The position numbers and the translations under genes are program-made. From contig CAZKSG010000001.1 in assembly GCA_964555335.1 (NCBI GenBank), positions 7,336 to 71,335 of the forward strand: 64,000 nucleotides of DNA. The letters run 5' to 3'. The stretch is from an uncultured Anaerolinea sp. (lineage in GTDB: Bacteria; Chloroflexota; Anaerolineae; Anaerolineales; Villigracilaceae). Position 1 is the first letter of the stretch; every line of letters starts with the position of its first letter. The notes under the pieces are model-generated. The model saw nothing but the letters and a program-made list of their open reading frames with translations, made no database searches and was not told the DNA's origin. This document shows positions 1-64,000 of this stretch, one piece after another.

Positions 1-81
1 ATTCAAGAAGAAGTAATTCAGGCGGTCGTACAGAGACTCCGCTCGTATGAGGGGCTCACGCCACAGGGCCGTGCCGACGCG

Positions 82-2382
82 TTGAAGGGGCTGTGGAAGC
101 GCATCGGGGATGTGTATCCCGAAGCGGCGCAGAAACCCCGTCCACCACAAAACGTCGAAGCGAAACCCAGACCGCGTCCTGCACAGCCGCAGGAAGAGAC
201 GCCTCCTCCGCCCGAACCCCCACAGCGAAAAGAATACACCGAGCAGCGTCCGCAGCATATACCCCAGCCTCGCTCGCAAAGCGTGCCGGGCGCAAAGACA
301 TCTGCCACGCCCGCCGCGCTGGATGCCAAGTTGACCGTGCTGCAGGGAGTAGGTCCAAGCAATGCCGCATCGCTTGCCAAGCTTGGCATGCAGACCCTCG
401 GTGACATGCTCTACTACTATCCTCGCCGCTACGACGATTATTCACAGCTCAAGCCGATCAAGAACCTGTTCTATGGTGAACAGGTGACCGTGCTCGGGAC
501 TGTGCAATCCGTTCATACTCGCCCGATCCGCGGCGGCAAGGCCTCGATCGTCGAGACCATCATCAGCGACGGCACCGGCGGACTGCGCATGTCGTTCTTC
601 AACCAGCCGTGGATGGCGAACCGCTACAAACCCGGCGACATGATCTCAGTCTCCGGCAAGATCGATCAATATCTTGGCCGCCTTGTGATGAACAACCCCG
701 ACACCGAATCGGTGGATGTTGAAAACCTGAACACAAATCGCATCGTGCCTGTCTATTCGCTGACCGAGCGCATCACACAGAAGTGGTTGCGCCGCGTGAT
801 GAAGCAAGTGGTGGAATATTGGGCGCCCAATGTTGTCGACGCGCTACCCGACAGCGTCCGTACCTCGGCGCGTTTGATGACACTAGGCGAAGCATTGCTG
901 CAGATACACTTCCCTGACTCGCAGGAAAAGCTCAAAGCCGCGCGTGAACGACTCGGCTTCGACGAGATCTTCTATCTGCAAATGGGCGTGCTGCGCCAGA
1001 AACGTGACTGGAAATCGGTGGAGGCCCGCCGCTTCTCTGTGCCGGACGAATGGCTGGGAGCGCGCATTGCAAGCCTGCCCTTCGCATTGACCTCTGTTCA
1101 GCAAAGCGCGGTCAACGACATCCGCGTTGACATCGATTCGGGCAAGCCGATGAATCGTTTGCTGCAAGGTGATGTGGGTTCCGGCAAGACCGTAGTAGCG
1201 GCTTTATCCGCCTCCATCATCGTCAATAACGGTGCTCAAGCCGCAATCATGTCTCCCACCTCCATTCTGGCAGAGCAGCATTATCGTAGTTTCACGCGCA
1301 TGCTCACGGGAGAAACCGGGTTTCTGCAAGAGAATCAAATCCGTTTGTTGGTGGGTGATACACCCGAAGCTGAAAAGGAAGAGATCCGCAATGGACTTGC
1401 CGATGGCACGATCAAGATCGTCATTGGTACCCATTCTCTCATCGAAGACCCGGTCATCTTCCAAGACTTGCAGTTCGTGGTTATCGACGAACAGCATCGT
1501 TTCGGTGTGGAACAACGTGCCGCGTTGCGCACCAAGGGAACAAATCCGCACCTGCTGGTGATGACGGCAACTCCGATCCCACGCTCACTTGCCCTTACCT
1601 TATACGGCGACCTCGACCTCTCCATCATGGACGTTATGCCTGCCGGGCGCCAGCCTGTGAACACCTATGTATTGCGTCCGCAGGAACGTGAACGTGCATT
1701 CACCCTTCTTCGCGGACAGATCAAGGATGGCAAGCAGGCCTTCATCATCTATCCGTTGATCGAAGAGAGTGACAAGATCGAAGCTCGCGCGGCTGTGGAT
1801 GATTATGAAACGCTTTCCAAGGAAGTGTTCCCCGATCTCAAACTGGGATTATTGCATGGGCGCATGCGTCCCGATGAAAAAGATGAAACCATGTTGAAGT
1901 TCCGCGACAGGCAATATGACATCCTTGTTTCGACCACGGTCGTTGAAGTGGGCGTGGATGTTCCGAACGCGACGGTCATGATCATCGAAGGTGCAGACCG
2001 GTTCGGTCTGGCACAGTTGCACCAATTGCGCGGACGTGTGGGACGTGGTTCCGATCAGTCGTATTGTTTGTTGATCCCCACGCATGAAGATGCCACCGAG
2101 AATGAACGTTTGCAGGCGATGGCTGAATCCAACGATGGGTTCCTGTTGGCTGAAAAGGATCTGGCGCTGCGTGGTCCCGGTGAATTTTTGGGTACGCGTC
2201 AATCTGGATATGCCAGTGGACTGCGCATGGCCAGCATCACCGATGTCAAGTTGATCGAGAAGGCACGCGGCGAAGCCCAGAAACTATTCGAAGTGGATGC
2301 CGAACTCTCACAACCTGAACATACCCTGCTCGCCGAAGCGTTTGGTCGCTTTTGGAACGGCACAAAAGGGGACGTAAGTTAG
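82..2382 (+). CDS. recG: ATP-dependent DNA helicase RecG
   Basis: The translation has LQGVGPSNAASLAKLG (HhH-like), Walker A GDVGSGKT, motif II VIDEQHRFGV, MTATPIPR and QLHQLRGRVGRG. The frame stays open to window position 1, so the true start is uncertain. An in-frame GTG at 283 would give a canonical-length RecG. Confidence 0.9.
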   Translation: MKGLWKRIGDVYPEAAQKPRPPQNVEAKPRPRPAQPQEETPPPPEPPQRKEYTEQRPQHIPQPRSQSVPGAKTSATPAALDAKLTVLQGVGPSNAASLAKLGMQTLGDMLYYYPRRYDDYSQLKPIKNLFYGEQVTVLGTVQSVHTRPIRGGKASIVETIISDGTGGLRMSFFNQPWMANRYKPGDMISVSGKIDQYLGRLVMNNPDTESVDVENLNTNRIVPVYSLTERITQKWLRRVMKQVVEYWAPNVVDALPDSVRTSARLMTLGEALLQIHFPDSQEKLKAARERLGFDEIFYLQMGVLRQKRDWKSVEARRFSVPDEWLGARIASLPFALTSVQQSAVNDIRVDIDSGKPMNRLLQGDVGSGKTVVAALSASIIVNNGAQAAIMSPTSILAEQHYRSFTRMLTGETGFLQENQIRLLVGDTPEAEKEEIRNGLADGTIKIVIGTHSLIEDPVIFQDLQFVVIDEQHRFGVEQRAALRTKGTNPHLLVMTATPIPRSLALTLYGDLDLSIMDVMPAGRQPVNTYVLRPQERERAFTLLRGQIKDGKQAFIIYPLIEESDKIEARAAVDDYETLSKEVFPDLKLGLLHGRMRPDEKDETMLKFRDRQYDILVSTTVVEVGVDVPNATVMIIEGADRFGLAQLHQLRGRVGRGSDQSYCLLIPTHEDATENERLQAMAESNDGFLLAEKDLALRGPGEFLGTRQSGYASGLRMASITDVKLIEKARGEAQKLFEVDAELSQPEHTLLAEAFGRFWNGTKGDVS

Positions 2383-2457
2383 TCAAGTAGTTATCGGGTC
2401 GCCGGTCTCCTGGTCATGGACTGTGTGACTACCTAATCCGCTATTGACTAGCAGACA

Positions 2458-3003
2458 ATGAGAAAAAGGACAAACAAACTGCCAATGGTCAGAGCCTTAT
2501 TCCCGGGGACGTTCGATCCCATTCACTATGGACACATGGATATTGCCGCGCGTGCCTCACGTTTGTTCGATGAAGTGGTCATGGCGGTATATGACAAGCC
2601 TCTCAAATCTCTGATGTTTTCTCCTGAGGAACGCATGGACCTGGTTACCGAAGCGTTCAAGGAGAATCCCAAGATCAAGGTGACCGGTTACAGCGGGCTG
2701 ACGATCGAATTTGCCCGCAAGATCGAAGCACAAGTTATCGTGCGTGGACTGCGTGTGTTCTCTGATTTTGAATTTGAATTTCGCATGGGATTGGCCAACC
2801 AGCGCCTTGCCCGTGACATCGAAACGGTTGCGTTTATCACGGCAGAGCAGCACACGTTCCTTTCCTCCAGCACGGTGCGCGAGATCGCTTCGTTGCACGG
2901 CGATGTATCGAGCATGGTCCCGCCGCATGTGGAGAAAGCGTTGAAAAGAAAGGTCAACGACCTGGGCGACGGACATTCCCCTCCGAATGCGTTGCGCGAT
3001 TAA
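2458..3003 (+). CDS. coaD: Phosphopantetheine adenylyltransferase
   Basis: FPGTFDPIHYGHMDI nucleotidyltransferase HxGH motif, typical size, and the ISSSTVREI-like block (LSSSTVREIA). An alternative ATG lies at 2485. Confidence 0.9.
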   Translation: MRKRTNKLPMVRALFPGTFDPIHYGHMDIAARASRLFDEVVMAVYDKPLKSLMFSPEERMDLVTEAFKENPKIKVTGYSGLTIEFARKIEAQVIVRGLRVFSDFEFEFRMGLANQRLARDIETVAFITAEQHTFLSSSTVREIASLHGDVSSMVPPHVEKALKRKVNDLGDGHSPPNALRD

Positions 3004-3045
3004 AAATAAGATAGAATTGGAATCATCCGTGTCACGGAGGCGATT

Positions 3046-3537
3046 ATGGATATTTTGCAATTGATCGACCGTCTGGAAGAACTGTTCAACGAGAGTAAAA
3101 CGATTCCTCTCACCCGCAATGTAATGGTGGATGAAGACCGCATGCTGGATATTATCGACCAGATGCGCATTGCCATTCCCGAAGAGGTGAAAAAGGCCCA
3201 GCAGTTGCTCGGTCAACGTGACCGGGTGCTGGCCCAGGCGCAGGAAGAGGCGAACCGGACGCTGGAACTGGCCCGCCAGAAAGCCGATCAACTCGTGGCA
3301 AAAGATATGGTCGTTGTGGAAGCTCAACGCCGCGCCGAACTGATCGTGTCTCAGGCACGATCCGACGCAGAGGGCGTCCGTGCCGATGCAGATGATTACG
3401 TGATGGACAGCCTCCGCCAGCTTGAAGCGGAATTGGCACGGAACCTGAACCAGGTGCGCAACGGTATCCACACTGTGGAAGAGGAGCAAGCCCGACGTGC
3501 ACCGTCTTCTACGGCATCCCAATCAACGGAAAAATAA
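3046..3537 (+). CDS. Coiled-coil protein of unknown function (ATP synthase b / DivIVA-like heptad-rich)
   Basis: Clean ATG, charged heptad-like sequence (AQAQEEANRTLELARQKADQL...), followed by a strong hairpin terminator. The function is not recognisable. Confidence 0.55.
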   Translation: MDILQLIDRLEELFNESKTIPLTRNVMVDEDRMLDIIDQMRIAIPEEVKKAQQLLGQRDRVLAQAQEEANRTLELARQKADQLVAKDMVVVEAQRRAELIVSQARSDAEGVRADADDYVMDSLRQLEAELARNLNQVRNGIHTVEEEQARRAPSSTASQSTEK

Positions 3538-3551
3538 ACGGAAATGATTGA

Positions 3552-3584
3552 AACAGCCCCGCAAATCTTGCGGGGCTGTTTTAT
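3552..3584. terminator. Rho-independent terminator between convergent genes
   Basis: Stem aacagccccgc / gcggggctgtt with a 7-nt loop, followed by a T-run. It sits between the stop at 3537 (+) and the stop at 3586 (-). Confidence 0.75.
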
Positions 3585-3585
3585 A

Positions 3586-4680
3586 TCAAGCTCGAGTTGT
3601 CTTCGCCAGCGTCTCTTCCTTTGTAGCCTCTTCCGCCTTGGGCTTTTCAGCCTCTCTGCCGAACCAGAACGAAGCAATCGGATTGTATTTGATGAACAGC
3701 TCGTAGATCAACATCGGGACAAAGACTCCCATCAGGTATCCAACCCAGATCGAGAGTTGAACGTTGTCTGTCAACCCGCGGATCTTTTGCCCCCAGAAAT
3801 CCTGTATGGGTACATGGAAGATCAGAATGATGAGTGAGATCCTGCCTGCATATTTGAAGAAGGATGCCAGCTTCTCAGCATGTAGTTCGATCTGTCGTGA
3901 TACGGCAAGGACGAATAATATCCCTACGATGGACTCGATTGTGTTGATGATGAACGACTCGTAGGTTCGTGTGTTGAGGTCGATGCGCGCGGGGAAGATG
4001 ATATTCAACGCGATCATCGCTGCACCGGTCACAAGCAAAAGGATCCAATTGCTGAACAGCCTTTCAGAGGTGATCTGTCGCGTTTCACTTCCCAGAATAA
4101 AGAAAAAACCGCTGAGCAGAACGAGGTCCAGGCTGAATGGCAGACCCCAAAGTTCGTAATACTTTCCAAGCACGGAAAGTGGGAAGGGATAGAACGTTTG
4201 CAGGAACAGGCTTGCGGTCCCAAGTGTGGCAAGCAGGATTGCCCATCGCACATAACGGTTGTCAATTTTGCGCACGAGTGCATAGAACACGAACGCATAC
4301 AAGCTCACTACGAATAAATGCGGCAGGAACCAAAGCTGCACCCAGTCAATATAACGTCCCGTTCCATAGAGCGATTTGACAATGCGTGTGATCGCAGTCT
4401 GGAAGCCTAATTTCCCGAACGAGAGCGAGCCAAAATAGATTAAGAAGAGCGTGAACAAATACGGCTTGATTAAAGAGTTAAAACGCTTTTTGAAGAAGTC
4501 CCAAAATCCAATGGTTGTGTTGAGAAAATACCCGGAGAGGAAAAAGAACAGGGGCATGTGGAACGAGTAGATCAACTTGTAGGCGAATGGCGACACAAGC
4601 GAGAAATCGTTGTGTCCCATTACGACCAGCAAAATGCCAATGCCCCTTGCAATGTCAATGTATTCGATTCGTTTGGACAT
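3586..4680 (-). CDS. Acyltransferase family 3 integral membrane protein
   Basis: IEYIDIARGIGILLVVMGH N-terminal signature and about 10 hydrophobic segments. I trimmed the start to the ATG at 4680 (MSKRIEY). The longer ORF to 4800 would overlap the upstream gene. Confidence 0.8.
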   Translation of the reverse strand: MSKRIEYIDIARGIGILLVVMGHNDFSLVSPFAYKLIYSFHMPLFFFLSGYFLNTTIGFWDFFKKRFNSLIKPYLFTLFLIYFGSLSFGKLGFQTAITRIVKSLYGTGRYIDWVQLWFLPHLFVVSLYAFVFYALVRKIDNRYVRWAILLATLGTASLFLQTFYPFPLSVLGKYYELWGLPFSLDLVLLSGFFFILGSETRQITSERLFSNWILLLVTGAAMIALNIIFPARIDLNTRTYESFIINTIESIVGILFVLAVSRQIELHAEKLASFFKYAGRISLIILIFHVPIQDFWGQKIRGLTDNVQLSIWVGYLMGVFVPMLIYELFIKYNPIASFWFGREAEKPKAEEATKEETLAKTTRA

Positions 4681-4705
4681 GGATGCGGAGTCTCCGCTTT
4701 GGATT

Positions 4706-5560
4706 TTACCCCTCGAACTCGAATGTGGGCATCCCCTCGACATCTGTCTGCAGGCGGAACAGCCCACCCGTGAGCGGATATTGTGCCAGTGTGGCTTCAT
4801 CCAGTCCTTTGCGCGCGGAGGTGATGTACAGTTCGTTCATGTCTTTTCCGCCGAAGACGCAGGAGGAGACATTCTTCGCCGGGATGGGGGTCTGCTCCAG
4901 CAATTGACCTGTGTTTGGATCCCATTTTGTGACTTGTGCGCCGCCCCACATGGCGATCCATAGATTGCCGCGTCTGTCAGACGTCATGCCGTCGGGCCAG
5001 CCAAATCCGTCGGGGATGCGAATAACGGTACGGGGATTTGCGATCATCCCTGAATCAAGATCATAATCAAATGACGTTACTTCTCGCGTAGGTGTATCAA
5101 TGTAATAGAGCATTCTGTAATCGGGACTCCATGCCAATCCGTTGGAGATGGTGACATTGCCAAGCAATTTTATGATGGAAGTCCCGTCGAATGAATAGAG
5201 TGAACCAGTTGGGTCGGTCTCGCCCATGTCCATGGTGCCGGCGAGGAAACGTCCGCGTGGGTCACATTTGCCGTCGTTGAAGCGATTGTTTGACGGTTCG
5301 TTGTCTGGGGATGAAAGAGGAGTCACTTTAAGGGAATCAAGGTCCAGACTTGCGAAGCCTGAGCGCAGAGCGAGGATAAGTCCACCACTCTTGCGCGGGG
5401 CGATGCATCCGATGAGATCATCCAATTGGGTAAGAACATCCCCTCCGCAGTAAATACGTTTTTCAAGGATGTCGATCCAATACACCGTTTGAGTGCGAGA
5501 ATCCCAGATTGGACCTTCGCCGAGAGTCGCCTTGATGTCAAAAAGAAGTTCAGATTTCAT
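4706..5560 (-). CDS. SMP-30/gluconolactonase/LRE family protein
   Basis: EGPIWD, WIDI, PDGMTSD.GNLW and GGKDMNELYITSA blocks are typical of the six-bladed propeller lactonases. The ATG at 5560 lies immediately after the corA stop. Confidence 0.85.
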   Translation of the reverse strand: MKSELLFDIKATLGEGPIWDSRTQTVYWIDILEKRIYCGGDVLTQLDDLIGCIAPRKSGGLILALRSGFASLDLDSLKVTPLSSPDNEPSNNRFNDGKCDPRGRFLAGTMDMGETDPTGSLYSFDGTSIIKLLGNVTISNGLAWSPDYRMLYYIDTPTREVTSFDYDLDSGMIANPRTVIRIPDGFGWPDGMTSDRRGNLWIAMWGGAQVTKWDPNTGQLLEQTPIPAKNVSSCVFGGKDMNELYITSARKGLDEATLAQYPLTGGLFRLQTDVEGMPTFEFEG

Positions 5561-5561
5561 T

Positions 5562-6488
5562 TTAGAACCAATCCCGTTTGTAAAAGATGAATGTGGCAAT
5601 AGCAGTAAGGGCAAGTGAAATGCCGATGACGGTCAGGAAGGCAAATGGATGTGTCTCGCCGGGCAATTCCACGTTCATGCCATAAAACGAAGCCACGATG
5701 GTCGGCATGTTGAGAATGATCGTCAGAGCGGCAAGAGCTTTCATCACACCGTTGAGGTTGTTGGAGATGATCGAAGCAAAGGCATCCATCATGCCGGAGA
5801 GAATTTCTGTGGCGATGCTGGTCATTTGAATGGCTTGCTGGTTTTCAGTAAGCACATCTTCGAGTAGATCCTGGTCCTCTTCATAGTAATTGAAGATCTG
5901 TGTACGCTGGACACGTTCCATCATTACTTCGTTGGAGCGCAACGCGGTGGCGAAATAAGTGAGGCTCTTTTGATATTTGAGCAGTTCCAATACTTCACGG
6001 TTGCGGGTGGATTTCTGCAACTGGTCTTCAATGACTTCTGTCATGCGGTTGATCTCACGCAGATGAGTGAGATAACGGGTGGCGGTTTCCAAGAAGATGT
6101 AGAGTGCGAAACGATAGCGCTTGCTTGTTTTAAGCAAACGATATTTGCCGTTGGCCAACACCTTGAACATTTCCTTGTCATAGCGGCAAATGGTGACGAC
6201 AGTGTTGCCCTTGATCATGATCCCCAGCGGAATCGTAATGAATGGAACATCTTCGTTGGGCTGCGAATGAGGGATGCGAAGCAGGATGAAGGTGTATTCT
6301 TCATCACGTTCCATGCGTGCCATTTCGTCAAAGTCGAGTGAGTAGTTGATGTAGTCCACATCGATCCCCCAATCGACAAGCTGCTGGATTTCCTCGGGAG
6401 TCGGATCGACCGCCTTGATCCATGTGCCGTTGGCCATCGAGTCGAGTTGTTCGAGCCCCTGCTCTGTCGTTTTGTAGATGGTGAGCAT
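5562..6488 (-). CDS. corA: Magnesium/cobalt transporter CorA
   Basis: YGMNVELPG (GMN motif) between two C-terminal TM helices. Size 308 aa. Confidence 0.9.
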   Translation of the reverse strand: MLTIYKTTEQGLEQLDSMANGTWIKAVDPTPEEIQQLVDWGIDVDYINYSLDFDEMARMERDEEYTFILLRIPHSQPNEDVPFITIPLGIMIKGNTVVTICRYDKEMFKVLANGKYRLLKTSKRYRFALYIFLETATRYLTHLREINRMTEVIEDQLQKSTRNREVLELLKYQKSLTYFATALRSNEVMMERVQRTQIFNYYEEDQDLLEDVLTENQQAIQMTSIATEILSGMMDAFASIISNNLNGVMKALAALTIILNMPTIVASFYGMNVELPGETHPFAFLTVIGISLALTAIATFIFYKRDWF

Positions 6489-6668
6489 GAGTGCCTCCTA
6501 TGCGTGAGATCATCACGCAGTGGCGCTCACCGCCTGCGCAATGTCATAAATTGGTTCTTGCAACGCGTGCCACGCGCCAGGTACTTGGCGGTTGACTCTC
6601 TGTAGATCCTAGATCGCTCTCGTCCGTGTTGAACATTATTAATCCTTGCCATTTCGGGTGGCTTTGGT

Positions 6669-6697
6669 ATTGTACGCCTGATAAAAGAATCGGACAA
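6669..6697 (-). promoter_or_regulatory. Candidate sigma-70 promoter for corA
   Basis: On the minus strand: TTGTCC (6697-6692), a 17-nt spacer, then TACAAT (6674-6669). This implies a leader of about 170 nt before the corA ATG. Confidence 0.4.
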
Positions 6698-6704
6698 CCA
6701 CTAA

Positions 6705-7910
6705 TCAGAGAAGACGTAAAAATAACAGACCTGCGAGCAACGCCATTCCGGAACCGAAAAGAAACGGCGCGCTTGGGCCAAACCCTGCCCATGCCCCCAC
6801 ACCCTGCCAGAGCAAACCTGCGATCAGGGAGGCAGGCAACGCGGTAATGCCGATCGCGGCGTTGAACAGCCCATAGGCAGTGCCGCGGTTCGACTCAAGG
6901 ACCAGGTCTGCCACCAGCGCCTTGGCCGTCCCTTCGGTGGCCGCGTAATACAAGCCGTACAGCCCGAACAACACCCACACCTGCCAGCCCGCGTTCGAAA
7001 ACGCGAATCCCAGGTAGACGAGTCCATACGCAATCCAGCCGCCAACGATCAGCTTACGCCGCCCAACCCGGTCGGACCATGCGCCAAGCGGCCCAGCGAA
7101 TATCGTGTAAATGGCATTGAACGTCAGTGCCATGCCCATCACTTGCAGTACGCTCAGTCCTCGTTCCTGCCCGCGCAGGAGGATGAAGGCATCGGATGAA
7201 TTGCCAAGCGTGAAGAGCACCACCACCAGCAGGAAGGATTTGAACCGCGAGTCCAATCCACGGAAGGACAGGCGCGTCCCTTCCACGCCTTTGTTGGATC
7301 CTGTTGTTTCGACTGCTCCCAACGCCAGGACCAATACCGCCAATACTGCCGGGACGATGCTGACAAGCACGATCAATTTGAACGTGGAAGGGGCGAGGAG
7401 AACGGTTTGAGATTGGGTCAGCCAAATAATGATGGCGGCGATCCCGAGTCCGAGAAAGGCGCCGGCGGTATCTCCTGCGCGATGGAGTCCAAATGCCAGT
7501 CCGCGTTGGTCCTTGTCAATGGAGTCTGCGATCAATGCATCGCGCGGTGCAGTGCGAATGCCCTTGCCCACGCGATCTGCGAAACGGACTCCCAGCACCC
7601 AACTCCAGGCGCTGGCAAAATAAAGAAAAGGTTTTGCAATCGTCGAGAGGGAATATCCCGCTACAGTGAGCCATTTGCGTTTGCCGAGCTTATCAGAAAG
7701 TGCCCCCGAAAGGATCTTGACCAGACTGGCGGTCGTTTCGGCAATGCCATCGATCAGACCGATAACCGCCGTGCGCACGCCGAGCACATTGGCGAGAAAG
7801 AACGGGATGAGATTGGTGAGCATCTCCGAAGAGATGTCGGTCAGCAGCGATGTGGCGGTGACGATCCACACATTGCGCGGTAAACGCTGCAGCGAATTTT
7901 CTTTCTGCAT
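6705..7910 (-). CDS. MFS transporter
   Basis: About 12 hydrophobic segments and a D-R-x-G-R-R/K-like loop (SDKLGKRKW; WSDRVGRRK in the second half). Confidence 0.85.
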   Translation of the reverse strand: MQKENSLQRLPRNVWIVTATSLLTDISSEMLTNLIPFFLANVLGVRTAVIGLIDGIAETTASLVKILSGALSDKLGKRKWLTVAGYSLSTIAKPFLYFASAWSWVLGVRFADRVGKGIRTAPRDALIADSIDKDQRGLAFGLHRAGDTAGAFLGLGIAAIIIWLTQSQTVLLAPSTFKLIVLVSIVPAVLAVLVLALGAVETTGSNKGVEGTRLSFRGLDSRFKSFLLVVVLFTLGNSSDAFILLRGQERGLSVLQVMGMALTFNAIYTIFAGPLGAWSDRVGRRKLIVGGWIAYGLVYLGFAFSNAGWQVWVLFGLYGLYYAATEGTAKALVADLVLESNRGTAYGLFNAAIGITALPASLIAGLLWQGVGAWAGFGPSAPFLFGSGMALLAGLLFLRLL

Positions 7911-7914
7911 AGAT

Positions 7915-8370
7915 CTAATCCTTCTTGTTGCCGAAATATCCGAAAGCGATCAGCACGGCAGAGACAACAGCGATGGCGATGCCGGTTTGCATCAATTCAG
8001 TTGTGTCTTTGACTTCCACAAGTTTTTGCAGGAACTTGACGCCCATCACAAGCACCACCATGCTGCTGAGCTTGCCTTTGAGCTCATACAGGTTGTGCGC
8101 CACCATCCAGTCTGGAACATTGATATCGGCGATAAACAATTCGTAGAGACTTGCAGCAAAGATGAGAATAGCTGTGGCAATCAGGAAGCTATCCACGATC
8201 TCGATGAACTCGATGGTGATGGCGGCATCTGAGCCAAGTGTTTCGATCACCAGCAGAACGGCATGGACTGTCTTGAGCGTGCCCCAGGCAAATGCAGCGA
8301 CTGCGGCAACCAGTAACGAGATCACTCCGACAATGGCAAGATAACGGGATTTTTCAAGGATGGTTTTCAA
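7915..8370 (-). CDS. YqhA family (UPF0114) membrane protein
   Basis: The pattern LEKSRYL...FAWG...IEFIEIVD..L..T...IFA.SLYELFI is typical of UPF0114. I prefer the TTG start at 8370, which follows GGAGA. The longest ORF to 8415 would run into the upstream terminator hairpin. Confidence 0.65.
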   Translation of the reverse strand: MKTILEKSRYLAIVGVISLLVAAVAAFAWGTLKTVHAVLLVIETLGSDAAITIEFIEIVDSFLIATAILIFAASLYELFIADINVPDWMVAHNLYELKGKLSSMVVLVMGVKFLQKLVEVKDTTELMQTGIAIAVVSAVLIAFGYFGNKKD

Positions 8371-8413
8371 AGGGATGTCTCCACACTGTATGATGATATT
8401 CAACCCATTATAC

Positions 8414-8440
8414 AAAAAAGGCGGACCGAGTCCGCCTTTT
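8414..8440 (-). terminator. Rho-independent terminator
   Basis: A-run, stem ggcgga / tccgcc, T-run. On the minus strand it follows the stop at 8446. Confidence 0.6.
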
Positions 8441-8445
8441 CTTTG

Positions 8446-8871
8446 TTATTCTTCGCCGCCTTCATCATCCGGCGCGCTGGGTTGTTCCACACGCACAACC
8501 TCTCCGTGTACATTGATGACGATCTTGAACCCCACCATCCCAAGATAGACGCGTGCATCCTCGGGGAGACCCGTTTCGATGAGCTGGTCGAATTGCTTGT
8601 CAATGTTCTTCAGTTGATTTTGAAGCATCGCTTTTGTGAAGATATCCTCCTGCCCGAGCATCTTTGCAGTTTGCTCGGAGAGGAGTTCCTCGCTGCCCTT
8701 CATCATCCCCGCGATCTGCGATAGCACAACGCGGTCCACCTGTTCGGAGGGGATATGACGGCGGAAACCCATATCATCTACAACGTACATGGGCTCGCCC
8801 ACATAGGCAGTTTCAGCAACATTGCCGTTCTCATCCACGACGAGACCAGCGAAAAGAGGTTGACGTGGCAT
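8446..8871 (-). CDS. Hypothetical acidic protein
   Basis: 141-aa ORF whose ATG overlaps the upstream stop (TAATG at 8869-8873). The C-terminus is acidic (DDEGGEE). No family was recognised. Confidence 0.55.
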   Translation of the reverse strand: MPRQPLFAGLVVDENGNVAETAYVGEPMYVVDDMGFRRHIPSEQVDRVVLSQIAGMMKGSEELLSEQTAKMLGQEDIFTKAMLQNQLKNIDKQFDQLIETGLPEDARVYLGMVGFKIVINVHGEVVRVEQPSAPDDEGGEE

Positions 8872-9452
8872 TAGTTGCTTTGCTTTCCTTCCACGACCGC
8901 GAGCAGGATTCCTGCGGCGATCCCCAGGCGGCGGTCGAGCCGTTGTGCCGTATCCATGCTGAAGTCGAGGTTCAATTCATAGCGGAAGAGGTTGAAATTC
9001 TGGCGCAGGTCCGCAACGCGCGTTTCGCCCAGAGTGATATCATAGTTTTGGGGCAGCAACGAACCGAGAAGCAGACGGCGCAGCATGGCCAGCCCCATGC
9101 TGTCTTCGAACAGTTTTCCGATCACGTTATCGTTTGCGTCCAGCACTTCCCATTCGTCGCGCAGGATGGAACTCCAGCCGCGGCGTCGCAGTGCTCCGAC
9201 CTTCTGGTTCAGCGCTGTATCGACCACATCGTAGGCCGCCGAAAAATCCACGATCTGACGCGCCTTGATGCTCAACACTTCCTGAGTCTTGCTTTCATCA
9301 CTGTACACACGAATGTCTTCGCGCAGCTTAAACATTTTTTGCTCACTGAACATCACCAATTGACCGGCCGGATCATAAAAACGGAATTTACCGGTCAAAG
9401 CAAGCGTCTGGCGCTTGAGCAGATAGGTTGGGAACTGAAAAATGGAATTCAT
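8871..9452 (-). CDS. LURP-one-related / scramblase-like (tubby C-terminal-like fold) protein
   Basis: I chose the ATG at 9452 because it follows GGAGAAAAG. The sequence pattern (YLLKRQ...LTGKFRFYD..G......E.KMFKLREDI.VY) resembles the DUF567/LURP1 family. The N-terminal 90 aa of the longest ORF overlap the next gene and were dropped. Confidence 0.55.
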   Translation of the reverse strand: MNSIFQFPTYLLKRQTLALTGKFRFYDPAGQLVMFSEQKMFKLREDIRVYSDESKTQEVLSIKARQIVDFSAAYDVVDTALNQKVGALRRRGWSSILRDEWEVLDANDNVIGKLFEDSMGLAMLRRLLLGSLLPQNYDITLGETRVADLRQNFNLFRYELNLDFSMDTAQRLDRRLGIAAGILLAVVEGKQSN

Positions 9453-9517
9453 CTTTTCTCCTTGCATAAGCCTTGCGAAAGTTTCAAACCTTCGCAAGGT
9501 TGGATGGCTACTATGAA

Positions 9518-10549
9518 TTAAAAAATTTGTACCAATGTCCCCTCGCCTGGTTTGTGGATGTAATCTTCCTCCGGCGGGACCGTGGGCAGGCTCCAGCGAT
9601 ACAGGAATTTGGATGCTTCCGAGGGCAGGTTTACACACCCGTGGCTGCGCGGACGGCCGTAATCGTTGTGCCACCACGTTCCATGAAAGGCGTTGCCCTG
9701 GCTGGTAAAGAAGGAACACCACGGCACGCCGGGCAAACTATACACGGATTCCTCCTCCAGTGCGTCGCCTTCGTTCGTCATGTGAATGGAGGGTCCCTTA
9801 TGATATGTACGGAATTCGCCCTTGGGAGTATCGGTCCCTTTGACGCCGCTCGAGCAGCGTTGTGAAAAGACAAGTTTCTCGCCCTCGAAGGCAGTGACCA
9901 GTTGCGTGGTGAGGTCCACCATGATCTTTTTCTCAGCTTCGGGAACTTCCGGGGAAAGCAGGGTCAATTCCTCGTTGGGGATGAGCCGCATATCATGAGC
10001 GGAGATGTAAAAGAATTCCTTGAGATAGGAATCGTAGATCTCGTACCAGATGCTTTTTTCATCCCTGGTGACGATCGTTCGTTTCACCCAATGCGTTGAA
10101 CCATAATAAACGCGGTGAGCGGTTTTAGCGTATGTGTAGGGTCCGCGCCTCGTGATGCTGAAGGGAACAGTGATTTCCCCAACCTGACCAGATTTTGGGA
10201 TGTCGAATTTCGGTTTCTGATAATTGGTTTCTACGGGCTGGATCCAGCCAGAGTAGGTATAGCCTTCACCATTGACCTGATACCAGGCACTGTTATACGG
10301 ATTTCCTGCTTCGCCGTTCTCGTTGATGGATGTGATCTCCAGAACCTCATCTGCGCGGAAGGCGTGGATCTTGTTGGCTTGAAACGTGGGCGCGTCATAC
10401 ATGGGGATACCACTCCAGGTGATGCGTCCCTGTCTAACGGAGGGTGCGGCGAGGGCATGGTCCACGCGCAGGTCTTTGAGTGCATAGGCCAGCGTCCCTG
10501 CGCTGACGAGTTTGAGAAATTCTCTGCGTGTAAGTTGCGGGTTGAGCAT
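9518..10549 (-). CDS. L,D-transpeptidase (YkuD domain) with twin-arginine signal
   Basis: N-terminal TRREFLKL Tat motif. C-terminal HGTWWHNDYGRPRSHGCVNL catalytic signature. Confidence 0.9.
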   Translation of the reverse strand: MLNPQLTRREFLKLVSAGTLAYALKDLRVDHALAAPSVRQGRITWSGIPMYDAPTFQANKIHAFRADEVLEITSINENGEAGNPYNSAWYQVNGEGYTYSGWIQPVETNYQKPKFDIPKSGQVGEITVPFSITRRGPYTYAKTAHRVYYGSTHWVKRTIVTRDEKSIWYEIYDSYLKEFFYISAHDMRLIPNEELTLLSPEVPEAEKKIMVDLTTQLVTAFEGEKLVFSQRCSSGVKGTDTPKGEFRTYHKGPSIHMTNEGDALEEESVYSLPGVPWCSFFTSQGNAFHGTWWHNDYGRPRSHGCVNLPSEASKFLYRWSLPTVPPEEDYIHKPGEGTLVQIF

Positions 10550-10627
10550 GATAGAAGTTTAACTGAAAATAATACGGTTTTGTTCCGCTATTACCTTTTT
10601 CTTATACAAACCTTTTCCACCTGCAGA

Positions 10628-11653
10628 CTATACCTTGATCTCCACCTTTGTCCCTATGTGTCCGTAGGCAAGCTCCTTATCTGGCGGGACGTTGGGGATC
10701 GTCCAGCGGTAGAGCCATTTGGCGGCCTGCGGTGTCAGATTGATGCAGCCGTGACTGCGCGGGCGGCCGTAGTCATTGTGCCAGTAAGTGCCGTGGAAGG
10801 AGATGCCGTTATCTTTGATGTATGTGACCCAGGGCACGCCGGGCAGGTCGAATCCGCTGGCGGCGATATCCCCGGCAGCCATGTGCCGAGTGGGACGTTT
10901 ATGAAATGTGATGAAATCGCCGGTTGGCGTAGTATACGTCCCGCTGCGCAAACGTCCGCCGGTGGCTGTACGCGTGGCGAAGACAATGTTGTTGTTCTCA
11001 TACGCCAATACAAGCTGATCGTTCAACCGCACTTCGATGCGCTTCTCTTTTTCAGGAATATCTGGCGATAACGGAGCCAGCTCCGAATCCTCGAGGAGGC
11101 GGATATGTTCCGCGGGGACATAATAGTATTGCTCAAATTTATCGTCCAGCAGGTAGTACCAGATACTTCCATCTATCGGGTGAACGGCACTGGCTTTGAC
11201 CCAATGGACCGATTCATAATACAGCCGATAAAGCAGTTCTGCATTTGCATCTGGTTTGAGACGCGCCTCGGTAAAGGGCACACTGACCTCCCCTAACGCG
11301 CCTTTGAGCGAGATGTGCTGCGGCTCGTTCAATATTGTGCGGACGGGTTGAACGCTGCCCGAATAAATGTATCCACCCTCTTCCGCTTCATACCAGACAC
11401 GGTTGTATGCAGTCTCATCCACGCCGACGATCGTGTTCGTGATCGGGATGACGATGTCATGCCAGTATAGTTTTTTTCGTTTGGATTGAATGTCGGGTTC
11501 TTCGTAAGACCATAACGTGCGGTCGGTCACACGCCCCTGTAAATTGGTGAAATCGTCAGGCGTCCATGTGGAGAGGTTCGGCAATGTTATCCCCATCAAG
11601 CCGTACCCGCTTAGCTTTAGAAAATCGCGCCGTGAAATTTCAAACTTACTCAT
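10628..11653 (-). CDS. L,D-transpeptidase (YkuD domain) with twin-arginine signal
   Basis: SRRDFLKL Tat motif and HGTYWHNDYGRPRSHGCINL. It is a clear paralog of 9518-10549 along its whole length. Confidence 0.9.
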   Translation of the reverse strand: MSKFEISRRDFLKLSGYGLMGITLPNLSTWTPDDFTNLQGRVTDRTLWSYEEPDIQSKRKKLYWHDIVIPITNTIVGVDETAYNRVWYEAEEGGYIYSGSVQPVRTILNEPQHISLKGALGEVSVPFTEARLKPDANAELLYRLYYESVHWVKASAVHPIDGSIWYYLLDDKFEQYYYVPAEHIRLLEDSELAPLSPDIPEKEKRIEVRLNDQLVLAYENNNIVFATRTATGGRLRSGTYTTPTGDFITFHKRPTRHMAAGDIAASGFDLPGVPWVTYIKDNGISFHGTYWHNDYGRPRSHGCINLTPQAAKWLYRWTIPNVPPDKELAYGHIGTKVEIKV

Positions 11654-11663
11654 GGTTAAAACA

Positions 11664-11700
11664 GGTGACAGCCACTTTCAAAGTGGCCGTCACCTATGCT
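11664..11700 (-). terminator. Palindromic hairpin between tandem L,D-transpeptidase genes
   Basis: ggtgacagccacttt / aaagtggccgtcacc with one mismatch, followed on the minus strand by TGTTTT. The arm sequence is shared with the hairpin at 20703. Confidence 0.45.
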
Positions 11701-11702
11701 TG

Positions 11703-12881
11703 CTAATAATGTACATTGACCAGCGTGCCCACCGATGCCCAGTTATACAACCAGGCTGCATCATCGGTGCGCAAGTTCACACAGCCATGACTCATCGGGT
11801 GGCCGAAGTTGTTATGCCAGTAGGTGCCGTGCAGTCCATATCCTTTATAAAAATACATCACATAGGGAACATTCGGCAGATAGTATCCGGGGCCAGACAT
11901 CTTGGTTGAGCGATACTTGACGTAGATATTGTATTGTCCAGTGACAGTGGGCGTCAGCCAGGTCCCTGTTGACACGATGAACGAATTAACAACCACATCG
12001 CCTTCATAGGCATACACAGCCTGGTTGGTGAGATCCACATCGATCCAACGGACGCCGTTACCGCTTTTCGCAACATCGGGCAGTTCTCCAGATGGAACCG
12101 GCGCAACATAGGCACTGGTGGGAGTGTCTTCAACGATATCCATTGCCATTGTGCCGGGAGTTTCTGTTGCAGCAGGCGTGGATGTCGGCGCTTCGGTTGG
12201 GATGTCTGTGGGGCTATCTGTAGGAGCCAATGTTGGCTCTTCTGTGGGGGCAGTTGTTGGGGATACTTTCGTGGTCTGTGGTGTCGCGGTATCGGACGTT
12301 TGAGCGAATGCACTCGGGTCAATGGGAGTGACAGACGGTTTTGCGATCTCCATCGGTGCCCAGAGATTTTCCTGTGTGGGAGCCGGTGCGCTGCCCAGAA
12401 TGGAGGCGAATGCCGGATGTGTCACAGCCGAATAGGCGGCCACAACTCCCACCGCACAGATCAACAGACCCAGGAACGCAGCCGCGAAGATCAGTTTCCG
12501 ATTATTGGATTTTTTCTTCGGTTGCGAGGTTTCCTCGACCGGTTCGATCTTCTGCGACAAAACAGGTTTCGATGGAGTGACCGGAACAGCTACCGGCGCT
12601 TCTCGCGAAGGCGCAGCCTGTTTGATCTGACCCTGGACCCACTCCACGGCTTTACGGGCGCGCGTGCTCGATGGGTTGATCTGCAATGCCTTCTGTGCGT
12701 ACGCCAACGCTTCTTCAGGATTGGGGTCCGATGCTGCGAGGATCAGCCACGCATCTTCCATATCCGGGACAAGCAGGGCGGCCTGTTCCCCCGATTTCCA
12801 TGCAGAAGTTTTGTCGCCGCGGCGGAGGGACTCACGGGCTTTGATGACTAGATCACGAGCTTCGATGAATTTGGTGTTCAT
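11703..12881 (-). CDS. TPR - TM - PT-rich linker - L,D-transpeptidase
   Basis: N-terminal TPR-like helices, one TM segment (LIFAAAFLGLLICAVGVVAAY), a P/T-rich linker, and C-terminal HGTYWHNNFGHPMSHGCVNL. Confidence 0.85.
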   Translation of the reverse strand: MNTKFIEARDLVIKARESLRRGDKTSAWKSGEQAALLVPDMEDAWLILAASDPNPEEALAYAQKALQINPSSTRARKAVEWVQGQIKQAAPSREAPVAVPVTPSKPVLSQKIEPVEETSQPKKKSNNRKLIFAAAFLGLLICAVGVVAAYSAVTHPAFASILGSAPAPTQENLWAPMEIAKPSVTPIDPSAFAQTSDTATPQTTKVSPTTAPTEEPTLAPTDSPTDIPTEAPTSTPAATETPGTMAMDIVEDTPTSAYVAPVPSGELPDVAKSGNGVRWIDVDLTNQAVYAYEGDVVVNSFIVSTGTWLTPTVTGQYNIYVKYRSTKMSGPGYYLPNVPYVMYFYKGYGLHGTYWHNNFGHPMSHGCVNLRTDDAAWLYNWASVGTLVNVHY

Positions 12882-12974
12882 AAGGGTACCTTTAATAAAT
12901 GCTTGATGTTACGAGGAGATTGCTTCGCCTTCGGCTCGCAACCCCGTTGAAAACATGCGGGGCAATGACATTCC

Positions 12975-13676
12975 TCACCATTGGATTTCTACTGGCGTAC
13001 CAAGCTCCGCCCAGTCGTACAAGACCTGTGCTTCGTAGCTTCCCAGGACGACGCATCCATACGAAATCGGGCGCCCGAGGAAGCCGGCCCATAATGTCGC
13101 GCCACTCGGCAGGATCGGCAGGGCGTGAATGCCATTTTCCAGTCCGCCGGCCCAATAGATGCCGAGCCAGCTTGGCATCCAGATATTCCATGTGGAACCG
13201 TAAGCGTTGGGAATCTTGCTTTGCACAGCGAATGTCCCAACGCGTGTGGCGTTATTCATGCCGGTCGATGCAACAAAACTGTAGACCAGCGCGTCACCTT
13301 CATAGACGTACATATGCTGTTCGGAAATATCCACGAGGATATATTTCGAGCCTCCATATGCAGCTACGTTCCCAGCTTGTGGAGCTGCATACGTGGGCAC
13401 GGGTGTGTCTTCAATAATTTCCATCGCCATTTGACCCGGCGTAGCCGTGGCTTCTGGTGTGGATGTGGGCATTTCGGTAGGTGTGGCCGCGACCGTTGCA
13501 GTATAGGTGGGCTTGGGCAGTTCGACATACGCCCACAGGTTTTCCTGTGTAGGCGTTGGGCTGCTGAAGATGGCAGCACTGACCGGCGAGGTGGCGAAGA
13601 AAAAAAGTCCCAGTGAGAAGACGATAAAGAGTGGGATCAACCACAGGCTTGGATGGATGCGAAAGCGTGTTTTCAT
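12975..13676 (-). CDS. L,D-transpeptidase-like protein with variant active-site motif
   Basis: Signal/TM segment and a PT linker homologous to that of 11703-12881 (ENLWA...TPG.MAM.I.EDTP). The YkuD-like C-terminus reads IHALP...GRPISYGCVVL, so SHGC is replaced by SYGC. Confidence 0.75.
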   Translation of the reverse strand: MKTRFRIHPSLWLIPLFIVFSLGLFFFATSPVSAAIFSSPTPTQENLWAYVELPKPTYTATVAATPTEMPTSTPEATATPGQMAMEIIEDTPVPTYAAPQAGNVAAYGGSKYILVDISEQHMYVYEGDALVYSFVASTGMNNATRVGTFAVQSKIPNAYGSTWNIWMPSWLGIYWAGGLENGIHALPILPSGATLWAGFLGRPISYGCVVLGSYEAQVLYDWAELGTPVEIQW

Positions 13677-14458
13677 GGGGTCAAATTGGGAATGGCGGTT
13701 GGTTCGATATTTTCATTATTGGCAAAACATTGAATGCCGTCCACGATCCCGGCGGCAACGAGATCGGTCTTTTTGGTCAGGATTTCCCGATCGAGATTGA
13801 GAAATCCGGTTTCGATAATGGCGGCGACTGTGCTCGGGTCGATCTCGCGGAAGGCATGATACTCGCGCATATCACCGGTGATGCTTCCGGCGTGGAAGGT
13901 CATCTGAGTGAGATGCTGGTAACGGTCTACAAGACAGGCAGTAAGACGATTGGCACGGTTCACGTCATTGGTGTTGAGCGCTGCTGCCACCTTGAAGCCC
14001 GTAGCCTGATCGTTGATGTACTCGCACGAGTCGTTGTGGATGGACACGATAGCCAGGGCGCGATACCCATTGAGACGCGTGTCGAATTCGCGCAGCAGAT
14101 CTACTTCGAAGCCCTTTTGTTTGAGCTGCTGCTCGACCAACGCGGCGATCTTGAGATTGAGATCGGCTTCGGTGAGCGTGACGTTGCCGTTGCCGTCATA
14201 GCAGACCGCGCCGGAGTCGTTTCCAGAATGCCCGGCCACGATGCCAATGCGCAGTTTTGTTTGTGAAGCCAGGGGAGCACCTTCACCGGGTCGCGGGGTC
14301 AGGATGAGGCTCAGGCGATCGTAGAATTCCCCCGAGACCAGCCCCCGTGAGGGCAGTGCGGTAAAGAGCGTTGCCAATAAAATGGCAATGCCCAGAGTGG
14401 CCTGCACTGCTCGAACCGGGCGTTTCGCCCTCAGGGGACGGGAGGATGTCGAGTCCAT
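13673..14458 (-). CDS. N-acetylmuramoyl-L-alanine amidase (Amidase_3 family)
   Basis: IGIVAGHSGNDSGAV, SIHNDS and ETGFLN blocks with an N-terminal TM segment. Its stop overlaps the downstream ATG by 4 nt (ATGA). Confidence 0.85.
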   Translation of the reverse strand: MDSTSSRPLRAKRPVRAVQATLGIAILLATLFTALPSRGLVSGEFYDRLSLILTPRPGEGAPLASQTKLRIGIVAGHSGNDSGAVCYDGNGNVTLTEADLNLKIAALVEQQLKQKGFEVDLLREFDTRLNGYRALAIVSIHNDSCEYINDQATGFKVAAALNTNDVNRANRLTACLVDRYQHLTQMTFHAGSITGDMREYHAFREIDPSTVAAIIETGFLNLDREILTKKTDLVAAGIVDGIQCFANNENIEPTAIPNLTP

Positions 14459-14615
14459 GTCTCTTGCGCATAATAGTACCTTTTAAAAGGGCAGCTTGCA
14501 AGGGAAAAAAAGGCGGAAATGCGCTCTTTTTTAAACGTTTGGGATGTCGCGTTGGTTTCCGATTTCGCAGGGTTTTTGTGTTTGTAAGAACTTTGTCCGC
14601 AGTGCGGTTTTTATC

Positions 14616-14644
14616 TTGACGCTCCCCTGCCTCGAAAGTATGAT
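14616..14644 (+). promoter_or_regulatory. Candidate sigma-70 promoter
   Basis: TTGACG (14616-14621), a 17-nt spacer, then TATGAT (14639-14644). It lies about 20 nt upstream of the ATG at 14665. Confidence 0.45.
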
Positions 14645-14664
14645 GATTCTATTGGAGAAATTTT

Positions 14665-15147
14665 ATGACCCTTGACCCTGAACAACTCCGCCATGCCATG
14701 CGCGCGTGGACCACAGGTGTGGCGGTCGTCACAGCCCAGCATGACGGTCAACGATATGGAATGACGGTAAATTCGTTTACATCGATCTCACTCGATCCGC
14801 CGCTGGTCTCGGTGGCGTTAAAAAACCTGACCCGTACGTATGACCTGGTGACCAAAGCCAATGAATTTTCGGTGACGATCTTGTCTTCGAATCAGCAGGA
14901 ACTTTCCGACCGTTTTGCAGGCCGGTTCCCTCATATTCAGGACCGTTTTGATGGAGTGGAAATGGAAACTCTTGCCATCCCTGCCCCGCTGCTCAAAGGT
15001 GGGATGGCCTATTTCAATTGTCATGTCAGAGATGCGTTCCTGGTGGGTGATAATACGCTCTTCGTTGCCGAAGTCATTGCGGCGCGAGGCGAAGGCGATG
15101 GCGTCCCTTTGGTGTATCATAACCGTGGATATTGGAAGCTGATGTAA
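14665..15147 (+). CDS. Flavin reductase family protein (FMN-binding split barrel)
   Basis: GVAVVT......G.TVNSF.S.SL.PPLV..... is the typical flavin reductase-like domain signature. Size 160 aa. Confidence 0.85.
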   Translation: MTLDPEQLRHAMRAWTTGVAVVTAQHDGQRYGMTVNSFTSISLDPPLVSVALKNLTRTYDLVTKANEFSVTILSSNQQELSDRFAGRFPHIQDRFDGVEMETLAIPAPLLKGGMAYFNCHVRDAFLVGDNTLFVAEVIAARGEGDGVPLVYHNRGYWKLM

Positions 15148-15170
15148 TTCAAGTTTGGGAGGACAAACCG

Positions 15171-15752
15171 ATGGAAGATGGATTGACTCTCGATGAACAA
15201 AAGACATTGCTGCGCATGGCGCGCGATGCAATGGAATGCGGTGTACGGGGCGAGAAGCTGCCACCGCTGGATGAATCATCCCTTACACCGCATCTGCGAG
15301 AGAACGGTGCATCGTTCGTGACGCTAACGATACACGGTCAACTGCGCGGATGCATCGGCGCACTGGAGCCCTATCAACCACTGGCGGAGGACGTGCGCGA
15401 ACACGCCGTTGCGGCCGCGCTTGAAGACCCGCGCTTCCCGTCGGTGAGTGAGCGGGAATTAAAAGGGATCCAGATCGAGGTCTCGCGATTGACCCGCCCC
15501 GTCCCGCTGGAATACAAGGATGCGCAAGACCTGCTCTCGAAGTTGCGCCGGCATGTGGATGGTGTCATCCTGCGTGATGGGTTCCGCCGGGCCACATTCC
15601 TGCCGCAGGTGTGGGAGAAAATTCCCGACCCGGCCGAGTTTCTCGATAACCTGTGCTACAAGATGGGAGCCGGTCCCAGCCTGTGGCGCACACAGCATCT
15701 CGATGTACTGATCTACCAGGTACAGGAATTTCACGAGTCTCCAAACATGTAA
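15171..15752 (+). CDS. AMMECR1 domain protein (AmmeMemoRadiSam system protein A-like)
   Basis: GASFVTL...G.LRGCIG....PL and DPRF blocks. The ATG at 15171 follows GGAGGA. The longer ORF from 15132 overlaps the upstream gene. Confidence 0.85.
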   Translation: MEDGLTLDEQKTLLRMARDAMECGVRGEKLPPLDESSLTPHLRENGASFVTLTIHGQLRGCIGALEPYQPLAEDVREHAVAAALEDPRFPSVSERELKGIQIEVSRLTRPVPLEYKDAQDLLSKLRRHVDGVILRDGFRRATFLPQVWEKIPDPAEFLDNLCYKMGAGPSLWRTQHLDVLIYQVQEFHESPNM

Positions 15753-15798
15753 GCAGGTTGTGCCTACCTTTCAAGGTTGACTGCGGTAAAATCGGTTC

Positions 15799-17655
15799 AT
15801 GGCCGAAGACGATGTTGTTTTCCAGGAAGCAGTGGAAGCCCTTCGAGAGGGGAAAAAAGCTCGTGCCCGCGAGTTATTAACCGGCCTGCTTAAGACCGAT
15901 CAAAATAACGCGACCTATTGGGTGTGGATGAGCGCCACCATGGATACGGCCAAGGAGCGCATCTACTGCCTGCAGACTGCTCTCAAACTGGACCCGGAAA
16001 ATACGACCGCCAAACGTGGCTTGATCCTGCACGGTGCGCTGCCACCGGATGAAAGTGTCCAGCCATTCCCGGTGAACCGTCCGCGTTCATGGGAGGAGAA
16101 ACTCCTGCTTGCCCATGAAAAGCCGAAGCTTAAGGGATGGGCGGCGGTCAAAGCCAGCCCTGTAGCCCGCATTGGCGGTTTCGTCGCGTTGGCTGGTGTG
16201 CTGGTCTCTGCGGTGTTATTTGGCTTTGTGATCCCACGTATGAATAATGTGGTGCGCACACCCACAGTCACACCGGGACCTTCTCCCACATTCACATTGA
16301 CTCCCACCGCTCTGAACGCAACCGGGCAGCCAGTGGTCATCGGTACATCGGCGCCGCTTTCTGAGTTGTTATCGGCTCCGCATACGCCGACACCATTGTA
16401 TGTGGTTACGCCCGGCTCCCCATTGACATCTGACCTGTATCGCGCGGCAAGGCTTGCCTACAGCCAGGGCAAATGGGCGGAAGTGATCCGTATTTATCAG
16501 GATGTCATCCGCAATGACCCACAGGCTGCCGACGCCTACTACTATATAGGTGAAGCCTATCGCTTCCAGGGAGATTTTGCCCGCGCGATCGATGCGCAGC
16601 AATCTGCCCTGGGCGTGAACCCGGACTTCGGTCCTGCGTATGTGGGATTGGCGCGCACCCGATTGAGCATCGACCCGAATACGGATGTCCGTTCATTTTT
16701 GGATGAAGCGATCCGTCTCGATCCGAACTTTGGTGAGGCATACCTTGAACGTGCCAAGGCTCGTATAAAGCAGAATGATGTTTCCGGTGCACTCGAGGAC
16801 CTTGCCAATGCTGATTCGCGCCTGCCCAATTCTCCACTGGTTTTTTATACATTAGCACTTGCCCGTCTGCAGGAAGGTGACATGAAGCTTGCCCTGGCTG
16901 CAGCACAGCGCGCCAACCAACTGGATGTCACACACCTGGAGACGTATCTGCTGCTTGGTCAGATCTACTCCCAGATGGATAACCAGGAGGAAGCGGTCAA
17001 GGCGTTGAATATCTATCTCAAGTATCGTTCCAACGACAGTTCTGCCTATATGTTGCTCGGCAAGATGCAGTTCGATGACCAGAAATATGAAGATGCGATC
17101 GACAGTATGAACAAGGTTGTGGTACTCGACCGTAACCGGCGCGAAGCATATCTGGTTCGTTTCTTATCCAACATCGAACTGGGTCGTGGGCAGCAGGCCG
17201 AAGAGGATGTGGACCGCGTCCAGTTGTTCTATCCCGATTCATTCGATGTGCAGGTCGCCGTCATCCGCATGCAGATCCTGCTGAACCATTACGGCACCGC
17301 CCTGCTCGAACTGGACAAGGCCAAAGTACTGGCAGACACCGACGAACAGAAGGCAACCTATTATTACTGGGCGGCTCTGGTCTACGAAGGCCGCAAGGAC
17401 CTCCCCACTGCCGCCGACTTCTGGCAGCAATTGCTCGACCTGCCCGAAGACGCAATGACTGCCGATATGCGCACAGAAGCGGAACAGCATTTGAAAGAGA
17501 TAGGTCCAACCGCCACACCGACGCGCACCTCGGGTCCACGCACGCCAACGAAGACGCCAACCCCCACCAAACCGGTCACAGTGACCGTGACAGCAACGAA
17601 GAAACCAACAACCCCAACGCCAACCCCCACACGGACGCCGACACCTACTCCGTAA
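15799..17655 (+). CDS. TPR repeat protein with one TM segment and C-terminal PT-rich tail
   Basis: Repeated A..Y..G.AY....-type 34-aa motifs, a TM segment (IGGFVALAGVLVSAVLFGFVI), and a tail TPTKTPTPTKP...TPTPTPTRTPTPTP. Confidence 0.8.
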   Translation: MAEDDVVFQEAVEALREGKKARARELLTGLLKTDQNNATYWVWMSATMDTAKERIYCLQTALKLDPENTTAKRGLILHGALPPDESVQPFPVNRPRSWEEKLLLAHEKPKLKGWAAVKASPVARIGGFVALAGVLVSAVLFGFVIPRMNNVVRTPTVTPGPSPTFTLTPTALNATGQPVVIGTSAPLSELLSAPHTPTPLYVVTPGSPLTSDLYRAARLAYSQGKWAEVIRIYQDVIRNDPQAADAYYYIGEAYRFQGDFARAIDAQQSALGVNPDFGPAYVGLARTRLSIDPNTDVRSFLDEAIRLDPNFGEAYLERAKARIKQNDVSGALEDLANADSRLPNSPLVFYTLALARLQEGDMKLALAAAQRANQLDVTHLETYLLLGQIYSQMDNQEEAVKALNIYLKYRSNDSSAYMLLGKMQFDDQKYEDAIDSMNKVVVLDRNRREAYLVRFLSNIELGRGQQAEEDVDRVQLFYPDSFDVQVAVIRMQILLNHYGTALLELDKAKVLADTDEQKATYYYWAALVYEGRKDLPTAADFWQQLLDLPEDAMTADMRTEAEQHLKEIGPTATPTRTSGPRTPTKTPTPTKPVTVTVTATKKPTTPTPTPTRTPTPTP

Positions 17656-17659
17656 ATAA

Positions 17660-17691
17660 AAAGAGCGACTGAAACATCAGTCGCTCTTTTT
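17660..17691. terminator. Bidirectional rho-independent terminator
   Basis: A-run, stem agagcgactg / cagtcgctct with a 6-nt loop, T-run. It lies between convergent stops at 17655 (+) and 17693 (-). Confidence 0.75.
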
Positions 17692-17692
17692 A

Positions 17693-18040
17693 TTATTTTC
17701 CGTACTTTGCTCGATCTTCAGCACAGGGACATAACGCCCGCAAATAGTGCCAGTTGTAAATGCCGTAATCGTGACCATCCTCCCAGACGATGGTCAGGGC
17801 ATAGGAGCCAACCGCCACCACATTCGCGATGCGAGTCGATTCGGTATCGCCGAGTTTGATTTCGAATACATCTGCATCAGGCTCAGACTTCATATTCTCA
17901 TGTCCGCCGCGGCAGGAGGCACAGGGGCAGGCCGCGCGCAGCAACTCGAACGGATATATGCTGGTGTGATTGTCACTCCACGTGACAGTGAATTCCCTTG
18001 TCTTTTTGTTGGCGGTAATGCCAGTGGGTCTCTCGTTCAT
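17693..18040 (-). CDS. DUF971 domain protein (gamma-butyrobetaine hydroxylase-like N-terminal fold)
   Basis: W.D.H.S.Y....LR..CPCA.C and a second CPC near the C-terminus are typical of DUF971. Confidence 0.7.
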   Translation of the reverse strand: MNERPTGITANKKTREFTVTWSDNHTSIYPFELLRAACPCASCRGGHENMKSEPDADVFEIKLGDTESTRIANVVAVGSYALTIVWEDGHDYGIYNWHYLRALCPCAEDRAKYGK

Positions 18041-18063
18041 GTTTTATCTTTCTTGTAGAAGAA

Positions 18064-18540
18064 TTATTGTGTTGGCGCAGGGATAAACGTTAGAAAATCG
18101 GCTGCCGCCCAGCCGACGCGCGTATCATCGTACGGGGCAACCAGATACCACCAGACGAATCCATCCGCTTCACGCGGTCCATCTTTGACGATGAAGACTT
18201 CCGAGTCGAAGCCAAGAAATTCTGGGTTGCCGTTCAGCCCCGGCTCAGAGCGAATGCGCAGCCCTTCGCCATCTGTCCCGGAGATCTGGACATAGTTACC
18301 GATGGCGATCCCAGTTGGGGTGGGAGTTGGAGCGAACGGGTCAATCGTCGCTGTAGCCGGTGCGCTCGATGTGGATGTTGGGGCGGGGATGACGGTCAGA
18401 TCCGCGGGGGCAAAGCCAATGTCTGCTGTCTGGCGCGCTGAGGTCAATCCAATGGAGATGGCGGTGATCAGGGTCAGCAACCCGGCGAGCAGGATTCCGC
18501 CGAGAATGACCCATTTATTAAAAAGCTGGCGAGCGTTCAT
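18064..18540 (-). CDS. Membrane-anchored bacterial SH3-like domain protein
   Basis: N-terminal TM segment, a PT linker, then GNYVQISGTDGEGLRIRSEPG (SH3b-like). Confidence 0.55.
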   Translation of the reverse strand: MNARQLFNKWVILGGILLAGLLTLITAISIGLTSARQTADIGFAPADLTVIPAPTSTSSAPATATIDPFAPTPTPTGIAIGNYVQISGTDGEGLRIRSEPGLNGNPEFLGFDSEVFIVKDGPREADGFVWWYLVAPYDDTRVGWAAADFLTFIPAPTQ

Positions 18541-19489
18541 TGAGTACCTTTGACGAATACTTTAATAATTCCATGCCTTTGGGGGGCATCAACATCCGTA
18601 ACGTGCGTGCTTGGACTTTGATCTCGGTCGTTTGTGTGGAACCGCGCGGTTCACCGTCGGTCTGGATCCAATAGGGCGAATCCGCTTCGACGCGCAGGCT
18701 CTTGAACGTGATCCGCCGCGCCATCTCAGATGTGACGTGATTGCCGCGCCACATATCGTAGGCATGGCGCAGCGCGTCGCCGAGATGGCTGCCGCTGAAC
18801 AGCCACATGTCGAGCAATCCATCGTCGATGTAGGCATCTGGCGAAAGCTTGGAATAACCGCCGAGATAATGGCGGATATTCGTGGCAACGGCAACGATGA
18901 ATTGACCTTCCACTTCCTGCCCGTCTGCCCATAAACGCAAATGGACGCCGCTCCACTGCGCGGCCTGCCAGATGGTCCTGGCGGTATATTCCGGCATGTT
19001 GAAAAATTTTTCCAGGCGAATGCGCGGCTCCATGGCTTGGATCGTCAGCGCGTCCAGCCCGATGCCTGCCCACATCATGAACGAAAATTGATTACACGTC
19101 CCCACGTCAATGGAATGGATGGGCGCATTTGCAAGTATCGATGCATTTTTTTGCAGCACCCAGGGACGGGCCCATGTGAAGGGACGCAAGCCCAGCTCGA
19201 TGCTCCACACGTTTGCCGTCCCTGCAGGCAGAACACCCAGCGCCGTCTCGGAGCCGATCAACCCGTTGACCACGTTGCCGATGGTGCCGTCACCGCCAAC
19301 TGCGAAAACTGCGTCTTTTTTCTCAGCCGCGGCCTGTTTCGCCAGTTCGATGGTGTGTGCGCCACTTTGGGTCGCTACTGCATCGGCTTGCCACCCGGTA
19401 GATTCCAATTGTTTTACTGCAGAGTTAATGAACGGTTTGACAGAGAACCGCCCTGCTGCAGGGTTATACACGATCACAGCACTTCGCAT
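18518..19489 (-). CDS. Diacylglycerol/lipid kinase family protein (YegS/BmrU-like)
   Basis: NP.AG at the N-terminus and the GGDGTIGNVVNG catalytic loop. I chose the ATG at 19489 (MRSAVIVYNPAAG). The longer ORF would run into a GC-rich palindrome. Confidence 0.85.
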   Translation of the reverse strand: MRSAVIVYNPAAGRFSVKPFINSAVKQLESTGWQADAVATQSGAHTIELAKQAAAEKKDAVFAVGGDGTIGNVVNGLIGSETALGVLPAGTANVWSIELGLRPFTWARPWVLQKNASILANAPIHSIDVGTCNQFSFMMWAGIGLDALTIQAMEPRIRLEKFFNMPEYTARTIWQAAQWSGVHLRLWADGQEVEGQFIVAVATNIRHYLGGYSKLSPDAYIDDGLLDMWLFSGSHLGDALRHAYDMWRGNHVTSEMARRITFKSLRVEADSPYWIQTDGEPRGSTQTTEIKVQARTLRMLMPPKGMELLKYSSKVLNERSPAF

Positions 19490-19609
19490 GAGAGGATTAT
19501 ACCGCCCTCGACCCCCACCCGCCTTTGGCACCCTCCCCCATTTTCCGACTGAACTTCAGTCGGTATTGGGGGGAGGACGGGTGGGGGCAGTGTTATAATC
19601 TTTTTTGCC

Positions 19610-20698
19610 ATGAATGAGGGAACTGTTCTCAATAATCGCTATCAGTTGCTCGAACGTCTGGGACGAGGTGGGATGTCAGATGTCTTTCGCGCACGCGATC
19701 TGATGCTGGAACGGTATGTGGCCATCAAAGTTCTGCATGAGCATTATTCAGACGATGAATCGTTCCAGAAGCGTTTCCGTCAGGAAGCGCGTGCGGCGGC
19801 GAATCTTTCACATCCCAACATTGTGACGGTCCATGATTTTGGGTTCGACCAGAATCAACTCTACATTGTCATGGAGCACGTTCCCGGCAAAGACTTGAAG
19901 ACCCTGCTTCGTCAGCGTGGGCGTTATTCTGTAGAGGAAGCCATCCCGTTGATCGTGCAAGCCTGCGCGGGGATCGGGTATGCCCACCGTGCTGGACTTG
20001 TCCATTGTGATATCAAGCCGCACAACATGATCGTCACGCCCGATGCGCGTCTCAAGGTCACTGACTTTGGTATTGCCCGTGCGCTGTCTACGATCATGCC
20101 AGACGAACGTGCAGATGTTGTTTGGGGATCGCCTCAATATTTCTCGCCCGAACAGGCCGTCGGTGAGCCGCCTTCGCCCGCGTCGGATGTATATTCGCTC
20201 GGCATCGTTCTATATGAAGTGTTGACCGGCGCGCTTCCTTTCACGGCTTCCTCCAGTGAAGAGCTGGCACGCATGCACCTGGAAGAGAATCCCATTCCTC
20301 CCAGCGAATATGTGCCGGATATCCCCGAAGCCCTGGAAGAGATCGTGATGAAGGTCCTTTCAAAGGAACCAGCCGCGCGGTATCGTACTGCAGATCAGTT
20401 GGGGCGTGTCCTTCTGCGCTTCGGTACGCAGCGTGATATTCCCGCCACGCCGGCGATGAACCTGACCCCTGAAGTAGTGACCACGTATCGACAGCCGGAG
20501 CCTCCTGTCACCAAGGCGACCGTTCCTGTATATCAGGAACCCCGGTCTCAGCCTGTGGAACCGGTGTATTCTGCGCCTGAGGTCTCCTTCTCAGAAGTGG
20601 ATTGGGCCGCAGTAGGGTTGGGATTGCTGGCACTGATGACCGTAGGCGGACTGGTTCCGTTCTGGATATATATTTACTTCTTATACAATCCTCGTTAA
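19610..20698 (+). CDS. Ser/Thr protein kinase with C-terminal TM anchor
   Basis: Hanks motifs GRGGMSDV, AIK, HCDIKPHN, DFG and SPEQ. C-terminal hydrophobic helix (VGLGLLALMTVGGLVPFWIYIYFLY). Confidence 0.9.
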   Translation: MNEGTVLNNRYQLLERLGRGGMSDVFRARDLMLERYVAIKVLHEHYSDDESFQKRFRQEARAAANLSHPNIVTVHDFGFDQNQLYIVMEHVPGKDLKTLLRQRGRYSVEEAIPLIVQACAGIGYAHRAGLVHCDIKPHNMIVTPDARLKVTDFGIARALSTIMPDERADVVWGSPQYFSPEQAVGEPPSPASDVYSLGIVLYEVLTGALPFTASSSEELARMHLEENPIPPSEYVPDIPEALEEIVMKVLSKEPAARYRTADQLGRVLLRFGTQRDIPATPAMNLTPEVVTTYRQPEPPVTKATVPVYQEPRSQPVEPVYSAPEVSFSEVDWAAVGLGLLALMTVGGLVPFWIYIYFLYNPR

Positions 20699-20702
20699 GC
20701 AG

Positions 20703-20738
20703 GGTGACAGTCACTTTTAAAGTGACTGTCACCTTTTT
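20703..20738 (+). terminator. Rho-independent terminator
   Basis: Perfect stem ggtgacagtcacttt / aaagtgactgtcacc followed by TTTTT. It ends 8 nt before the rpe ATG. Confidence 0.75.
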
Positions 20739-20745
20739 AATTACC

Positions 20746-21405
20746 ATGAACAAATACGTACTCTCCTCTTCAATTCTTTCAGCAGATTTTACAAAACTCG
20801 GTGAACAGATCGCTGAAGCCGAAGCCGCTGGTGTGGACTGGCTCCACGTGGACGTGATGGATGGTCATTTTGTGCCGAACATTACGATGGGACCATTCGT
20901 TGTGGAATGGTGCCGCAAGACAACCCAACTTCCACTGGATGTACATTTGATGATCGAGAAGCCGGAACGGTATATTGATGCTTTTGCCAAAGCCGGCGCC
21001 AGCGGACTGACAGTCCACGTGGAAACATGCCCAGATATGTACAATACGCTAAAGCAGATCAAGTCGGCAGGATGCTGGGCAGGCGTAGTTTTGAATCCGG
21101 CAACGCCTGTCAGCCAGATCGAGCCTTATCTGGCGGAAGCAGGCCTGGTTCTGGTGATGAGCGTGAACCCGGGGTACTCGGGACAAAAGTTCATGCCCGA
21201 GTCCATTGACAAGGTGGCAGCGATCCGCAAGAAATTGGATGCGCTGGGTTCCTCTGCCTGGCTGGAAGTGGATGGCGGTATTGACGTTAACACACTGCCG
21301 AAGATGAAGGAAGCCGGTGCTACGGCTTACGTGGCGGCCACAGCGATCTTCAAGAATACGAAGGGGATCGGGGAGGGGATTCGTTCGTTGAGAGAACTTC
21401 TATAA
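20746..21405 (+). CDS. rpe: Ribulose-phosphate 3-epimerase
   Basis: SILSADF..L, H.DVMDGHFVPN, H.M and VNPG..GQ.F motifs. The start was trimmed to the ATG at 20746. Confidence 0.9.
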   Translation: MNKYVLSSSILSADFTKLGEQIAEAEAAGVDWLHVDVMDGHFVPNITMGPFVVEWCRKTTQLPLDVHLMIEKPERYIDAFAKAGASGLTVHVETCPDMYNTLKQIKSAGCWAGVVLNPATPVSQIEPYLAEAGLVLVMSVNPGYSGQKFMPESIDKVAAIRKKLDALGSSAWLEVDGGIDVNTLPKMKEAGATAYVAATAIFKNTKGIGEGIRSLRELL

Positions 21406-21477
21406 TCTTGGAAGTCTTACAGTAAAGCCGCTTCTACTGCGTGCTTTGCACTCCGCTCAGCGAGAGTTGGGCTTAAA

Positions 21478-21503
21478 ACAAAAATCACGACGCGAGTCGT
21501 GAT
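21478..21503 (-). terminator. Rho-independent terminator of rpmB
   Basis: Stem atcacgac / gtcgtgat with loop gcga. On the minus strand it is followed by TTTTTG. Confidence 0.6.
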
Positions 21504-21527
21504 CCTTGTTTGTGGGGAAAGACAAAC

Positions 21528-21713
21528 CTAGGCGGCGACTTTGCCCATCGCCTTGATGCACTTGGCGCACAGGATCTTGTGGACCTTGTGACCCTTTTCC
21601 ATCACGATCGTCTTCTGCAGGTTGGGGCGGAAGGTACGATTGGTGGCGCGCTGGGAAAAGGAGCGATTATGCCCAAAGGTGGTGGTCTTGCCGCAATTTG
21701 CACATTTAGCCAT
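21528..21713 (-). CDS. rpmB: 50S ribosomal protein L28
   Basis: MAKCANCGK...FGHNRSFS.RATNRTF.PNLQK is the classic L28 sequence. Size 61 aa. Confidence 0.9.
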   Translation of the reverse strand: MAKCANCGKTTTFGHNRSFSQRATNRTFRPNLQKTIVMEKGHKVHKILCAKCIKAMGKVAA

Positions 21714-21874
21714 TCTGAAGAACTTCCTTTCTTGCTATAATTCCGAGTGAAACGAGTAGTGCGAGTACAATTACCTTTCTTGAAGGCACGGCATTTTACC
21801 ATACATCGCAACCTTATTCAAGGCAGGATGTTAATATAGTATGCCCGCAATGGGCACAGACACGAGAGGAACCT

Positions 21875-22231
21875 ATGGGCGAAGAAACGACATCATTGGG
21901 TGGGATCCACATCTCCCCGGGCGCGGTGGCGACCATCGCGTATCATGCGACCCTGCAATCCTATGGCGTGGTGGGGCTGGCACCCAAGAATATCGCGGAT
22001 GGCATCGTCAACGCGATCACGCGTGAGCCTGCTAAAGGCATTTCCGTGAACTACAACGGCGAGGATATCGATATCGAGATCCACATCATCGTGGAATATG
22101 GAACGCGCATCAACTCGGTGGCGGAAAGCGTGGGCAACACGGTCCGCTATCAAGTGGAGAAGGCGCTCGGACTCAAAGTGAACGCGATCAACGTACATGT
22201 GGCGGGACTGCGTGTCAGCAATACGGATTAG
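21875..22231 (+). CDS. Asp23/Gls24 family envelope stress protein
   Basis: Size and the I...A...A....GVVG pattern. It shows the conserved synteny rpmB <> asp23 - yloV. Confidence 0.8.
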   Translation: MGEETTSLGGIHISPGAVATIAYHATLQSYGVVGLAPKNIADGIVNAITREPAKGISVNYNGEDIDIEIHIIVEYGTRINSVAESVGNTVRYQVEKALGLKVNAINVHVAGLRVSNTD

Positions 22232-22267
22232 TACCGCTTGTGGCGGCACAAGGAGCAGAGAAACCTG

Positions 22268-23935
22268 ATGGCAGCAGATACCGCACGTGTAGAAAAATTA
22301 CGACAACAATCCATTAACGGACAATCCGTCAAGAGGCTGGTCGAGGCCGGCATGACCTGGCTGCGCACGAACCAGCAGACCGTGAACGCGCTGAATGTAT
22401 TCCCCGTCCCAGATGGCGATACAGGGACGAACATGGTACTCACCATGCAATCGGCGTGGAATGAAGTGAAGGACCTGGGGCATCGCGGCGTCAGCGACAT
22501 GGCAGCGGCCGTATCGAAGGGCGCGCTGATGGGCGCACGCGGTAATTCGGGCGTGATCCTTTCGCAGCTGTGGCGCGGGTTTTCACGCGGTGTGCATGGT
22601 CATGCCGTGTTGGATGGTGCAACCCTGGCGAAGGCATTCGCCGAAGCGCGTGACACAGCTTATAAAGGCGTGGTTCGCCCGGTGGAAGGGACGATCTTGA
22701 CTGTCGCCCGAGGTGTGGCCGAAGCAACGGAAGAGGCGGCAAAGTCCACGAATGATGCGATCACCATTTTGGAAGTGGCCGTCAAGGCGGCGGATGAGTG
22801 GGTCAATAAAACGCCGGAGATGCTCCCCGTCCTCAAGCAGGCGGGTGTGGTGGACTCAGGCGGCAAAGGTCTATTCTTTATCCTCGAGGGAATGTTGCGC
22901 CATGTGTATGGTGAGTCGTTAGAGACACCAACGATCACTGTCCAACCGATCTCCAGCATGCAAATGCAGGATGCGATGGAGACAGTTGAAGAAGGACAGG
23001 ATTATGAAGTGGTGGTGGATTTCATGCCCGGCGGTGATTTCGAACTGCACAAGTTCTATGGACGACTCGAAGAAATGGGCACGTCCATTCAGGTGGGCGA
23101 AGGGGATGGCATGTATCGCATGCACATCCATGTGCCGCTCGAGAAACGGTACGAGCCGATCGATTACATCATGGGCATCGGCACGATCACCAAAGTGGCC
23201 ATGGAAAACCTTCTGGCTCAGATGGACGACATCCAAAAGAGCAAAGCCAGTCGGATCGAATTTGCAGCCGTCGAGCCAGGGCAGATCGCGGTCATTACAG
23301 TTTCCCCCGGTGCAGGTTTGAGCCGCATTTTTGCAAGCCTCGGCGTGGCGGCAGTGGTCGAAGGTGGACAGACGATGAATCCATCCACACAGGATATTTT
23401 GAATTCATTCGAGAACCTGCCGACGGATAAGATCATCATTTTGCCGAACAATAAAAATATCGTGATGGCAGCCAACCAGGCGAAGGATGTGACGGTCAAG
23501 CAGGTGATGGTCGTTCCGAGTCGGACCGTCCCACAGGGGCTGGCGGCCATGCTCTCGCTTCAACCCGACGGGGAGCTTGATTCCGTTGCCGACAAGATGA
23601 CCAAAGCGTTGAGCCATGTCATCACCGGTGAGATCACGGTGGCCACTCGTTCTGTGGAGATCGACGGTGTCAAGGTGGAAAATGGACAAGTGATCGCCCT
23701 GCTGGATGGCAAGCTGGTTGCCTCGGCTGGTTCTGTGGAGGAAGGTTGTCTTGCATTTCTCGAAAAGGCCAACGCTGAGGAGCACGAACTAACCACGTTG
23801 TTCTACGGCGAGAACACGACCCATGCCGAAGCCAACCGCGTGGCAGATGCGATCCGTGAAAAATATTCCAACCTGGAAGTGGAAATACAGGAAGGCGGAC
23901 AACCGCACTATCAGTTTATTATTTCTGTGGAATAA
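22268..23935 (+). CDS. yloV: DAK2 domain fusion protein YloV
   Basis: N-terminal DAK2 block (LN.LNVFPVPDGDTGTNM, RGNSGVILSQ) plus a C-terminal DegV-like half. The ATG at 22268 follows AGGAG. Confidence 0.85.
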   Translation: MAADTARVEKLRQQSINGQSVKRLVEAGMTWLRTNQQTVNALNVFPVPDGDTGTNMVLTMQSAWNEVKDLGHRGVSDMAAAVSKGALMGARGNSGVILSQLWRGFSRGVHGHAVLDGATLAKAFAEARDTAYKGVVRPVEGTILTVARGVAEATEEAAKSTNDAITILEVAVKAADEWVNKTPEMLPVLKQAGVVDSGGKGLFFILEGMLRHVYGESLETPTITVQPISSMQMQDAMETVEEGQDYEVVVDFMPGGDFELHKFYGRLEEMGTSIQVGEGDGMYRMHIHVPLEKRYEPIDYIMGIGTITKVAMENLLAQMDDIQKSKASRIEFAAVEPGQIAVITVSPGAGLSRIFASLGVAAVVEGGQTMNPSTQDILNSFENLPTDKIIILPNNKNIVMAANQAKDVTVKQVMVVPSRTVPQGLAAMLSLQPDGELDSVADKMTKALSHVITGEITVATRSVEIDGVKVENGQVIALLDGKLVASAGSVEEGCLAFLEKANAEEHELTTLFYGENTTHAEANRVADAIREKYSNLEVEIQEGGQPHYQFIISVE

Positions 23936-23948
23936 AAAGTTTAAACAC

Positions 23949-23998
23949 AAAGGACACAAAGTCTGCTAAGGTTTTTTCTAGCGAACTTTGTGTCCTTT
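23949..23998 (+). terminator. Long-stem hairpin after yloV
   Basis: aaaggacacaaagt ... actttgtgtccttt (14-bp stem, 22-nt loop) between convergent genes. Confidence 0.5.
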
Positions 23999-24010
23999 AT
24001 ATTTAATTAG

Positions 24011-25006
24011 TTATTGTCCATTGACGATCTTTGTAGGACCGCCAGCGCGGGCTATCAACACATTTTCCACCCCGGGAATATCGCGCAATCGTTTTTCGAT
24101 GATATGAGCTTCCGTTTCAGGACATATCACGTGGACATTCGGTCCCGCGTCCACGGTGTAACAGGCTGGAATGCCTTCTGTTCGCCAGGTACGGACCTTT
24201 GTCATCACTTCGAGTGAGGCGGGTTTCCAATAATGCAGCGCAGGTGTGGATGTCATCATGACCGAATGCATTATGTCCGAATCCAGTTCAACGATTGAAG
24301 CAAATGCATCGAAGTCTTTGTTGAGGATGGCATTGCGACAGATCTCCAACCGACGTGGGGCATCGGCAACTCGTGCTGCCTGTAATGGGCTGGTTGGCGC
24401 AATGGAATGTCCTTCAGTGGAACCGGTCTTTTTGTGAGAAGCGCTGACGATGGCAACACAATCCACAAGTTTCCAGTGATCGACATCTGCAATGGAAAAG
24501 GCAAACGAATCTTCCTCGCTCTCACCGGACTGCCATTCTACGAATCCGCCGGGGATCGATCGGGCAGCGGAACCCGACCCACGCCGCGCGAGACGCGAAA
24601 GATCCTTCTCGCCGAGGTTCAATCCCGCCGCTTTACTTCCGGCTAATGCCAACGCTGCAAACGCCGAAGCCGACGATGCAATTCCCGCGCCAGATGGGAA
24701 GTTATTTTCCGTCACGATTTCGGCCCGGTCATGCACATTTGCCATGCCGCGAATGATATCGAGAATGTAGGAGACGCGGTCTAGCCCTGCACCGATTACT
24801 TCGTTTCCGTTGATGATCAATTCATCAAATGGCAGCGACGGCTGAAAACTAACCGCGGTTCGCGTGTATAGCCCATCCATGTTCATGGAGATGGAGCCAT
24901 TCATGGGGAGGCGCAGAACGTTATCGCGGTTGCCCCAATATTTGATGAAGGCGATATTGGGCGAAGCTTGGGCGGTGGCTGTCCTATGTGGGGATGATAT
25001 GGTCAT
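24011..25006 (-). CDS. mvaD: Diphosphomevalonate decarboxylase
   Basis: ASPNIAFIKYWGNRD, GAGIASSASAFAAL (GHMP kinase motif) and SGSAARS. Confidence 0.9.
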   Translation of the reverse strand: MTISSPHRTATAQASPNIAFIKYWGNRDNVLRLPMNGSISMNMDGLYTRTAVSFQPSLPFDELIINGNEVIGAGLDRVSYILDIIRGMANVHDRAEIVTENNFPSGAGIASSASAFAALALAGSKAAGLNLGEKDLSRLARRGSGSAARSIPGGFVEWQSGESEEDSFAFSIADVDHWKLVDCVAIVSASHKKTGSTEGHSIAPTSPLQAARVADAPRRLEICRNAILNKDFDAFASIVELDSDIMHSVMMTSTPALHYWKPASLEVMTKVRTWRTEGIPACYTVDAGPNVHVICPETEAHIIEKRLRDIPGVENVLIARAGGPTKIVNGQ

Positions 25007-25022
25007 GGAGCGATAATACCAC
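24968..25022. repeat. Direct repeat copy A (functional mvaD 5' end with start codon and leader)
   Basis: By my manual alignment, 46 of 55 positions are identical to 26442-26496. Confidence 0.8.
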
Positions 25023-25078
25023 TATCGATCTAAAACATATGTGATTCAGTCAATTGGTGTATGAGCCTGTACGTCTGT

Positions 25079-26290
25079 CTATCGCGGGAGGTTTGACGCA
25101 AGAGACTGAAATCGCAGGATGGCATCGAAGACCCCGAAACCAACACCCTGAGCAAACTGGTTGATCTCGACCATGTTATGCGCCAGGAAGATGAGCACGG
25201 AGTTGTCACTGGGATCGGCCTGCCACCATCCACCCCATGCACCTGGCCAGCCCACCGAACCGATCCCACCACCACATATAACCGGATCAGCCTTCTCAGG
25301 ATCGAGTACGACCGCAACCCCCAGTTCGAATCCATGCCCTGCACTCAGTAATGTTGCATTGCCACGCTGAGTCCCGGTCAGGTGATTGGATGTCATCAAT
25401 CTGAGAGTCTCCGGCCGTAACAGCCGCACACCGTCCACTGTGCCTGCGCCAACAAATAGGCGGGCAAAGGCAAGGTAGTCATCCAGGGTGGACCAAAGCC
25501 CGCCGCCGCCACCTTCGTATTTCATATTCTCAGGTCGCTCCGGGAGAGTCGAATTTCCTGTGGCGGTGAGCCGTTTTATTAAACGCCCGGCTTCGTCGAA
25601 ACCGTACATCCCTGCTCGTCGGTCTCTCTTTTCCTTCGAGACAGTGAAGCCGGTGTCTTTCATTCCGAGAGGATCGAATATCCGCCGTTTGAGAACGTCG
25701 CTTAGTGATGCATCTTCGATACGCGCCAGGAGCAGGCCGAGGAGGTCGGTTGAGCAGCCATAGTGAAAACCGAAACCTGGCTGGTCAATCAAGGGTAGGG
25801 CGGCCAGTCTGGTAATCCAATCATCGGGCTCTACATAGGTGTCCACCTCACCTCCCAATGCGTCTTCATAAGCAATTGAGATGGGTCCCGTATGAAATGC
25901 ACCGTAGGTCAGTCCTGATGTATGCGTCAGCAGGTCACGAAAAATGATCGGTCGTTCTGCTGGGACTGTTTGGTCGAAGGTCCCGTTGGGAGAGCGCAGA
26001 ACACGCATGTGCGAAAACTCTGGCGCCCAGCGCGTGATCGGATCATCCAGCGCGAATCTTCCCTCCTCGAACAGCATCAGTGCTGCCGTAGATGTGATCG
26101 GCTTGGTCATAGAGGCGATACGGAAGAGAGTACCGCGCTCGATGGGCAGTTTGGACTCCACGTCCCGCCAGCCAACAGTCGCAACCTGGACTACCTTACC
26201 GTCACGCCATATCAGGGTTGCTGCACCGGCGAGGGTACCAGCATCGACCATCGATTCAATGACAGTTGCGATTGGATTGTCTGGTTTCAT
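25079..26290 (-). CDS. Serine hydrolase (beta-lactamase / class C PBP-like family)
   Basis: SMTKPITS (SxxK) at about residue 60, a YGA/YxN-like region, and a size of about 400 aa. Confidence 0.85.
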   Translation of the reverse strand: MKPDNPIATVIESMVDAGTLAGAATLIWRDGKVVQVATVGWRDVESKLPIERGTLFRIASMTKPITSTAALMLFEEGRFALDDPITRWAPEFSHMRVLRSPNGTFDQTVPAERPIIFRDLLTHTSGLTYGAFHTGPISIAYEDALGGEVDTYVEPDDWITRLAALPLIDQPGFGFHYGCSTDLLGLLLARIEDASLSDVLKRRIFDPLGMKDTGFTVSKEKRDRRAGMYGFDEAGRLIKRLTATGNSTLPERPENMKYEGGGGGLWSTLDDYLAFARLFVGAGTVDGVRLLRPETLRLMTSNHLTGTQRGNATLLSAGHGFELGVAVVLDPEKADPVICGGGIGSVGWPGAWGGWWQADPSDNSVLIFLAHNMVEINQFAQGVGFGVFDAILRFQSLASNLPR

Positions 26291-26441
26291 TTTGGCATCT
26301 TTGTGCAGTAAAAGAGAGTTTTGTTTTCATAAAGGTGGTCAGGTTGGAAAAAACACATCTGCTAATCATACATTTGCCGCTACAACGAGTCTTACTGTCA
26401 ATTCAATCGAGTTTTCAGTATGACTGCTTAATAACGCTATG

Positions 26442-26496
26442 TTGGGCGGTGGCTGTCCCACAAGGAGAAGATATGGTCGTGGGGAGATAATACCAC
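26442..26496. repeat. Direct repeat copy B (decayed copy of the mvaD 5' end, ATG changed to ACG)
   Basis: Same orientation as copy A and 1474 nt away, in otherwise non-coding sequence upstream of the serine hydrolase gene. Confidence 0.8.
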
Positions 26497-26852
26497 CGCT
26501 TTCGCTGTTGTTTTATGATTTGCACTGTCTATAAAAATATAAGTCAGTACATCCTGAGAAAAGGGGGCGTTGGAATATGGCGGGATAACTCTGCAATGTT
26601 TTTAATATGTAACCTTTACCCTAGCTGACAACTTTTCGAAATGCGATACGACTATTCCGGTATGGGAGTACTCGCTCTGTTCGGGCATCGATTCAAGAAT
26701 TGGAATATGGGCGGTATCTTGTTCGATTTTGCAATGTGTTTGCAATGCGAAGTCTGCATGCGAGTGCCTATTGATGTGCGGGTCCTATGCTGCGTGTTGC
26801 CTGCAAGAAATATTCCGTTTTATCAAAGTAAATATTTTTTAGAGAAGATATT

Positions 26853-28220
26853 ATGCGATATGTAATTGTTGGTTCTGGAGTGGCTGGGATCGCAGCCATT
26901 GAAGCGATCCGTTCTGTGGATAAATCGGGAGAGATCATACTGATTGGAAATGATCCGCATGGTTACTATTCCCGCCCCGGGCTTGCCTATTATTTGTCGG
27001 GCGAGATCCATGAACAGGCGTTGTTTGCAAAACGTGCCGAGGATTTCCAAACGTTGCATGTCCGATACATTAAAGGGCATGTAAAAGGTGTGCTTCGCGA
27101 TCAGCGTTGCCTGGAGCTTGAAGGATACGGCTATGTGCCGTACGATCGTTTACTCCTTGCGCTGGGTGCGGCTGCCATCCCATTGGATATGCCCGGTTCC
27201 AAACTGAATGGGGTACTCAAATTGGATCGTTTAAGTGATGCCCATACGATCGTAAAGCTGGCAAAGAAAGGTAAGACGGCCGTGGTGGTGGGAGGCGGAA
27301 TTACAGCCCTTGAACTTGTCGAAGGACTTATGGCAAGAGGCATGAAAGTCCATTATCTCTTGCGGGGGGACCGTTACTGGAGCAATGTGCTTGATTATCT
27401 GGAGTCGAAAATCGTTGAACAACGGTTACAAGAAGAGGGCGTAAAGCTGCATTACTTTTCAGAGATCACTGAAATTGCGGGAAAACACAATCATGTTAAT
27501 TCAGTTCGCTTAAAGGATGGAACCAGTATCCATTGTGATCTTTTGGCTTATGCCATTGGCGTTCAACCTCAAACCCATTTGGCCAGGATGGCTGCCCTCG
27601 ATGTTGACCGTGGAATCCTGGCGAATGAGCGCATGCAAACGAACGACCCCAATATCTTTGCGGCCGGAGATGTGGCCCAGGCGTACGATCTGAGTTCCAG
27701 ACGTTGGGTGGTGGACAGTTTGTGGAACACTGCCCGCGAGCAGGGGATGATCGCGGGATGGAATATGGCGGGTTTGAAGAAGGTGTATTTCAAATCTGCG
27801 CCCCTTAATGTGACCAGGCTGGCTGGGCTGACAACAACCATCATCGGGATGGTTGGACGCGGAAGGGACGAAGATTTGGCCGGTATCGCTCGCGGAGATA
27901 GTGAAACGTGGCGTCAATTACCTGATGTGATGGTGGCGCAATCTGGTTTTGAAGTGAATCGTCTGCGCGTAATGGTGGGGGAGCAGACATTGATCGGCGC
28001 AATTGTCATGGGTGACCAAACCCTTTCCATGCCTCTGGAAAAGATCATTTCTAACAAGGTAAATATTTCCCGCATACGAAACGCTCTTCTGTCACCCAAT
28101 GCAAATATTTCAGACGTACTGGCAACGTTCTGGGCGAACTCCACAGATCGTGGGTTGTATTCGCAGCAAATCACCATCCCCAGAAATTCGGCTTTGAGTC
28201 AGCGAGGTATCCTGCCATGA
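26853..28220 (+). CDS. FAD-dependent pyridine nucleotide-disulfide-type oxidoreductase (NAD(P)H-binding)
   Basis: N-terminal IVGSGVAG dinucleotide fold, a second VVVGGGITALE fold, and the AAGDVA motif. No signal peptide or TM segment. The stop lies 12 nt before the cytochrome gene. Confidence 0.85.
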   Translation: MRYVIVGSGVAGIAAIEAIRSVDKSGEIILIGNDPHGYYSRPGLAYYLSGEIHEQALFAKRAEDFQTLHVRYIKGHVKGVLRDQRCLELEGYGYVPYDRLLLALGAAAIPLDMPGSKLNGVLKLDRLSDAHTIVKLAKKGKTAVVVGGGITALELVEGLMARGMKVHYLLRGDRYWSNVLDYLESKIVEQRLQEEGVKLHYFSEITEIAGKHNHVNSVRLKDGTSIHCDLLAYAIGVQPQTHLARMAALDVDRGILANERMQTNDPNIFAAGDVAQAYDLSSRRWVVDSLWNTAREQGMIAGWNMAGLKKVYFKSAPLNVTRLAGLTTTIIGMVGRGRDEDLAGIARGDSETWRQLPDVMVAQSGFEVNRLRVMVGEQTLIGAIVMGDQTLSMPLEKIISNKVNISRIRNALLSPNANISDVLATFWANSTDRGLYSQQITIPRNSALSQRGILP

Positions 28221-28232
28221 AAAAGGAGGAAG

Positions 28233-30887
28233 ATGAAGGCAAAGCGCCGAAGTTTTCTGGCAAGTGCAGGATTTGCCGCCGCAATCATCGCTGCATTGAT
28301 GATCGCGGCCTCTGCCCTCGCGAGCGGTGGGTCCATGTATAGCCCGGGCGCTTTGAATGCACAGCCCGGCAATTTGCTGGGTGGCGTCTCTTCGCATGCT
28401 GATATTGCAGGAAACTGCAAAGCCTGTCATGCCGCCCCGTGGGAAGCAGACACCATGGATGACCGTTGTTCGACGTGCCACGTGAATGTTGCAGCGCAAA
28501 TGCTCGTCCCTGCATCGGTCCATGGCCGGATGATGCAGATCGATCCGCAGGCAAAGTGTCGGACCTGTCACCCGGAGCATAAAGGACCGAATGCGCTTCT
28601 TACGGTTCTGGAAGGGTGGCGATTCCCTCACGATGTGGCGCGTTTCAAATTAAACAGTCACCAACGAACGGCTGAGAAGGAACCGTTCCTGTGCGCTGAT
28701 TGTCATGGAGAGGATGTCACCCAGTTCGATGAACTGACCTGTCGTAAATGTCACATCCTCAAAGATATGGCGTTCATGGTAGAGCATCAGGTAATGTTTG
28801 GGGAGAACTGTCTCGAATGTCATGATGGAGTGGAACGCTTCGGGCACGATTTCGATCACAACCAATTCGCTTTCCAATTAACAGGCAAACATGCTGACGT
28901 GAAATGTTCCCAGTGCCATGTTATGGCAAGGACACTTTCTGCTTTGCAGTTGGCCAAACAGGATTGTCTCTCCTGCCATGCAAACGATGATCCACATCAT
29001 GGAAGTCTGGGACCCGATTGTGCTGCATGCCATACCCCCGATGGATGGAGTCCATCAACCTTTGACCACAATCGTTCCATTTTTAAATTGAACGGTGCCC
29101 ACGTACAAGTGGCCTGCGAGAAGTGCCATATGAATGCTATGTTTAAAGGCACGCCCCTGGATTGTTTCTCGTGTCATCAACAAAACGATGCACACATGGG
29201 CCAGTTGGGCAGAACTTGCGAGAAATGCCATGCTACTGCCGCGTGGCTTCCGGCCCAGTTCGATCACAACACGACGGGTTTCGTGCTGACAGGTTCGCAT
29301 GTTAATGTAGCATGCAAGTCCTGTCATATCAACGGTATATACAAAAATACGCCCAGGGATTGTTTCTCCTGTCACGCTGCAAGAGACGTTCACAATGGAC
29401 AATATGGGAAAAATTGTGGAGTATGTCATCAGACTACACAGTGGCTGCGCGGAAAGTTCGATCACAACTTCACTGCATTTCCACTTGTTGGCAAACATGT
29501 AAGTGTAAGTTGCATGACCTGTCACCGGAACGACATTTTTAAAGGCACTCCCAAGAATTGTTTTTCCTGCCACGCGAAGGACGATCACCATAACGGACAA
29601 TTTGGGAGGAATTGTGCGATCTGCCATGCGCCCAATGACTGGAAGAATATCATCTTCGATCACAATACCAGCGCCTTCCCGCTGACGGGCAAACATGCCC
29701 AGTTGAATTGCACACAGTGTCATACATCGGCACAATTCAAAATCCCAACGGAATGTTCATCCTGTCACACTGAACCGGCCTTCCATGTAGGTGCATTTGG
29801 GACGAATTGCGCGCAGTGTCATACCACCTCTTCCTGGCCAGGTGCAACGTTCCTCAGACCCCATCCTGTAGCGCTCGGTCAAAACTTTTTGGATCATCAT
29901 GGAGCCACCTGCAAGACCTGTCATACGATCACAGTGCATGATTTTACATGTCTGGCTTGTCATGAAACCAATCCGCTTCCACCAGGGGGCGGTGCTGAAC
30001 CGACAAGTACACCAGTTTCAACACAGACTCCAATTGCAGCTGAACCCGCTGTGTTGACATCCATTACACCTTCCACGATCCACGTAGGCGATACAAGCCA
30101 GTTGACCATAAGCTTGAATAACGTACCTGCCCAGGGCTATGCAGGCACTGAATTTACCTGCACGTACGATCCCACCCTTGTGGATGTCAGTGACATCAGC
30201 ATTGGAAATCTCTTTGGTCCAGACACGGTTTCGGGACTATTCGGTCCCGAAAATGGGAGTTTTATTCTCGCTCTCGCAGGAAGCAATGGCAGAAAAGCCT
30301 CAGGCAGTGGCACTGCATTCACATTCGATGCGAAGGGATTAAGGGCCGGGCAGACCAACATCGAATGTAAAGCCCGCGTATCGGAAGGACAGAACGCCCT
30401 TCAAAGTATAGGCTCCCTGCCGTCAACCATGACCATTGATGATGTATCTCCTACATCCACAGCCACGTCAGCCTCCGTTTCCATCACTGGGCAGGTCCTT
30501 GCCAGCAAACCGGCGACGATTCAGTTGTACAGCCCGGATAACTCCATTGTCGCAACGAGTACGACCAACCCAGATGGAACTTTTCTCATCGCCGCCCCAA
30601 TTGGGACGTATACGATCACAGCTTCAGTAGAAGGATTCCTTGGCGCGCAAGGTTCCGTTACGGCCGCCAGTGGCGGCACGATCTCGATGCCGGTTGTCAG
30701 TTTGATCGCCGGTGACATTGATGGCAATGGGGTCATCGATCAAATGGACGGACTCACCATTCGCATGAACTACAACAATACAACTCCCACTGCGGCAGAT
30801 CTGAACAACGATGGCGTAATCAATGTTCTCGATCTGGGAATTCTTGCGGAGAATTATGGCAGATCAGGCGCGCTGCTTTGGCCATAA
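28233..30887 (+). CDS. Multiheme c-type cytochrome (23 CxxCH) fused to cohesin-like, CarboxypepD_reg-like and dockerin modules
   Basis: I counted 23 CxxCH motifs in the translation. N-terminal signal/anchor KRRSFLASAGFAAAIIAALMIAASALA. Five tandem 66-aa triheme units. C-terminal VPAQGYAGTEFTCTYDPTLVDVSDISIGNLFG (cohesin-like). GDIDGNGVIDQMD...DLNNDGVINVLD (duplicated dockerin Ca-binding loops). Confidence 0.85.
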   Translation: MKAKRRSFLASAGFAAAIIAALMIAASALASGGSMYSPGALNAQPGNLLGGVSSHADIAGNCKACHAAPWEADTMDDRCSTCHVNVAAQMLVPASVHGRMMQIDPQAKCRTCHPEHKGPNALLTVLEGWRFPHDVARFKLNSHQRTAEKEPFLCADCHGEDVTQFDELTCRKCHILKDMAFMVEHQVMFGENCLECHDGVERFGHDFDHNQFAFQLTGKHADVKCSQCHVMARTLSALQLAKQDCLSCHANDDPHHGSLGPDCAACHTPDGWSPSTFDHNRSIFKLNGAHVQVACEKCHMNAMFKGTPLDCFSCHQQNDAHMGQLGRTCEKCHATAAWLPAQFDHNTTGFVLTGSHVNVACKSCHINGIYKNTPRDCFSCHAARDVHNGQYGKNCGVCHQTTQWLRGKFDHNFTAFPLVGKHVSVSCMTCHRNDIFKGTPKNCFSCHAKDDHHNGQFGRNCAICHAPNDWKNIIFDHNTSAFPLTGKHAQLNCTQCHTSAQFKIPTECSSCHTEPAFHVGAFGTNCAQCHTTSSWPGATFLRPHPVALGQNFLDHHGATCKTCHTITVHDFTCLACHETNPLPPGGGAEPTSTPVSTQTPIAAEPAVLTSITPSTIHVGDTSQLTISLNNVPAQGYAGTEFTCTYDPTLVDVSDISIGNLFGPDTVSGLFGPENGSFILALAGSNGRKASGSGTAFTFDAKGLRAGQTNIECKARVSEGQNALQSIGSLPSTMTIDDVSPTSTATSASVSITGQVLASKPATIQLYSPDNSIVATSTTNPDGTFLIAAPIGTYTITASVEGFLGAQGSVTAASGGTISMPVVSLIAGDIDGNGVIDQMDGLTIRMNYNNTTPTAADLNNDGVINVLDLGILAENYGRSGALLWP
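28851..29852 (+). repeat. Tandem array of triheme modules (210 nt, then 4 x 198 nt period)
   Basis: The in-frame FDHN anchors at 28851, 29061, 29259, 29457 and 29655 are each followed by G.H....C..CH ... FKGTP.(D/N)CFSCH ... D.H.GQ.G..C..CH. Confidence 0.85.
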
Positions 30888-31011
30888 TCACTGTCGAAAA
30901 GGAGGTACCAATAAAAAGATGTGTAACAGTAAAGCTAATGATTAGGTTTGAGAAACCCACCAGGTGAGAAGTATGGACTTTAGAAAAATGTGTCAGCCGA
31001 AGGAGAATAGA

Positions 31012-32316
31012 ATGAAGAAGAAGAAAAGACAATACAGAGAACTGAATCGAATTATGATGATCGTTTCTGGAGCGATTATCCTGCTCGCAGTCATGATCGC
31101 TTCATCCAGTCCGCAATCAGGCAGCGCGGCGCCAGGCGATTTGAGCAGCGCGATGGCCAAATATCCGAGCCTCTCCACCAGCAGCCTGAATACTTGCGAT
31201 CTCTGCCATACTGCCAGTATTCCCAGTTTGAACCCCTATGGTGCGGCGTATAAATCCAATGGTAGAAATACTGCCGCCTTTGGAGCGATCGAGAATATTG
31301 ATTCAGATGGTGACGGGTTTACCAACATCCAGGAGATCAATGCACTCACCTTCCCTGGAAATTCCGCGAGTAAACCGGCCGCTGCTCCAACTGCGACGAA
31401 CACACCGGCCCCCACAAATACCAGTGTTCCGAATCCAACAAACACGCCGATCTCAACGGTGGTGGCGCCATCTGCGACACCCACCGCTCCATCCAGTTTG
31501 GCGTCTGTAACGACGGGACTGAATCCATCGAGTGTTACGGTGGGCGGTTCTTCTACAGCTTCGGTCAGCCTGAGCAACGTCCCGGCCGGAGGGTATGCCA
31601 GCGTTGAGTTTACCTGTACCTATAACCCAACGATCGTGGAAGTATCCAACATTGTTGAAACTGGCCTTTTCGGAACCGACCCGGCCATGGTAATCAATGG
31701 TCCTCAAAACGGGAGTTTCATTGTCGCCATCGCAGGTAGTAAAGGAAATAGAGCATTGACAAGTGGTGCAGCCTTTTCGTTTTCCGCAAAAGGGTTGCAG
31801 ACGGGACAATCCACCATTGACTGTCAGGCCCGCGTCTCTACCGGGAACCTTGTTCTCGTCAGCATTCCTTCCACGCCAGCCAACCTTGTCGTTGGGTCCA
31901 CACAAGGTACGTTCTCTGGGCAGGTCCTGGCGGGTAAGCCAGTAACAGTCACGTTGTATGATGCTGGCAATGCAGTTGCAGGCTCTATTGTTGCAAATAC
32001 AGATGGAACCTTCAGCCTCTTGAGCAATGCCGGAGCATACACGGCGGTCGCTTCAGCGCCTGGCTACCTCAAAGCCCAGGGTTCCATCAGCATCACAAGC
32101 GGCAATACAACGACCCTGCAAACCATCAGCCTGATCGCAGGTGACATCGATGGGAATGGTGTGATCGATCAGTTTGACGCCCTGACGATCGGTATTAACT
32201 ACAATGGAACAGTGCCGAGTGAGGCAGATCTGAGCAACGATGGCACCATCAACGTGCTGGATCTGGAAATTCTGGCTCTCAACTATCGCAAATCTGGTCC
32301 GTTGGTTTGGAACTAA
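31012..32316 (+). CDS. Secreted/anchored CxxCH protein with EF-hand-like loop plus cohesin-like, CarboxypepD_reg-like and dockerin modules
   Basis: The ATG at 31012 follows AAGGAG. N-terminal anchor, a single CDLCH, DSDGDGFTNIQE, a PT linker, GYASVEFTCTYNPTIVEVSNIVETGLFG (cohesin-like), and GDIDGNGVIDQFD...DLSNDGTINVLD (dockerin). Confidence 0.8.
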   Translation: MKKKKRQYRELNRIMMIVSGAIILLAVMIASSSPQSGSAAPGDLSSAMAKYPSLSTSSLNTCDLCHTASIPSLNPYGAAYKSNGRNTAAFGAIENIDSDGDGFTNIQEINALTFPGNSASKPAAAPTATNTPAPTNTSVPNPTNTPISTVVAPSATPTAPSSLASVTTGLNPSSVTVGGSSTASVSLSNVPAGGYASVEFTCTYNPTIVEVSNIVETGLFGTDPAMVINGPQNGSFIVAIAGSKGNRALTSGAAFSFSAKGLQTGQSTIDCQARVSTGNLVLVSIPSTPANLVVGSTQGTFSGQVLAGKPVTVTLYDAGNAVAGSIVANTDGTFSLLSNAGAYTAVASAPGYLKAQGSISITSGNTTTLQTISLIAGDIDGNGVIDQFDALTIGINYNGTVPSEADLSNDGTINVLDLEILALNYRKSGPLVWN

Positions 32317-32370
32317 AACATACTTGCAGTACGGGCGCATTTTTCAATGCGCCCGTACACTGGAGTTGCC

Positions 32371-33024
32371 ATGAAAAAGATTTCCGCCCTTATTTTTGTC
32401 CTCATTATTTCTCTCATATCTGTTTTTGCTGTGAATGCCCAGTCTGCCGAGACGATCTGGATCCAGCCGGTTACCACTACTTACAAAACCATGGAAACAG
32501 TTACGGTTACTCTTAACGGCAATGCAACTACACCCATTCAGGGGTTCACGGCTCAGATCCGATATGACCCTGCATGTCTGACACCCATTAATGGAACGAG
32601 CCCCATCCCTGGCATGAATGGACTGGCTGTCCCTCAAACATCGGGTCTGGCGGATGTGTCATTTGCAAGTACCACACCTCAAATGGCAAATGGTGTGTTA
32701 GCCGAGGTGCGCTTTACGGCTCTTAAGGGTTGTCAGACGAATCTCGCCATTGAGACAGCGGCCCTTGTCGTTCGTAATGAATCGGGATTTGCCGTCCCGA
32801 TCCCCGGGGTGACCATCGATCAGAATGCTGTTGTGTTGAATATCGACAATGCAGTGGGAAACGCTCAACCGGAAGCAACGGGAGAATCTGTGTTGCCCCT
32901 TAGACCAGCTGGTATTCCCGAGCGAAAGCCTTTCGATTGGATAGTATATGTTTCATTGGCTCTGGCCGGCGTTCTTATCGTATCGATCGTGGGTCTATTT
33001 AAATTTATGAGCCCATCGAGTTGA
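32371..33024 (+). CDS. Signal peptide - single cohesin-like domain - C-terminal TM anchor protein
   Basis: MKKISALIFVLIISLISVFAVNAQS signal, then IQGFTAQIRYDPACLTP...ANGVLAEVRFTALKGC (cohesin-like), then the C-terminal helix WIVYVSLALAGVLIVSIVGLF. No dockerin. Confidence 0.75.
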   Translation: MKKISALIFVLIISLISVFAVNAQSAETIWIQPVTTTYKTMETVTVTLNGNATTPIQGFTAQIRYDPACLTPINGTSPIPGMNGLAVPQTSGLADVSFASTTPQMANGVLAEVRFTALKGCQTNLAIETAALVVRNESGFAVPIPGVTIDQNAVVLNIDNAVGNAQPEATGESVLPLRPAGIPERKPFDWIVYVSLALAGVLIVSIVGLFKFMSPSS

Positions 33025-33046
33025 CATTCAACGATTGAGTGTGATT

Positions 33047-33078
33047 GAGTCAGGTGATTGCCATGGCAATCACCTGAC
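33047..33078. terminator. Perfect 32-nt palindrome terminator
   Basis: agtcaggtgattgcca / tggcaatcacctgact followed by TTTATTT. It lies between convergent genes. Confidence 0.75.
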
Positions 33079-33145
33079 TTTATTTAATGGGTTACAGGTG
33101 TTCGTTATTTTGGTGATTCAAAATCCCCTGCAATTAAGCAGCCTG

Positions 33146-34699
33146 CTATCTTTTCCGTGGAGGACGTGGATCTGCCTGTAATTTCGGCGTTGCCTGGATG
33201 CGAACATTCGACGCATCGGGTCGATGCGGGAAGAATTTTTCTTCAAACCATGCAATGACTCGTGCTACGAGTACTGCGGGGACCATCAGGATGCGGGCCA
33301 GAACTAGCAATGCCCGCGGCCATTCTGGTGGAATTTGAACGACTGGAAGTGAGCCAGCCTCCCCGTGGTCGTGGAGGATCTGAGCAGATGCCTCCAGTGC
33401 GGCGGAGACAGCTCCTTCCATACATGCCAGATCGATGGCGTTTTTTACATAATCCCCTGCGAGATACAGGTTTTTGATCTTCGTTTTCGGCCGCGGCCGG
33501 TTGGACCAGGCTCCGATTGTGTTGATGAACAAGGGCACGTCTGTGTTTGGATTCAATTCCCAGCTTTCGACATCAGCCGGCGTGATGGGAAGATACTCTC
33601 CGATCTCTTTCAACAGCAGGTCCTTCGCTCCTTCCTTGCTTACCTGATTCAACGGGCTGTAATTACTCGATATGAAGGAAAGTTCAGGTTTGCCATCTGA
33701 ACTCTTCCAGTGAGGGGTAATGTCGATGAACGAAAGTGCATAGTAACTTCCATGAAGAAATACGTGCTCACGAGGCAGGTTCGGTATTTCTTTCTTCAGG
33801 CGCAGGTGTAAAGCGGCCATTGGTTGGGCCTCGAGAAAATGCAAGTTCCCGAGTTCGGTATCTGCTTCATAAAAGCTGTCGTGCAGCCATCTGCGAGTCA
33901 CTTCAAAGGGTGTACAAAGGGCGTACACGTCGGCAGAAAGCCCGGTCCCATCGCGTAGAGTGACGGCGGTGACAACGCCCTTGTGCATCACTACGTTAAT
34001 TACTTCGCAGTCATAGCGGATCTCAACCCCCAATTCTTCCAGCTCACGCACTTGCGGATCGATGAAAACAGTTTGCAGATCTCCCGGCAGAATGGACAAG
34101 AACGGGCTGGCTTGCTTCACCCAGTAGCTTGCGATGCGTTTGGCGGTCATTGCACTCAGGTCATACACTGGGATGGCGGATGCTTTGAGAACGTTCTCCT
34201 GCCCCATCTCTGCTACTGACTCGCTCGTATACCACTTCCCTCGTATCAGTCCGATCTGGCTGACCCGATCCAGGAACCGCTTCTCGGAGAGCGGCCGGCT
34301 GATCATATCCAGCACGGAATAGATATAAAGAAGGTTGTGATACCACGGCAGGAGACCATTAAAGATGTAGCGCCACATGGCGGAGAGTCCCGAGGGACCG
34401 ATTACCGTGACTCGTTTTGGATACTCACCCGGAAGGAGGAAGTGATAACGGTCGAAATCAATGAGTTGGACGTCAATACGCTCAAGGATGGACCGAACAT
34501 TTGGGTACCACTTCGGGAAGACGTGATAACCGTGTTCCACAAGACGCCCATTCTTGAGATCGGAACCAGCCTTACCTCCCAGGCGGTTGGACCGTTCAAG
34601 AAGAATCACCTTCCAACCGCGAAGTGCCAACTCGCGGGAAACGACCATACCAGACAAGCCTCCACCAACTACGATTACAGAAGGAGTCGTCATATCCAA
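33146..34699 (-). CDS. FAD-dependent oxidoreductase, phytoene/zeta-carotene desaturase or HpnE-like (amine oxidase fold)
   Basis: VIVVGGGLSGM...ILLE....GGKA dinucleotide motif, EHGYHVFPKWYPN, and the C-terminal LAGDY block. Confidence 0.7.
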   Translation of the reverse strand: MDMTTPSVIVVGGGLSGMVVSRELALRGWKVILLERSNRLGGKAGSDLKNGRLVEHGYHVFPKWYPNVRSILERIDVQLIDFDRYHFLLPGEYPKRVTVIGPSGLSAMWRYIFNGLLPWYHNLLYIYSVLDMISRPLSEKRFLDRVSQIGLIRGKWYTSESVAEMGQENVLKASAIPVYDLSAMTAKRIASYWVKQASPFLSILPGDLQTVFIDPQVRELEELGVEIRYDCEVINVVMHKGVVTAVTLRDGTGLSADVYALCTPFEVTRRWLHDSFYEADTELGNLHFLEAQPMAALHLRLKKEIPNLPREHVFLHGSYYALSFIDITPHWKSSDGKPELSFISSNYSPLNQVSKEGAKDLLLKEIGEYLPITPADVESWELNPNTDVPLFINTIGAWSNRPRPKTKIKNLYLAGDYVKNAIDLACMEGAVSAALEASAQILHDHGEAGSLPVVQIPPEWPRALLVLARILMVPAVLVARVIAWFEEKFFPHRPDASNVRIQATPKLQADPRPPRKR

Positions 34700-35319
34700 A
34701 TACCTTTATACTTCAAATATTACTGTTTTTGTCGGTAATTATAGGATTCTCTCTGTTTGAGTCAAGCGATAAAGCTCACCGCAACAACTATTTTGTTGGA
34801 TATTGCATCCGAACTTGAATACTAATTGCCGGTAGGCAGTAACTTTTACCTTATCGATTCGTCATACTATATACAAAATTGCATAATAGGATACAATTTG
34901 TAGGTGTTGAAGAGTCCAATGAAACTGTTTGTTGTTGAAAACGATCAAATTACAACACAGTTCCCAGAAATGACTCTCTCCCGGAAGGGTATGAGAGGTC
35001 ATTTCTCTTAATTTAACTAAGGGATGGCTACCTTTTGCGATACGACCCTGATGATCGAGACATCTCTTGTATCTTATGCTTCTGGATACTATACTGATAT
35101 GTGTATAAAATATATGGGCGAGACCTAATCATACATGGGTAACATCTCTTGTTGGTTGGCGTCTTTGTAGTATCAGGATACTAGCGGCCCTCAAACATAA
35201 CGAATGGATGGCAGTATTGCATTAGCGTCTCAACAATCCAGACCCCCAATATGGCTGGCTGACACGTAAACGTTTTCGATGTTAACCGGGGATTTGATCC
35301 ATATTAAACAAGGGATATC

Positions 35320-36180
35320 ATGACTAATCTGAAACGTTCGTTTTTCTGGGCTGCATCGTACATCGGGGTTATCTTTATTCTTGGGCAGGCTGATTATATG
35401 GGCCGGCCGATCATCAATTTTGCATCCTACTTTTATCTGGCGGTGATCGTCGCGACGCCGCTGACTCTTTTCTTTCCATACGTCTCAAGAGTTTCGGTGT
35501 ATGTTCCAATGTCGGTTTGGGCGGGCGTTTACATGATTTTGCTCCAAATACTGGATAGGAGACGTTCAACAGAAAATATAGAGTTTTCCGTCATCGTATT
35601 GGAATTTGTCTTGTTGGAGATCGGAGTGTGGCTTGCCTATCAATTAGCCATGCAGATCAGTCACGCCGAATCTCTTATGGATGCTCTGGCTTTGAGTGCA
35701 TTCCCAAACCGGACCCATACCATAGAGGCGGAGGAACAGCGGATCAAAGTTGAGATTACTCGCAGCCGTCGGTACCATCGTCCATTGAGTTTGGTGATCA
35801 TGGAATCAGAGACCGAAGGTGAAAAAAGCACCAGGGCAATGCTGAAAAGTATCCAACATGACCTCTCAAGCCGCTTCGCATCTGCCCGGGTCGGACAGAT
35901 CATCGATGATCGTATCCGCCAGACTGATTTGCTGCTGAGAGATCATAGGGGAAGGTTCATCATCGTTTGCCCTGAAACCGACCTTTCGAATGCGACATTA
36001 CTCGCCAAAAGGATTTCACAGTCAGTAAAGGAAAAAATCGATCTTGATGTGTATTGGGGAGTGGCGGCATTCCCGGAAGATGCACTTACATTTGAAGATC
36101 TGTTGCACATGGCTCGCGAGCGTTTAATTCGTTTTACTCCGCTGCCTGACGAGAGCGTTACCGCATATCATCCCAACTAA
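35320..36180 (+). CDS. Membrane protein with degenerate GGDEF domain (I-site retained)
   Basis: About 4 N-terminal TM segments. In the C-terminal domain the canonical RxxD-xxx-R-x-GGDEF reads RQTD-LLL-R-D-HRGRF. Confidence 0.7.
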   Translation: MTNLKRSFFWAASYIGVIFILGQADYMGRPIINFASYFYLAVIVATPLTLFFPYVSRVSVYVPMSVWAGVYMILLQILDRRRSTENIEFSVIVLEFVLLEIGVWLAYQLAMQISHAESLMDALALSAFPNRTHTIEAEEQRIKVEITRSRRYHRPLSLVIMESETEGEKSTRAMLKSIQHDLSSRFASARVGQIIDDRIRQTDLLLRDHRGRFIIVCPETDLSNATLLAKRISQSVKEKIDLDVYWGVAAFPEDALTFEDLLHMARERLIRFTPLPDESVTAYHPN

Positions 36181-36191
36181 AAAGGTACAGC

Positions 36192-36872
36192 ATGAGTACA
36201 TTGCATGTGGCATCTTATACTGAAGACGATTGGATCAGGAAATTCGATCCCCGAAAACGCATTTTGACCGGAAAGGCATACCTGCTGGTAAAACGACTAT
36301 TTGACTTGTCTCTTGTGTTGTTTACGCTTCCCCTTTGGTTGCCTCTTAATGGGGTGATTGCCCTGGTAGTCCGCCTTACATCTCCTGGTGCTCCCGTCAT
36401 ATTCAAGCAACTCCGTACCGGAAAAAGCGGGCGCCGTTTTCATATGTATAAATTTCGTACGATGGTGCCAAATGCTGAAGAGTTGAAACAAAAATATGCG
36501 CACTTGAATGAACTTCAGTGGCCGGATTTTAAAATCACCAATGACCCGCGGATAACACCCATAGGACGATTTTTACGCAAGACCAGTCTGGATGAAATCC
36601 CGCAGTTGTTTAATGTGCTGCGCGGTGAGATGAGCCTTGTAGGACCTCGTCCCACGTCATTTGGTCCCGAAACATATAAGCTTTGGCATACGCATCGACT
36701 TGATGTAATGCCCGGGCTGACCGGATTATGGCAAATTGTAGGCCGAGCCCAATTGGAACTGGATGACCGTCTTCGACTGGACATTGCCTATATCGAACGT
36801 GCGAGTCTGTGGCTGGATATCAACATACTATTCCGAACCGTTATGGCCGTCTTTGAACAACGTGGTGTTTGA
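36192..36872 (+). CDS. Polyprenyl-phosphate sugar-1-phosphate transferase (bacterial sugar transferase, initiating PGT)
   Basis: KR.FD, single reentrant helix, F.M.KFRTM, DE.PQL.NVL.G.MS.VGPRP and PG.TGLWQ. Confidence 0.9.
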   Translation: MSTLHVASYTEDDWIRKFDPRKRILTGKAYLLVKRLFDLSLVLFTLPLWLPLNGVIALVVRLTSPGAPVIFKQLRTGKSGRRFHMYKFRTMVPNAEELKQKYAHLNELQWPDFKITNDPRITPIGRFLRKTSLDEIPQLFNVLRGEMSLVGPRPTSFGPETYKLWHTHRLDVMPGLTGLWQIVGRAQLELDDRLRLDIAYIERASLWLDINILFRTVMAVFEQRGV

Positions 36873-36910
36873 AACAGATTGCACTACATAAATCAAACCA
36901 AGGAAATACC

Positions 36911-38047
36911 ATGGAACTAAAGCTCTATTTCAAAATGTTAAGGACAGGCTGGTGGCTGATTTTGCTGACAGGCATGATTGCCCTTGCTGTTTCTTTGATC
37001 ATGTCATATACAGCTGTGCCCCTTTATATGGCCTCCGCGCGTTTCATCATCAGTCCGTCGCCATCCTTGACCAGCGGCGGGGATGTAGTGCGCAGCCTCG
37101 ATACGCTGGATCGTCGTTCCGTAGTGGCAACGTACGCAGAGATTATGAACAGTAACCGGGTTATTTCCGGGGCATCCGAATCCATAAATCTTGACCCTCT
37201 TGCCTTGACCAAGAATTATGAGATTCAGGCCGTGGTCCTGCCGGATTCAAGCGTCTTGGAATTGAATATCTCTGGACCGAATCCTCAAGTTGCTGCCGAT
37301 CTTGCAAATGCAGTTGGATATCAAACGATAAACTATACTCGTAACCTGAATTTGGTATACGACCTTAATTTTCTTGATACCGCGCTGCCCAATACAGTTC
37401 CATTCAGTCCCGAACCGCTGCGTGATGGCGCGGTAGCACTGGTAGTGGGAATGGCTGTAGGCGCTGTATTATCCATTTTGAGCGAACAAATCCGCATCCC
37501 GATTGAAGCGTATCGTCAACGTTTGCGCATTGATAGCGCAACAGGAATCTACAATGCCAGTTACTTTTCCCGTTTGTTGACAGAGGAGCTGGGACGAAAT
37601 CCCGACGATGCTTTGTCTATGGCCATCGTGGAATTAAGTGGACTTTCTGATTATCTGGAAACGCTCCCTCCTGCCGGGTTGCAATCCCTGCTCGTAAAAG
37701 TCACCCAAATTTTGCGCAGAGAATTGCGCGGTAACGATAGTATTGCGCGTTGGAACGATGTTAGCTTTGCAGTAATGTTGCCTGCCACCGATGGACCCGC
37801 ATCCAGCAGGACCTTTAACCGAATTTATCATGCTCTTCTCCGGGCAATTGATCTTTCTGCCTATGGTGTAAGTGTGAACTTAGATCCCCATATTGGAGGC
37901 GCAATTTATAGTAATAATCTTACTGCGCAGGAATTATTGGAGAGGGCACAGGTTTCCCTTGAACAGGCCCGGCGGGATAGCACAAGGCCCACCTATGTTT
38001 GGGAAATGAAGAGTCCATTTTGGGTCCAACCCGAAAAGGGAGAATAG
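36911..38047 (+). CDS. Wzz-type polysaccharide co-polymerase fused to a degenerate GGDEF domain (I-site retained)
   Basis: Two TM segments flank an extracytoplasmic Wzz-like region (Y...R.WW.I......A...S........Y.A...). The cytoplasmic tail DSATGIYNASYF...RGND-SIA-R-W-NDVSF aligns with D.LTGL.NR...RxxD-xxx-R-x-GGDEF. Confidence 0.7.
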   Translation: MELKLYFKMLRTGWWLILLTGMIALAVSLIMSYTAVPLYMASARFIISPSPSLTSGGDVVRSLDTLDRRSVVATYAEIMNSNRVISGASESINLDPLALTKNYEIQAVVLPDSSVLELNISGPNPQVAADLANAVGYQTINYTRNLNLVYDLNFLDTALPNTVPFSPEPLRDGAVALVVGMAVGAVLSILSEQIRIPIEAYRQRLRIDSATGIYNASYFSRLLTEELGRNPDDALSMAIVELSGLSDYLETLPPAGLQSLLVKVTQILRRELRGNDSIARWNDVSFAVMLPATDGPASSRTFNRIYHALLRAIDLSAYGVSVNLDPHIGGAIYSNNLTAQELLERAQVSLEQARRDSTRPTYVWEMKSPFWVQPEKGE

Positions 38048-38060
38048 ATCCAGCATCATT

Positions 38061-39560
38061 ATGAAACTGGCTCCTTTTATCTCATCTCCAATATATCGGT
38101 TTTTTCTATCAAGAGACAACGCGTTATCGGGCATATTTCTTGCGGCCGCGATTATCTTGGGATGTGTTGTCGCGGTAATAGGCAAACAAGTTGGGTGGGT
38201 GGGCTTGGCTGCTGCTCCCGCCCTTTTGTTTGTGATGATGGTATTGATCCAGCCTGAAATTGGTTTGGTGGCATTTGTCTTTATTGTCGTTATCCAATTA
38301 ACTCCGGTAATCAATAATAACTATCCTGGGATACCCTCGCCTGCGTTTCTTTTGCTGGGATTATTGGTGTTTATGATCCTTTGGCGAATGGTTGTATACG
38401 GTGATCGTTCCATGGGATGGAAACGTGCCAGTGTCATATTTGTGATCATTGTTTTTTGGCTTTTGTCTGTTCTTGTTGCAGAAGATTTTGGGCTCGCTTT
38501 TGATAAATTTCGCAAGTTTGCCGAAAATGCTCTCCTTGTATTTGTAGTCCTGTTCTTTGTCCAAAGACCAATGTCCCTTCGCAACGTAATCTGGACTTTG
38601 TTGGCGGCGGGAATTTTCATGGCTACCATTAGCATTATTCAGAATTTGACATCCACCTATGACAATAATTATTGGGGATTTGGTACCTGGGAGAGTTCAT
38701 CCGTTGACGGAGTAAGCAATCATAGGCTGGCGGGACCGTTCGGAAATCCCAACGCATATGCCCAGGTGCTGGTGATGTTGGTGCCTCTGGCATTGGATCG
38801 CCTTTGGCATGAAAAGGACCCTCGGTTTCGCTTGTTAGCAGTGTGGGCCTTTGGGGCTTGTATACTGGCCGTGTTCCTGACCTATTCGAGGAATGGGTTT
38901 GTTACATTGTTATTCACTCTTGGATTTTTGTTCGTTATGCGTCGCCCAGGTGTGTTGCCGTTAATGCTTTCAATGATCCTGATGCTTGTACTGTTTCAGG
39001 TTTTACCCGCCTCGTATACTGATCGTATTACCACCCTTTTTCAATTTTCATCTTCCAATTCATTACAACAGGTTTCCGACGAGTCATTTCGTGGGCGTTT
39101 GAGCGAGAACATAGCTGCCTGGAGGATGTTCCAGGATCATCCCTTGTTGGGGGTGGGGTTGGATAACTTCCAAGTTAATTACCAGAATTATTCGCGCCAA
39201 ATTGGGCTTGACCCGCGGAGGGTTGAACGTACTCCGGCAAGTTTTTATCTTGAATTGCTTGCAGAGCAGGGATTGATAGGTACCACGATTTTCATTTCGT
39301 TTTTAGTGATGGTCTTTTGGACTCTATGGAAATCCCGGCTTCGGTTTCAATCGATAGGTATGGTGGATGAAGCGTATATGGCATTAGCCTTTATGTCGGG
39401 ATTGGCCGGATATATGGTGTTTTATGTTTCGAAAAACAGTTCTTATTCCAATGTCTTTTGGCTGTTACTTGGAATCGCCCTTTCAATAGGACAAATTGCT
39501 GAAAGCAGTGTTGGCTCATTCATGCAGAGATTGAACCGTCCCTTTAAGGAGAAGCAATGA
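38061..39560 (+). CDS. O-antigen ligase/polymerase family (Wzy-like) membrane protein
   Basis: At least 10 TM segments with a large loop and a YSRNG-containing segment typical of the Wzy_C/O-antigen ligase domain. Confidence 0.75.
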   Translation: MKLAPFISSPIYRFFLSRDNALSGIFLAAAIILGCVVAVIGKQVGWVGLAAAPALLFVMMVLIQPEIGLVAFVFIVVIQLTPVINNNYPGIPSPAFLLLGLLVFMILWRMVVYGDRSMGWKRASVIFVIIVFWLLSVLVAEDFGLAFDKFRKFAENALLVFVVLFFVQRPMSLRNVIWTLLAAGIFMATISIIQNLTSTYDNNYWGFGTWESSSVDGVSNHRLAGPFGNPNAYAQVLVMLVPLALDRLWHEKDPRFRLLAVWAFGACILAVFLTYSRNGFVTLLFTLGFLFVMRRPGVLPLMLSMILMLVLFQVLPASYTDRITTLFQFSSSNSLQQVSDESFRGRLSENIAAWRMFQDHPLLGVGLDNFQVNYQNYSRQIGLDPRRVERTPASFYLELLAEQGLIGTTIFISFLVMVFWTLWKSRLRFQSIGMVDEAYMALAFMSGLAGYMVFYVSKNSSYSNVFWLLLGIALSIGQIAESSVGSFMQRLNRPFKEKQ

Positions 39561-41041
39561 ACTCTGCAGATGAACGACCGGAATTTGGCGTTGTCGCGAT
39601 CCGGGGCACGGCATGGAGATATGCATCTTATTTTGGCGGCAAATTCCTGGTGTTTCTCAGCACAATTGTTTTAGCTCGTTTGCTGACAAAAGATGATTTT
39701 GGGTTGGTTGGATATGCACTAACCACGATTGCGTTTTTAGACGTTGCCAGCGATCTGGGGGTTGCTGAAGCGGTGGTGTATCACAAAGAGGATAAAGTTA
39801 TTTATTCAACAGCCTTTTGGATAAGTCTGGCTATCGGTATTGTTTTGTTCGGCTTGTCCTGGGTGTTGTCCCCATTGTTGGCTGTTTACTTTCGTGACGA
39901 GCGTGTTGTTGAGATCAACCGTTTGATGGCACTTACCTTCCCTTTTACTGCATTGGGGAGTACGCACGAGGCGATTCTTCGCAAGAATTTATCCTTCGAT
40001 CGTGCTGCCGTTCCTGTATTTTTACGTGCGGTAACAAAAGGGGTGGTGTCGGTTGTTTTGGCGTTTATGGGATTTGGGGCCTGGAGCTTGGTATGGGGAC
40101 AGGTGAGCGGTCCGCTCATTTCTTCCATTGTATTATGGGTGATCACGCCGTGGAAGCCTACCATTGATTTCGATCTGAGCAGGGCGTCATCGCTTCTGCG
40201 GTATGGCATGAAAAACATTGGCTCTGACTTTTTATCCATGATCCTGCTCAACCTGGACTATTGGTTGGTTGGGCGCTATCTTGGCGCCGTGGCATTGGGA
40301 GTTTATACCCTTTCGTATCGTATGCCGGAATTGTTGATCCTGCAGTTTGCGCGGATCGTAAGCCAGGTTGTTTTTCCCATCTATACCAAGATGCGCAACA
40401 TCCCTGATGGACTTGCGAACGGCTTTCGCAAGGCAACGGCTTATGTTTCATTGGTTACAGTTCCATTGGGTTTGGGGTTGGCTCTCCTCGCCCGACCGTT
40501 TACCATCGTCTTTTTGACCGAAAAGTGGATCGATGCCGTCCCCGTCATTCAGGCGATTGCCCTTTATTCTTTGTTCCTTTCATTAATGCATAACACCAGT
40601 AGCGTGTATAAAGCGCAGGGGAATTTTAAAGTGATGATGTCAATCAGCATCGTTCGTTTGATGATTTTGTTCCCTGCTTTATGGTGGGCAACAACAGTTG
40701 CAGATTCGATCATTGCAGTAGGGTGGATGCATGTATGTGTTGCACTCATTTCATTGATCATCAGTTTGACAGTTGCGTCCCGTATATTGCGATCATCGAT
40801 TTCTGGCTTGTTTGTTTCGCTTTGGCCTTCGATCCTGGCTGGGGGTGTCATGGCGGCCTTTGTAGTTATCGTATTAAGACTGTCTGTTGACTTGCCTTCC
40901 ATCGTTCAACTGCTTCTGGCTGTTCCTGTAGGTGCATTGGCGTACGGTGCCATGTTGTGGCTGGTGTCGCGCGAGGTTGTGTTGGAAGCGGTTCGAAAAT
41001 TGCAATCTGCAATTTCCCGGCAAAAAGCAGAGACTGTGTAG
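39557..41041 (+). CDS. Wzx-type polysaccharide flippase (MOP superfamily)
   Basis: About 14 TM segments and the N-terminal pattern G..W.......K...F......LARLL.P.DFG typical of polysaccharide biosynthesis proteins. It overlaps the upstream gene by 4 nt. Confidence 0.8.
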   Translation: MNSADERPEFGVVAIRGTAWRYASYFGGKFLVFLSTIVLARLLTKDDFGLVGYALTTIAFLDVASDLGVAEAVVYHKEDKVIYSTAFWISLAIGIVLFGLSWVLSPLLAVYFRDERVVEINRLMALTFPFTALGSTHEAILRKNLSFDRAAVPVFLRAVTKGVVSVVLAFMGFGAWSLVWGQVSGPLISSIVLWVITPWKPTIDFDLSRASSLLRYGMKNIGSDFLSMILLNLDYWLVGRYLGAVALGVYTLSYRMPELLILQFARIVSQVVFPIYTKMRNIPDGLANGFRKATAYVSLVTVPLGLGLALLARPFTIVFLTEKWIDAVPVIQAIALYSLFLSLMHNTSSVYKAQGNFKVMMSISIVRLMILFPALWWATTVADSIIAVGWMHVCVALISLIISLTVASRILRSSISGLFVSLWPSILAGGVMAAFVVIVLRLSVDLPSIVQLLLAVPVGALAYGAMLWLVSREVVLEAVRKLQSAISRQKAETV

Positions 41042-41048
41042 TGCTTCC

Positions 41049-42212
41049 ATGATGAATGGCGTGGTGATGATCATCAATGATTTCGCTCCTGTTTCGGGGG
41101 GAACAGAAAAACAGGCGGAACGTCTGGCTGGCTACCTTGCCGCTCATGACCGACAGGTCTGGGTTATCACACGGTGGCGACCGGGGCTGATGCACGAAGA
41201 AGAAATGAACGGTTTCCATGTCCTGAGGGCGGGTCGTGGTCCGGGAAAATTTAAGACAGTGACATTTGTGTTGGGTTGCTTGTGGCACTTATGGCGCCTT
41301 CGGGACTCCTATGAGATCATCCACGCTCATTTGCTTTTTGGCCCGGCATTTTCTGCAGCGCTTGCCGGACGTATTCTTGGAAAGCGTGTTATTGCCAAGC
41401 TTGGGGCCAGTGGCATGTATGGAGAGATCCATATTGCTCAACGCTCGTCACGTGGGCGGCTGACGCTTGCGCTGGTTCGACGTTGGCTGAATGCATTGGT
41501 TGTGTTGGATGACGATATGAAGCAGGAGGCGATGTCGGCCGGTTTCTCTGCAGATCGTGTGATCCAAATGGATAATGGCATCGATGCGATGTCTTTTAAT
41601 TCAACCCGATCCCGTGAAGATGAAAAAACTGCATTGGGGATGACGGATAAGACTGTTGTTCTCTTTGTGGGACGCCTGGTTCAGCAAAAGTCGCTTCCAA
41701 CCCTTTTGCAGGCGATAAAGCTGGCGGTGCAATTCTCGCCGAAACTTCATCTCATGCTGGTAGGAAGCGGGGCAGAACGAGAATCTCTTGAAGCGTTGAC
41801 GCGTTCGCTGGGTATTCAAGAGTTCGTTACTTTTGCAGGCAATCAGGCGGATGTAAGGCCCTTTTTAAGGGCAGCAGACATATTTGTCCTTCCTTCTGAA
41901 AAGGAAGGCATGTCTAATGCGTTGCTTGAAGGAATGGCATCTGGACTCGCCTGTCTCTCTACGCCTGTAGGTGCCAGCCCAAAACTGCTGGATCACGGTG
42001 CGAGTGGGTTGCTCTTGCCGGTGGGCGATATTTCTGCATGGAGTAATGCCCTTGTTGACTTGGGGAACAGTCCGAATCGCCGCGCTGAGCTGGGACAGGC
42101 GGCTCGTCAACAAGTGATGAAAGTGTATGATTTTTCAGTTGTCGGTGCCCGTTATCAAATGCTTTATGAAAGTTTGACCAGACATACCGTAAGCCAGACG
42201 GAGACTGCCTGA
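41049..42212 (+). CDS. Glycosyltransferase family 4 (GT-B)
   Basis: GG.E and the C-terminal PS..EG.SNALLEGMASGL (E-x7-E region). The start was trimmed to the ATG at 41049. Confidence 0.85.
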   Translation: MMNGVVMIINDFAPVSGGTEKQAERLAGYLAAHDRQVWVITRWRPGLMHEEEMNGFHVLRAGRGPGKFKTVTFVLGCLWHLWRLRDSYEIIHAHLLFGPAFSAALAGRILGKRVIAKLGASGMYGEIHIAQRSSRGRLTLALVRRWLNALVVLDDDMKQEAMSAGFSADRVIQMDNGIDAMSFNSTRSREDEKTALGMTDKTVVLFVGRLVQQKSLPTLLQAIKLAVQFSPKLHLMLVGSGAERESLEALTRSLGIQEFVTFAGNQADVRPFLRAADIFVLPSEKEGMSNALLEGMASGLACLSTPVGASPKLLDHGASGLLLPVGDISAWSNALVDLGNSPNRRAELGQAARQQVMKVYDFSVVGARYQMLYESLTRHTVSQTETA

Positions 42213-42214
42213 TA

Positions 42215-43369
42215 ATGACCAGCGCTCGCGTTCTTCACCTTATTGACGGACTTAACGTTGGCGGGGCAGAAATGTTGCTGCGTGAATTATCGGTTGGCCT
42301 GGTTCGCCGCGGTTTTCAGGTCAACATCGGGTATAGCACTCCAGGTCCATTGGTTCAGGAGTTGAGTACGCTTGGACTGCCCCTCAGCCGCCTGCCACGG
42401 TTGATGCGAATTGATCCAATCCTTTTTGGTGGAATGGTCCAACTCATTCGAAAGATTTCGCCTCAGGTGGTGCACACGCATCTTTTCAAGAGCGATTTTC
42501 ACGGACGCCTGGCAGCTCGTGTAGCAGGTGTGCCGGTTGTCGTTTCAACTCTCCATAGCATGGATCGTTGGGCGAAAGCACGTCCGCTTGGAAGAATGTA
42601 CGGGTGGACCGCCCGTTTTGCAGATCGCTTGATTGCTGTTTCAGAAGATGTTCAGAATTTTCATGTTACTTATACTGGCGTGCCAAAAGATAAATTTGTG
42701 ACCATCGAAAATGGTGTAGATCTTCAACGATTTGTGGGACAGGAAACGGCAGGTCATGCTGTCCGCAGGGAATTTGGATTGGATGCTTCGTCGCTGGTCT
42801 TTGGGATTGTGGGACGACTCACTCCTCCGAAAGGTCATGACACTTTCATAAAAGCAGCCGCATTGATTCGACAAAAAACGCCGCAAGCCCGTTTCCTGGT
42901 GATTGGCGATGGACCCTTACGTGAGGGATTGGAAGCGCAAGCGCGCGAACTGGGGCTTGGCTCGGCAATAATATTCACCGGGTTACGCAAAGATATTCCG
43001 GCCATGCTTGCAGCGTTGGATGTGCTGGTCTTTTCGTCATTATGGGAGGGATTACCCGTGGCGCTTCTGGAAGGGATGGCAGCTGCCAGGCCCGTCGTGG
43101 CTACCACAGTTGGTGGAATCCCTGATGTGGTGTTGCCAGATAAGACCGCCCTTCTTGTCCCTCCTTCCGATGCCGATGCATTGGCTTTGGCCTGTCTGAA
43201 GGCGGCCTCTGACACTGAGATGCGGCTTTCAATGGGGCGGTTGGGATTGGAACGTGTACGCGCACAGTACAGCATGGATAAAATGATTGACCGAACGTCC
43301 GATCTGTACGCAAAGTTATTGAGCGAACATGGGTTGGGACATTTGATCCCATCACAAGTGACAAGTTGA
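42215..43369 (+). CDS. Glycosyltransferase family 4 (GT-B)
   Basis: GGAE and the S.WEGLPVALLEGMAA..PVVAT motif. Confidence 0.85.
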   Translation: MTSARVLHLIDGLNVGGAEMLLRELSVGLVRRGFQVNIGYSTPGPLVQELSTLGLPLSRLPRLMRIDPILFGGMVQLIRKISPQVVHTHLFKSDFHGRLAARVAGVPVVVSTLHSMDRWAKARPLGRMYGWTARFADRLIAVSEDVQNFHVTYTGVPKDKFVTIENGVDLQRFVGQETAGHAVRREFGLDASSLVFGIVGRLTPPKGHDTFIKAAALIRQKTPQARFLVIGDGPLREGLEAQARELGLGSAIIFTGLRKDIPAMLAALDVLVFSSLWEGLPVALLEGMAAARPVVATTVGGIPDVVLPDKTALLVPPSDADALALACLKAASDTEMRLSMGRLGLERVRAQYSMDKMIDRTSDLYAKLLSEHGLGHLIPSQVTS

Positions 43370-43373
43370 TGAT

Positions 43374-44534
43374 ATGGATCGACCGATACGTTTACTATTG
43401 GTAACAAAGTCCACCGGTGGTGTGGCAGAGTACATCCGTTGGCTGGTGAATGGGCTTCACCGGGAAAGGTTCTGTCCCACTGTTGTCTGTTTATCGGAGA
43501 ATGGACCTGAGTTTGCAGAAGAACTCAAGCAAGCATATGGGATCAAGACAGTCAGCTATGCCATGAACCGTTATAAAGTGGATGTGGTTTCAGATACCCG
43601 CGTGGGATTTCAGTTGGCGAAACTGATGCGTTCTCATGACTTTGACCTGGTGCATGCACATGCATCTAAACCGGGGTTTCTTGTGCGTATCGCCGCGTTG
43701 GGCACAGGCTTGCCTGTTTTATATTCACCTCATTGCTTTGCATTTCATGCAGGTGCCGGGCGAACGACGATATGGATTACTTCACTCCTTGAACGGCTGG
43801 CTGCATTTTTTACAACGGGTTTCATGACCGTATCTGAAGGAGAAAGGGAATTGGCACGCGATTATCACGTGGGAAGGCATGAACAATTCACCGTGATTCA
43901 CACAGGTATCGATCCCCTGCCGTATCGTCAGCCTGTGGATACCGCTCAGTTGAAGATTTCCCTGGGCATACCCGTTTCGGCGCCGGTGATTGGTTCAGTG
44001 GGCAGGCTTAGTGAGCAAAAGTCCCCTCAGGATTTTGTTCGAGTGGCAGAGGCGGTTCATCGGTCCAGGCCGGACGCGCATTTTGTCTGGGTGGGGAACG
44101 GTCCTCTCGAACCGGAAGTCCGCACGTTAAGCACATCACTCCAGTTGGATTCTGTCATCCATTGGTTGGGGCAGCGTTCCGATGTTTCCCAACTGCTTCA
44201 TATCTTTGATTGTTTTGTCCTGATGTCTCGTTGGGAAGGATTCCCGCTTGTTGTTTTGGAGGCAATGGCGGCGAATGTCCCCGTTGTGGCAACCGATATC
44301 CCCGGCACCCGTGACGCGATTCAACACGGAGTTAACGGATGGCTTGCCGCCCCTGGGGATACTGATTCTTTCACCCGCTTTCTTCTTGACCTTTTGACAG
44401 ATCCGGCAAAAGCAGATTCGTTTCGCTCTGTCAGTCGCGCACGTATAGATAATGAATTTACGCGGGAGCACATGATCGTTTCGATAGAGAAATTGTATGA
44501 ACGGGTAGTCTCCGAGGATGCTTCACGGAAATGA
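43374..44534 (+). CDS. Glycosyltransferase family 4 (GT-B)
   Basis: GG and the MSRWEGFPLVVLEAMAANVPVVATD motif. Confidence 0.85.
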   Translation: MDRPIRLLLVTKSTGGVAEYIRWLVNGLHRERFCPTVVCLSENGPEFAEELKQAYGIKTVSYAMNRYKVDVVSDTRVGFQLAKLMRSHDFDLVHAHASKPGFLVRIAALGTGLPVLYSPHCFAFHAGAGRTTIWITSLLERLAAFFTTGFMTVSEGERELARDYHVGRHEQFTVIHTGIDPLPYRQPVDTAQLKISLGIPVSAPVIGSVGRLSEQKSPQDFVRVAEAVHRSRPDAHFVWVGNGPLEPEVRTLSTSLQLDSVIHWLGQRSDVSQLLHIFDCFVLMSRWEGFPLVVLEAMAANVPVVATDIPGTRDAIQHGVNGWLAAPGDTDSFTRFLLDLLTDPAKADSFRSVSRARIDNEFTREHMIVSIEKLYERVVSEDASRK

Positions 44535-45616
44535 GCAATACGACCAACCAGATGGTGATCACCGAGCTTGCCCATGCCATCTCTCCTCGCATCGAGGAGT
44601 GGTATGGCGATGGTGCAGTATTGGATGTGGATGCTTTTGCGTTGCGTACCTATCCATATTCTTTCTTCGTCGAATTTCCCGTCAAGACATCTTCCGGAAC
44701 GCAGATGCTCCTTGCCAAGATTCATCGTAAGCCCATGGTGCAAACATTGGCAGATGCGTTGGCTGTAGAGAAATTGCATCAGCTTGCGCGCAATGAGTAT
44801 GATGTTTCGCAAAAGATCTGGCATGCATTCGAGGAAGAAGGTACTGGCGATTGCGAGGTCGTTCGTTATCTCGATTACTGCAAAGAGTGGAACGCTTTGC
44901 TCATGCGGCAGGTAAAAGGCAGGATGCTTAAGAAATATCTTTTGCATCCATCCATCGCCTTGCGAAGCGCGGCCTCCATGGAACGATTGCAGGCATTCCT
45001 GATATTGGCAGCACGGTGGTTGCAAATTTTCCATCGTCGCGTCTCGGGGTTACAGGTTATTCCCTTCCCGAAGGAAGATGTTTCTGTATTGATCGAAGAT
45101 GTTTTGGGAAAGTTGCATACCCATTCCGATGGGCAAGTGGATATAGATCCTTATCGCATTGCTCTGAACCGGGCTTTGGAAGACATTGGTCTGCTTTCTG
45201 TACCAGTTGGACTTCTTCATGCTGATTTTCAATTCTCAAATATACTTGTGACATCGGAAGGCAAAGTCTGTGTCTTGGATTATTCGCTTACTCATTATGG
45301 ATCTACATATTTTGATCTGGCAACACTATTGATCGATCCGGAGACCCGCAAGGCGCAAATTCTGACGAACGGAAGGTTTGTGTCATCTGATTACCTTCGA
45401 GCGTGTCAGCGGTCCATTCTTGACACTTATTTTGGCAACGAACCTTATCATCAGAACGTATTGCATTTCTATTGCGCGCTTGCCATCCTCAACAAATGGA
45501 GTGCAGATGAAAAGGAGTTCTCCAATAGTCGGCAAACAATACCAACACTTCTATTTTCTCGAGTTACCCGGCGTTATTATGTTGAATTATTGTTGCGTTA
45601 TCTTCCATTTCAATAA
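44531..45616 (+). CDS. Phosphotransferase (APH / choline kinase-like) family protein
   Basis: LLHADFQFSNILV (Brenner-like HxDxxxxN) and VLDYS (DxD/DFG equivalent). It overlaps the upstream gene by 4 nt. Confidence 0.65.
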   Translation: MSNTTNQMVITELAHAISPRIEEWYGDGAVLDVDAFALRTYPYSFFVEFPVKTSSGTQMLLAKIHRKPMVQTLADALAVEKLHQLARNEYDVSQKIWHAFEEEGTGDCEVVRYLDYCKEWNALLMRQVKGRMLKKYLLHPSIALRSAASMERLQAFLILAARWLQIFHRRVSGLQVIPFPKEDVSVLIEDVLGKLHTHSDGQVDIDPYRIALNRALEDIGLLSVPVGLLHADFQFSNILVTSEGKVCVLDYSLTHYGSTYFDLATLLIDPETRKAQILTNGRFVSSDYLRACQRSILDTYFGNEPYHQNVLHFYCALAILNKWSADEKEFSNSRQTIPTLLFSRVTRRYYVELLLRYLPFQ

Positions 45617-45657
45617 TCATCGATATCTTGCCATAAAGTTCCATAGCGGAGTGTAAA

Positions 45658-47952
45658 ATGAAGTTTCGAATCCTAAATTTGCTGCTTGTCGCCATTCTCG
45701 TATCAGGCATTTTGCTGGCGAGCGCACAAACTGTCTCTTCTGTGCAGGCACAATCGGGCTTCTTCCAGGCGGGGACGCCATCGCCCAGTGACGATACCAT
45801 TTACCTGTATCAGTTAAAGCAGACTGATATTCAACTTAGGGGGCCATACGATTCTGCATCCGTTTCTTTTGATCTGCCTGCAGAATGGAAGCTGACCAAA
45901 CCTGCTGAACTCTTTCTGGATCTGACGGTTTCCCTGAGTCTCTTTGTCGACTCGGGATCTGCCCCTCTTTCTCCAGGGGCAGGTGGAAGCCTGTCAGTGG
46001 AGTTCAATCGTGAGGTTGTGGGTACCTTCCCATTGAATCAAAATGGCGATGTTACAGTCCGCGTTCCCATTCCAATCGAGCAATTAACACCGATTCGCGA
46101 CGATGGCCGCCAGGAGCTCATATTTGTTTTGGATAGTGGATTTTCGTGCCTGGTTAACCAGCAAATGACAGTTGTTGTTAATGATTCGTCAGGATTCATA
46201 TTTCCTCATGAAACTACGCTCCCAGACATCAATCTGGCGAGATTTCCATTTCCCATCTATCAAGATTCCATTTTCAATGATGGTATTCTGATCGTGATTC
46301 CCGACCAGCCTGCCCCAGAAGAGCTTCAAAGTGCAATGACGGTAGCTGCCGGACTTGGCAGGCTTACCGGACTGAACGCATCATTAGACCTGGCAGCGAT
46401 GAGCAAAGTCACACCAGAGCAGCTTGCAGCAAATCATCTTGTCCTGGTGGGAAAGTCCGCATCGCTTTCATTGGCGGACAAATTGAAGCTTCCTCTTGCT
46501 TTGCAGGCAGGGAAATTTCAAGCCTCCGGCGGCGATGAAAATGATGGAATTATTCAAATGGTGCATTCTCCCTGGAGCGATCGCCATGTCGTGTTGCTGG
46601 TTTCAGGTACTACTGAAATTGGCGTTCTGAAAGCAGCACAGGCGGTTTCCACTGGGGTGCTTCGGGCGAATATTGCTCCCAATGTGTCGGTGGTGCAGGA
46701 TGTACAGGGTAATGTTCAACAGCCCTCACAGGGAAGCGATGTGACATTGAGCGGTCTTGGATACACGGATACCACTCTCCAACGTCGGGGTGTTGCATCT
46801 GTTGCGTATCAGTTTTATATCCCTCCAGATCGCGTTCTCAGTCCTGACGCCTACTTTGAATTGGTATACGGAAATTCTGCATTGCTCAACTATGCCCGTT
46901 CCGGCCTGGTGGTTCAGATCAATGGTCAGCCAGTGGGTAGTGTTCGTTTTAGCGATATAACGGCCTCTCAAACAACAAACCGGGTTCAAATCAGTGTGCC
47001 TCCATCCATCGTGGTCTCAGGAATCAACAAACTGGAGATCATTTCCAGTCTTCAGCCCATTGACAATTGTTCTGTGCCCACCCTGCGAGGCATGTGGACC
47101 AATATTTGGTCTGAGTCTCGTCTGCATCTGCCCCTTATCACCATGCCAATTGAGGTGGCGCCTGTCTTTGATCTTGGAGATTTTCCTGCTCCTTTAACCC
47201 TCGACCCATCTCTGGGCACCACTGCCTTTGTGCTGCAACGCAATGACTTGGATTCATGGCGCTCCGCCCTGCAAATAGCTGCTTATTTGGGTGATCGAAG
47301 CAACGGTTCCATCTCCTTATTGCAGACCTACTATGCAGATGCAGTACCAGAATCGGCGCGTGCGAGTCTTAACTTTGTGGTCATCGGCATGCCGTCGCAA
47401 ATGCCAATCGTGTCGGAATTGAATAATTTTCTTCCAGTACCATTTGAACTCAAGTCTGGGATTGCAAATGAACGCAATATGCAAGTAAAGTATCGAATCC
47501 CCGCCTCTTCGCCAATAGGCTATGTGGAACTATTAACTTCGCCCTGGAGTCAAAGCAAAGTGATTATCGCTGCACTTGGCAACTTAAAGCAGGGTGTGGC
47601 GTGGGGAGCGTCGGCTTTGTACACATCGTCGCTTCGTTCGCGCCTCTCTGGAAACTTCGCCGCGATCAATGATCAACAGGTGGTTTCAGCAGATACGCGG
47701 ATTACTACACCGGCTGAGATTCCCTCCAGTCAGCCAGCAGTAGAGGCGACCCCTGCAAGTACAGATACCCAACCGCAGGCTGGGAGTCGTCCGGTTTGGA
47801 TTCTTCCGGCTTTGAGCGTTACAGTGATGATAATTGTCTTAATTCTTTTCTGGGTTTTCTATAACATGTTTGTTCGTGATCGAAAGCAGGGCATGGTCAA
47901 AGTAACCGACGTAGGAAATGATGAAGACCGTGAAATTGGACGAGAAAAATAA
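45658..47952 (+). CDS. BcsB-like (cellulose synthase regulatory subunit-like) protein with signal peptide and C-terminal TM anchor
   Basis: Two repeats match the pattern 'L.G....~.F.LP.....~.A.L.L........S.L.V..N...VG...L' (around DIQLRGPYDSASVSFDLP...SLSVEFNREVVGTF, and again at VAYQFYIPPD...GLVVQINGQPVGSV). Size about 760 aa, single C-terminal helix. The call was made by eye only. Confidence 0.5.
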   Translation: MKFRILNLLLVAILVSGILLASAQTVSSVQAQSGFFQAGTPSPSDDTIYLYQLKQTDIQLRGPYDSASVSFDLPAEWKLTKPAELFLDLTVSLSLFVDSGSAPLSPGAGGSLSVEFNREVVGTFPLNQNGDVTVRVPIPIEQLTPIRDDGRQELIFVLDSGFSCLVNQQMTVVVNDSSGFIFPHETTLPDINLARFPFPIYQDSIFNDGILIVIPDQPAPEELQSAMTVAAGLGRLTGLNASLDLAAMSKVTPEQLAANHLVLVGKSASLSLADKLKLPLALQAGKFQASGGDENDGIIQMVHSPWSDRHVVLLVSGTTEIGVLKAAQAVSTGVLRANIAPNVSVVQDVQGNVQQPSQGSDVTLSGLGYTDTTLQRRGVASVAYQFYIPPDRVLSPDAYFELVYGNSALLNYARSGLVVQINGQPVGSVRFSDITASQTTNRVQISVPPSIVVSGINKLEIISSLQPIDNCSVPTLRGMWTNIWSESRLHLPLITMPIEVAPVFDLGDFPAPLTLDPSLGTTAFVLQRNDLDSWRSALQIAAYLGDRSNGSISLLQTYYADAVPESARASLNFVVIGMPSQMPIVSELNNFLPVPFELKSGIANERNMQVKYRIPASSPIGYVELLTSPWSQSKVIIAALGNLKQGVAWGASALYTSSLRSRLSGNFAAINDQQVVSADTRITTPAEIPSSQPAVEATPASTDTQPQAGSRPVWILPALSVTVMIIVLILFWVFYNMFVRDRKQGMVKVTDVGNDEDREIGREK

Positions 47953-47969
47953 GGGACCCTCTTCGTAGT

Positions 47970-48010
47970 AATGAGAAAAGCACCTGGATATTCCAGGTGC
48001 TTTTCTCATT
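47970..48010. terminator. Bidirectional terminator hairpin
   Basis: aatgagaaaagcacctgga / tccaggtgcttttctcatt, a 19-bp stem with a 3-nt loop. It overlaps the stop codon of the minus-strand gene. Confidence 0.7.
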
Positions 48011-49214
48011 TAATGTTGATTTCAACTTTATGTGTTTCAGGGTTAACCATGACACTCCCATGAGCAAAATCTCTCCTCCATGCAGTGCCGTCGCGGTAAC
48101 GTAGCCCAAGAGGCGTACCAAGGTTGATTCTATAGTCATCATACATCCAGACATCCCGGTATTTATTGCTATTGGCATACCGAAAAAAGGCATTTCCCTG
48201 GTTGATGAGCAAATAAGATGCAAATGCGAATTTTTGCAGGGACGTATCTTCCTGGGCGCCTTGAGCGACTAGAATAATGGATTTTCCCATTTTCTGTGTT
48301 TGTTCGGCAAGTTCCATTTGTTTTTCCCACGTTTCTGCCGGACGGTATCCATTTGGCCAATCAATTGCCCAGCCTTCGTGCATAACACCATCCAGATACA
48401 TGATTTGGCTTGTCCAGACCGCATCGTCTCTACGGGAAACCAGGTTTGCAAAAAGGAGTTTCTTTTCAGGTTGAAAATAGTTCTCGTATAGATATTGTAG
48501 GAAGCCCTGGACTGCAATTTGGAGGCTGGCATCATCAGGATATGCGGCAGGTAGATAACCGCTTTTTTCCTGAAAGGCCAGCGTCACCGGGACGTTGTCG
48601 AGAAACACACCATTCCAGTTTGGATCTGCCTGGGTTTGTTTAATACGATCAAGGAAGTAGGAACGCCAGCCGGGATTCCCTGGATCCATAAGGTATAAGT
48701 TATTATCATCATCTTGTTTAACGATACGTCTGCCTTGCGTATCAAGCAGAAACCAATCGGGATGCTGTTCGCTGATCAGACAGAAATCTCCGGGCATATA
48801 AGCGATTTGATTTGCATCCGGGCTGGCGGTACACGAACCCGGGTCTTGGATCGCTTCGAATAGAAGATACTGAAGGATGGGACCTCGCGCACCCATGGCA
48901 ATCATCATGTCTCGTTCTTCTTCTTTTCGATGATGCAGGATGAACAAATCAAACCACTGTAATACATTAAGAAGATCCTCGTCGCGAGGGATGTTTGTGA
49001 ACCAGGCCAGGCGGACAAGAGGAAACGGCCCGGCATTGGATGTAGGTGTGATGAGCCCGGGTTGTAAGTTCAATGGCGTTGGCGTGAGAACAGGTTCAAC
49101 TGTTGTTTGATCTGAAGTATTTGTTTCTTGAAATTTACCCAGTAGGAGTAAATAGGCAATAATTGACAGTACCATAAACGAGAGAATTGATTTCACAATG
49201 ACTTGACGTTTCAC
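48006..49214 (-). CDS. Putative secreted/anchored polysaccharide hydrolase (TIM-barrel, GH114/GHL-like)
   Basis: N-terminal anchor, LMDPGNPGWRSYF and WNGVFLDNV blocks reminiscent of GH114/GHL15-type enzymes. The assignment is weak. Confidence 0.4.
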   Translation of the reverse strand: MKRQVIVKSILSFMVLSIIAYLLLLGKFQETNTSDQTTVEPVLTPTPLNLQPGLITPTSNAGPFPLVRLAWFTNIPRDEDLLNVLQWFDLFILHHRKEEERDMMIAMGARGPILQYLLFEAIQDPGSCTASPDANQIAYMPGDFCLISEQHPDWFLLDTQGRRIVKQDDDNNLYLMDPGNPGWRSYFLDRIKQTQADPNWNGVFLDNVPVTLAFQEKSGYLPAAYPDDASLQIAVQGFLQYLYENYFQPEKKLLFANLVSRRDDAVWTSQIMYLDGVMHEGWAIDWPNGYRPAETWEKQMELAEQTQKMGKSIILVAQGAQEDTSLQKFAFASYLLINQGNAFFRYANSNKYRDVWMYDDYRINLGTPLGLRYRDGTAWRRDFAHGSVMVNPETHKVEINIK

Positions 49215-49372
49215 TTTTATTTTTTCCTTCTGATTTTTTCGATGATTGCGTCCGGAGACTCCACCCTGCTGGATGCAAGCTTTGTGATTTGAACTTTAAA
49301 TCCAATCATTTGTACAAGCCTGATGATTGGATTATATCTGGAAGATTTTGTTCATTAATTTACCGAGTGTTT

Positions 49373-50701
49373 ATGAAATACGATATCCCGTCTTGGCTGG
49401 AAAAACAATACAGACGTATTCTGATTGTTTGCACCGGTCTGATTATAGTAGTAGGAATTGTACTCATGCAAGTGAAGATGATCGAGTTGGATTCCGGGCA
49501 GACAAGAAGTTGGTGGGAGATCATTCATAACGTTGAGACTGGCAGGGGGTATAAAGCTTGCAATGAGGGATACGTCCCTAATTGCAGACTCACAAATCAG
49601 TATACGGCCATCCGTGAACCCTTACCTGTTTACTTGTTTGCTTTGGTTGGCCGGGTCACACACGACTCAGTAATTGCGTTTCAGCTTGTCCAAATTACAC
49701 TTGTTCTGCTGATACTGTTGGGTGTCTTCCAGGTGGGGCGTGAGGTAGGTGGACTCTCCACTGGGTCCCTCGCTGTTTTAATCTGGACTATTTATGTACC
49801 CGCCATGCGACTCGAAGTGAAAATTACTGGCGATTTGCTGGAGGGTATGTTCATGGTGTTTGGTACATTGAAATTCCTGCATGTTTTGAAACGAGGGGAA
49901 TCCAAAGATTGGATCATGTTTGGGATTCTGTTTGGTCTCGCTGTACTTTCGCGGTCTGCAGCTTTAATTTTTGTGAGCGCACTGGGCTTTGGATATCTGG
50001 TGTATGTATATATGAAGAGGAGAAATCTGATCCCGGTGATGGATGGTTGGCACAAGAAAGCCACATCTTCCATCATCGCTTTTGCTTTAGTACTCTCTCC
50101 GTGGGCGCTTCGTAATTGGCTGGTTTTCGGAAAACCTGTAATCGGTACAACGTTGACTGGTTATGTCATCTACCGTCACAACGCCATTGTTGCCAGTGAT
50201 GCTCCTCCACATTTCGTTGGCCCGGCAGAAGCTATTGAGTTGATCAAGAAACTTTCTGTCCGCCGCCCTGAACTTTTGACTCCCCTTAATGAGGTTCAGG
50301 TGAATCACCTTTTTATGGAGGAGTCTCTTTCACTGATCAAGGCCCATCCTGGGAACTATATTAAGCTTTCTTTATATCGGTTTATCCCTTTGTGGTTTGA
50401 CGTTGGTATTGCTGAACAGTATGGCGAACAAATATTTATATGGCGATGGCCCATGATCTTTGAACAGATCATATTGCTTATAATTTTCATTCTTGGTTTG
50501 CGAATAGACGATTTACGGCTCCGATTGATTGGTTTTGGGATCTTTATTTATATTCTGGCTTATCTTGGTGTACAAGGACAATTACGATACCTGGTTCCTA
50601 TTTCGCCGGAAATTATAGTGATTGGAAGTATGGGATTCTTAAATGGAATGTCTCTGCGCAAACATATGGTGGGTAAGAGGCAGATTGCGAGTGATAGTTA
50701 G
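49373..50701 (+). CDS. GT-C fold glycosyltransferase (family 39 / ArnT-PMT-like) membrane protein
   Basis: About 11 TM segments with a first extracytoplasmic loop (REPLPVY) and overall ArnT-like topology. The start was trimmed to the ATG at 49373. Confidence 0.5.
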   Translation: MKYDIPSWLEKQYRRILIVCTGLIIVVGIVLMQVKMIELDSGQTRSWWEIIHNVETGRGYKACNEGYVPNCRLTNQYTAIREPLPVYLFALVGRVTHDSVIAFQLVQITLVLLILLGVFQVGREVGGLSTGSLAVLIWTIYVPAMRLEVKITGDLLEGMFMVFGTLKFLHVLKRGESKDWIMFGILFGLAVLSRSAALIFVSALGFGYLVYVYMKRRNLIPVMDGWHKKATSSIIAFALVLSPWALRNWLVFGKPVIGTTLTGYVIYRHNAIVASDAPPHFVGPAEAIELIKKLSVRRPELLTPLNEVQVNHLFMEESLSLIKAHPGNYIKLSLYRFIPLWFDVGIAEQYGEQIFIWRWPMIFEQIILLIIFILGLRIDDLRLRLIGFGIFIYILAYLGVQGQLRYLVPISPEIIVIGSMGFLNGMSLRKHMVGKRQIASDS

Positions 50702-50946
50702 CGCAAGTTGTCACCTTTTCCCAAAAATACAATAATGTCACCCCGCGGGAATATAATTTTGCGACCGAAGGGTATCGGATAGCCATGGTAGAGACACTTT
50801 CACCGAACGCACACGTAGGTGTCGGGAAGTACGGTTTGCTTCGGGGGCAAGACTTATCTTGCCATAGGCAGTAACTGGATTACTAACAACAGAGACGATG
50901 GTAGTGGGTGGAAAATACGAGGTTTCCCAATTTTGAAAATTGGGTA

Positions 50947-50975
50947 TTGACATTCGATTTTCTTTTTGCTACACT
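50947..50975 (+). promoter_or_regulatory. Candidate sigma-70 promoter of the sugar-utilisation locus
   Basis: TTGACA (50947-50952), a 17-nt spacer, then TACACT (50970-50975). Confidence 0.55.
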
Positions 50976-51004
50976 ATTAACGCGTGTTATTAACACGTGT
51001 TAAT
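50976..51004 (+). promoter_or_regulatory. Tandem LacI-type operators
   Basis: A perfect 16-bp palindrome ATTAACACGTGTTAAT (50989-51004) is preceded by the near-copy ATTAACGCGTGTTAT (50976-50990), directly after the -10 box. Confidence 0.55.
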
Positions 51005-51029
51005 AACTTTACCATTTCTGTCTAAATAT

Positions 51030-52073
51030 ATGCCTAAAAAACGAGTAACCAGTCAAGATGTGGCAAATCTGGCAGGAGTCTCCCGTACAACGGTCTCCTT
51101 TGTCCTGAACGATGTTAAAGCTTTTAACATCAGCGCTGAAACACGTCAGAAGGTTCGTGATGCTGCTGAGAGCTTGAATTATGTTCCAGATGCGTCAGCG
51201 CAAGCGTTGGCAAGTCGCCGCGCCAAAGCGATTGGACTCGTGATGACTCGTACTCCACATCATATTGCGACAGATACCTTTTTGCCACAGATCATCGGGG
51301 GAATGATGGAAGTGATCAAGGATAACAAGCTTCGTCTGCTGATCGAATATGTGGAAGCTGAGCACCAGGACCGTGCCTACCTTCAGTTGGCACATGCAAA
51401 ACATATTGACGGCATGATCCTTCTCACTCCCCGCCTCAATGACGCCGGGTTGAAGAAACTTGAACAAGTTGACATCCCCACCGTGCTGATGGGCGAGATC
51501 GAAGGTTCCAATCTCTATTCTGTGGATGTAGATAACCGACTCGCCGCACAAAAAGCGGTCGAATACCTGCTGGAACTGGGGCATACCCAGATCGCCTGCA
51601 TCACGAATGCCCCTCCATCGTACACTGCCGCACCCGATCGCGTGCTTGGATATAAAAACGCCTTGATAAATGCAGGCATTGAACCGGACGAAGGCATGAT
51701 CCGATATGCAGACTTCACTCCGGAAAGCGGTTATATCCAGATGAGGTCCCTACTTGCTTCCGGTAAATCGTTCACAGCCGTATTCGCTGCAAGCGACAAT
51801 GTTGCCATGGGCGTGAAGTCCGCGTTGCGCGAGGCAGGGATGCGAATTCCGGAAGATATTTCGCTGGTGGGTTTCGATGATATTCCATGGGCACAATATG
51901 CCGACCCGCCACTCACCACCGTGCACTTGCAGGCTCAGGAACTGGCGCGCAGAGCCTGCCTTGTGTTGATGGATCTCTTGAAGGGCAATGCCCCAGAAAC
52001 GAAACGACAGGTGATCAATACCCACCTTGTTGTGCGCAAATCCTGTCGAGCGTTGGAAACCGAAAGGAGGTAA
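51030..52073 (+). CDS. LacI family transcriptional regulator
   Basis: VTSQDVANLAGVSRTTVSFVLN HTH, followed by a periplasmic-binding-protein-like sugar-binding core. Confidence 0.9.
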   Translation: MPKKRVTSQDVANLAGVSRTTVSFVLNDVKAFNISAETRQKVRDAAESLNYVPDASAQALASRRAKAIGLVMTRTPHHIATDTFLPQIIGGMMEVIKDNKLRLLIEYVEAEHQDRAYLQLAHAKHIDGMILLTPRLNDAGLKKLEQVDIPTVLMGEIEGSNLYSVDVDNRLAAQKAVEYLLELGHTQIACITNAPPSYTAAPDRVLGYKNALINAGIEPDEGMIRYADFTPESGYIQMRSLLASGKSFTAVFAASDNVAMGVKSALREAGMRIPEDISLVGFDDIPWAQYADPPLTTVHLQAQELARRACLVLMDLLKGNAPETKRQVINTHLVVRKSCRALETERR

Positions 52074-52149
52074 CCCACGGCAAATAAATAACCCTTTCTG
52101 ACATTCTACAGAGTCGAACGAAACCAAATTAACAATTCGAGGAGAAAGA

Positions 52150-53580
52150 ATGAACAAGAAATCTCTATTGTGGTCCCTGATCAGCCTTGTTGTGCTCGCT
52201 TCCATGATCCTGTCTGCATGTGGAAGCCCGGCCACCGAGGCTCCTGCAGCGACCGAAGCTCCTGCCATGACGGAAGCCCCCGCCGCAACAGAAGCGCCTG
52301 CTGCGACAGAAGCACCTGCCATGCCTGAAGTCAGTTTTGATGTCATGCCCGGTGGTGCATTGGAAGAAGCCCTCAAGGGTACATACAAGGGAACAACGGT
52401 AACTGTGGATGGTGCCTTTGAAGGCAACGATGCGGACGGTGTAAAGTTTGCTGATTCCATGAAAGCTTTTGAAGAAGCCACTGGGATCAAAGTCAACTAC
52501 ATCGGTAACAAGGAATTTGAGGCATCTATTGCGGTTCGTGTGGACGCAGGTGATGCCCCTGACATCGTGGATTTCCCGCAACCTGGCCTTTTCGCTGGCT
52601 TTGTGCGCAGCGGCGACATCGTGCCTGTGAAGAACTTCATCTCTGATGAATGGCTATCGCGCCAATACAACCCCGGCTGGCGGGAATTCAATACCGTGGA
52701 TGGTGTTGAAGCGGGTGTTATGCATCGTTATTCTGGCAAGAGCCTGGTGTGGTATCCCAAGAAGGCCTGGGATGCGGCTGGCTACCAGATTCCCCAGACG
52801 TGGGATGAATTAAAAGCCTTGACCCAGCAGATCGCCGACGATGGCGATACCGCCTGGTGTATTGGTATTGAGTCTGGCGCAGCCACTGGCTGGGTTGCCA
52901 CCGACTGGACTGAAGATATGATGCTCCGCACCACATCCCTGGAGAACTACGACGCCTGGGTTGCTGGCACGTTGCCCTTTGATTCACCTGAAGTGAAGAA
53001 AGCCATCGAAACCTGGAGCGAGGTCTGGTTCAATGACGCTTATGTTTATGGTGGGCGTTCTTCGATTGTCTCCACCGCTTTTGGCGATGCACCCACACCC
53101 ATGTTCCAGGATCCGCCGCAATGCTGGTTGCACAGACAGGCCAACTTCATCACCAGCTTCTTCCCCAAGGATGCGAAATATGGCGTGGATTATGACTTCT
53201 TCTATCTGCCGCCAGTTGACCCTGCTTATGGGAAGCCCTTCCTCGTTGCTGGTGACTTGATCGCCATGTTCAATGACCGTCCGGAAGTGCGCGCATTGAT
53301 GGAATACTTCACGACCCCGCAGTCTGTCAGTGGTTGGTTGCAGGGTGGTGGTGCCATTGCCGCTCAACAGACCGCAACGAAGGATCTGTATGGTTCGGAA
53401 CTGGACTGGGGCGTTTCCCAGCTTGTAGCGCAAGCGACCAGCTTCCGCTTCGATGGTTCTGACCTGATGCCGGGCGAAGTTGGAGCCGGTTCCTTCTGGG
53501 AGCATATCTCCAGCTATGTCGCAGGGTCCGAAGACCTTGATACAGCCATGAAAGCGATCGACGCGACTTGGCCCAAATAG
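52150..53580 (+). CDS. ABC transporter sugar-binding lipoprotein (alpha-glucoside/oligosaccharide type)
   Basis: Lipobox LSAC, a repetitive ATEAPA linker, and a cluster-B SBP-like body of about 430 aa. Confidence 0.85.
   Translation: MNKKSLLWSLISLVVLASMILSACGSPATEAPAATEAPAMTEAPAATEAPAATEAPAMPEVSFDVMPGGALEEALKGTYKGTTVTVDGAFEGNDADGVKFADSMKAFEEATGIKVNYIGNKEFEASIAVRVDAGDAPDIVDFPQPGLFAGFVRSGDIVPVKNFISDEWLSRQYNPGWREFNTVDGVEAGVMHRYSGKSLVWYPKKAWDAAGYQIPQTWDELKALTQQIADDGDTAWCIGIESGAATGWVATDWTEDMMLRTTSLENYDAWVAGTLPFDSPEVKKAIETWSEVWFNDAYVYGGRSSIVSTAFGDAPTPMFQDPPQCWLHRQANFITSFFPKDAKYGVDYDFFYLPPVDPAYGKPFLVAGDLIAMFNDRPEVRALMEYFTTPQSVSGWLQGGGAIAAQQTATKDLYGSELDWGVSQLVAQATSFRFDGSDLMPGEVGAGSFWEHISSYVAGSEDLDTAMKAIDATWPK
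52231..52320 (+). repeat. Five tandem 18-nt units encoding (A/M)TEAPA
   Basis: gccaccgaggctcctgca / gcgaccgaagctcctgcc / atgacggaagcccccgcc / gcaacagaagcgcctgct / gcgacagaagcacctgcc. Confidence 0.9.
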
Positions 53581-53595
53581 CAAGTGATCTATAAT

Positions 53596-53625
53596 GGGGT
53601 GGATGGTCTAATGACCATCCACCCC
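53596..53625 (+). terminator. Hairpin after the binding-protein gene (terminator or attenuator)
   Basis: ggggtggatggtc / gaccatccacccc with a 4-nt loop, then ATCTTTATT. Confidence 0.6.
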
Positions 53626-53720
53626 ATCTTTATTGATAAAATCTGTGTGCAGGAAGATCAGGTCAGAGCAATAGCCATTTACTTCCAGTAGCACCATTTT
53701 TCTCTGCAAGGAGTGGGCCC

Positions 53721-54875
53721 ATGAAATCCCTGAATGCTGCGAGTCAGTCTGTGGGGGCAAGGATCATTTCGTTTTTTGGCCGTATATTACTGGCAGTAGG
53801 AATCCCTCTAATCGCCTTTTACGTGCTTTATCAGGGGTTTCTCTTTCTGAGGGACAGTGATGCACCGCGTGCAGTCATCACACTTGTCGCCATTGTTTGG
53901 GGGGTGGGGGGAGTTGCCATTTTGTACGCGGTTTTCAATAACCTTGTGGAAAAACTCCCCGATGTATGGAGAACACGCCTGCTGCCCTTTGTTTTTGTGG
54001 GGCCAGCCATTGCGATCCTCTCCTGGTATCTGGCAATCCCTACGCTGCGCACATTTTGGATCAGTCTGTTTAGCAGAGATGGTCCTCCGGATGGATTGAA
54101 TATGTGGCAGCAGCTAACCAGTGATTCGTTTGTCGGGCTGAGTAATTACCTGGCTGTCTTCACTGAAAAGTTGATGCTGGAAGCGTTCCGCAACAATATC
54201 ATGTGGATCATCTTTGGCAGCACTTTCTCGGTTGTATTCGGTCTGCTCATTGCTGTGCTTGCTGATCGCAGTCGCTTTGAAAACGTGGCCAAATCTCTCA
54301 TTTTCCTGCCGATGGCGATTTCGTTTGTAGGCGCCAGCATTATCTGGAACTTCATTTATGAATATCGTCCTATAAACCAGCCCCAGATCGGACTGCTAAA
54401 TGCCATTGTGGTGGGGTTGGGAGGAACGCCCCAAGCCTGGCCTCAGTGGGTTGATGTTGCTCCCTGGAATAATTTATTCCTCATTGTGATCGTTGTATGG
54501 CTCCAGGCAGGCTACTCCATGGTGCTGTTCTCGGCGGCGCTCAAAGGCATCCCGGATGAACTGCTGGAAGCCAGCCGTATTGACGGTGCAAACGAAATCC
54601 AGATTTTCTTCCGTATCATGATCCCTTATATCCGTGGGACGGTCATCTCGGTCTGGACCACAGTCGTCATTTTTACCTTGAAGATCTTCGACGTGGTTTG
54701 GGTGATGACTGGCGGACAATTTGGCACGCATGTGATCGCCACGCAATTCTACAGGCAGTCGTTCACCAACCGGAATTCAGGCTTTGGATCAGCCATCGCC
54801 ATTGTACTGTTGATCGCCGTCATCCCGGTGATGATCTATAACCTGAAACAATTCCGCGAACAGGAGGCGTTCTAA
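53721..54875 (+). CDS. Sugar ABC transporter permease (MalF/AglF-like)
   Basis: 6+ TM segments and the EAA-type loop EASRIDGANEIQIFFRIMIP. Confidence 0.85.
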   Translation: MKSLNAASQSVGARIISFFGRILLAVGIPLIAFYVLYQGFLFLRDSDAPRAVITLVAIVWGVGGVAILYAVFNNLVEKLPDVWRTRLLPFVFVGPAIAILSWYLAIPTLRTFWISLFSRDGPPDGLNMWQQLTSDSFVGLSNYLAVFTEKLMLEAFRNNIMWIIFGSTFSVVFGLLIAVLADRSRFENVAKSLIFLPMAISFVGASIIWNFIYEYRPINQPQIGLLNAIVVGLGGTPQAWPQWVDVAPWNNLFLIVIVVWLQAGYSMVLFSAALKGIPDELLEASRIDGANEIQIFFRIMIPYIRGTVISVWTTVVIFTLKIFDVVWVMTGGQFGTHVIATQFYRQSFTNRNSGFGSAIAIVLLIAVIPVMIYNLKQFREQEAF

Positions 54876-54876
54876 C

Positions 54877-55980
54877 ATGAAAAGTGGAAAACAACAGAAA
54901 CGTGTTGCCAGCCTGATCGTGAATGGAACGCTGCTCCTGCTGGTGATCTTATGGACAATCCCAACCATGGGTATCTTCGTCTCTTCCTTTCGCAACAGGG
55001 ATGAAATCGCTACATCGGGCTGGTGGAAGGTATTCCCATATCGTGATTGGAGACCGGTCAGTGAAATAGACCCCAAAGCGACTGGGCTCAATCCTGACGA
55101 GATCATGGAAATAGAAGGCGCTACAGGTACCTTTGAAGAGTTTCGGGCAGGTATCCAAACCCCGGATGGCAAGCGGATCACGTGGATTGGAAACAAACGC
55201 ATTGGCAAGGTTGAGGTTCAGGAAAGAGTCTGGACGGTGGACTGGAATTTTTCGCTTGACAACTATAAACAAGTCCTGGGTGGGCAGGAGTTCAAATTCA
55301 CCCGGCCCGATGGGACTGTGGAAATCGTCCCAGGCGACAACATGAACAATGCTTTTTTGAACAGCCTGTCTGTGGCCGTCCCATCCACAGTCATCCCCAT
55401 TCTGATCGCAGCATTTGCAGCCTATGCGTTTGCCTGGATGAAATTCCCAGGGCGGCGCGGGATGTTCATCATGGTCGTTGCATTGCTGGTGGTCCCATTA
55501 CAGATTGCGTTGGTGCCCATCCTGCGCGACTATAAAACACTCAACCTCAATGGCACCTTCCTGGCGATCTGGCTTGCGCATACCGGCTTTGGATTGGCGC
55601 TGGCGACCTATCTGCTCTACAACTATATAAGCGGCCTGCCGCGTGATATTTTGGAGTCAGCGTTTATCGATGGAGCCTCCCACTTCACCGTGTTCACACG
55701 GCTGATCCTACCGCTTTCATTGCCTGCACTCGCTTCCTTTGCCATCTTCCAGTTCCTTTGGGTCTGGAATGATTATCTCGTGGCGTTGATATTCCTGGGC
55801 GGCAACCCCGAGTTCGAACTGGTGACACAGCGTATGGCTGCCATCGTCGGTTCACGCGGAAGCGAATGGCATTTGTTAACAGCTGGTGCGTTCGTATCGA
55901 TGGTCCTGCCGTTGTTGGTCTTCTTCTCATTGCAGCGATACTTCGTGCGTGGTCTGTTAGCTGGTTCTGTCAAAGGATAA
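54877..55980 (+). CDS. Sugar ABC transporter permease (MalG/AglG-like) with an enlarged first external loop
   Basis: EAA loop ESAFIDGASHFTVFTRLILP. A loop of about 130 aa follows TM1. Confidence 0.85.
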   Translation: MKSGKQQKRVASLIVNGTLLLLVILWTIPTMGIFVSSFRNRDEIATSGWWKVFPYRDWRPVSEIDPKATGLNPDEIMEIEGATGTFEEFRAGIQTPDGKRITWIGNKRIGKVEVQERVWTVDWNFSLDNYKQVLGGQEFKFTRPDGTVEIVPGDNMNNAFLNSLSVAVPSTVIPILIAAFAAYAFAWMKFPGRRGMFIMVVALLVVPLQIALVPILRDYKTLNLNGTFLAIWLAHTGFGLALATYLLYNYISGLPRDILESAFIDGASHFTVFTRLILPLSLPALASFAIFQFLWVWNDYLVALIFLGGNPEFELVTQRMAAIVGSRGSEWHLLTAGAFVSMVLPLLVFFSLQRYFVRGLLAGSVKG

Positions 55981-56076
55981 GTGCAGACTGGCGATTGAGT
56001 CAGAAACATAAGGCTGCCCGTTTCCAATTGGATCGGGTAGCCTTTCTCACAGGTGGCTAGTTTATCCCTTTTCGAT

Positions 56077-56559
56077 ATGGCAGATACCAGATCTGAAACA
56101 ATGGATTGGACATTTTGGTTTTATTGGATCATGACCACCACCCTGGGTTGGGTTTTGGGCGGTACCCTTTTCAATGGAATACCGTTGGTCATATCCGGTG
56201 TTGTGATTGCTGGTTTCCAATGGACAGTCCTATACAAACGTATCCAGAAAGCCTGGCAATGGTTTGTCCTGAGTTCACTAGGGTGGATCATCGGGTACAT
56301 CTTCTTCGTGATTTTCATTCCAGATGGACTAGGATTTCTAGTTGGACCGATCATGGGTGGCACACTTGGAATACTGCAGTGGATTTTCTTGAAGAAACAA
56401 TTTGAATGGGCAGGTTGGTGGATTCCAATCAGCATTCTTGCCTGGACAACTGGCTTAACCCTGATGCCTGGCGCTCTTACTTCAGGGTCCTTGCCTGGAG
56501 CGTTGACCGGGTTGACCCTGGTGATATTATTCAGATACTCTCGATTGAAAACAGGTTGA
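56077..56559 (+). CDS. Small Trp/Gly-rich membrane protein with internal repeats
   Basis: Four to six hydrophobic segments. The motif LGW..G......G.....G...G..QW..L.K occurs twice. No family was recognised. Confidence 0.5.
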   Translation: MADTRSETMDWTFWFYWIMTTTLGWVLGGTLFNGIPLVISGVVIAGFQWTVLYKRIQKAWQWFVLSSLGWIIGYIFFVIFIPDGLGFLVGPIMGGTLGILQWIFLKKQFEWAGWWIPISILAWTTGLTLMPGALTSGSLPGALTGLTLVILFRYSRLKTG

Positions 56560-56597
56560 AGATTTCTTGTGTAAATTTAACCTTTCAGGATTGAATA

Positions 56598-58196
56598 ATG
56601 CATAACGACGAACTTTGGTACAAGGATGCTGTTTTCTATCAGATCTCCGTACGTGCCTTTAAAGACAGCGACGGCGACGGCTACGGCGATCTACGCGGCC
56701 TTGAGGAAAGACTCGACTATATCCGCAAATTGGGTATTGATTGCATCTGGCTTATGCCAATTTATCCTTCGCCCCTGCGTGATGACGGCTACGATATTGC
56801 GGATTATTACAACATCGCAGAGATGTACGGGACTCTGGATGACCTGAAATCCCTGATCAAAACCGCGCATTCGCTGGGTATCCGCATCATCATGGACCTG
56901 GTGCTAAATCACACATCGGATGAACATCCGTGGTTCAAGGCATCCCGTTCCGATCGAAACTCGCCCTATCGAGAGTATTACGTCTGGAGCGACACCGACC
57001 AGAAATACAAGAACACGCGCATCATCTTTCTGGATACCGAACCCTCCAACTGGACCTGGGACGAAACCACCGGTCAATATTACTGGCATCGCTTCTATGC
57101 AAGCCAGCCCGACCTGAATTTCGATAATCCCAAAGTGCAGGAGGAGATGCTCAATGTGGCGCGCTTCTGGCTGGACCTTGGGATCGATGGCTTTCGAGCA
57201 GACGCGATCCCCTACCTTTTTGAGCGCGAAGGCACGAGTTGCGAAAACCTGCCAGAAACCCATGCATACCTCAAAAGGCTCCGCGCCTTCATAGATCAGG
57301 ATTTTCCAGACAGAATTCTGTTGTGTGAAGCAAATCAATGGCCTGAAGATGTGCGTCCTTACTTTGGCGATGGCGACGAATTCCACATGGGCTTTCACTT
57401 CCCGATCATGCCGCGTATTTACATGGCACTCAAAAAGGAACGTCCCGATGACATGATCGAGATCCTCCGTCGCACGCCGCCCATTCCGGGGAATTGCCAG
57501 TGGTGTACCTTCCTCCGCAACCACGATGAATTGACCCTTGAAATGGTCACGCCTGAAGAGCGCGATTGGATGTGGCAGCAATACGCGCCTGAACCGCGCA
57601 TGAAATTAAATCTCGGCATTCGCCGCCGTCTTTCATCGTTGCTTGATAATGATCGCCGTAAAATTGAACTGGCAAATTCACTGTTATTCACACTTCCCGG
57701 CTCACCGATCATTTACTACGGCGATGAGATTGGCATGGGCGATAACCTTGACCTTTTCGACCGTAACGGTGTCCGTACCCCCATGCAATGGGATGGTTCA
57801 CCCAATGCAGGCTTCACAACCGGCAAGCCGTTCACCGAATTTGTCCAGGGGGATCTGTCTTATGAACATGTCAACATTGCCAGCCAGATGGAAGATCAAG
57901 ACTCGCTCTTTCATTCCATTAGCCGCATGGTGAACGTCCGCAAAGAGCATCACACATTTGGACGTGGAACGATGGAGTGGATCGAGACAGATAATCCACA
58001 CTTTGCAGTGTACACGCGTAAATATCAGGATGAGACATTATTGATCGTCAATAATCTGAGCGGTTCATCGCAGACAATTTCGCTTTCCCCTGAATATCAC
58101 GCTGATTATGTTGAATTGATCTCAGGTACCGACCATCCCATCCGTTCGTCCTTCGCGCTCCCACCGTACGCTCATCTCTGGCTAAAGAGAAAATAA
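56598..58196 (+). CDS. treS: GH13 maltose alpha-D-glucosyltransferase / trehalose synthase
   Basis: [64 protein letters not shown] and [11 protein letters not shown]. Confidence 0.7.
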
Positions 58197-58233
58197 TTTC
58201 ATCGATCGAATATCAAACTAATGTAGGGTAGCA

Positions 58234-60324
58234 ATGCCAATCCATACTTCTCCTAATTATTGGATTCTTGAAACTCAGCACACAGCCTATGCTTTTGGTT
58301 TAAACAAGGAGAACCTGGTAACTCATTGTTACTGGGGCGCACGTCTTCCTTTTGTAAAGGATTACCCTTTGCCTTTCAACCCTACATATTGGGCATCGCC
58401 TGGCGGACCTCATCACTATGTGCCGGAGGAGTATCCCGGTTACGCAAGTACAAAATATGTTGACCCGGTTCTCAAGGTCACCTTCGCGGATGATGTACGG
58501 GATGTGGTGTTGACCTATGTTGACTTTACCGTTTCCGCCTCACCCCAGCCGACACTTGCCCTGCGATTAAAAGATGCCTACTACCCGCTGCAGGTGACTC
58601 TCCATTATCGCGTCCACGAGGAATATGATCTGATCGAACGCTGGGTGACGTTGGAGAATCTTGGTACCGAGCCCATTCAGATCGAACGCGTCTTCTCTGC
58701 CAAATTGACTCTCCCACAGGGTGATGACTACTCATGGACACACCTCTACGGGCAGCACATCGACGAATTCAATATGAAGCGTGAAACATTGACGCCCGGT
58801 CTAAAGGTTATTGAAAGCCGACGTATTATTACAAGTCATCGCGCTGTGCCATGGTTTGCAGTGGACAGAAACGCAAGCGAAGATTCTGGTGAGGTCTGGT
58901 TTGGCACATTATCGTGGAGCGGCAACTTCAAGCTTACTGCCGAAGTGACCGAGTTTGCCTCCACTCGCATCATGATTGGATTGAATGATTGGGACTTTGC
59001 GTGGAAACTTATGCCCGGCCAACCGTTCATCACGCCGTCCGCCATCAGTGGCTATACCCAAAACGGATTCAGTACTGCCAGCCATATTTTCCATGATTAT
59101 GTGCGGAACGAACTCATACCGCATGGTAAGACATTGCACAAGATCCTCTACAATTCATGGGAGGCGACCCTCTTCGATGTGGACGAGGCCTCACAATCGA
59201 AACTCGCGGATATTGCTGCAGACATGGGTGTGGAACTCTTTGTGATGGATGATGGCTGGTTCAATGGGCGCAACAGTGATAATGCCGGTTTGGGCGATTG
59301 GTTTCCAGATAGCGTCAAGTTCCCGAATGGACTCGGCGGTTTGATCAAACGGGTCAACGATCTTGGCATGGACTTTGGTTTGTGGGTGGAGCCCGAGATG
59401 GTTAACCCAAATAGCGAACTGTATCGCGCTCATCACGACTGGGTCATTCACTTTCCCACCCGCGCGAGGACCGAAAGCCGTAATCAACTCATCCTCAACA
59501 TGGCACGGGAGGATGTGCAGAATTACATCATTGATACGCTCGATAAACTGCTCAGTGAGAACAACATCGCCTTCATCAAATGGGATATGAATCGCGGCGT
59601 GAGCGAACCTGGCTGGGCAGACGCTCCGGGCGACCAGCGTGAAATTTGGGTACGCTATGTGCAAGGTTTGTATCATGTATGGGACATCCTGCGTCAGCGA
59701 CATCCGGATGTCATTTGGCAATCCTGTGCCAGTGGCGGCGGGCGAGCCGACTTCGGCATCCTCAAATTTGCTGATCAGGTTTGGACAAGCGATAACACCG
59801 AAGCCACAGCACGTCTATCCATTCAGGAAGGGTATTCGCAATATCTCCCGGCCAATACCATGGAAGCCTGGGTGACGGATTGGGGCAGGGGACTTGTGCC
59901 GCTCGAATTTCGGTTTCACGTCAGCATGTGCGGATCGCTTGGGGTGGGAGGAAACCTCCTTGAATGGGATCAAGCTGAACGTCAGCTTGGAAGCGAATGC
60001 ATCCGCTTGTACAAGGAGATTCGTCACGTCATCCAATTTGGCGACCAGTATCGTTTGATCTCGCCGCAGAAGAACAGCTATTCTGCAGTGCAATATGTCA
60101 GCAAGGATAAAAGTGATGGCGTGCTGTTTGTTTTTCGCACTCACATCCCTGATCCGTTCTACATCCCAATGATCTATCTGCGCGGACTCGACCCTCGGGC
60201 GCTTTATTCAATCGAAGGCTTTGAAGGGACTCGTTCTGGATTGGCATGGATGGAAGCAGGCTTGAGAGTAGACTTGAATAATTTTCAAAGCAAAGTCTTG
60301 CGGATTCATCGTATCCCATCCTGA
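58234..60324 (+). CDS. GH36 alpha-galactosidase
   Basis: F.MDDGWF..R..D..GLGDW, IKWDMNR, ASGGGR and DNTEA blocks. Size about 700 aa. Confidence 0.85.
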   Translation: MPIHTSPNYWILETQHTAYAFGLNKENLVTHCYWGARLPFVKDYPLPFNPTYWASPGGPHHYVPEEYPGYASTKYVDPVLKVTFADDVRDVVLTYVDFTVSASPQPTLALRLKDAYYPLQVTLHYRVHEEYDLIERWVTLENLGTEPIQIERVFSAKLTLPQGDDYSWTHLYGQHIDEFNMKRETLTPGLKVIESRRIITSHRAVPWFAVDRNASEDSGEVWFGTLSWSGNFKLTAEVTEFASTRIMIGLNDWDFAWKLMPGQPFITPSAISGYTQNGFSTASHIFHDYVRNELIPHGKTLHKILYNSWEATLFDVDEASQSKLADIAADMGVELFVMDDGWFNGRNSDNAGLGDWFPDSVKFPNGLGGLIKRVNDLGMDFGLWVEPEMVNPNSELYRAHHDWVIHFPTRARTESRNQLILNMAREDVQNYIIDTLDKLLSENNIAFIKWDMNRGVSEPGWADAPGDQREIWVRYVQGLYHVWDILRQRHPDVIWQSCASGGGRADFGILKFADQVWTSDNTEATARLSIQEGYSQYLPANTMEAWVTDWGRGLVPLEFRFHVSMCGSLGVGGNLLEWDQAERQLGSECIRLYKEIRHVIQFGDQYRLISPQKNSYSAVQYVSKDKSDGVLFVFRTHIPDPFYIPMIYLRGLDPRALYSIEGFEGTRSGLAWMEAGLRVDLNNFQSKVLRIHRIPS

Positions 60325-60344
60325 TAGATAGTCGCATAAATCTT

Positions 60345-60692
60345 ATGGATGATATTTACCGTCCAAATTTTCATTTTACGCCGCCCCACTCGTGGATGAA
60401 CGATCCGAATGGCATGGTCTGGCATGCTGGCATGTATCATCTCTTCTACCAATTTCATCCTGAAAATATGGTTTGGGGGGCATACATTATCAAATTGCGA
60501 ATCTTTATCGATGCCTCATCCGTTGAAGTCTTTGCCAATGATGGGCTGCTTGCATTTACGGAATGTATCTTCCCCAATGAACAAAGCGATGGTCCCGAAC
60601 TCTTTGCCGAAGGCGGCGACCTTATACTCCATTCACTTGATATTTATCAGTTGAACCGTGCCCTATTCCAAATCGGAGAGAATCCTACATGA
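60345..60692 (+). pseudogene. GH32 beta-fructofuranosidase remnant with in-frame internal deletion
   Basis: An N-terminal GH32 block (RPNFHFTPPHSWMNDPNGMVWHAGMYHLFYQFHP...WG) is joined directly to a C-terminal beta-sandwich block (LRIFIDASSVEVFANDG...IFP). The total is 115 aa, whereas intact GH32 enzymes run to several hundred residues. The RDP and EC catalytic blocks are absent. Confidence 0.75.
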
Positions 60693-62632
60693 TCGATATT
60701 GAACACGAAGCAAAACGTACACTCCACCGGCTGCTTCCGCGCGTGGAAAAAGATCTATCGACCAGTATTACATCAGACCCACAGGGCTGGCAGGAATTCA
60801 ACATCAGGCTTCAAAAACATTTTCCGGCTTTGTTTAATTTATATCTCGGCTTGTATGGTACGCGCTATGATTTCTTCTTTCATCTCGAGGATCTGATCGC
60901 CAGCCTGGCACGTTCATGGTTTGCGCGCAACGCAGATCTGCGCCAACTGGACAAAGCTCGGGAACAGAATCCGCTTTGGTTCCAATCGAACCAGATGTTG
61001 GGCGGCGTCTGTTACGTCGATCTGTTTGCTGGAAATCTCGAGGGCGTGAAATCCAAAATCCCATACTTCAAAGAACTCGGTCTCACGTACCTCCATCTCA
61101 TGCCATTGTTCAAGGCGCCTGCGGGCGAGAACGATGGCGGGTACGCGGTCAGCAGTTATCGTGAGGTGCATCCACCGCTGGGGACGATGGAACAGCTTGC
61201 TTCATTGGCGAGGGATTTTCGTGCCGCAGGGATCAGTCTCGTTGTAGACCTTGTGTTCAATCACACATCCGACGAGCATCTTTGGGCGGAGCGCGCCAAA
61301 GCCGGGGATGATGAACATCTGGACTTCTACCGCATCTTTCCCAGCCGGGAGCTGCCCGATGCCTATGAGCGTAATCTCAGAGAGATCTTTCCCGATGAAC
61401 ATCCCGGCGCATTTACATTTTTCTCCAACCTGTTCCAATCCGGCGGTTGGGTGTGGACGACCTTCCATTCCTATCAATGGGATTTGAACTATTCCAACCC
61501 CGCTGTCTTCAATCGTATGGCAGAGGAGATGTTATTCCTCGCTAATCAGGGTGTGGAAGTGATCCGCCTCGATGCGGTTGCCTTTATTTGGAAGGAGATG
61601 GGCACGAATTGCGAAAACCTGCCCCAGGCACATCAATTGATCCGGGCATTCAATGCAGTCGCACGGATCTCTGCTCCCGCCATGCTGTTCAAATCTGAAG
61701 CGATCGTGCATCCCGATGATGTAGTCAAATATATCGACCCTGAGGAATGTCAGCTTTCCTACAATCCGCTCCTGATGGCGCTGCTATGGAATTCACTTGC
61801 CACGCGCAAAATCCGTCTGCTTTCACAGGCGCTTGCCAATCGTTTCAAGATTCACCCTGAAACCGCGTGGGTCAACTACGTACGCGTGCATGATGACATT
61901 GGCTGGACCTTCTCCGATGAAGACGCCGCGATTTTAGGGATGAACGGCTATGATCATCGCCGCTTTCTGAACGAGTTCTATCGCGGCCGCTTTGAAGGTA
62001 GTTTTGCACGCGGGATTCCCTTTCAGGAGAATCCCAAAACTGGCGACTGCCGCATCAGCGGAACATGTGCGTCACTGGCCGGGCTGGAGAAAGCACTCAA
62101 AGAGGATGGCACAGACCAGGTCGAGTTGGCGATTCGTCGCATCTTATTGATTCATGGTGTGATATTAACCGTCGGTGGTATCCCGCTGATTTATCTCGGC
62201 GATGAGATCGGTACACTCAATGATTACACCTACCGCGATGATCCTGCTCATGAACGCGACAGCCGCTGGGTGCATCGTCCACGTGCTGATTGGGAAAAAT
62301 ATGCCAGGCGAAGTGATCCCACTTCGATCGAAGGACGTGTCTATCATGGGTTGCAAAAGCTCATCCAGCTTCGCAAGGAGCACGATGCATTCTCGGGTGG
62401 TGTGCTCGAGATCATCCCCACCGAAAATGAACATGTGCTGGGCTTCACGAGGATGAATGATGGGAAACGTATTGTTGTCTTTGGGAATTTCTCAGAGCAT
62501 CCTCAACCTGTCTCTACCCGCGTTCTGGACCAGTATTCTCTTCGGAATAAAAAAGCCCTGCATGGGATGAGCAACATCCCTTCGCAAGATCATTTGACTC
62601 TCCAGCCTTTGGATCTTTTGGTACTCGGATAG
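60689..62632 (+). CDS. Amylosucrase (GH13 sucrose glucosyltransferase)
   Basis: Amylosucrase-type N-terminal helical domain (F..RL..HFP.LF.L...LYG.R.DFF.HLE.L), YVDLFAG.L.GV...IPY.KELG.TYLHLMPL, LRLDAVAF.WK, SEAIV and RVHDDIGW. It overlaps the GH32 remnant by 4 nt. Confidence 0.8.
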   Translation: MIDIEHEAKRTLHRLLPRVEKDLSTSITSDPQGWQEFNIRLQKHFPALFNLYLGLYGTRYDFFFHLEDLIASLARSWFARNADLRQLDKAREQNPLWFQSNQMLGGVCYVDLFAGNLEGVKSKIPYFKELGLTYLHLMPLFKAPAGENDGGYAVSSYREVHPPLGTMEQLASLARDFRAAGISLVVDLVFNHTSDEHLWAERAKAGDDEHLDFYRIFPSRELPDAYERNLREIFPDEHPGAFTFFSNLFQSGGWVWTTFHSYQWDLNYSNPAVFNRMAEEMLFLANQGVEVIRLDAVAFIWKEMGTNCENLPQAHQLIRAFNAVARISAPAMLFKSEAIVHPDDVVKYIDPEECQLSYNPLLMALLWNSLATRKIRLLSQALANRFKIHPETAWVNYVRVHDDIGWTFSDEDAAILGMNGYDHRRFLNEFYRGRFEGSFARGIPFQENPKTGDCRISGTCASLAGLEKALKEDGTDQVELAIRRILLIHGVILTVGGIPLIYLGDEIGTLNDYTYRDDPAHERDSRWVHRPRADWEKYARRSDPTSIEGRVYHGLQKLIQLRKEHDAFSGGVLEIIPTENEHVLGFTRMNDGKRIVVFGNFSEHPQPVSTRVLDQYSLRNKKALHGMSNIPSQDHLTLQPLDLLVLG

Positions 62633-62781
62633 AGGACATACCCGAGAAGCAAACGAAGCCATCTCTTAAAGGAGGTACACTTCCGGTTTACGAAGCGCAC
62701 TCCTTTTAGACTTGCTGAAAACTCGAATTACGGTGACAATCAGCATCGCACAATTCAATACTATATGTGAGGATGGAATTA

Positions 62782-63252
62782 ATGATCACTGCAGCAACAG
62801 AAGCCGATGGAGCACAAGTCAGGGACATTGCAGCCCGGGCGGGTGTTTTCAACCAGGAGGAGATCGAAACCGTGGCGGCGCTTTGGGAGGACTATTTGAA
62901 TGATGGACCCGTGATCGGCGGATATAACTTTCTCGTGGATAAAGAAGGGGATCACGTGCAGGGGTTTTCCTGTTATGGACCACGCGACCTGACCACCGGT
63001 GTCTTTGACCTGTACTGGATCGCCGTCGATTCCAGCATCCACCGCAAGGGAGTCGGGCGCCGATTGCTGGTCGCCACCGAGGAGCAGGTCCGCCTGGCAA
63101 AGGGACGCATGCTCATTGCGGAGACATCGGGTTCGCCGCAGTACGAACCGACGCGCAACTTCTATTATGGCATGGGATACGCGCTGGAAGCATCCATCAA
63201 GGATTTCTACAGTGTAGGCGATGACCTGGCGATCTTTATCAAGCGCTTCTAA
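62782..63252 (+). CDS. GNAT family N-acetyltransferase
   Basis: The block ...HRKGVGRRLL... is the Q/RxxGxG/A acetyl-CoA motif. Alternative starts lie at 62767 (GTG) and 62773 (ATG). Confidence 0.75.
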   Translation: MITAATEADGAQVRDIAARAGVFNQEEIETVAALWEDYLNDGPVIGGYNFLVDKEGDHVQGFSCYGPRDLTTGVFDLYWIAVDSSIHRKGVGRRLLVATEEQVRLAKGRMLIAETSGSPQYEPTRNFYYGMGYALEASIKDFYSVGDDLAIFIKRF

Positions 63253-63268
63253 CGATGTCTGAAATGCA

Positions 63269-63298
63269 GAAGGCATCTGGTGACACCAGGTGCCTTTT
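63269..63298 (+). terminator. Rho-independent terminator
   Basis: aaggcatctggtg / caccaggtgcctt (one G-U pair) with a 3-nt loop. The T-run overlaps the 3' arm. Confidence 0.7.
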
Positions 63299-63365
63299 TA
63301 CTTAATATTTACCAGTGCCCGGCCAAACAGGCCGCGTTAGAATACACAGTGAAAGGAATTCACAT

Positions 63366-64000
63366 ATGACAACTACACGTATCGAACATGACCTGCTCGG
63401 TGACCGCGAGGTCCCTGCTCACCGTTATTTCGGCATTCAAACCCTGCGCGCGACCGAGAACTTTGACATTACCGGTATCACGATCGCACATTACCCGCGT
63501 CTCATCAAGTCGCTGGCATATATCAAGAAAGCCGCTGCTTTAACCAATCAGGAATTGGGTCTCCTCGACCCTACAATTGCAGACGCCATCTGCCGCGCCT
63601 GCGATGATCTTTTGAACGGAGCCTTACATGATGAATTCGTAGTCGATGTCATCCAGGGCGGCGCGGGTACATCCACCAACATGAACGCCAACGAGGTCAT
63701 CGCCAACCGTGCCTTGGAGTTGCTGGGGTATGAAAAGGGACGATATGACATTTTGCATCCTCTGAATCATGTCAACATGTCACAATCCACAAACGATGTG
63801 TATCCCACCGCGCTGCGTATGACCCTCAGCGAAAAACTGGATGGGTTAATGAAGGAGATGCAATACCTGCGAGATGCGTTCGCCCGTAAGTCGGTCGAGT
63901 TTGGCGATGTGATCAAGATGGGACGCACACAATTGCAGGATGCGGTCCCGATGACGCTCGGGCAGGAGTTCGAAGCCTGGTCGATCATGATCACTGAAGA
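63366..64000 (+). CDS. aspA: Aspartate ammonia-lyase (class II fumarase/aspartase family), 3' end beyond the window
   Basis: This ORF is not in the supplied track because it has no stop in the window. Reading from the ATG at 63366 gives MTTTRIEHDLLGDREVPAHRYFGIQTLRA.ENF, GGAGTSTNMNANEVIANRA, SQSTNDVYPTA and GRTQLQDAVPMTLGQEF. Confidence 0.85.
   Translation, partial: MTTTRIEHDLLGDREVPAHRYFGIQTLRATENFDITGITIAHYPRLIKSLAYIKKAAALTNQELGLLDPTIADAICRACDDLLNGALHDEFVVDVIQGGAGTSTNMNANEVIANRALELLGYEKGRYDILHPLNHVNMSQSTNDVYPTALRMTLSEKLDGLMKEMQYLRDAFARKSVEFGDVIKMGRTQLQDAVPMTLGQEFEAWSIMITE

Follow-up and report, generated by a model that had tools for sequence, protein, structure and literature searches.

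A four-gene operon for heme proteins and a membrane-anchored cohesin

In the window, i.e. the whole 64-kb stretch of DNA analysed here, an uncultured Anaerolineales (Chloroflexota) bacterium carries an operon that encodes an oxidoreductase (gene 1), a 23-heme cytochrome (gene 2), a monoheme protein (gene 3) and a membrane-anchored cohesin (gene 4). On balance, we favour the view that these genes form a conserved respiratory and display module, whose heme proteins would be tethered through cohesin-dockerin contacts for outward electron transfer. The operon suggests that a cell lacking an outer membrane could mount electron-carrying proteins on its surface in plug-in fashion. A literature search found no paper with such an architecture, in agreement with the earlier note, which knew of no described system of this kind.

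All four genes are intact and lie in the same direction on the plus strand, to which the coordinates of all genes and domains given below refer. The intergenic gaps of 12, 124 and 54 nt were re-read from the ORF coordinates and are correct as first reported. A perfect 32-nt palindrome, AGTCAGGTGATTGCCATGGCAATCACCTGACT, was confirmed at 33048-33079 (no strand assigned), between convergent genes. It can form a stem of 15-16 bp with a loop of 4 nt and, folded as RNA, reaches -25.7 kcal/mol (z -5.9 versus shuffles). The T-tract on its 3′ side is weak (TTATTTAAT), and the terminator function proposed in the earlier note is that of a candidate, possibly a bidirectional one. Gene 2 is the sole multiheme protein of the window, the only dockerins are those of genes 2 and 3, and no cytochrome maturation genes were found within the 64 kb.

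The two heme proteins

Gene 2 (28233-30887, 884 aa) encodes an exported 23-heme c-type cytochrome made of tandem c7-like triheme units, with a C-terminal cohesin-X-dockerin cassette. Exactly 23 CxxCH motifs were counted. The N-terminus carries one hydrophobic segment (aa 6-36), which is followed by ALA|SG. In the heme domain (aa 55-580, 28395-29972), Cytochrome_C7 was matched in seven stretches (E 3e-22), corresponding to seven c7-like triheme units with a period of 66 aa and a mutual identity of 41-55%, plus two more hemes. The heme part contains 51 His residues, enough to make bis-His ligation possible for every heme. Orthologs at 70-82% identity retain 23/23 CxxCH motifs, and an ortholog at 54% has 26. 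For large multiheme cytochromes of Anaerolineales, a role in extracellular electron transfer has been proposed from genomics (PMC7399161; 10.1101/2021.08.23.457424).

Gene 3 (31012-32316, 434 aa from ATG, with a GTG at 30964 as an alternative start) encodes a secreted or N-anchored protein with a hydrophobic segment at aa 10-35 and a single CxxCH motif at aa 62. A heme domain is followed by a Pro/Thr-rich linker and the cassette. The monoheme domain (aa 55-129, 31174-31398) matches NCBIfam NF041762, ‘GEGP motif-containing diheme protein’, in the N-terminal portion of that model (E 3e-22). It carries a DSDGDG motif that resembles a Ca-binding site, and a sequence search of the PDB returned no relative of this domain.

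The cassette resembles the end of a cellulosomal scaffoldin

The domain assignments that had been made from the sequence alone were compared with Pfam. The gene 2 cohesin (34.4 bits, cut-off 24.1), the gene 2 dockerin (Dockerin_1, 25.9 bits, cut-off 22.9) and the gene 4 cohesin were recovered above their cut-offs, whereas the CarboxypepD_reg match of gene 2 (30.3 bits, cut-off 32.3) and all three modules of gene 3 (Cohesin 21.7, CarboxypepD_reg 29.6 and Dockerin 22.1 bits) fell slightly short. Nevertheless, an alignment of the gene 3 cassette (31504-32313) with that of gene 2 gives 52% identity over 278 aa (E 1e-85), which upholds the claim that both heme proteins end in the same kind of cassette. 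The domain assignments of the earlier note thus hold for both HMMs and folds.

In the AF2 model of the gene 2 cassette (pLDDT 90.7), the cohesin (aa 606-736, 30048-30440) is a nine-strand sandwich, and its Foldseek matches are type I and other cohesins with TM values up to 0.77 (target-normalised). The CarboxypepD_reg-like beta-sandwich (aa 748-828, 30474-30716) resembles an X module; it aligns with the X module of CipA in 3kcp and 4fl4 and is predicted to continue into the dockerin without a low-confidence linker. The sole floppy segment of the model is the cohesin/X-module junction at aa 741-745. The dockerin (aa 829-884, 30717-30884) consists of two F-hand repeats, and in a PDB sequence search it matched the dockerin 2y3n_B best (E 7e-5). 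Positions 1, 3, 5, 9 and 12 are D/N in both of its loops, DIDGNGVIDQMD and DLNNDGVINVLD, so that the Ca-ligand positions are kept in each.

For all three modules together, the best match of the gene 2/3 cassette is the CohI9-X-DocII end of the C. thermocellum scaffoldin CipA (3kcp, 4fl4; Foldseek E 5e-18, about 313 columns). As modelled, the cassette has the C-terminal module order and folds of CipA. The single-chain model reaches a pTM of 0.51, too low for a confident placement of the cohesin relative to the X-dockerin pair.

Gene 4 presents a cohesin on the outside of the membrane

Gene 4 (32371-33024, 217 aa) encodes a type-I membrane protein that presents one cohesin at the outer face of the membrane. 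Pfam, AF2 and hydropathy agree on a signal, a cohesin and a transmembrane anchor, and no dockerin was found in this protein, as the earlier note had it. The AF2 model (pLDDT 85.9) shows a signal helix (aa 2-22), a beta-sandwich at aa 28-162 (32452-32856; Pfam Cohesin 28.7 bits, above the cut-off) and a C-terminal transmembrane helix at aa 190-213 (32938-33009), which coincides with a hydropathy peak at aa 186-216. Among the top 50 PDB matches in Foldseek, all were cohesins except for one CLIPPER adhesin domain at rank 33; the cohesin matches had a probability of 1.00 and TM values up to 0.78 (target-normalised). By sequence, gene 4 comes closest in the PDB to type II cohesins of an adaptor scaffoldin of A. 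cellulolyticus. In some of its 1354 homologs the transmembrane helix is followed by a cytoplasmic FHA domain, and this places the cohesin outside. Together with the CipA alignment, the type II cohesin matches bear out the proposed cellulosome-like arrangement of one anchor and two cassette proteins. With one cohesin per protein, no component here qualifies as a multi-cohesin scaffoldin.

Conservation and origin of the module

The four-gene module was kept, at 54-82% identity, in all 7 loci with enough flanking sequence (the window, L001, L002/L003, L004, L005, L008 and L009). In L002 the order is shuffled to gene 3, gene 4, ferredoxin, gene 1, cytochrome b and gene 2. Genes 1-4 are co-inherited, this change of gene order notwithstanding. 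Every sequence is of metagenomic origin, and the heme module forms one narrow clade of uncultured Anaerolineales.

The earlier idea of a scaffold dedicated to hemes did not survive this comparison. A far commoner three-gene module of Anaerolineales consists of a short cassette protein, an anchor and an M23-peptidase cassette protein. In trees, the gene 2 cassettes are nested in the clade of the M23-protein cassettes and the gene 3 cassettes in that of the short proteins. This nesting indicates that the heme module arose by a cargo swap, from peptidase to hemes, and that anchor and cassette derive from the peptidase module. Other cargos (beta-helix, Ig-like and of unknown type) are also found on the same cassette.

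With a cell-wall peptidase as the ancestral cargo, the scaffold may serve placement in the wall rather than long-range wiring. In a rival reading, the cassette would be a spacer or wall-binding device inherited from the M23 module and would have no cohesin-dockerin partnership at all; the cytochrome would be held by its own N-terminal helix and would serve soluble substrates or act as an electron sink in the wall zone. The long N-terminal hydrophobic segments of genes 2 and 3 fit with this. CarboxypepD_reg-like sandwiches often bind carbohydrate. Additionally, many cohesin- and dockerin-like modules whose partner is unknown occur outside cellulosomes (PMC9012536). However, a dedicated single-cohesin membrane protein accompanies the cassette proteins in nearly all of the approximately 60 M23 loci and in every heme locus, which makes a protein-protein partnership hard to avoid. 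The dockerin, moreover, ranks with the best-conserved parts of the cassette and retains both Ca loops. We therefore regard placement without such a partnership as quite unlikely.

How the heme proteins might be tethered

In the tethered arrangement that we favour, the X-dockerin of gene 3, of gene 2 or of both would bind the gene 4 cohesin in a Ca-dependent manner, and the free cohesins of genes 2 and 3 could take another X-dockerin. The heme proteins would in this way be fixed across the wall zone, as a single layer or a small number of layers, in a cell that has no outer membrane. Respiratory electrons, derived from NAD(P)H via gene 1, would then be carried outward by the tethered hemes to insoluble or extracellular acceptors. 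If the hydrophobic N-terminal segments of genes 2 and 3 stay uncleaved and act as anchors themselves, which is possible, tethering by gene 4 would be partly redundant.

Covariation over 41 locus triads did not favour any dockerin-cohesin pair over the others. The sole hint on binding, taken from sequence comparison, comes from charged substitutions specific to the heme proteins, at two recognition positions of the dockerin and on strand 8 of their own cohesin. Arg at position 17 of dockerin repeat 1 is present in 17/17 heme-bearing cassettes, where 72 of 74 others have Gly, and Glu at position 18 of repeat 2 in 16/17; R844 and E873 of the gene 2 dockerin are specific to heme-bearing proteins. 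K713 and E718 of the gene 2 cohesin are likewise charged and class-specific, on or beside strand 8 of the usual dockerin-binding face. No change peculiar to the heme module is seen in the anchors.

This pattern, and the presence of both cohesin and dockerin in gene 2 and likewise in gene 3, would suit a self-polymerising wire, in which the gene 2 dockerin binds the cohesin of the next gene 2 protein head to tail. The result would be a non-covalent chain of 23-heme subunits, started or capped by gene 3 and rooted in the membrane by gene 4. Nevertheless, the charged changes go back to one evolutionary event in one clade, which means that their co-occurrence could be due to chance or hitch-hiking. 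Neither the covariation analysis nor the cassette model, with its lack of confident intrachain docking, singles out such a pairing. A continuous heme path along the chain is also not obvious, because a non-heme cassette of about 300 aa lies between the hemes of successive subunits. A wire of this kind is conceivable but doubtful.

The electron-input side

Gene 1 (26853-28220, 455 aa) encodes a cytoplasmic FAD/NAD(P)H oxidoreductase of the ferredoxin/rubredoxin-reductase type with two dinucleotide-binding domains. The Pfam matches (Pyr_redox_2 9e-52, Pyr_redox 3e-13, Rubredoxin_C 3e-4) uphold the original assignment. The top NCBIfam matches were PadH, the NirB N-terminus, HcaD and NorW, every one below its equivalog cut-off. 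Apart from the Rossmann helices, hydropathy revealed nothing hydrophobic, and gene 1 alone cannot pass electrons across the membrane. It adjoins the cytochrome gene in 7/7 loci.

Relatives encode ferredoxin, gene 1, cytochrome b561 and multiheme cytochrome together, with the b561-type membrane cytochrome immediately upstream of the multiheme one, and in L085 this unit is present twice in tandem. In the window this input chain is not complete: the ferredoxin gene is decayed, and genes 1 and 2 have no cytochrome b gene between them. The remnant of the 2x[4Fe-4S] ferredoxin is a 74-aa ORF (26641-26865) that overlaps the start of gene 1, placed as are the intact ferredoxin genes of L005 and L002, and that keeps CLQCEVCMRVP at the site where those two read CLECGECIARCP. 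In L008 and L009, the nearest relatives, the ferredoxin motif is lost entirely. With the one decayed and the other missing, genes for the step across the membrane would have to lie in another part of the genome.

These losses could mean that the module is a decaying relic that no longer functions in the present genome. However, genes 1-4 are intact, and L001, L004, L008 and L009 (70-82% identity), which share the ferredoxin/cytochrome b loss, keep both Ca loops as well as 23/23 heme motifs. Such conservation speaks for ongoing selection and makes a relic highly improbable.

We see just as little chance that electrons flow inward, from Fe(II), a cathode or a partner cell, via cytochrome b and gene 1. 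Multiheme wires are in principle reversible, but bis-His c7-type hemes typify low-potential outward wires. Reduction of NAD(P)+ or ferredoxin by such donors would also be energetically uphill, and the operon suggests no energy-coupling step. On the other hand, both anodic and cathodic electron transfer have been reported for one isolate of the Ardenticatenia, a related class (as cited in PMC7399161).

Organization and conservation of the four-gene operon

The earlier note had described a co-directional four-gene operon with short gaps, 23 CxxCH motifs and a closing palindrome, and reading of the open reading frames and motifs confirmed all of these features. Gene 1, which encodes a putative flavoprotein oxidoreductase (26853-28220, + strand, 455 aa), is followed by the multiheme cytochrome gene 2 (28233-30887, +, 884 aa), the monoheme protein gene 3 (31012-32316, +, 434 aa, with a GTG at 30964 as alternative start) and the membrane-anchored cohesin gene 4 (32371-33024, +, 217 aa). 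The four ORFs are co-directional and separated by gaps of 12, 124 and 54 nt. Exactly 23 CxxCH motifs are present in gene 2 and one in gene 3, and genes 1 and 4 carry none. The perfect 32-nt palindrome (33048-33079), which folds at -25.7 kcal/mol (z -5.9), is placed between gene 4 and a convergent amine-oxidase-like gene. A promoter scan, which does not cover Chloroflexota promoters, returned sites no more commonly than in shuffled sequence. No further dockerin or multiheme ORF was observed elsewhere in the 64-kb window.

The full architecture of gene 2 was found in about 20 database clusters with 54-75% identity, all of them metagenomic, and all named clusters belong to Chloroflexota. Genes 1-4 occur together in 7 of 7 independent loci that have enough flank (the window and the related database loci L001, L002/L003, L004, L005, L008 and L009). 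L002 has a different arrangement, with gene 3 and gene 4 followed by a ferredoxin gene, gene 1, a cytochrome b gene and gene 2. Linkage of the genes therefore survives rearrangement.

Cohesin and dockerin modules in genes 2, 3 and 4

Genes 2 and 3 end in the same cassette, composed of a cohesin, a CarboxypepD_reg-like beta-sandwich and a dockerin. The cohesin spans aa 606-736 in gene 2 and about aa 165-295 in gene 3, and the beta-sandwich plus dockerin span aa 748-884 and about aa 300-434, respectively. At the Pfam gathering cut-offs of 24.1 bits for Cohesin (PF00963) and 22.9 bits for Dockerin type I (PF00404), the cohesins of gene 2 (34.4 bits) and gene 4 (28.7 bits) as well as the dockerin of gene 2 (25.9 bits) score above the cut-off. 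The cohesin (21.7 bits) and dockerin (22.1 bits) of gene 3 score just below. CarboxypepD_reg reaches 30.3 bits in gene 2, again just below the cut-off, and likewise stays just below it in gene 3. Despite these marginal scores the two cassettes are homologous, because they share 52% identity over 278 aa (E 1e-85). Pfam matches, structural models and cassette identity thus agree with the previously proposed cohesin and dockerin modules in genes 2-4.

The AF2 model of gene 4, built with 66 homologs (pLDDT 85.9), comprises a signal helix, a beta-sandwich (aa 28-162) and a C-terminal transmembrane helix (aa 190-213). In a Foldseek search against the PDB, all of the top 50 matches were cohesins, except for one CLIPPER adhesin domain at rank 33. 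The model of the gene 2 cassette (aa 590-884) reached a pLDDT of 90.7 and a pTM of 0.51, and its single-domain matches are also cohesins, with a target-normalised TM of up to 0.78. Both models (pLDDT 85.9 and 90.7) display the nine-strand flattened beta-sandwich (jelly-roll) of the cohesin fold. By sequence, gene 4 is matched best in the PDB by type II cohesins from the adaptor scaffoldin of A. cellulolyticus (3l8q, E 0.002). Type II cohesins are also among its top structural matches, and type I and non-cellulosomal cohesins score similarly.

Within the gene 2 cassette, the cohesin is joined by a short floppy linker (aa 741-745) to the beta-sandwich, which leads into a two-helix dockerin with no low-pLDDT break in between. 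The best Foldseek match of this model is CohI9-X-DocII of C. thermocellum CipA (3kcp_A, 4fl4; E 5e-18, about 313 columns), which aligns with all three modules and is matched at the sequence level too. In its construction, the cassette therefore resembles the C-terminus of a primary scaffoldin. In the model, the CarboxypepD_reg-like domain occupies the place of the CipA X-module. The dockerin contains the two F-hand repeats of type I dockerins (PF00404), with the loops DIDGNGVIDQMD and DLNNDGVINVLD in gene 2 and equivalent loops in gene 3. Both loops carry D/N at the Ca-ligand positions 1, 3, 5, 9 and 12, and the dockerin helices lie at residues 248-256 and 276-284 of the cassette model. At the sequence level, dockerin 2y3n_B in the PDB matches gene 2 with an E of 7e-5.

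A separate observation concerns the stalk that joins the gene 4 cohesin to the transmembrane helix. Here, an L-x-L-x-P motif (window 32893-32907, aa 175-179) is invariant in 67 of 67 aligned anchor proteins of the gene 4 type. The motif may serve in processing or sorting, or may form a strand that packs on the cohesin.

The multiheme part of gene 2

Seven stretches of gene 2 match Pfam Cytochrome_C7 (PF14522, PF14537; E 3e-22). Its CxxCH motifs are grouped in triplets, and from aa 207 the units repeat every 66-70 aa with a mutual identity of 41-55%. The heme part contains 51 His, which is enough for bis-His ligation. Gene 2 thus combines the repeated triheme CxxCH units and the sufficient number of His that characterize c7-type multiheme cytochromes. 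Combined with other C-termini, its heme domain is common to thousands of Chloroflexota proteins. A PDB sequence search found no relative of the gene 2 heme part at E <= 0.01, and the same search with the gene 3 monoheme domain returned nothing meaningful. Genes 2 and 3 each begin with one hydrophobic segment, and these could be cleaved signals or anchors, judged from the sequence.

Tandem triheme c7-like units in an extended array are also found in the c7-polymer cytochromes of Geobacter, e.g. the dodecaheme GSU1996. Gene 2 differs from these in its 23 hemes, its Chloroflexota lineage and its C-terminal docking cassette, which is new.

The cassette is shared with a peptidase module

The idea that the cassette scaffold is specific to heme proteins was overturned by database searches. 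A search with the cassette yielded mainly secreted proteins of about 410 aa that do not contain heme motifs. A library of 1.84 billion representatives, clustered at 50% identity, holds 351 proteins that match the cassette at E <= 1e-10. A cassette dedicated to heme proteins was rejected, as most cassette proteins lack CxxCH and bear PPC-like, M23, beta-helix or Ig-like parts. Among the best 150 of the 351 matches, one cluster corresponds to the 23-heme protein and two to monoheme proteins like gene 3, so that the heme-cassette fusion forms one narrow clade. A 274-aa protein of L008, P0121, had been considered as a stand-alone cassette or a pseudogene. This was rejected, since translation of the locus shows an intact 23-heme gene: L008:6159-8825 is an open frame of 888 codons with 23 CxxCH motifs, and the public call of P0121 begins at an internal Met. 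Short 'cassette-only' entries of the family are therefore often truncated calls or contig fragments.

Most of the related loci carry a three-gene module of Anaerolineales (M23 module). Its short protein joins a PPC-like domain to the cassette. This is followed by an anchored cohesin, which measures about 225 aa, or about 325 aa where a cytoplasmic FHA domain is present, and by a long protein combining Peptidase_M23, a PPC-like domain and the cassette. Examples are L006:10001-14057 and L007:10001-14415, with about 60 further loci within L010-L084. A total of 76 loci came from scanning species-representative genomes, and almost all bear the labels Anaerolineales, Candidatus Villigracilis or Chloroflexota. 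The M23 module accounts for about 60 of them and the module of genes 1-4 (heme module) for only one (L009). Further cassette cargos are beta-helix/NosD-like parts, N_BRCA1_IG and regions of about 1000 aa that lack annotation. In all, 1354 proteins belong to the anchor family. By its sequence, the M23 module looks like a cohesin-dockerin scaffold for a cell-wall hydrolase, and no description of it was found.

Heme module and M23 module have in common their anchor family (55-77% identity), their cassette and their gene logic. In L002, gene 3, gene 4 and, further on, gene 2 follow one another as do the short protein, anchor and long protein of the M23 module. In contrast to the heme module, the M23 module has a peptidoglycan peptidase as cargo and no redox partner gene. 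In neighbour-joining trees, which carry no bootstrap support, the gene 2 cassettes nest in the clade of the M23-protein cassettes and the gene 3 cassettes in that of the short proteins. Both neighbour the same relatives, L010-L013, and the heme-module anchors are interleaved with the M23-module anchors of these loci. The cassette scaffold thus appears to be inherited, with mostly non-heme cargos. On these sequence comparisons, the heme module is most simply explained as an M23 module that was copied or converted; 23 hemes would have replaced M23 plus PPC in the long protein and one heme would have replaced PPC in the short one.

Several observations were made on the related loci. In many genomes, the transmembrane helix of the anchor is followed by a cytoplasmic FHA / Yop-YscD_cpl domain (L007:11292-12260; proteins P0341, P0346 and P0353-P0360). 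This hints that the outside scaffold may be coupled to inner Ser/Thr-phosphorylation signalling. In L056, L067 and L068 (e.g. L056:3888-5996), some proteins carry the cassette at the N-terminus, with the dockerin ending near aa 320-340 and 380-480 aa without a Pfam match following, whereas the usual arrangement has the cargo first. One contig with an M23 module, L065 (CAZAGR010000161.1), is labelled 'uncultured Propionivibrio sp.', whereas nearly all others are labelled Chloroflexota or Anaerolineales; the label is probably a binning error.

Dockerin-cohesin pairing

Position 17 of the first dockerin repeat is Arg in 17 of 17 heme-bearing proteins, whereas Gly is found in 72 of 74 others. Position 18 of the second repeat is Glu in 16 of 17 heme-bearing proteins. 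Both positions are commonly involved in recognition by dockerins. The cohesin of gene 2 carries the class-specific residues K713 and E718 on or beside strand 8. The anchors show no change that is specific to the heme module. Judged from the alignments, the charged residues would fit a gene 2 dockerin that recognises cohesins of its own kind; however, the heme-specific charge changes represent one evolutionary event. Across 41 loci, mutual information computed for the two dockerins against the three cohesins set none of the six pairs apart (mean 0.26-0.30 and top-10 means 0.65-0.74 for all of them).

Conceivably, gene 2 polymerises head to tail via its own cohesin and its X-dockerin (the beta-sandwich plus dockerin), using the charge pairs R844/E873 and K713/E718 that mark the heme-bearing proteins, with the monoheme adaptor and the membrane cohesin rooting the chain, although we regard this as rather unlikely. 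Such polymerisation would give a Ca-dependent, non-covalent and modular cytochrome fibre on a cell without outer membrane. In its assembly principle, the fibre would differ from both OmcS-type heme-stacked filaments and porin-cytochrome conduits; its origin would be a cargo swap from a peptidoglycan-hydrolase scaffold.

Gene 1 and the input of electrons

Pfam assigns Pyr_redox_2 to gene 1 (E 9e-52), with a Rubredoxin_C match below the cut-off (E 3e-4), and all NCBIfam equivalogs score far below their cut-offs. From its sequence, gene 1 is predicted to be a flavoprotein of the ferredoxin/rubredoxin-reductase type, and it has no membrane segment. A role as thiol reductase for heme attachment was also considered. 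This idea was set aside because gene 1 contains only two Cys and no CxxC, and because its YYSRPGL occupies the place of the PYxRPxL motif of ferredoxin-reductase-type enzymes.

L002, L005 and L085 each have a 2x[4Fe-4S] ferredoxin gene that is intact and overlaps the start of gene 1. Two of these loci, L002 and L085, additionally encode a b561-type cytochrome of 184 aa (Ni_hydr_CYTB E 2e-5, below the cut-off) between gene 1 and the multiheme cytochrome. L085:2779-11959 holds two tandem four-gene units, each composed of ferredoxin, Pyr_redox_2, b561-like cytochrome and multiheme cytochrome; the latter are of 977 and 536 aa and both lack the cassette. The L085 unit is a candidate for electron export across the membrane in Chloroflexota. 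Electrons would pass from NAD(P)H to FAD, then to the Fe-S ferredoxin, to the membrane b-heme and finally to the multiheme wire.

In the window, a 74-aa ORF with a damaged cluster motif (26641-26865) overlaps the start of gene 1 and is a decayed 2x[4Fe-4S] ferredoxin gene. This remnant is more eroded in L008 and L009, the closest relatives of the window. Since the ferredoxin has decayed and a cytochrome b gene is absent from the operon, the membrane-crossing step is not encoded in the window, and the donor side is not complete there. No outer-membrane beta-barrel partner of an MtrCAB-type conduit was found in the operon or among the window genes scanned. In Anaerolineales, Arbour et al. (PMC7399161) did not find such a partner either.

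Passage of electrons from a flavoprotein via membrane b-heme to an extracytoplasmic acceptor is known from E. coli Fre-MsrQ-MsrP and from NOX/ferric reductases, and the flavin-based electron-transfer locus of Listeria has a dedicated Ndh2. As in these systems, the gene of a dedicated NAD(P)H flavoenzyme accompanies the export route. However, gene 1 is predicted to be of the ferredoxin-reductase type, and the operon of the window has no membrane component.

Comparison with known cohesin-dockerin and multiheme systems

A close likeness is found in the anchoring of the C. (Acetivibrio) thermocellum cellulosome by CipA CohI9-X-DocII and the type II cohesin of SdbA/OlpB (PDB 3KCP, 4FL4). Shared are the order of cohesin, Ig-like X module and dockerin, the Pro/Thr-rich linkers, the duplicated F-hand dockerin and, as predicted here, a separate cell-bound protein that presents the receiving cohesin. 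On the other hand, CipA has nine cohesins, while genes 2, 3 and 4 have one each, and no carbohydrate-binding module or glycoside hydrolase is present in genes 1-4. Gene 4 is anchored by a transmembrane helix instead of the SLH repeats or sortase used in the cellulosome, and neither an SLH match nor an LPXTG motif was found in it. Additionally, the cargo is fused directly to the scaffoldin-like cassette and is heme, or M23 peptidase in the sister module. Because a multi-cohesin scaffoldin, CBM or GH cargo and SLH or sortase attachment are all lacking, the system is not a cellulosome. The cellulosome-like reading in the earlier note holds for the parts and their logic. Plausibly, the operon works like the anchoring tier of a cellulosome.

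Cohesins and dockerins also occur outside cellulose degradation, as in Archaeoglobus fulgidus, in Clostridium perfringens glycosidases and in ANME with their sulfate-reducing partners. Cohesins of C. perfringens and A. fulgidus rank high among the structural matches obtained here (2jh2, 2w1n, 2vo8, 2xdh). Papers on ANME and partner bacteria report many cohesin/dockerin proteins and speculate on adhesion, and one hypothesis assigns them a role in cell adhesion or 'MHC adhesion' (PMC5244752). None of the dockerin or cohesin proteins in the ANME domain tables is annotated with a cytochrome c domain. The word cytochrome occurs in these tables only in unrelated PQQ, TlpA and SCO descriptions. Unlike in ANME, the heme protein here bears both modules and is encoded in an operon with its own anchor.

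Thermincola and Carboxydothermus carry wall-associated multiheme cytochromes on cells without outer membrane. ANME have multiheme cytochromes fused to S-layer domains. All of these face the same task of moving electrons through wall or S-layer without a porin, and the common answer is a large multiheme protein fused to an envelope-attachment module. Here, attachment relies on the cassette and a partner anchor instead of an S-layer or SLH domain, and would be non-covalent, modular and possibly multi-layered.

Electron passage through the thick wall of bacteria without outer membrane is poorly understood. Chloroflexota are abundant in sediments, aquifers, sludge and anode communities, and to our knowledge the case for electron transfer through their wall rests solely on gene counts. 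Large multiheme cytochromes of Anaerolineales have been noted before, with a hypothetical link to extracellular electron transfer (PMC7399161; 10.1101/2021.08.23.457424). A Borg preprint mentions one extracellular heme-binding EBDH-like protein with a cohesin domain, and neither cohesins nor dockerins were found in the six genomes of an earlier study on Anaerolineae. No description of the operon, the cassette or the M23 sister module was found in the literature searched. We know of no account of an Anaerolineales-wide cohesin-dockerin system such as the M23 module and the anchor family. The locus offers a concrete, testable answer, a cytochrome with its own cellulosome-type plug and socket and a matching membrane socket, and should be of high interest to the electron-transfer and cohesin-dockerin fields alike. 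Through interchangeable cargos (M23 peptidase, beta-helix, Ig-like, hemes), the principle of the cellulosome would be carried over to functions of the cell envelope and of respiration. Cassette and anchor are small and well predicted, and might serve to assemble redox proteins on surfaces.

Other genes in the window

Downstream of the operon lies an exopolysaccharide cluster (35320-47952). It encodes two GGDEF-domain proteins, one of which (36869-38047) is fused to a Wzz chain-length domain, as well as a sugar transferase, Wzy, a flippase, three GT4 glycosyltransferases and a BcsB-like protein. On the minus strand, three paralogs of YkuD-type L,D-transpeptidases are arranged in tandem (9518-12881).

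Follow-up and report, generated by a model that had tools for sequence, protein, structure and literature searches.

PelD is an inner-membrane protein whose degenerate GGDEF domain binds c-di-GMP at an RxxD motif together with a downstream arginine and turns on polysaccharide production. PssE likewise binds c-di-GMP, with a Kd of 0.79 uM, via such a degenerate-GGDEF site and has a BcsB orthologue in its operon (PMC4125290), and in YdaK residues R202 and D205 are required for exopolysaccharide (EPS) production (PMC5422440). More generally, polysaccharide export has been divided into synthase-dependent systems, which are switched by c-di-GMP, and Wzx/Wzy systems, whose co-polymerases are controlled by tyrosine phosphorylation (PMC12220298). 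In Wzc, a PCP-2a co-polymerase, the state of the regulatory domain governs ring assembly and polymer output (reviewed in PMC12220298). Post-translational control of a Wzx/Wzy pathway is also exemplified by Myxococcus EpsW, which activates the initiating phosphoglycosyl transferase (PGT) EpsZ (PMC12802240).

Here, we describe an EPS locus of an Anaerolineales (Chloroflexota) bacterium, lying within the 64-kb stretch of DNA that was analysed (the window), which opens with two genes for degenerate GGDEF domains (GGDEF*). A dead GGDEF domain with a surviving I-site at the head of such a locus suggests that c-di-GMP may switch the assembly line directly.

Gene content of the locus

35320..36180, + strand: 286-aa membrane protein, putative receptor, with four N-terminal TM helices and a degenerate GGDEF domain (about 35710-36129)
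36192..36872, + strand: small PGT (Bac_transf), the initiating enzyme (Pfam PF02397, 215 bits; TIGR03025, 268 bits)
36911..38047, + strand: Wzz(PCP-2b-like)-GGDEF fusion, 378 aa (Pfam Wzz and GGDEF, TIGR01006, AF2, Foldseek)
38061..39560, + strand: Wzy-type polymerase / O-antigen-ligase family membrane protein (Pfam Wzy_C, 87 bits; syntenic in most loci)
39557..41041, + strand: Wzx-type MOP flippase (Pfam Polysacc_synt_3, 251 bits; NF007773, 232 bits)
40932..44534, + strand: three GT4 glycosyltransferases, at 40932-42212, 42215-43369 and 43374-44534 (Pfam Glycos_transf_1 / Glyco_transf_4)
44531..45616, + strand: soluble APH / protein-kinase-like phosphotransferase (Pfam APH, 33.5 bits)
45658..47952, + strand: BcsB-like protein, 764 aa (Pfam BcsB, 145 bits over 598/606 model positions)
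48006..49214, - strand: membrane-anchored GHL15 glycoside hydrolase with an N-terminal TM helix (Pfam GHL15, 110 bits)
49289..50701, + strand: PMT_2 (GT-C) membrane glycosyltransferase at the locus edge (Pfam PMT_2, 48 bits)

The PGT, Wzx, a Wzy-type polymerase and GT4 glycosyltransferases are all present, which makes the locus an assembly line for polysaccharide of the Wzx/Wzy-dependent type. The PGT gene precedes the fusion gene, and Wzy, Wzx and the three GT4 genes follow it with tight spacing throughout; the first GT4 gene probably starts at ATG 41049. The same Wzx/Wzy-pathway gene set is syntenic across the 78 genomes that carry the fusion. Upstream lies a 620-bp gap and then an amine oxidase gene in divergent orientation, which bears out the claim of an earlier note on this DNA that the two GGDEF* genes stand at the head of the EPS locus. 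The same note had seen neither a BY-kinase nor a phosphatase here, and the family matches of the large ORFs scanned across the window indeed include no P-loop BY-kinase, PHP phosphatase or LMW-PTP.

The BcsB-like protein begins with a signal peptide and is anchored in the membrane by its C-terminus. It belongs to the conserved core of fusion loci: in 49/58 loci its gene is found downstream of the fusion at a distance of up to 10 kb, and in 20/78 the two genes adjoin directly. This recalls the BcsA-PilZ/BcsB machine, in which c-di-GMP sensing is likewise placed within a membrane complex with a BcsB-family anchored partner, as is putatively the case here. In contrast to that processive GT2 with its PilZ domain, however, the polymer of this locus is assembled by PGT, GT4s, Wzx and Wzy while attached to a lipid carrier. 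A synthase-dependent (BcsAB-like) pathway was considered and rejected: the BcsB-like protein is found, but the Pfam matches of the locus ORFs include no GT2 synthase, neither in the window nor in the related locus L024. Further, no PilZ domain was found in the locus and no diguanylate cyclase or phosphodiesterase gene within the window; the 78 neighbourhoods hold a single canonical GGDEF gene, in L019.

Among the remaining genes, the APH-like protein carries an HxDxxxxN catalytic-loop motif, has marginal PDB matches only, and is encoded in a subset of related loci while missing from most. The GHL15 glycoside hydrolase possibly trims the polymer. The PMT_2 gene also flanks an alternative locus type in L024.

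Architecture of the putative membrane receptor and the Wzz-GGDEF fusion

The 286-aa protein scores 28.2 bits against Pfam GGDEF (PF00990), narrowly above the cut-off of 23.8, and hydropathy and the secondary structure of an AF2 model predict its four TM helices. With a pLDDT of 58 this model is poor, and Foldseek matches to GGDEF domains reach TM-scores of 0.6-0.7, weaker than those of the fusion but consistent with the fold. In the protein collection searched, 1098 homologues were found at E<=0.001, the named ones from Anaerolineales/Chloroflexi. The PGT gene begins 11 bp past the stop codon of the receptor gene, and a small PGT gene follows the receptor gene in 40/40 loci that have it.

Compared with published descriptions, the protein resembles PssE and YdaK in its length of about 285 aa, its N-terminal TM helices and its C-terminal GGDEF*, and in being encoded, here by the first gene, in an EPS operon with a BcsB-like protein and a glycoside hydrolase. 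Moreover, the gap of five residues between RxxD and the dead motif is shared, with nearly identical positions (motif at 208 in PssE; R202/D205 in YdaK; R200/D203 and motif at 209 here). PssE and YdaK, however, serve GT2 synthase machines (PssC, YdaM), whereas the 286-aa receptor pairs with the small PGT of a Wzx/Wzy pathway. PelD, also mentioned in PMC8892547, is similar as a membrane protein with a degenerate GGDEF domain bearing RxxD and a downstream arginine (R402 in PelD, equivalent to PleD R390), but it has a GAF domain between TM region and GGDEF, which is missing here, and belongs to a synthase-dependent system.

Judging by its homologues, the start codon of the fusion is most likely ATG 36911 (378 aa, MELKLYF...) rather than TTG 36869. 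It matches Pfam Wzz with 39 bits (cut-off 25.5) and Pfam GGDEF with 45.7 bits (cut-off 23.8). Against NCBIfam TIGR01006, the CpsC-family chain-length determinant, it scores 61 bits, far under the whole-protein cut-off of 296, and the match thus indicates homology rather than equivalog membership. Since this alignment spans model positions 2-197/226, only the C-terminal tail is replaced, and the GGDEF domain starts at the place of the kinase-activating tail in the CpsC model. TM1 (about 36950-37012) and TM2 (about 37415-37492) enclose an extracytoplasmic alpha/beta domain, and a long helix runs from TM2 into the cytoplasmic GGDEF-like domain (37529-38005). The AF2 model has a pLDDT of 83, with Foldseek TM-scores of 0.8-0.89 against solved GGDEF domains; the sequence search found no solved PCP structure for the fusion. 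With its Wzz domain and two TM helices around a small extracytoplasmic domain, the fusion is of the PCP-2b (CpsC/CapA) type.

In common with PCP-2b co-polymerases that have a separate BY-kinase (CapA/CapB, CpsC/CpsD), the fusion has a small extracytoplasmic domain of alpha/beta type between its two TM helices, and it shares with CapA and CpsC the Wzz/TIGR01006 matches, a GNVR-like motif before TM2 and Wzy and Wzx neighbours; GNVR matches in its relatives are weak (20-26 bits, under the cut-off of 27.7). Where CapA and CpsC carry a kinase-activating C-terminal tail, however, the fusion has a GGDEF* of roughly 170 aa. Wzc provides the precedent of a cytoplasmic regulatory domain fused after TM2 of a co-polymerase, although its domain is a P-loop kinase with a tyrosine cluster and that of the fusion a nucleotide-cyclase fold with a predicted second-messenger pocket. 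By this analogy, we infer that oligomerisation may be controlled in the fusion as in Wzc.

The fusion family comprises 334 clusters at 50% identity, and its 78 representative genomes are nearly all Anaerolineae; the gene lies in Wzx/Wzy-type loci in every case. All relatives are MAGs, with 0 cultured isolates among the 78 genomes, and related loci came from MAGs of activated sludge (Ca. Villigracilis), groundwater, a fen and a sulfidic cave. BY-kinases were sought by a motif scan and with a tblastn probe, which had been validated against CapB and Wzc; neither gave a hit in the window or within 10 kb of the 78 orthologues (1.36 Mb), and longer family members contain no kinase domain. Membership in the kinase-coupled PCP-2 proteins was rejected, as no fused or adjacent BY-kinase or phosphatase was found among the large ORFs scanned in the window, nor a kinase in the 78 loci.

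Conserved I-sites beside dead A-sites

35917..35928, + strand: I-site RxxD (R200-Q-T-D203) of the 286-aa protein (sequence motif and homologue conservation)
35944..35958, + strand: degenerate A-site HRGRF, replacing GG(D/E)EF, of the 286-aa protein (sequence motif)
36010..36012, + strand: R231 of the 286-aa protein, third primary I-site residue, D+28 (PleD R390 equivalent)
37727..37738, + strand: I-site RxxD (R273-G-N-D276) of the fusion (sequence motif and homologue conservation)
37754..37768, + strand: degenerate A-site NDVSF of the fusion (sequence motif)
37820..37822, + strand: R304 of the fusion, D+28, PleD R390 equivalent (alignment)

The earlier note had described two GGDEF domains with degenerate A-sites and intact I-sites, one of them fused to Wzz. 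The Pfam scores given above agree with these domain assignments, and the motif blocks lie where the note had put them: 35917-35958 translates to RQTDLLLRDHRGRF and 37727-37768 to RGNDSIARWNDVSF. HRGRF and NDVSF stand at the A-sites, and the I-site triads are near-invariant in orthologues. The upstream metal-binding D(I)D of the fusion is lost as reported, VELSGL aligning on the metal-binding IDSDRF. The proposed comparison with the PleD I-site also held, in that R200, D203 and R231 map to R359, D362 and R390 of PleD, R231 falling on the arginine of 'AERIR'.

The register of the I-sites was set by HMMER and BLAST alignments to TpbB, 3IGN and PleD. R200 and D203 align to c-di-GMP-bound 3IGN, and R231 to the arginine of its 'CERIR'. 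In the fusion, RxxD aligns to that of TpbB, 6D9M and SadC, while R304 aligns to 6D9M 'AERIR' and, in the 286-aa protein, to R231. A secondary (cross-linking) arginine of the I-site was not identified.

Both triads are invariant in 121 close homologues of the respective protein (R200, D203 and R231; R273, D276 and R304). Among syntenic orthologues of the 286-aa protein, with identities down to 25%, 43/44 retain the triad, while the A-site pentapeptide varies (EKNQF, DAGRF, KEDEI ...) and the position of the metal-binding Asp is occupied by E/Q/H/K. Genome orthologues of the fusion have RxxD in 76/76 and R304 in 75/76 cases, with about 40 different pentapeptides and GG(D/E)EF in 0/76 at the A-site. 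In 104 fusion representatives clustered at 50% identity, D276 ranks 1st (91%) and R273 7th (82%) among GGDEF-domain columns, at a mean top-residue frequency of 39%, and only 2/104 have GG at the A-site position. To judge from hundreds of homologues, in which the motif residues are among the most conserved of the domain, both I-sites are under strong purifying selection. Across this wider family, however, 22/104 representatives lack RxxD and 45/104 lack R304, without significant correlation between the two losses (Fisher p=0.14), and use of the I-site may thus not be universal. One genome (L069) is the sole one to lack the triad in the 286-aa protein, and its fusion lacks R304 too. Both proteins fit the signature of degenerate-GGDEF I-site receptors of the PelD/PssE/YdaK/PopA type and are thus predicted to contain c-di-GMP sites.

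Proposed c-di-GMP control of initiation and polymerisation

We consider it reasonably probable that two c-di-GMP receptors gate this Wzx/Wzy pathway post-translationally, at initiation and at polymerisation; the target protein of each receptor we infer from gene order alone. At initiation, the 286-aa protein would sense c-di-GMP and act on the small PGT encoded 11 bp downstream. Control at the PGT step would resemble that of EpsZ by EpsW and is proposed here from gene pairing; In the EpsW case, however, the regulator is a receiver domain in its phosphorylated form and the PGT is large and monotopic, whereas the present locus would combine a small PGT with a GGDEF* receptor in the membrane. At polymerisation, c-di-GMP, probably as an intercalated dimer able to bridge neighbouring domains, would bind the second GGDEF* at the cytoplasmic end of co-polymerase TM2 and change the co-polymerase in its oligomeric state or its conformation. 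This altered state would in turn alter Wzy polymerisation and chain length, making the switch a functional analogue of the Wzc/CpsCD phosphorylation cycle. The BcsB-like anchored extracytoplasmic protein probably handles the emerging polymer. The earlier note had suggested that tyrosine phosphorylation may be replaced by c-di-GMP binding to the Wzz tail in switching polymerisation. This is plausible, because the GGDEF domain starts where the kinase-activating tail of the CpsC model would be.

A more far-reaching version, which we put forward only tentatively, envisages a hybrid Anaerolineae machine. Here, in a lipid-carrier Wzx/Wzy pathway, c-di-GMP would replace the PCP-2 phosphorylation cycle, and its dimers would bridge adjacent cytoplasmic domains in the ring of co-polymerases, the role that Tyr-cluster tails have in Wzc. 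A PssE/YdaK-type receptor (acting on the PGT) and a BcsB-like subunit, both hitherto tied to synthase-dependent systems, would have been recruited. Such a machine would represent the first case in which c-di-GMP directly switches Wzy-dependent polymerisation and chain length at the post-translational level.

Degenerate GGDEF domains are known as protein-interaction modules, and both domains might be nucleotide-free dimerisation or scaffold modules that keep the co-polymerase, or a complex of receptor and PGT, together and whose conserved Arg and Asp residues serve structure or a protein-protein interface. The helix joining TM2 to the GGDEF domain, reminiscent of coiled-coil GGDEF dimers, and the RxxD losses in the wider fusion family are in line with such a role. 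We nevertheless regard it as unlikely, as the conserved residues are exactly the three c-di-GMP contacts of PleD-type I-sites and stay top-conserved while the remaining surface drifts; the joint loss in L069 fits a ligand common to both proteins, and PssE and YdaK, alike in build, depend on their I-site residues. That the pockets bind another nucleotide, such as (p)ppGpp, GTP, pGpG or another cyclic dinucleotide, so that the signal is not c-di-GMP, appears quite improbable. PDB entries 9G85 and 9G86 are titled as PleD with ppGpp/pppGpp plus c-di-GMP, and the A-site is too degraded for judgement from sequence alone, but its GTP- and metal-binding residues are lost, R-x-x-D plus R(+28) is the classic c-di-GMP triad, and the lineage has canonical GGDEF cyclases (L019).

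Tyrosine phosphorylation might also persist, through a BY-kinase elsewhere in the genome or the APH-like kinase, with the GGDEF domain as an add-on. The search covered 64 kb of the source genome and +/-10 kb in relatives, and the APH/protein-kinase-like gene inside the locus means that phosphorylation of some kind may still occur. This reading is nonetheless improbable given a BY-kinase near 0/78 orthologues, a GGDEF domain in place of the CpsC-type tail, the lack of the APH-like gene from most loci and the lack of an added kinase domain in longer family members. Finally, source annotations name the proteins 'diguanylate cyclase', but that either is an active cyclase is barely credible: GG(D/E)EF, the metal-binding Asp and conserved substrate-binding residues are missing, and the pentapeptide is hypervariable. 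Membership in this class was rejected on HRGRF/NDVSF at the A-site and the replacement of Asp residues by E/S.

Under the favoured reading, in which c-di-GMP gates initiation and polymerisation, a lineage-wide fusion of a PCP-2b-type co-polymerase with an I-site domain spans both groups of export systems. Having no BY-kinase nearby and a BcsB-like partner, the fusion is a candidate for a co-polymerase through which a second messenger directly controls Wzy polymerisation and chain length. The analysis also corrects a systematic mis-annotation, since NCBI calls both protein families 'diguanylate cyclase'. The locus belongs to a lineage, Anaerolineae, whose matrix and sheath polysaccharides may have a part in shaping flocs and granules.

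Genes at the head of the locus and their predicted folds

Three closely spaced genes on the plus strand occupy positions 35320-38047:

35320-36180, plus strand: 286-aa ORF (the receptor); Pfam GGDEF 28.2 bits (cut-off 23.8)
36192-36872, plus strand: 226-aa ORF, phosphoglycosyl transferase (PGT); Bac_transf 215 bits
36869-38047, plus strand, listed from TTG 36869: third ORF (the fusion); Pfam Wzz 39 bits (cut-off 25.5), Pfam GGDEF 45.7 bits, NCBIfam TIGR01006 (CpsC-family chain-length determinant) 61 bits over model positions 2-197 of 226

These scores bear out the earlier note, which had read both the first and the third protein as carrying GGDEF domains and the third as a Wzz co-polymerase. 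The TTG at 36869, a mechanical ORF start that overlaps the stop codon of the PGT, is probably wrong. Proteins homologous to the third one have lengths of 370-386 aa and begin with MEIKLYF or MELKLYF, so the true start is almost certainly the ATG at 36911, which gives a fusion of 378 aa (MELKLYF) and from which its residues are numbered.

In the AF2 model of the fusion (pLDDT 83), TM1 (approximately residues 14-34) is followed by a small α/β extracytoplasmic domain. TM2 starts at residue 169 and continues as a single long helix to residue 206, C-terminal to which lies a β-α-α-β-β-α-β domain. Foldseek matches of this model to solved GGDEF domains reach TM-scores of 0.8-0.89, and a search of PDB sequences with the Wzz half alone found no solved PCP. 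The receptor model is weak (pLDDT 58) and was relied on for nothing beyond secondary structure and a cautious search by fold; it begins with four helices, and its C-terminal domain repeats the order of secondary structure elements seen in the fusion. In Foldseek, it matches GGDEF domains with lower scores than the fusion does.

Loss of the A-site and retention of the I-site

Translation of positions 35917-35958 yields RQTDLLLRDHRGRF in the receptor, and that of 37727-37768 yields RGNDSIARWNDVSF in the fusion, exactly the peptides claimed in the earlier note. In HMMER alignments to TpbB, the Geobacter GGDEF domain 6D9M, SadC, and c-di-GMP-bound 3IGN, RGND of the fusion and RQTD of the receptor fall on the RxxD I-site, NDVSF and HRGRF occupy the GGDEF position, and the metal-binding (I/F)D(S/I)D strand corresponds to VELSGL, in the fusion, and VIMESE. 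The proposed loss of the catalytic A-site in both domains and of the metal-binding D(I)D in the fusion, together with retention of the I-site arginine and aspartate, thus holds. By BLASTP against the PleD GGDEF domain, a comparison that had been suggested before, R200, D203, and R231 of the receptor match R359, D362, and R390 of PleD. The GGDEF domain of the fusion gave no pairwise BLASTP alignment with this PleD domain; its residues were mapped via the HMMER alignments to PDB chains and via the receptor. When the two domains are aligned with each other, R200 pairs with R273, D203 with D276, R207 with R280, F213 with F286, and R231 with R304.

The strongest evidence for a dead A-site and a living I-site comes from conservation across homologous sequences. 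For each protein, the I-site triad shows no variation across 121 close homologues. Representative genomes supplied 44 syntenic receptor orthologues with identities as low as 25%; each of R200, D203, and R231 is present in 43 of these, and both the pentapeptide and the metal-binding position are freely variable. R273 and D276 of the fusion are retained in 76/76 orthologues and R304 in 75/76, with about 40 forms of the pentapeptide at the GGDEF position and GG(D/E)EF in none. In the wider family, sampled by 104 representatives of 50%-identity clusters, D276 exceeds every other residue of the domain in conservation (91%), and R273 stands at 82%, against a mean top-residue frequency of 39%; GG occurs at the pentapeptide in two of them. 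This wider family is less uniform, with RxxD intact in 82/104 and R304 in 59/104, and the two losses are not significantly correlated (p = 0.14). In both domains, the catalytic site is gone and the I-site triad is under strong selection. Hence, an active diguanylate cyclase was rejected, given A-sites reading HRGRF and NDVSF and the lack of GG(D/E)EF in the fusion orthologues, and we have very little doubt that the GGDEF domains are inactive.

A single related locus, L069 (about 7142-11068), has wholly lost the receptor triad (E, N, and H in place of R, D, and R), and the same genome is the only one in which R304 of the fusion is replaced (by S). This joint loss hints that the two I-site pockets serve one signal. 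Three distant Wzz-GGDEF relatives (P0304, P0337, and P0345) carry the near-canonical motifs GGDQF or AGDKF, which suggests that the fusion descended from an active cyclase and degenerated later.

Distribution and composition of the locus

A profile search of 1.84 billion representatives returned 334 clusters at E ≤ 1e-30, and most of the clusters listed are full-length Wzz+GGDEF proteins. Source annotations call the protein "diguanylate cyclase" or "capsular polysaccharide biosynthesis protein". Scanning one genome per GTDB species identified 78 loci, nearly throughout in Anaerolineae/Anaerolineales MAGs, including Candidatus Villigracilis. The dominant arrangement, which is also that of the window, runs receptor, PGT, (GT4), fusion, Wzy, Wzx, GT4s, (APH-like), BcsB-like. 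A second arrangement, seen in L024 without the receptor, consists of the fusion, the BcsB-like gene, a different PGT (~40% identity), sugar-modifying enzymes, Wzy, and Wzx. The receptor was found in 40 of the 61 loci with sufficient upstream sequence, and in all 40 a small PGT of one and the same type (63-85% identity) comes after it. The locus belongs to the Wzx/Wzy type, and the ORFs scanned in the window and in L024, one for each arrangement, yielded no Pfam match to a GT2 family. Further genes at its downstream end are:

44531-45616, plus strand: soluble APH/protein-kinase-like phosphotransferase with an HxDxxxxN loop, encoded downstream of the glycosyltransferases and upstream of the BcsB-like gene
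45658-47952, plus strand: BcsB-like protein, Pfam BcsB 145 bits, with signal peptide and C-terminal membrane anchor
48006-50701: membrane-anchored GHL15 glycoside hydrolase (minus strand) and PMT_2 (GT-C) glycosyltransferase, flanking the locus

The BcsB-like gene lies within 10 kb downstream of the fusion in 49/58 loci and is its immediate neighbor in 20/78. In 2014, BcsB was described as tied exclusively to cellulose-type synthases (PMC4125290); here, the BcsB-like protein sits inside a Wzx/Wzy-type locus with no GT2 synthase reported among its ORFs. The APH-like gene is confined to a subset of the related loci and missing from most; its substrate may be a sugar, a polymer, or a protein. Searches of the PDB with the BcsB-like and APH-like proteins gave nothing useful. 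A PMT_2 gene lies beside the alternative locus type as well (L024, 7891-9462), so the polymer might end up linked to a protein or to an acceptor in the wall instead of being released.

Longer family members (468-755 aa) combine Wzz, GNVR-like, and GGDEF regions, with occasional E3_binding or transposase read-through. Ten of them (483-755 aa) were checked: six, like L024, have weak matches at TM2 to GNVR (Pfam "G-rich domain on putative tyrosine kinase"), which fits a PCP-2 origin of the fusion. The TIGR01006 alignment ends 29 model positions short, where the GGDEF-like domain starts; in CapA/CapB, the kinase is activated by the cytoplasmic tail that corresponds to this missing C-terminal end. 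A kinase or extra output domain was not found in the ten longer members. Consistent with the earlier claim that the locus encodes neither BY-kinase nor phosphatase, Pfam detected no P-loop BY-kinase, PHP-type CpsB, or LMW-PTP among the large ORFs scanned in the 64-kb window. A search for a BY-kinase by a Walker A/A'/B motif scan and tblastn across the window and the 78 loci (1.36 Mb) was likewise negative; the probe, a B. subtilis PtkA-like sequence, was validated on CapB (1e-54) and Wzc (1e-33). A Hanks-type kinase is encoded 15 kb upstream.

Elsewhere in the window, three plus-strand genes (28233-33024) encode an 884-aa protein combining a multihaem cytochrome c7/c3, cohesin, CarboxypepD_reg, and dockerin, then a protein with CarboxypepD_reg and dockerin (30964-32316) and one with a cohesin and a stretch of hydrophobic residues at its C-terminus (32347-33024). 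The group looks like a surface cytochrome complex assembled by cohesin-dockerin pairing. On the minus strand, 9518-14458 holds four tandem YkuD-type L,D-transpeptidase paralogues, then an Amidase_3 cell-wall amidase. A 476-aa ORF (52150-53580, plus strand), flanked by a LacI regulator gene on one side and two ABC permease genes on the other, has a hydrophobic segment at its N-terminus and matches no Pfam family; it may encode a solute-binding protein of divergent sequence.

Proposed control by c-di-GMP

PelD, PssE, and YdaK are known degenerate-GGDEF c-di-GMP receptors, and the 286-aa protein is a putative new member of this kind in an unusual setting. PssE binds two ligands per protein with a Kd of 0.79 µM (PMC4125290), and EPS requires R202/D205 of YdaK (PMC5422440). 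By analogy to PssE and YdaK, both degenerate domains of the locus would bind c-di-GMP, which we consider probable. The receptor would then act on the PGT, in the manner of EpsW, which activates EpsZ (PMC12802240), and the fused domain would change the oligomerization or conformation of the co-polymerase and thereby Wzy output. PCP-2 rings open and close through a phosphorylation cycle (PMC12220298), and switching by the fused domain would stand in for it. Taken together, gating of the pathway by c-di-GMP is the composite explanation toward which we lean, while a true functional replacement of tyrosine phosphorylation is a tentative proposal that we hold somewhat less likely than not. At gathering thresholds, Rfam identified no RNA element anywhere in the window, and so no c-di-GMP riboswitch, and in the 620-bp leader its only hits were to eukaryotic RNAs at chance level; promoter and terminator counts in the locus equal the shuffled expectation.

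In the reviews consulted, synthase-dependent systems are controlled by c-di-GMP, and Wzy-dependent PCP-2 proteins by tyrosine phosphorylation (PMC8892547, PMC12220298). The PCP-GGDEF fusion departs from this split by placing a putative sensing domain on a Wzy-dependent PCP. Full-text searches of open-access papers and preprints brought up neither a Wzz/PCP-GGDEF fusion nor any case in which c-di-GMP acts on a PCP. The sensing module and the co-polymerase are each known; their combination and pathway context are not described in the open-access literature searched, and, judged from the homologous loci, this combination is conserved across a class of bacteria.
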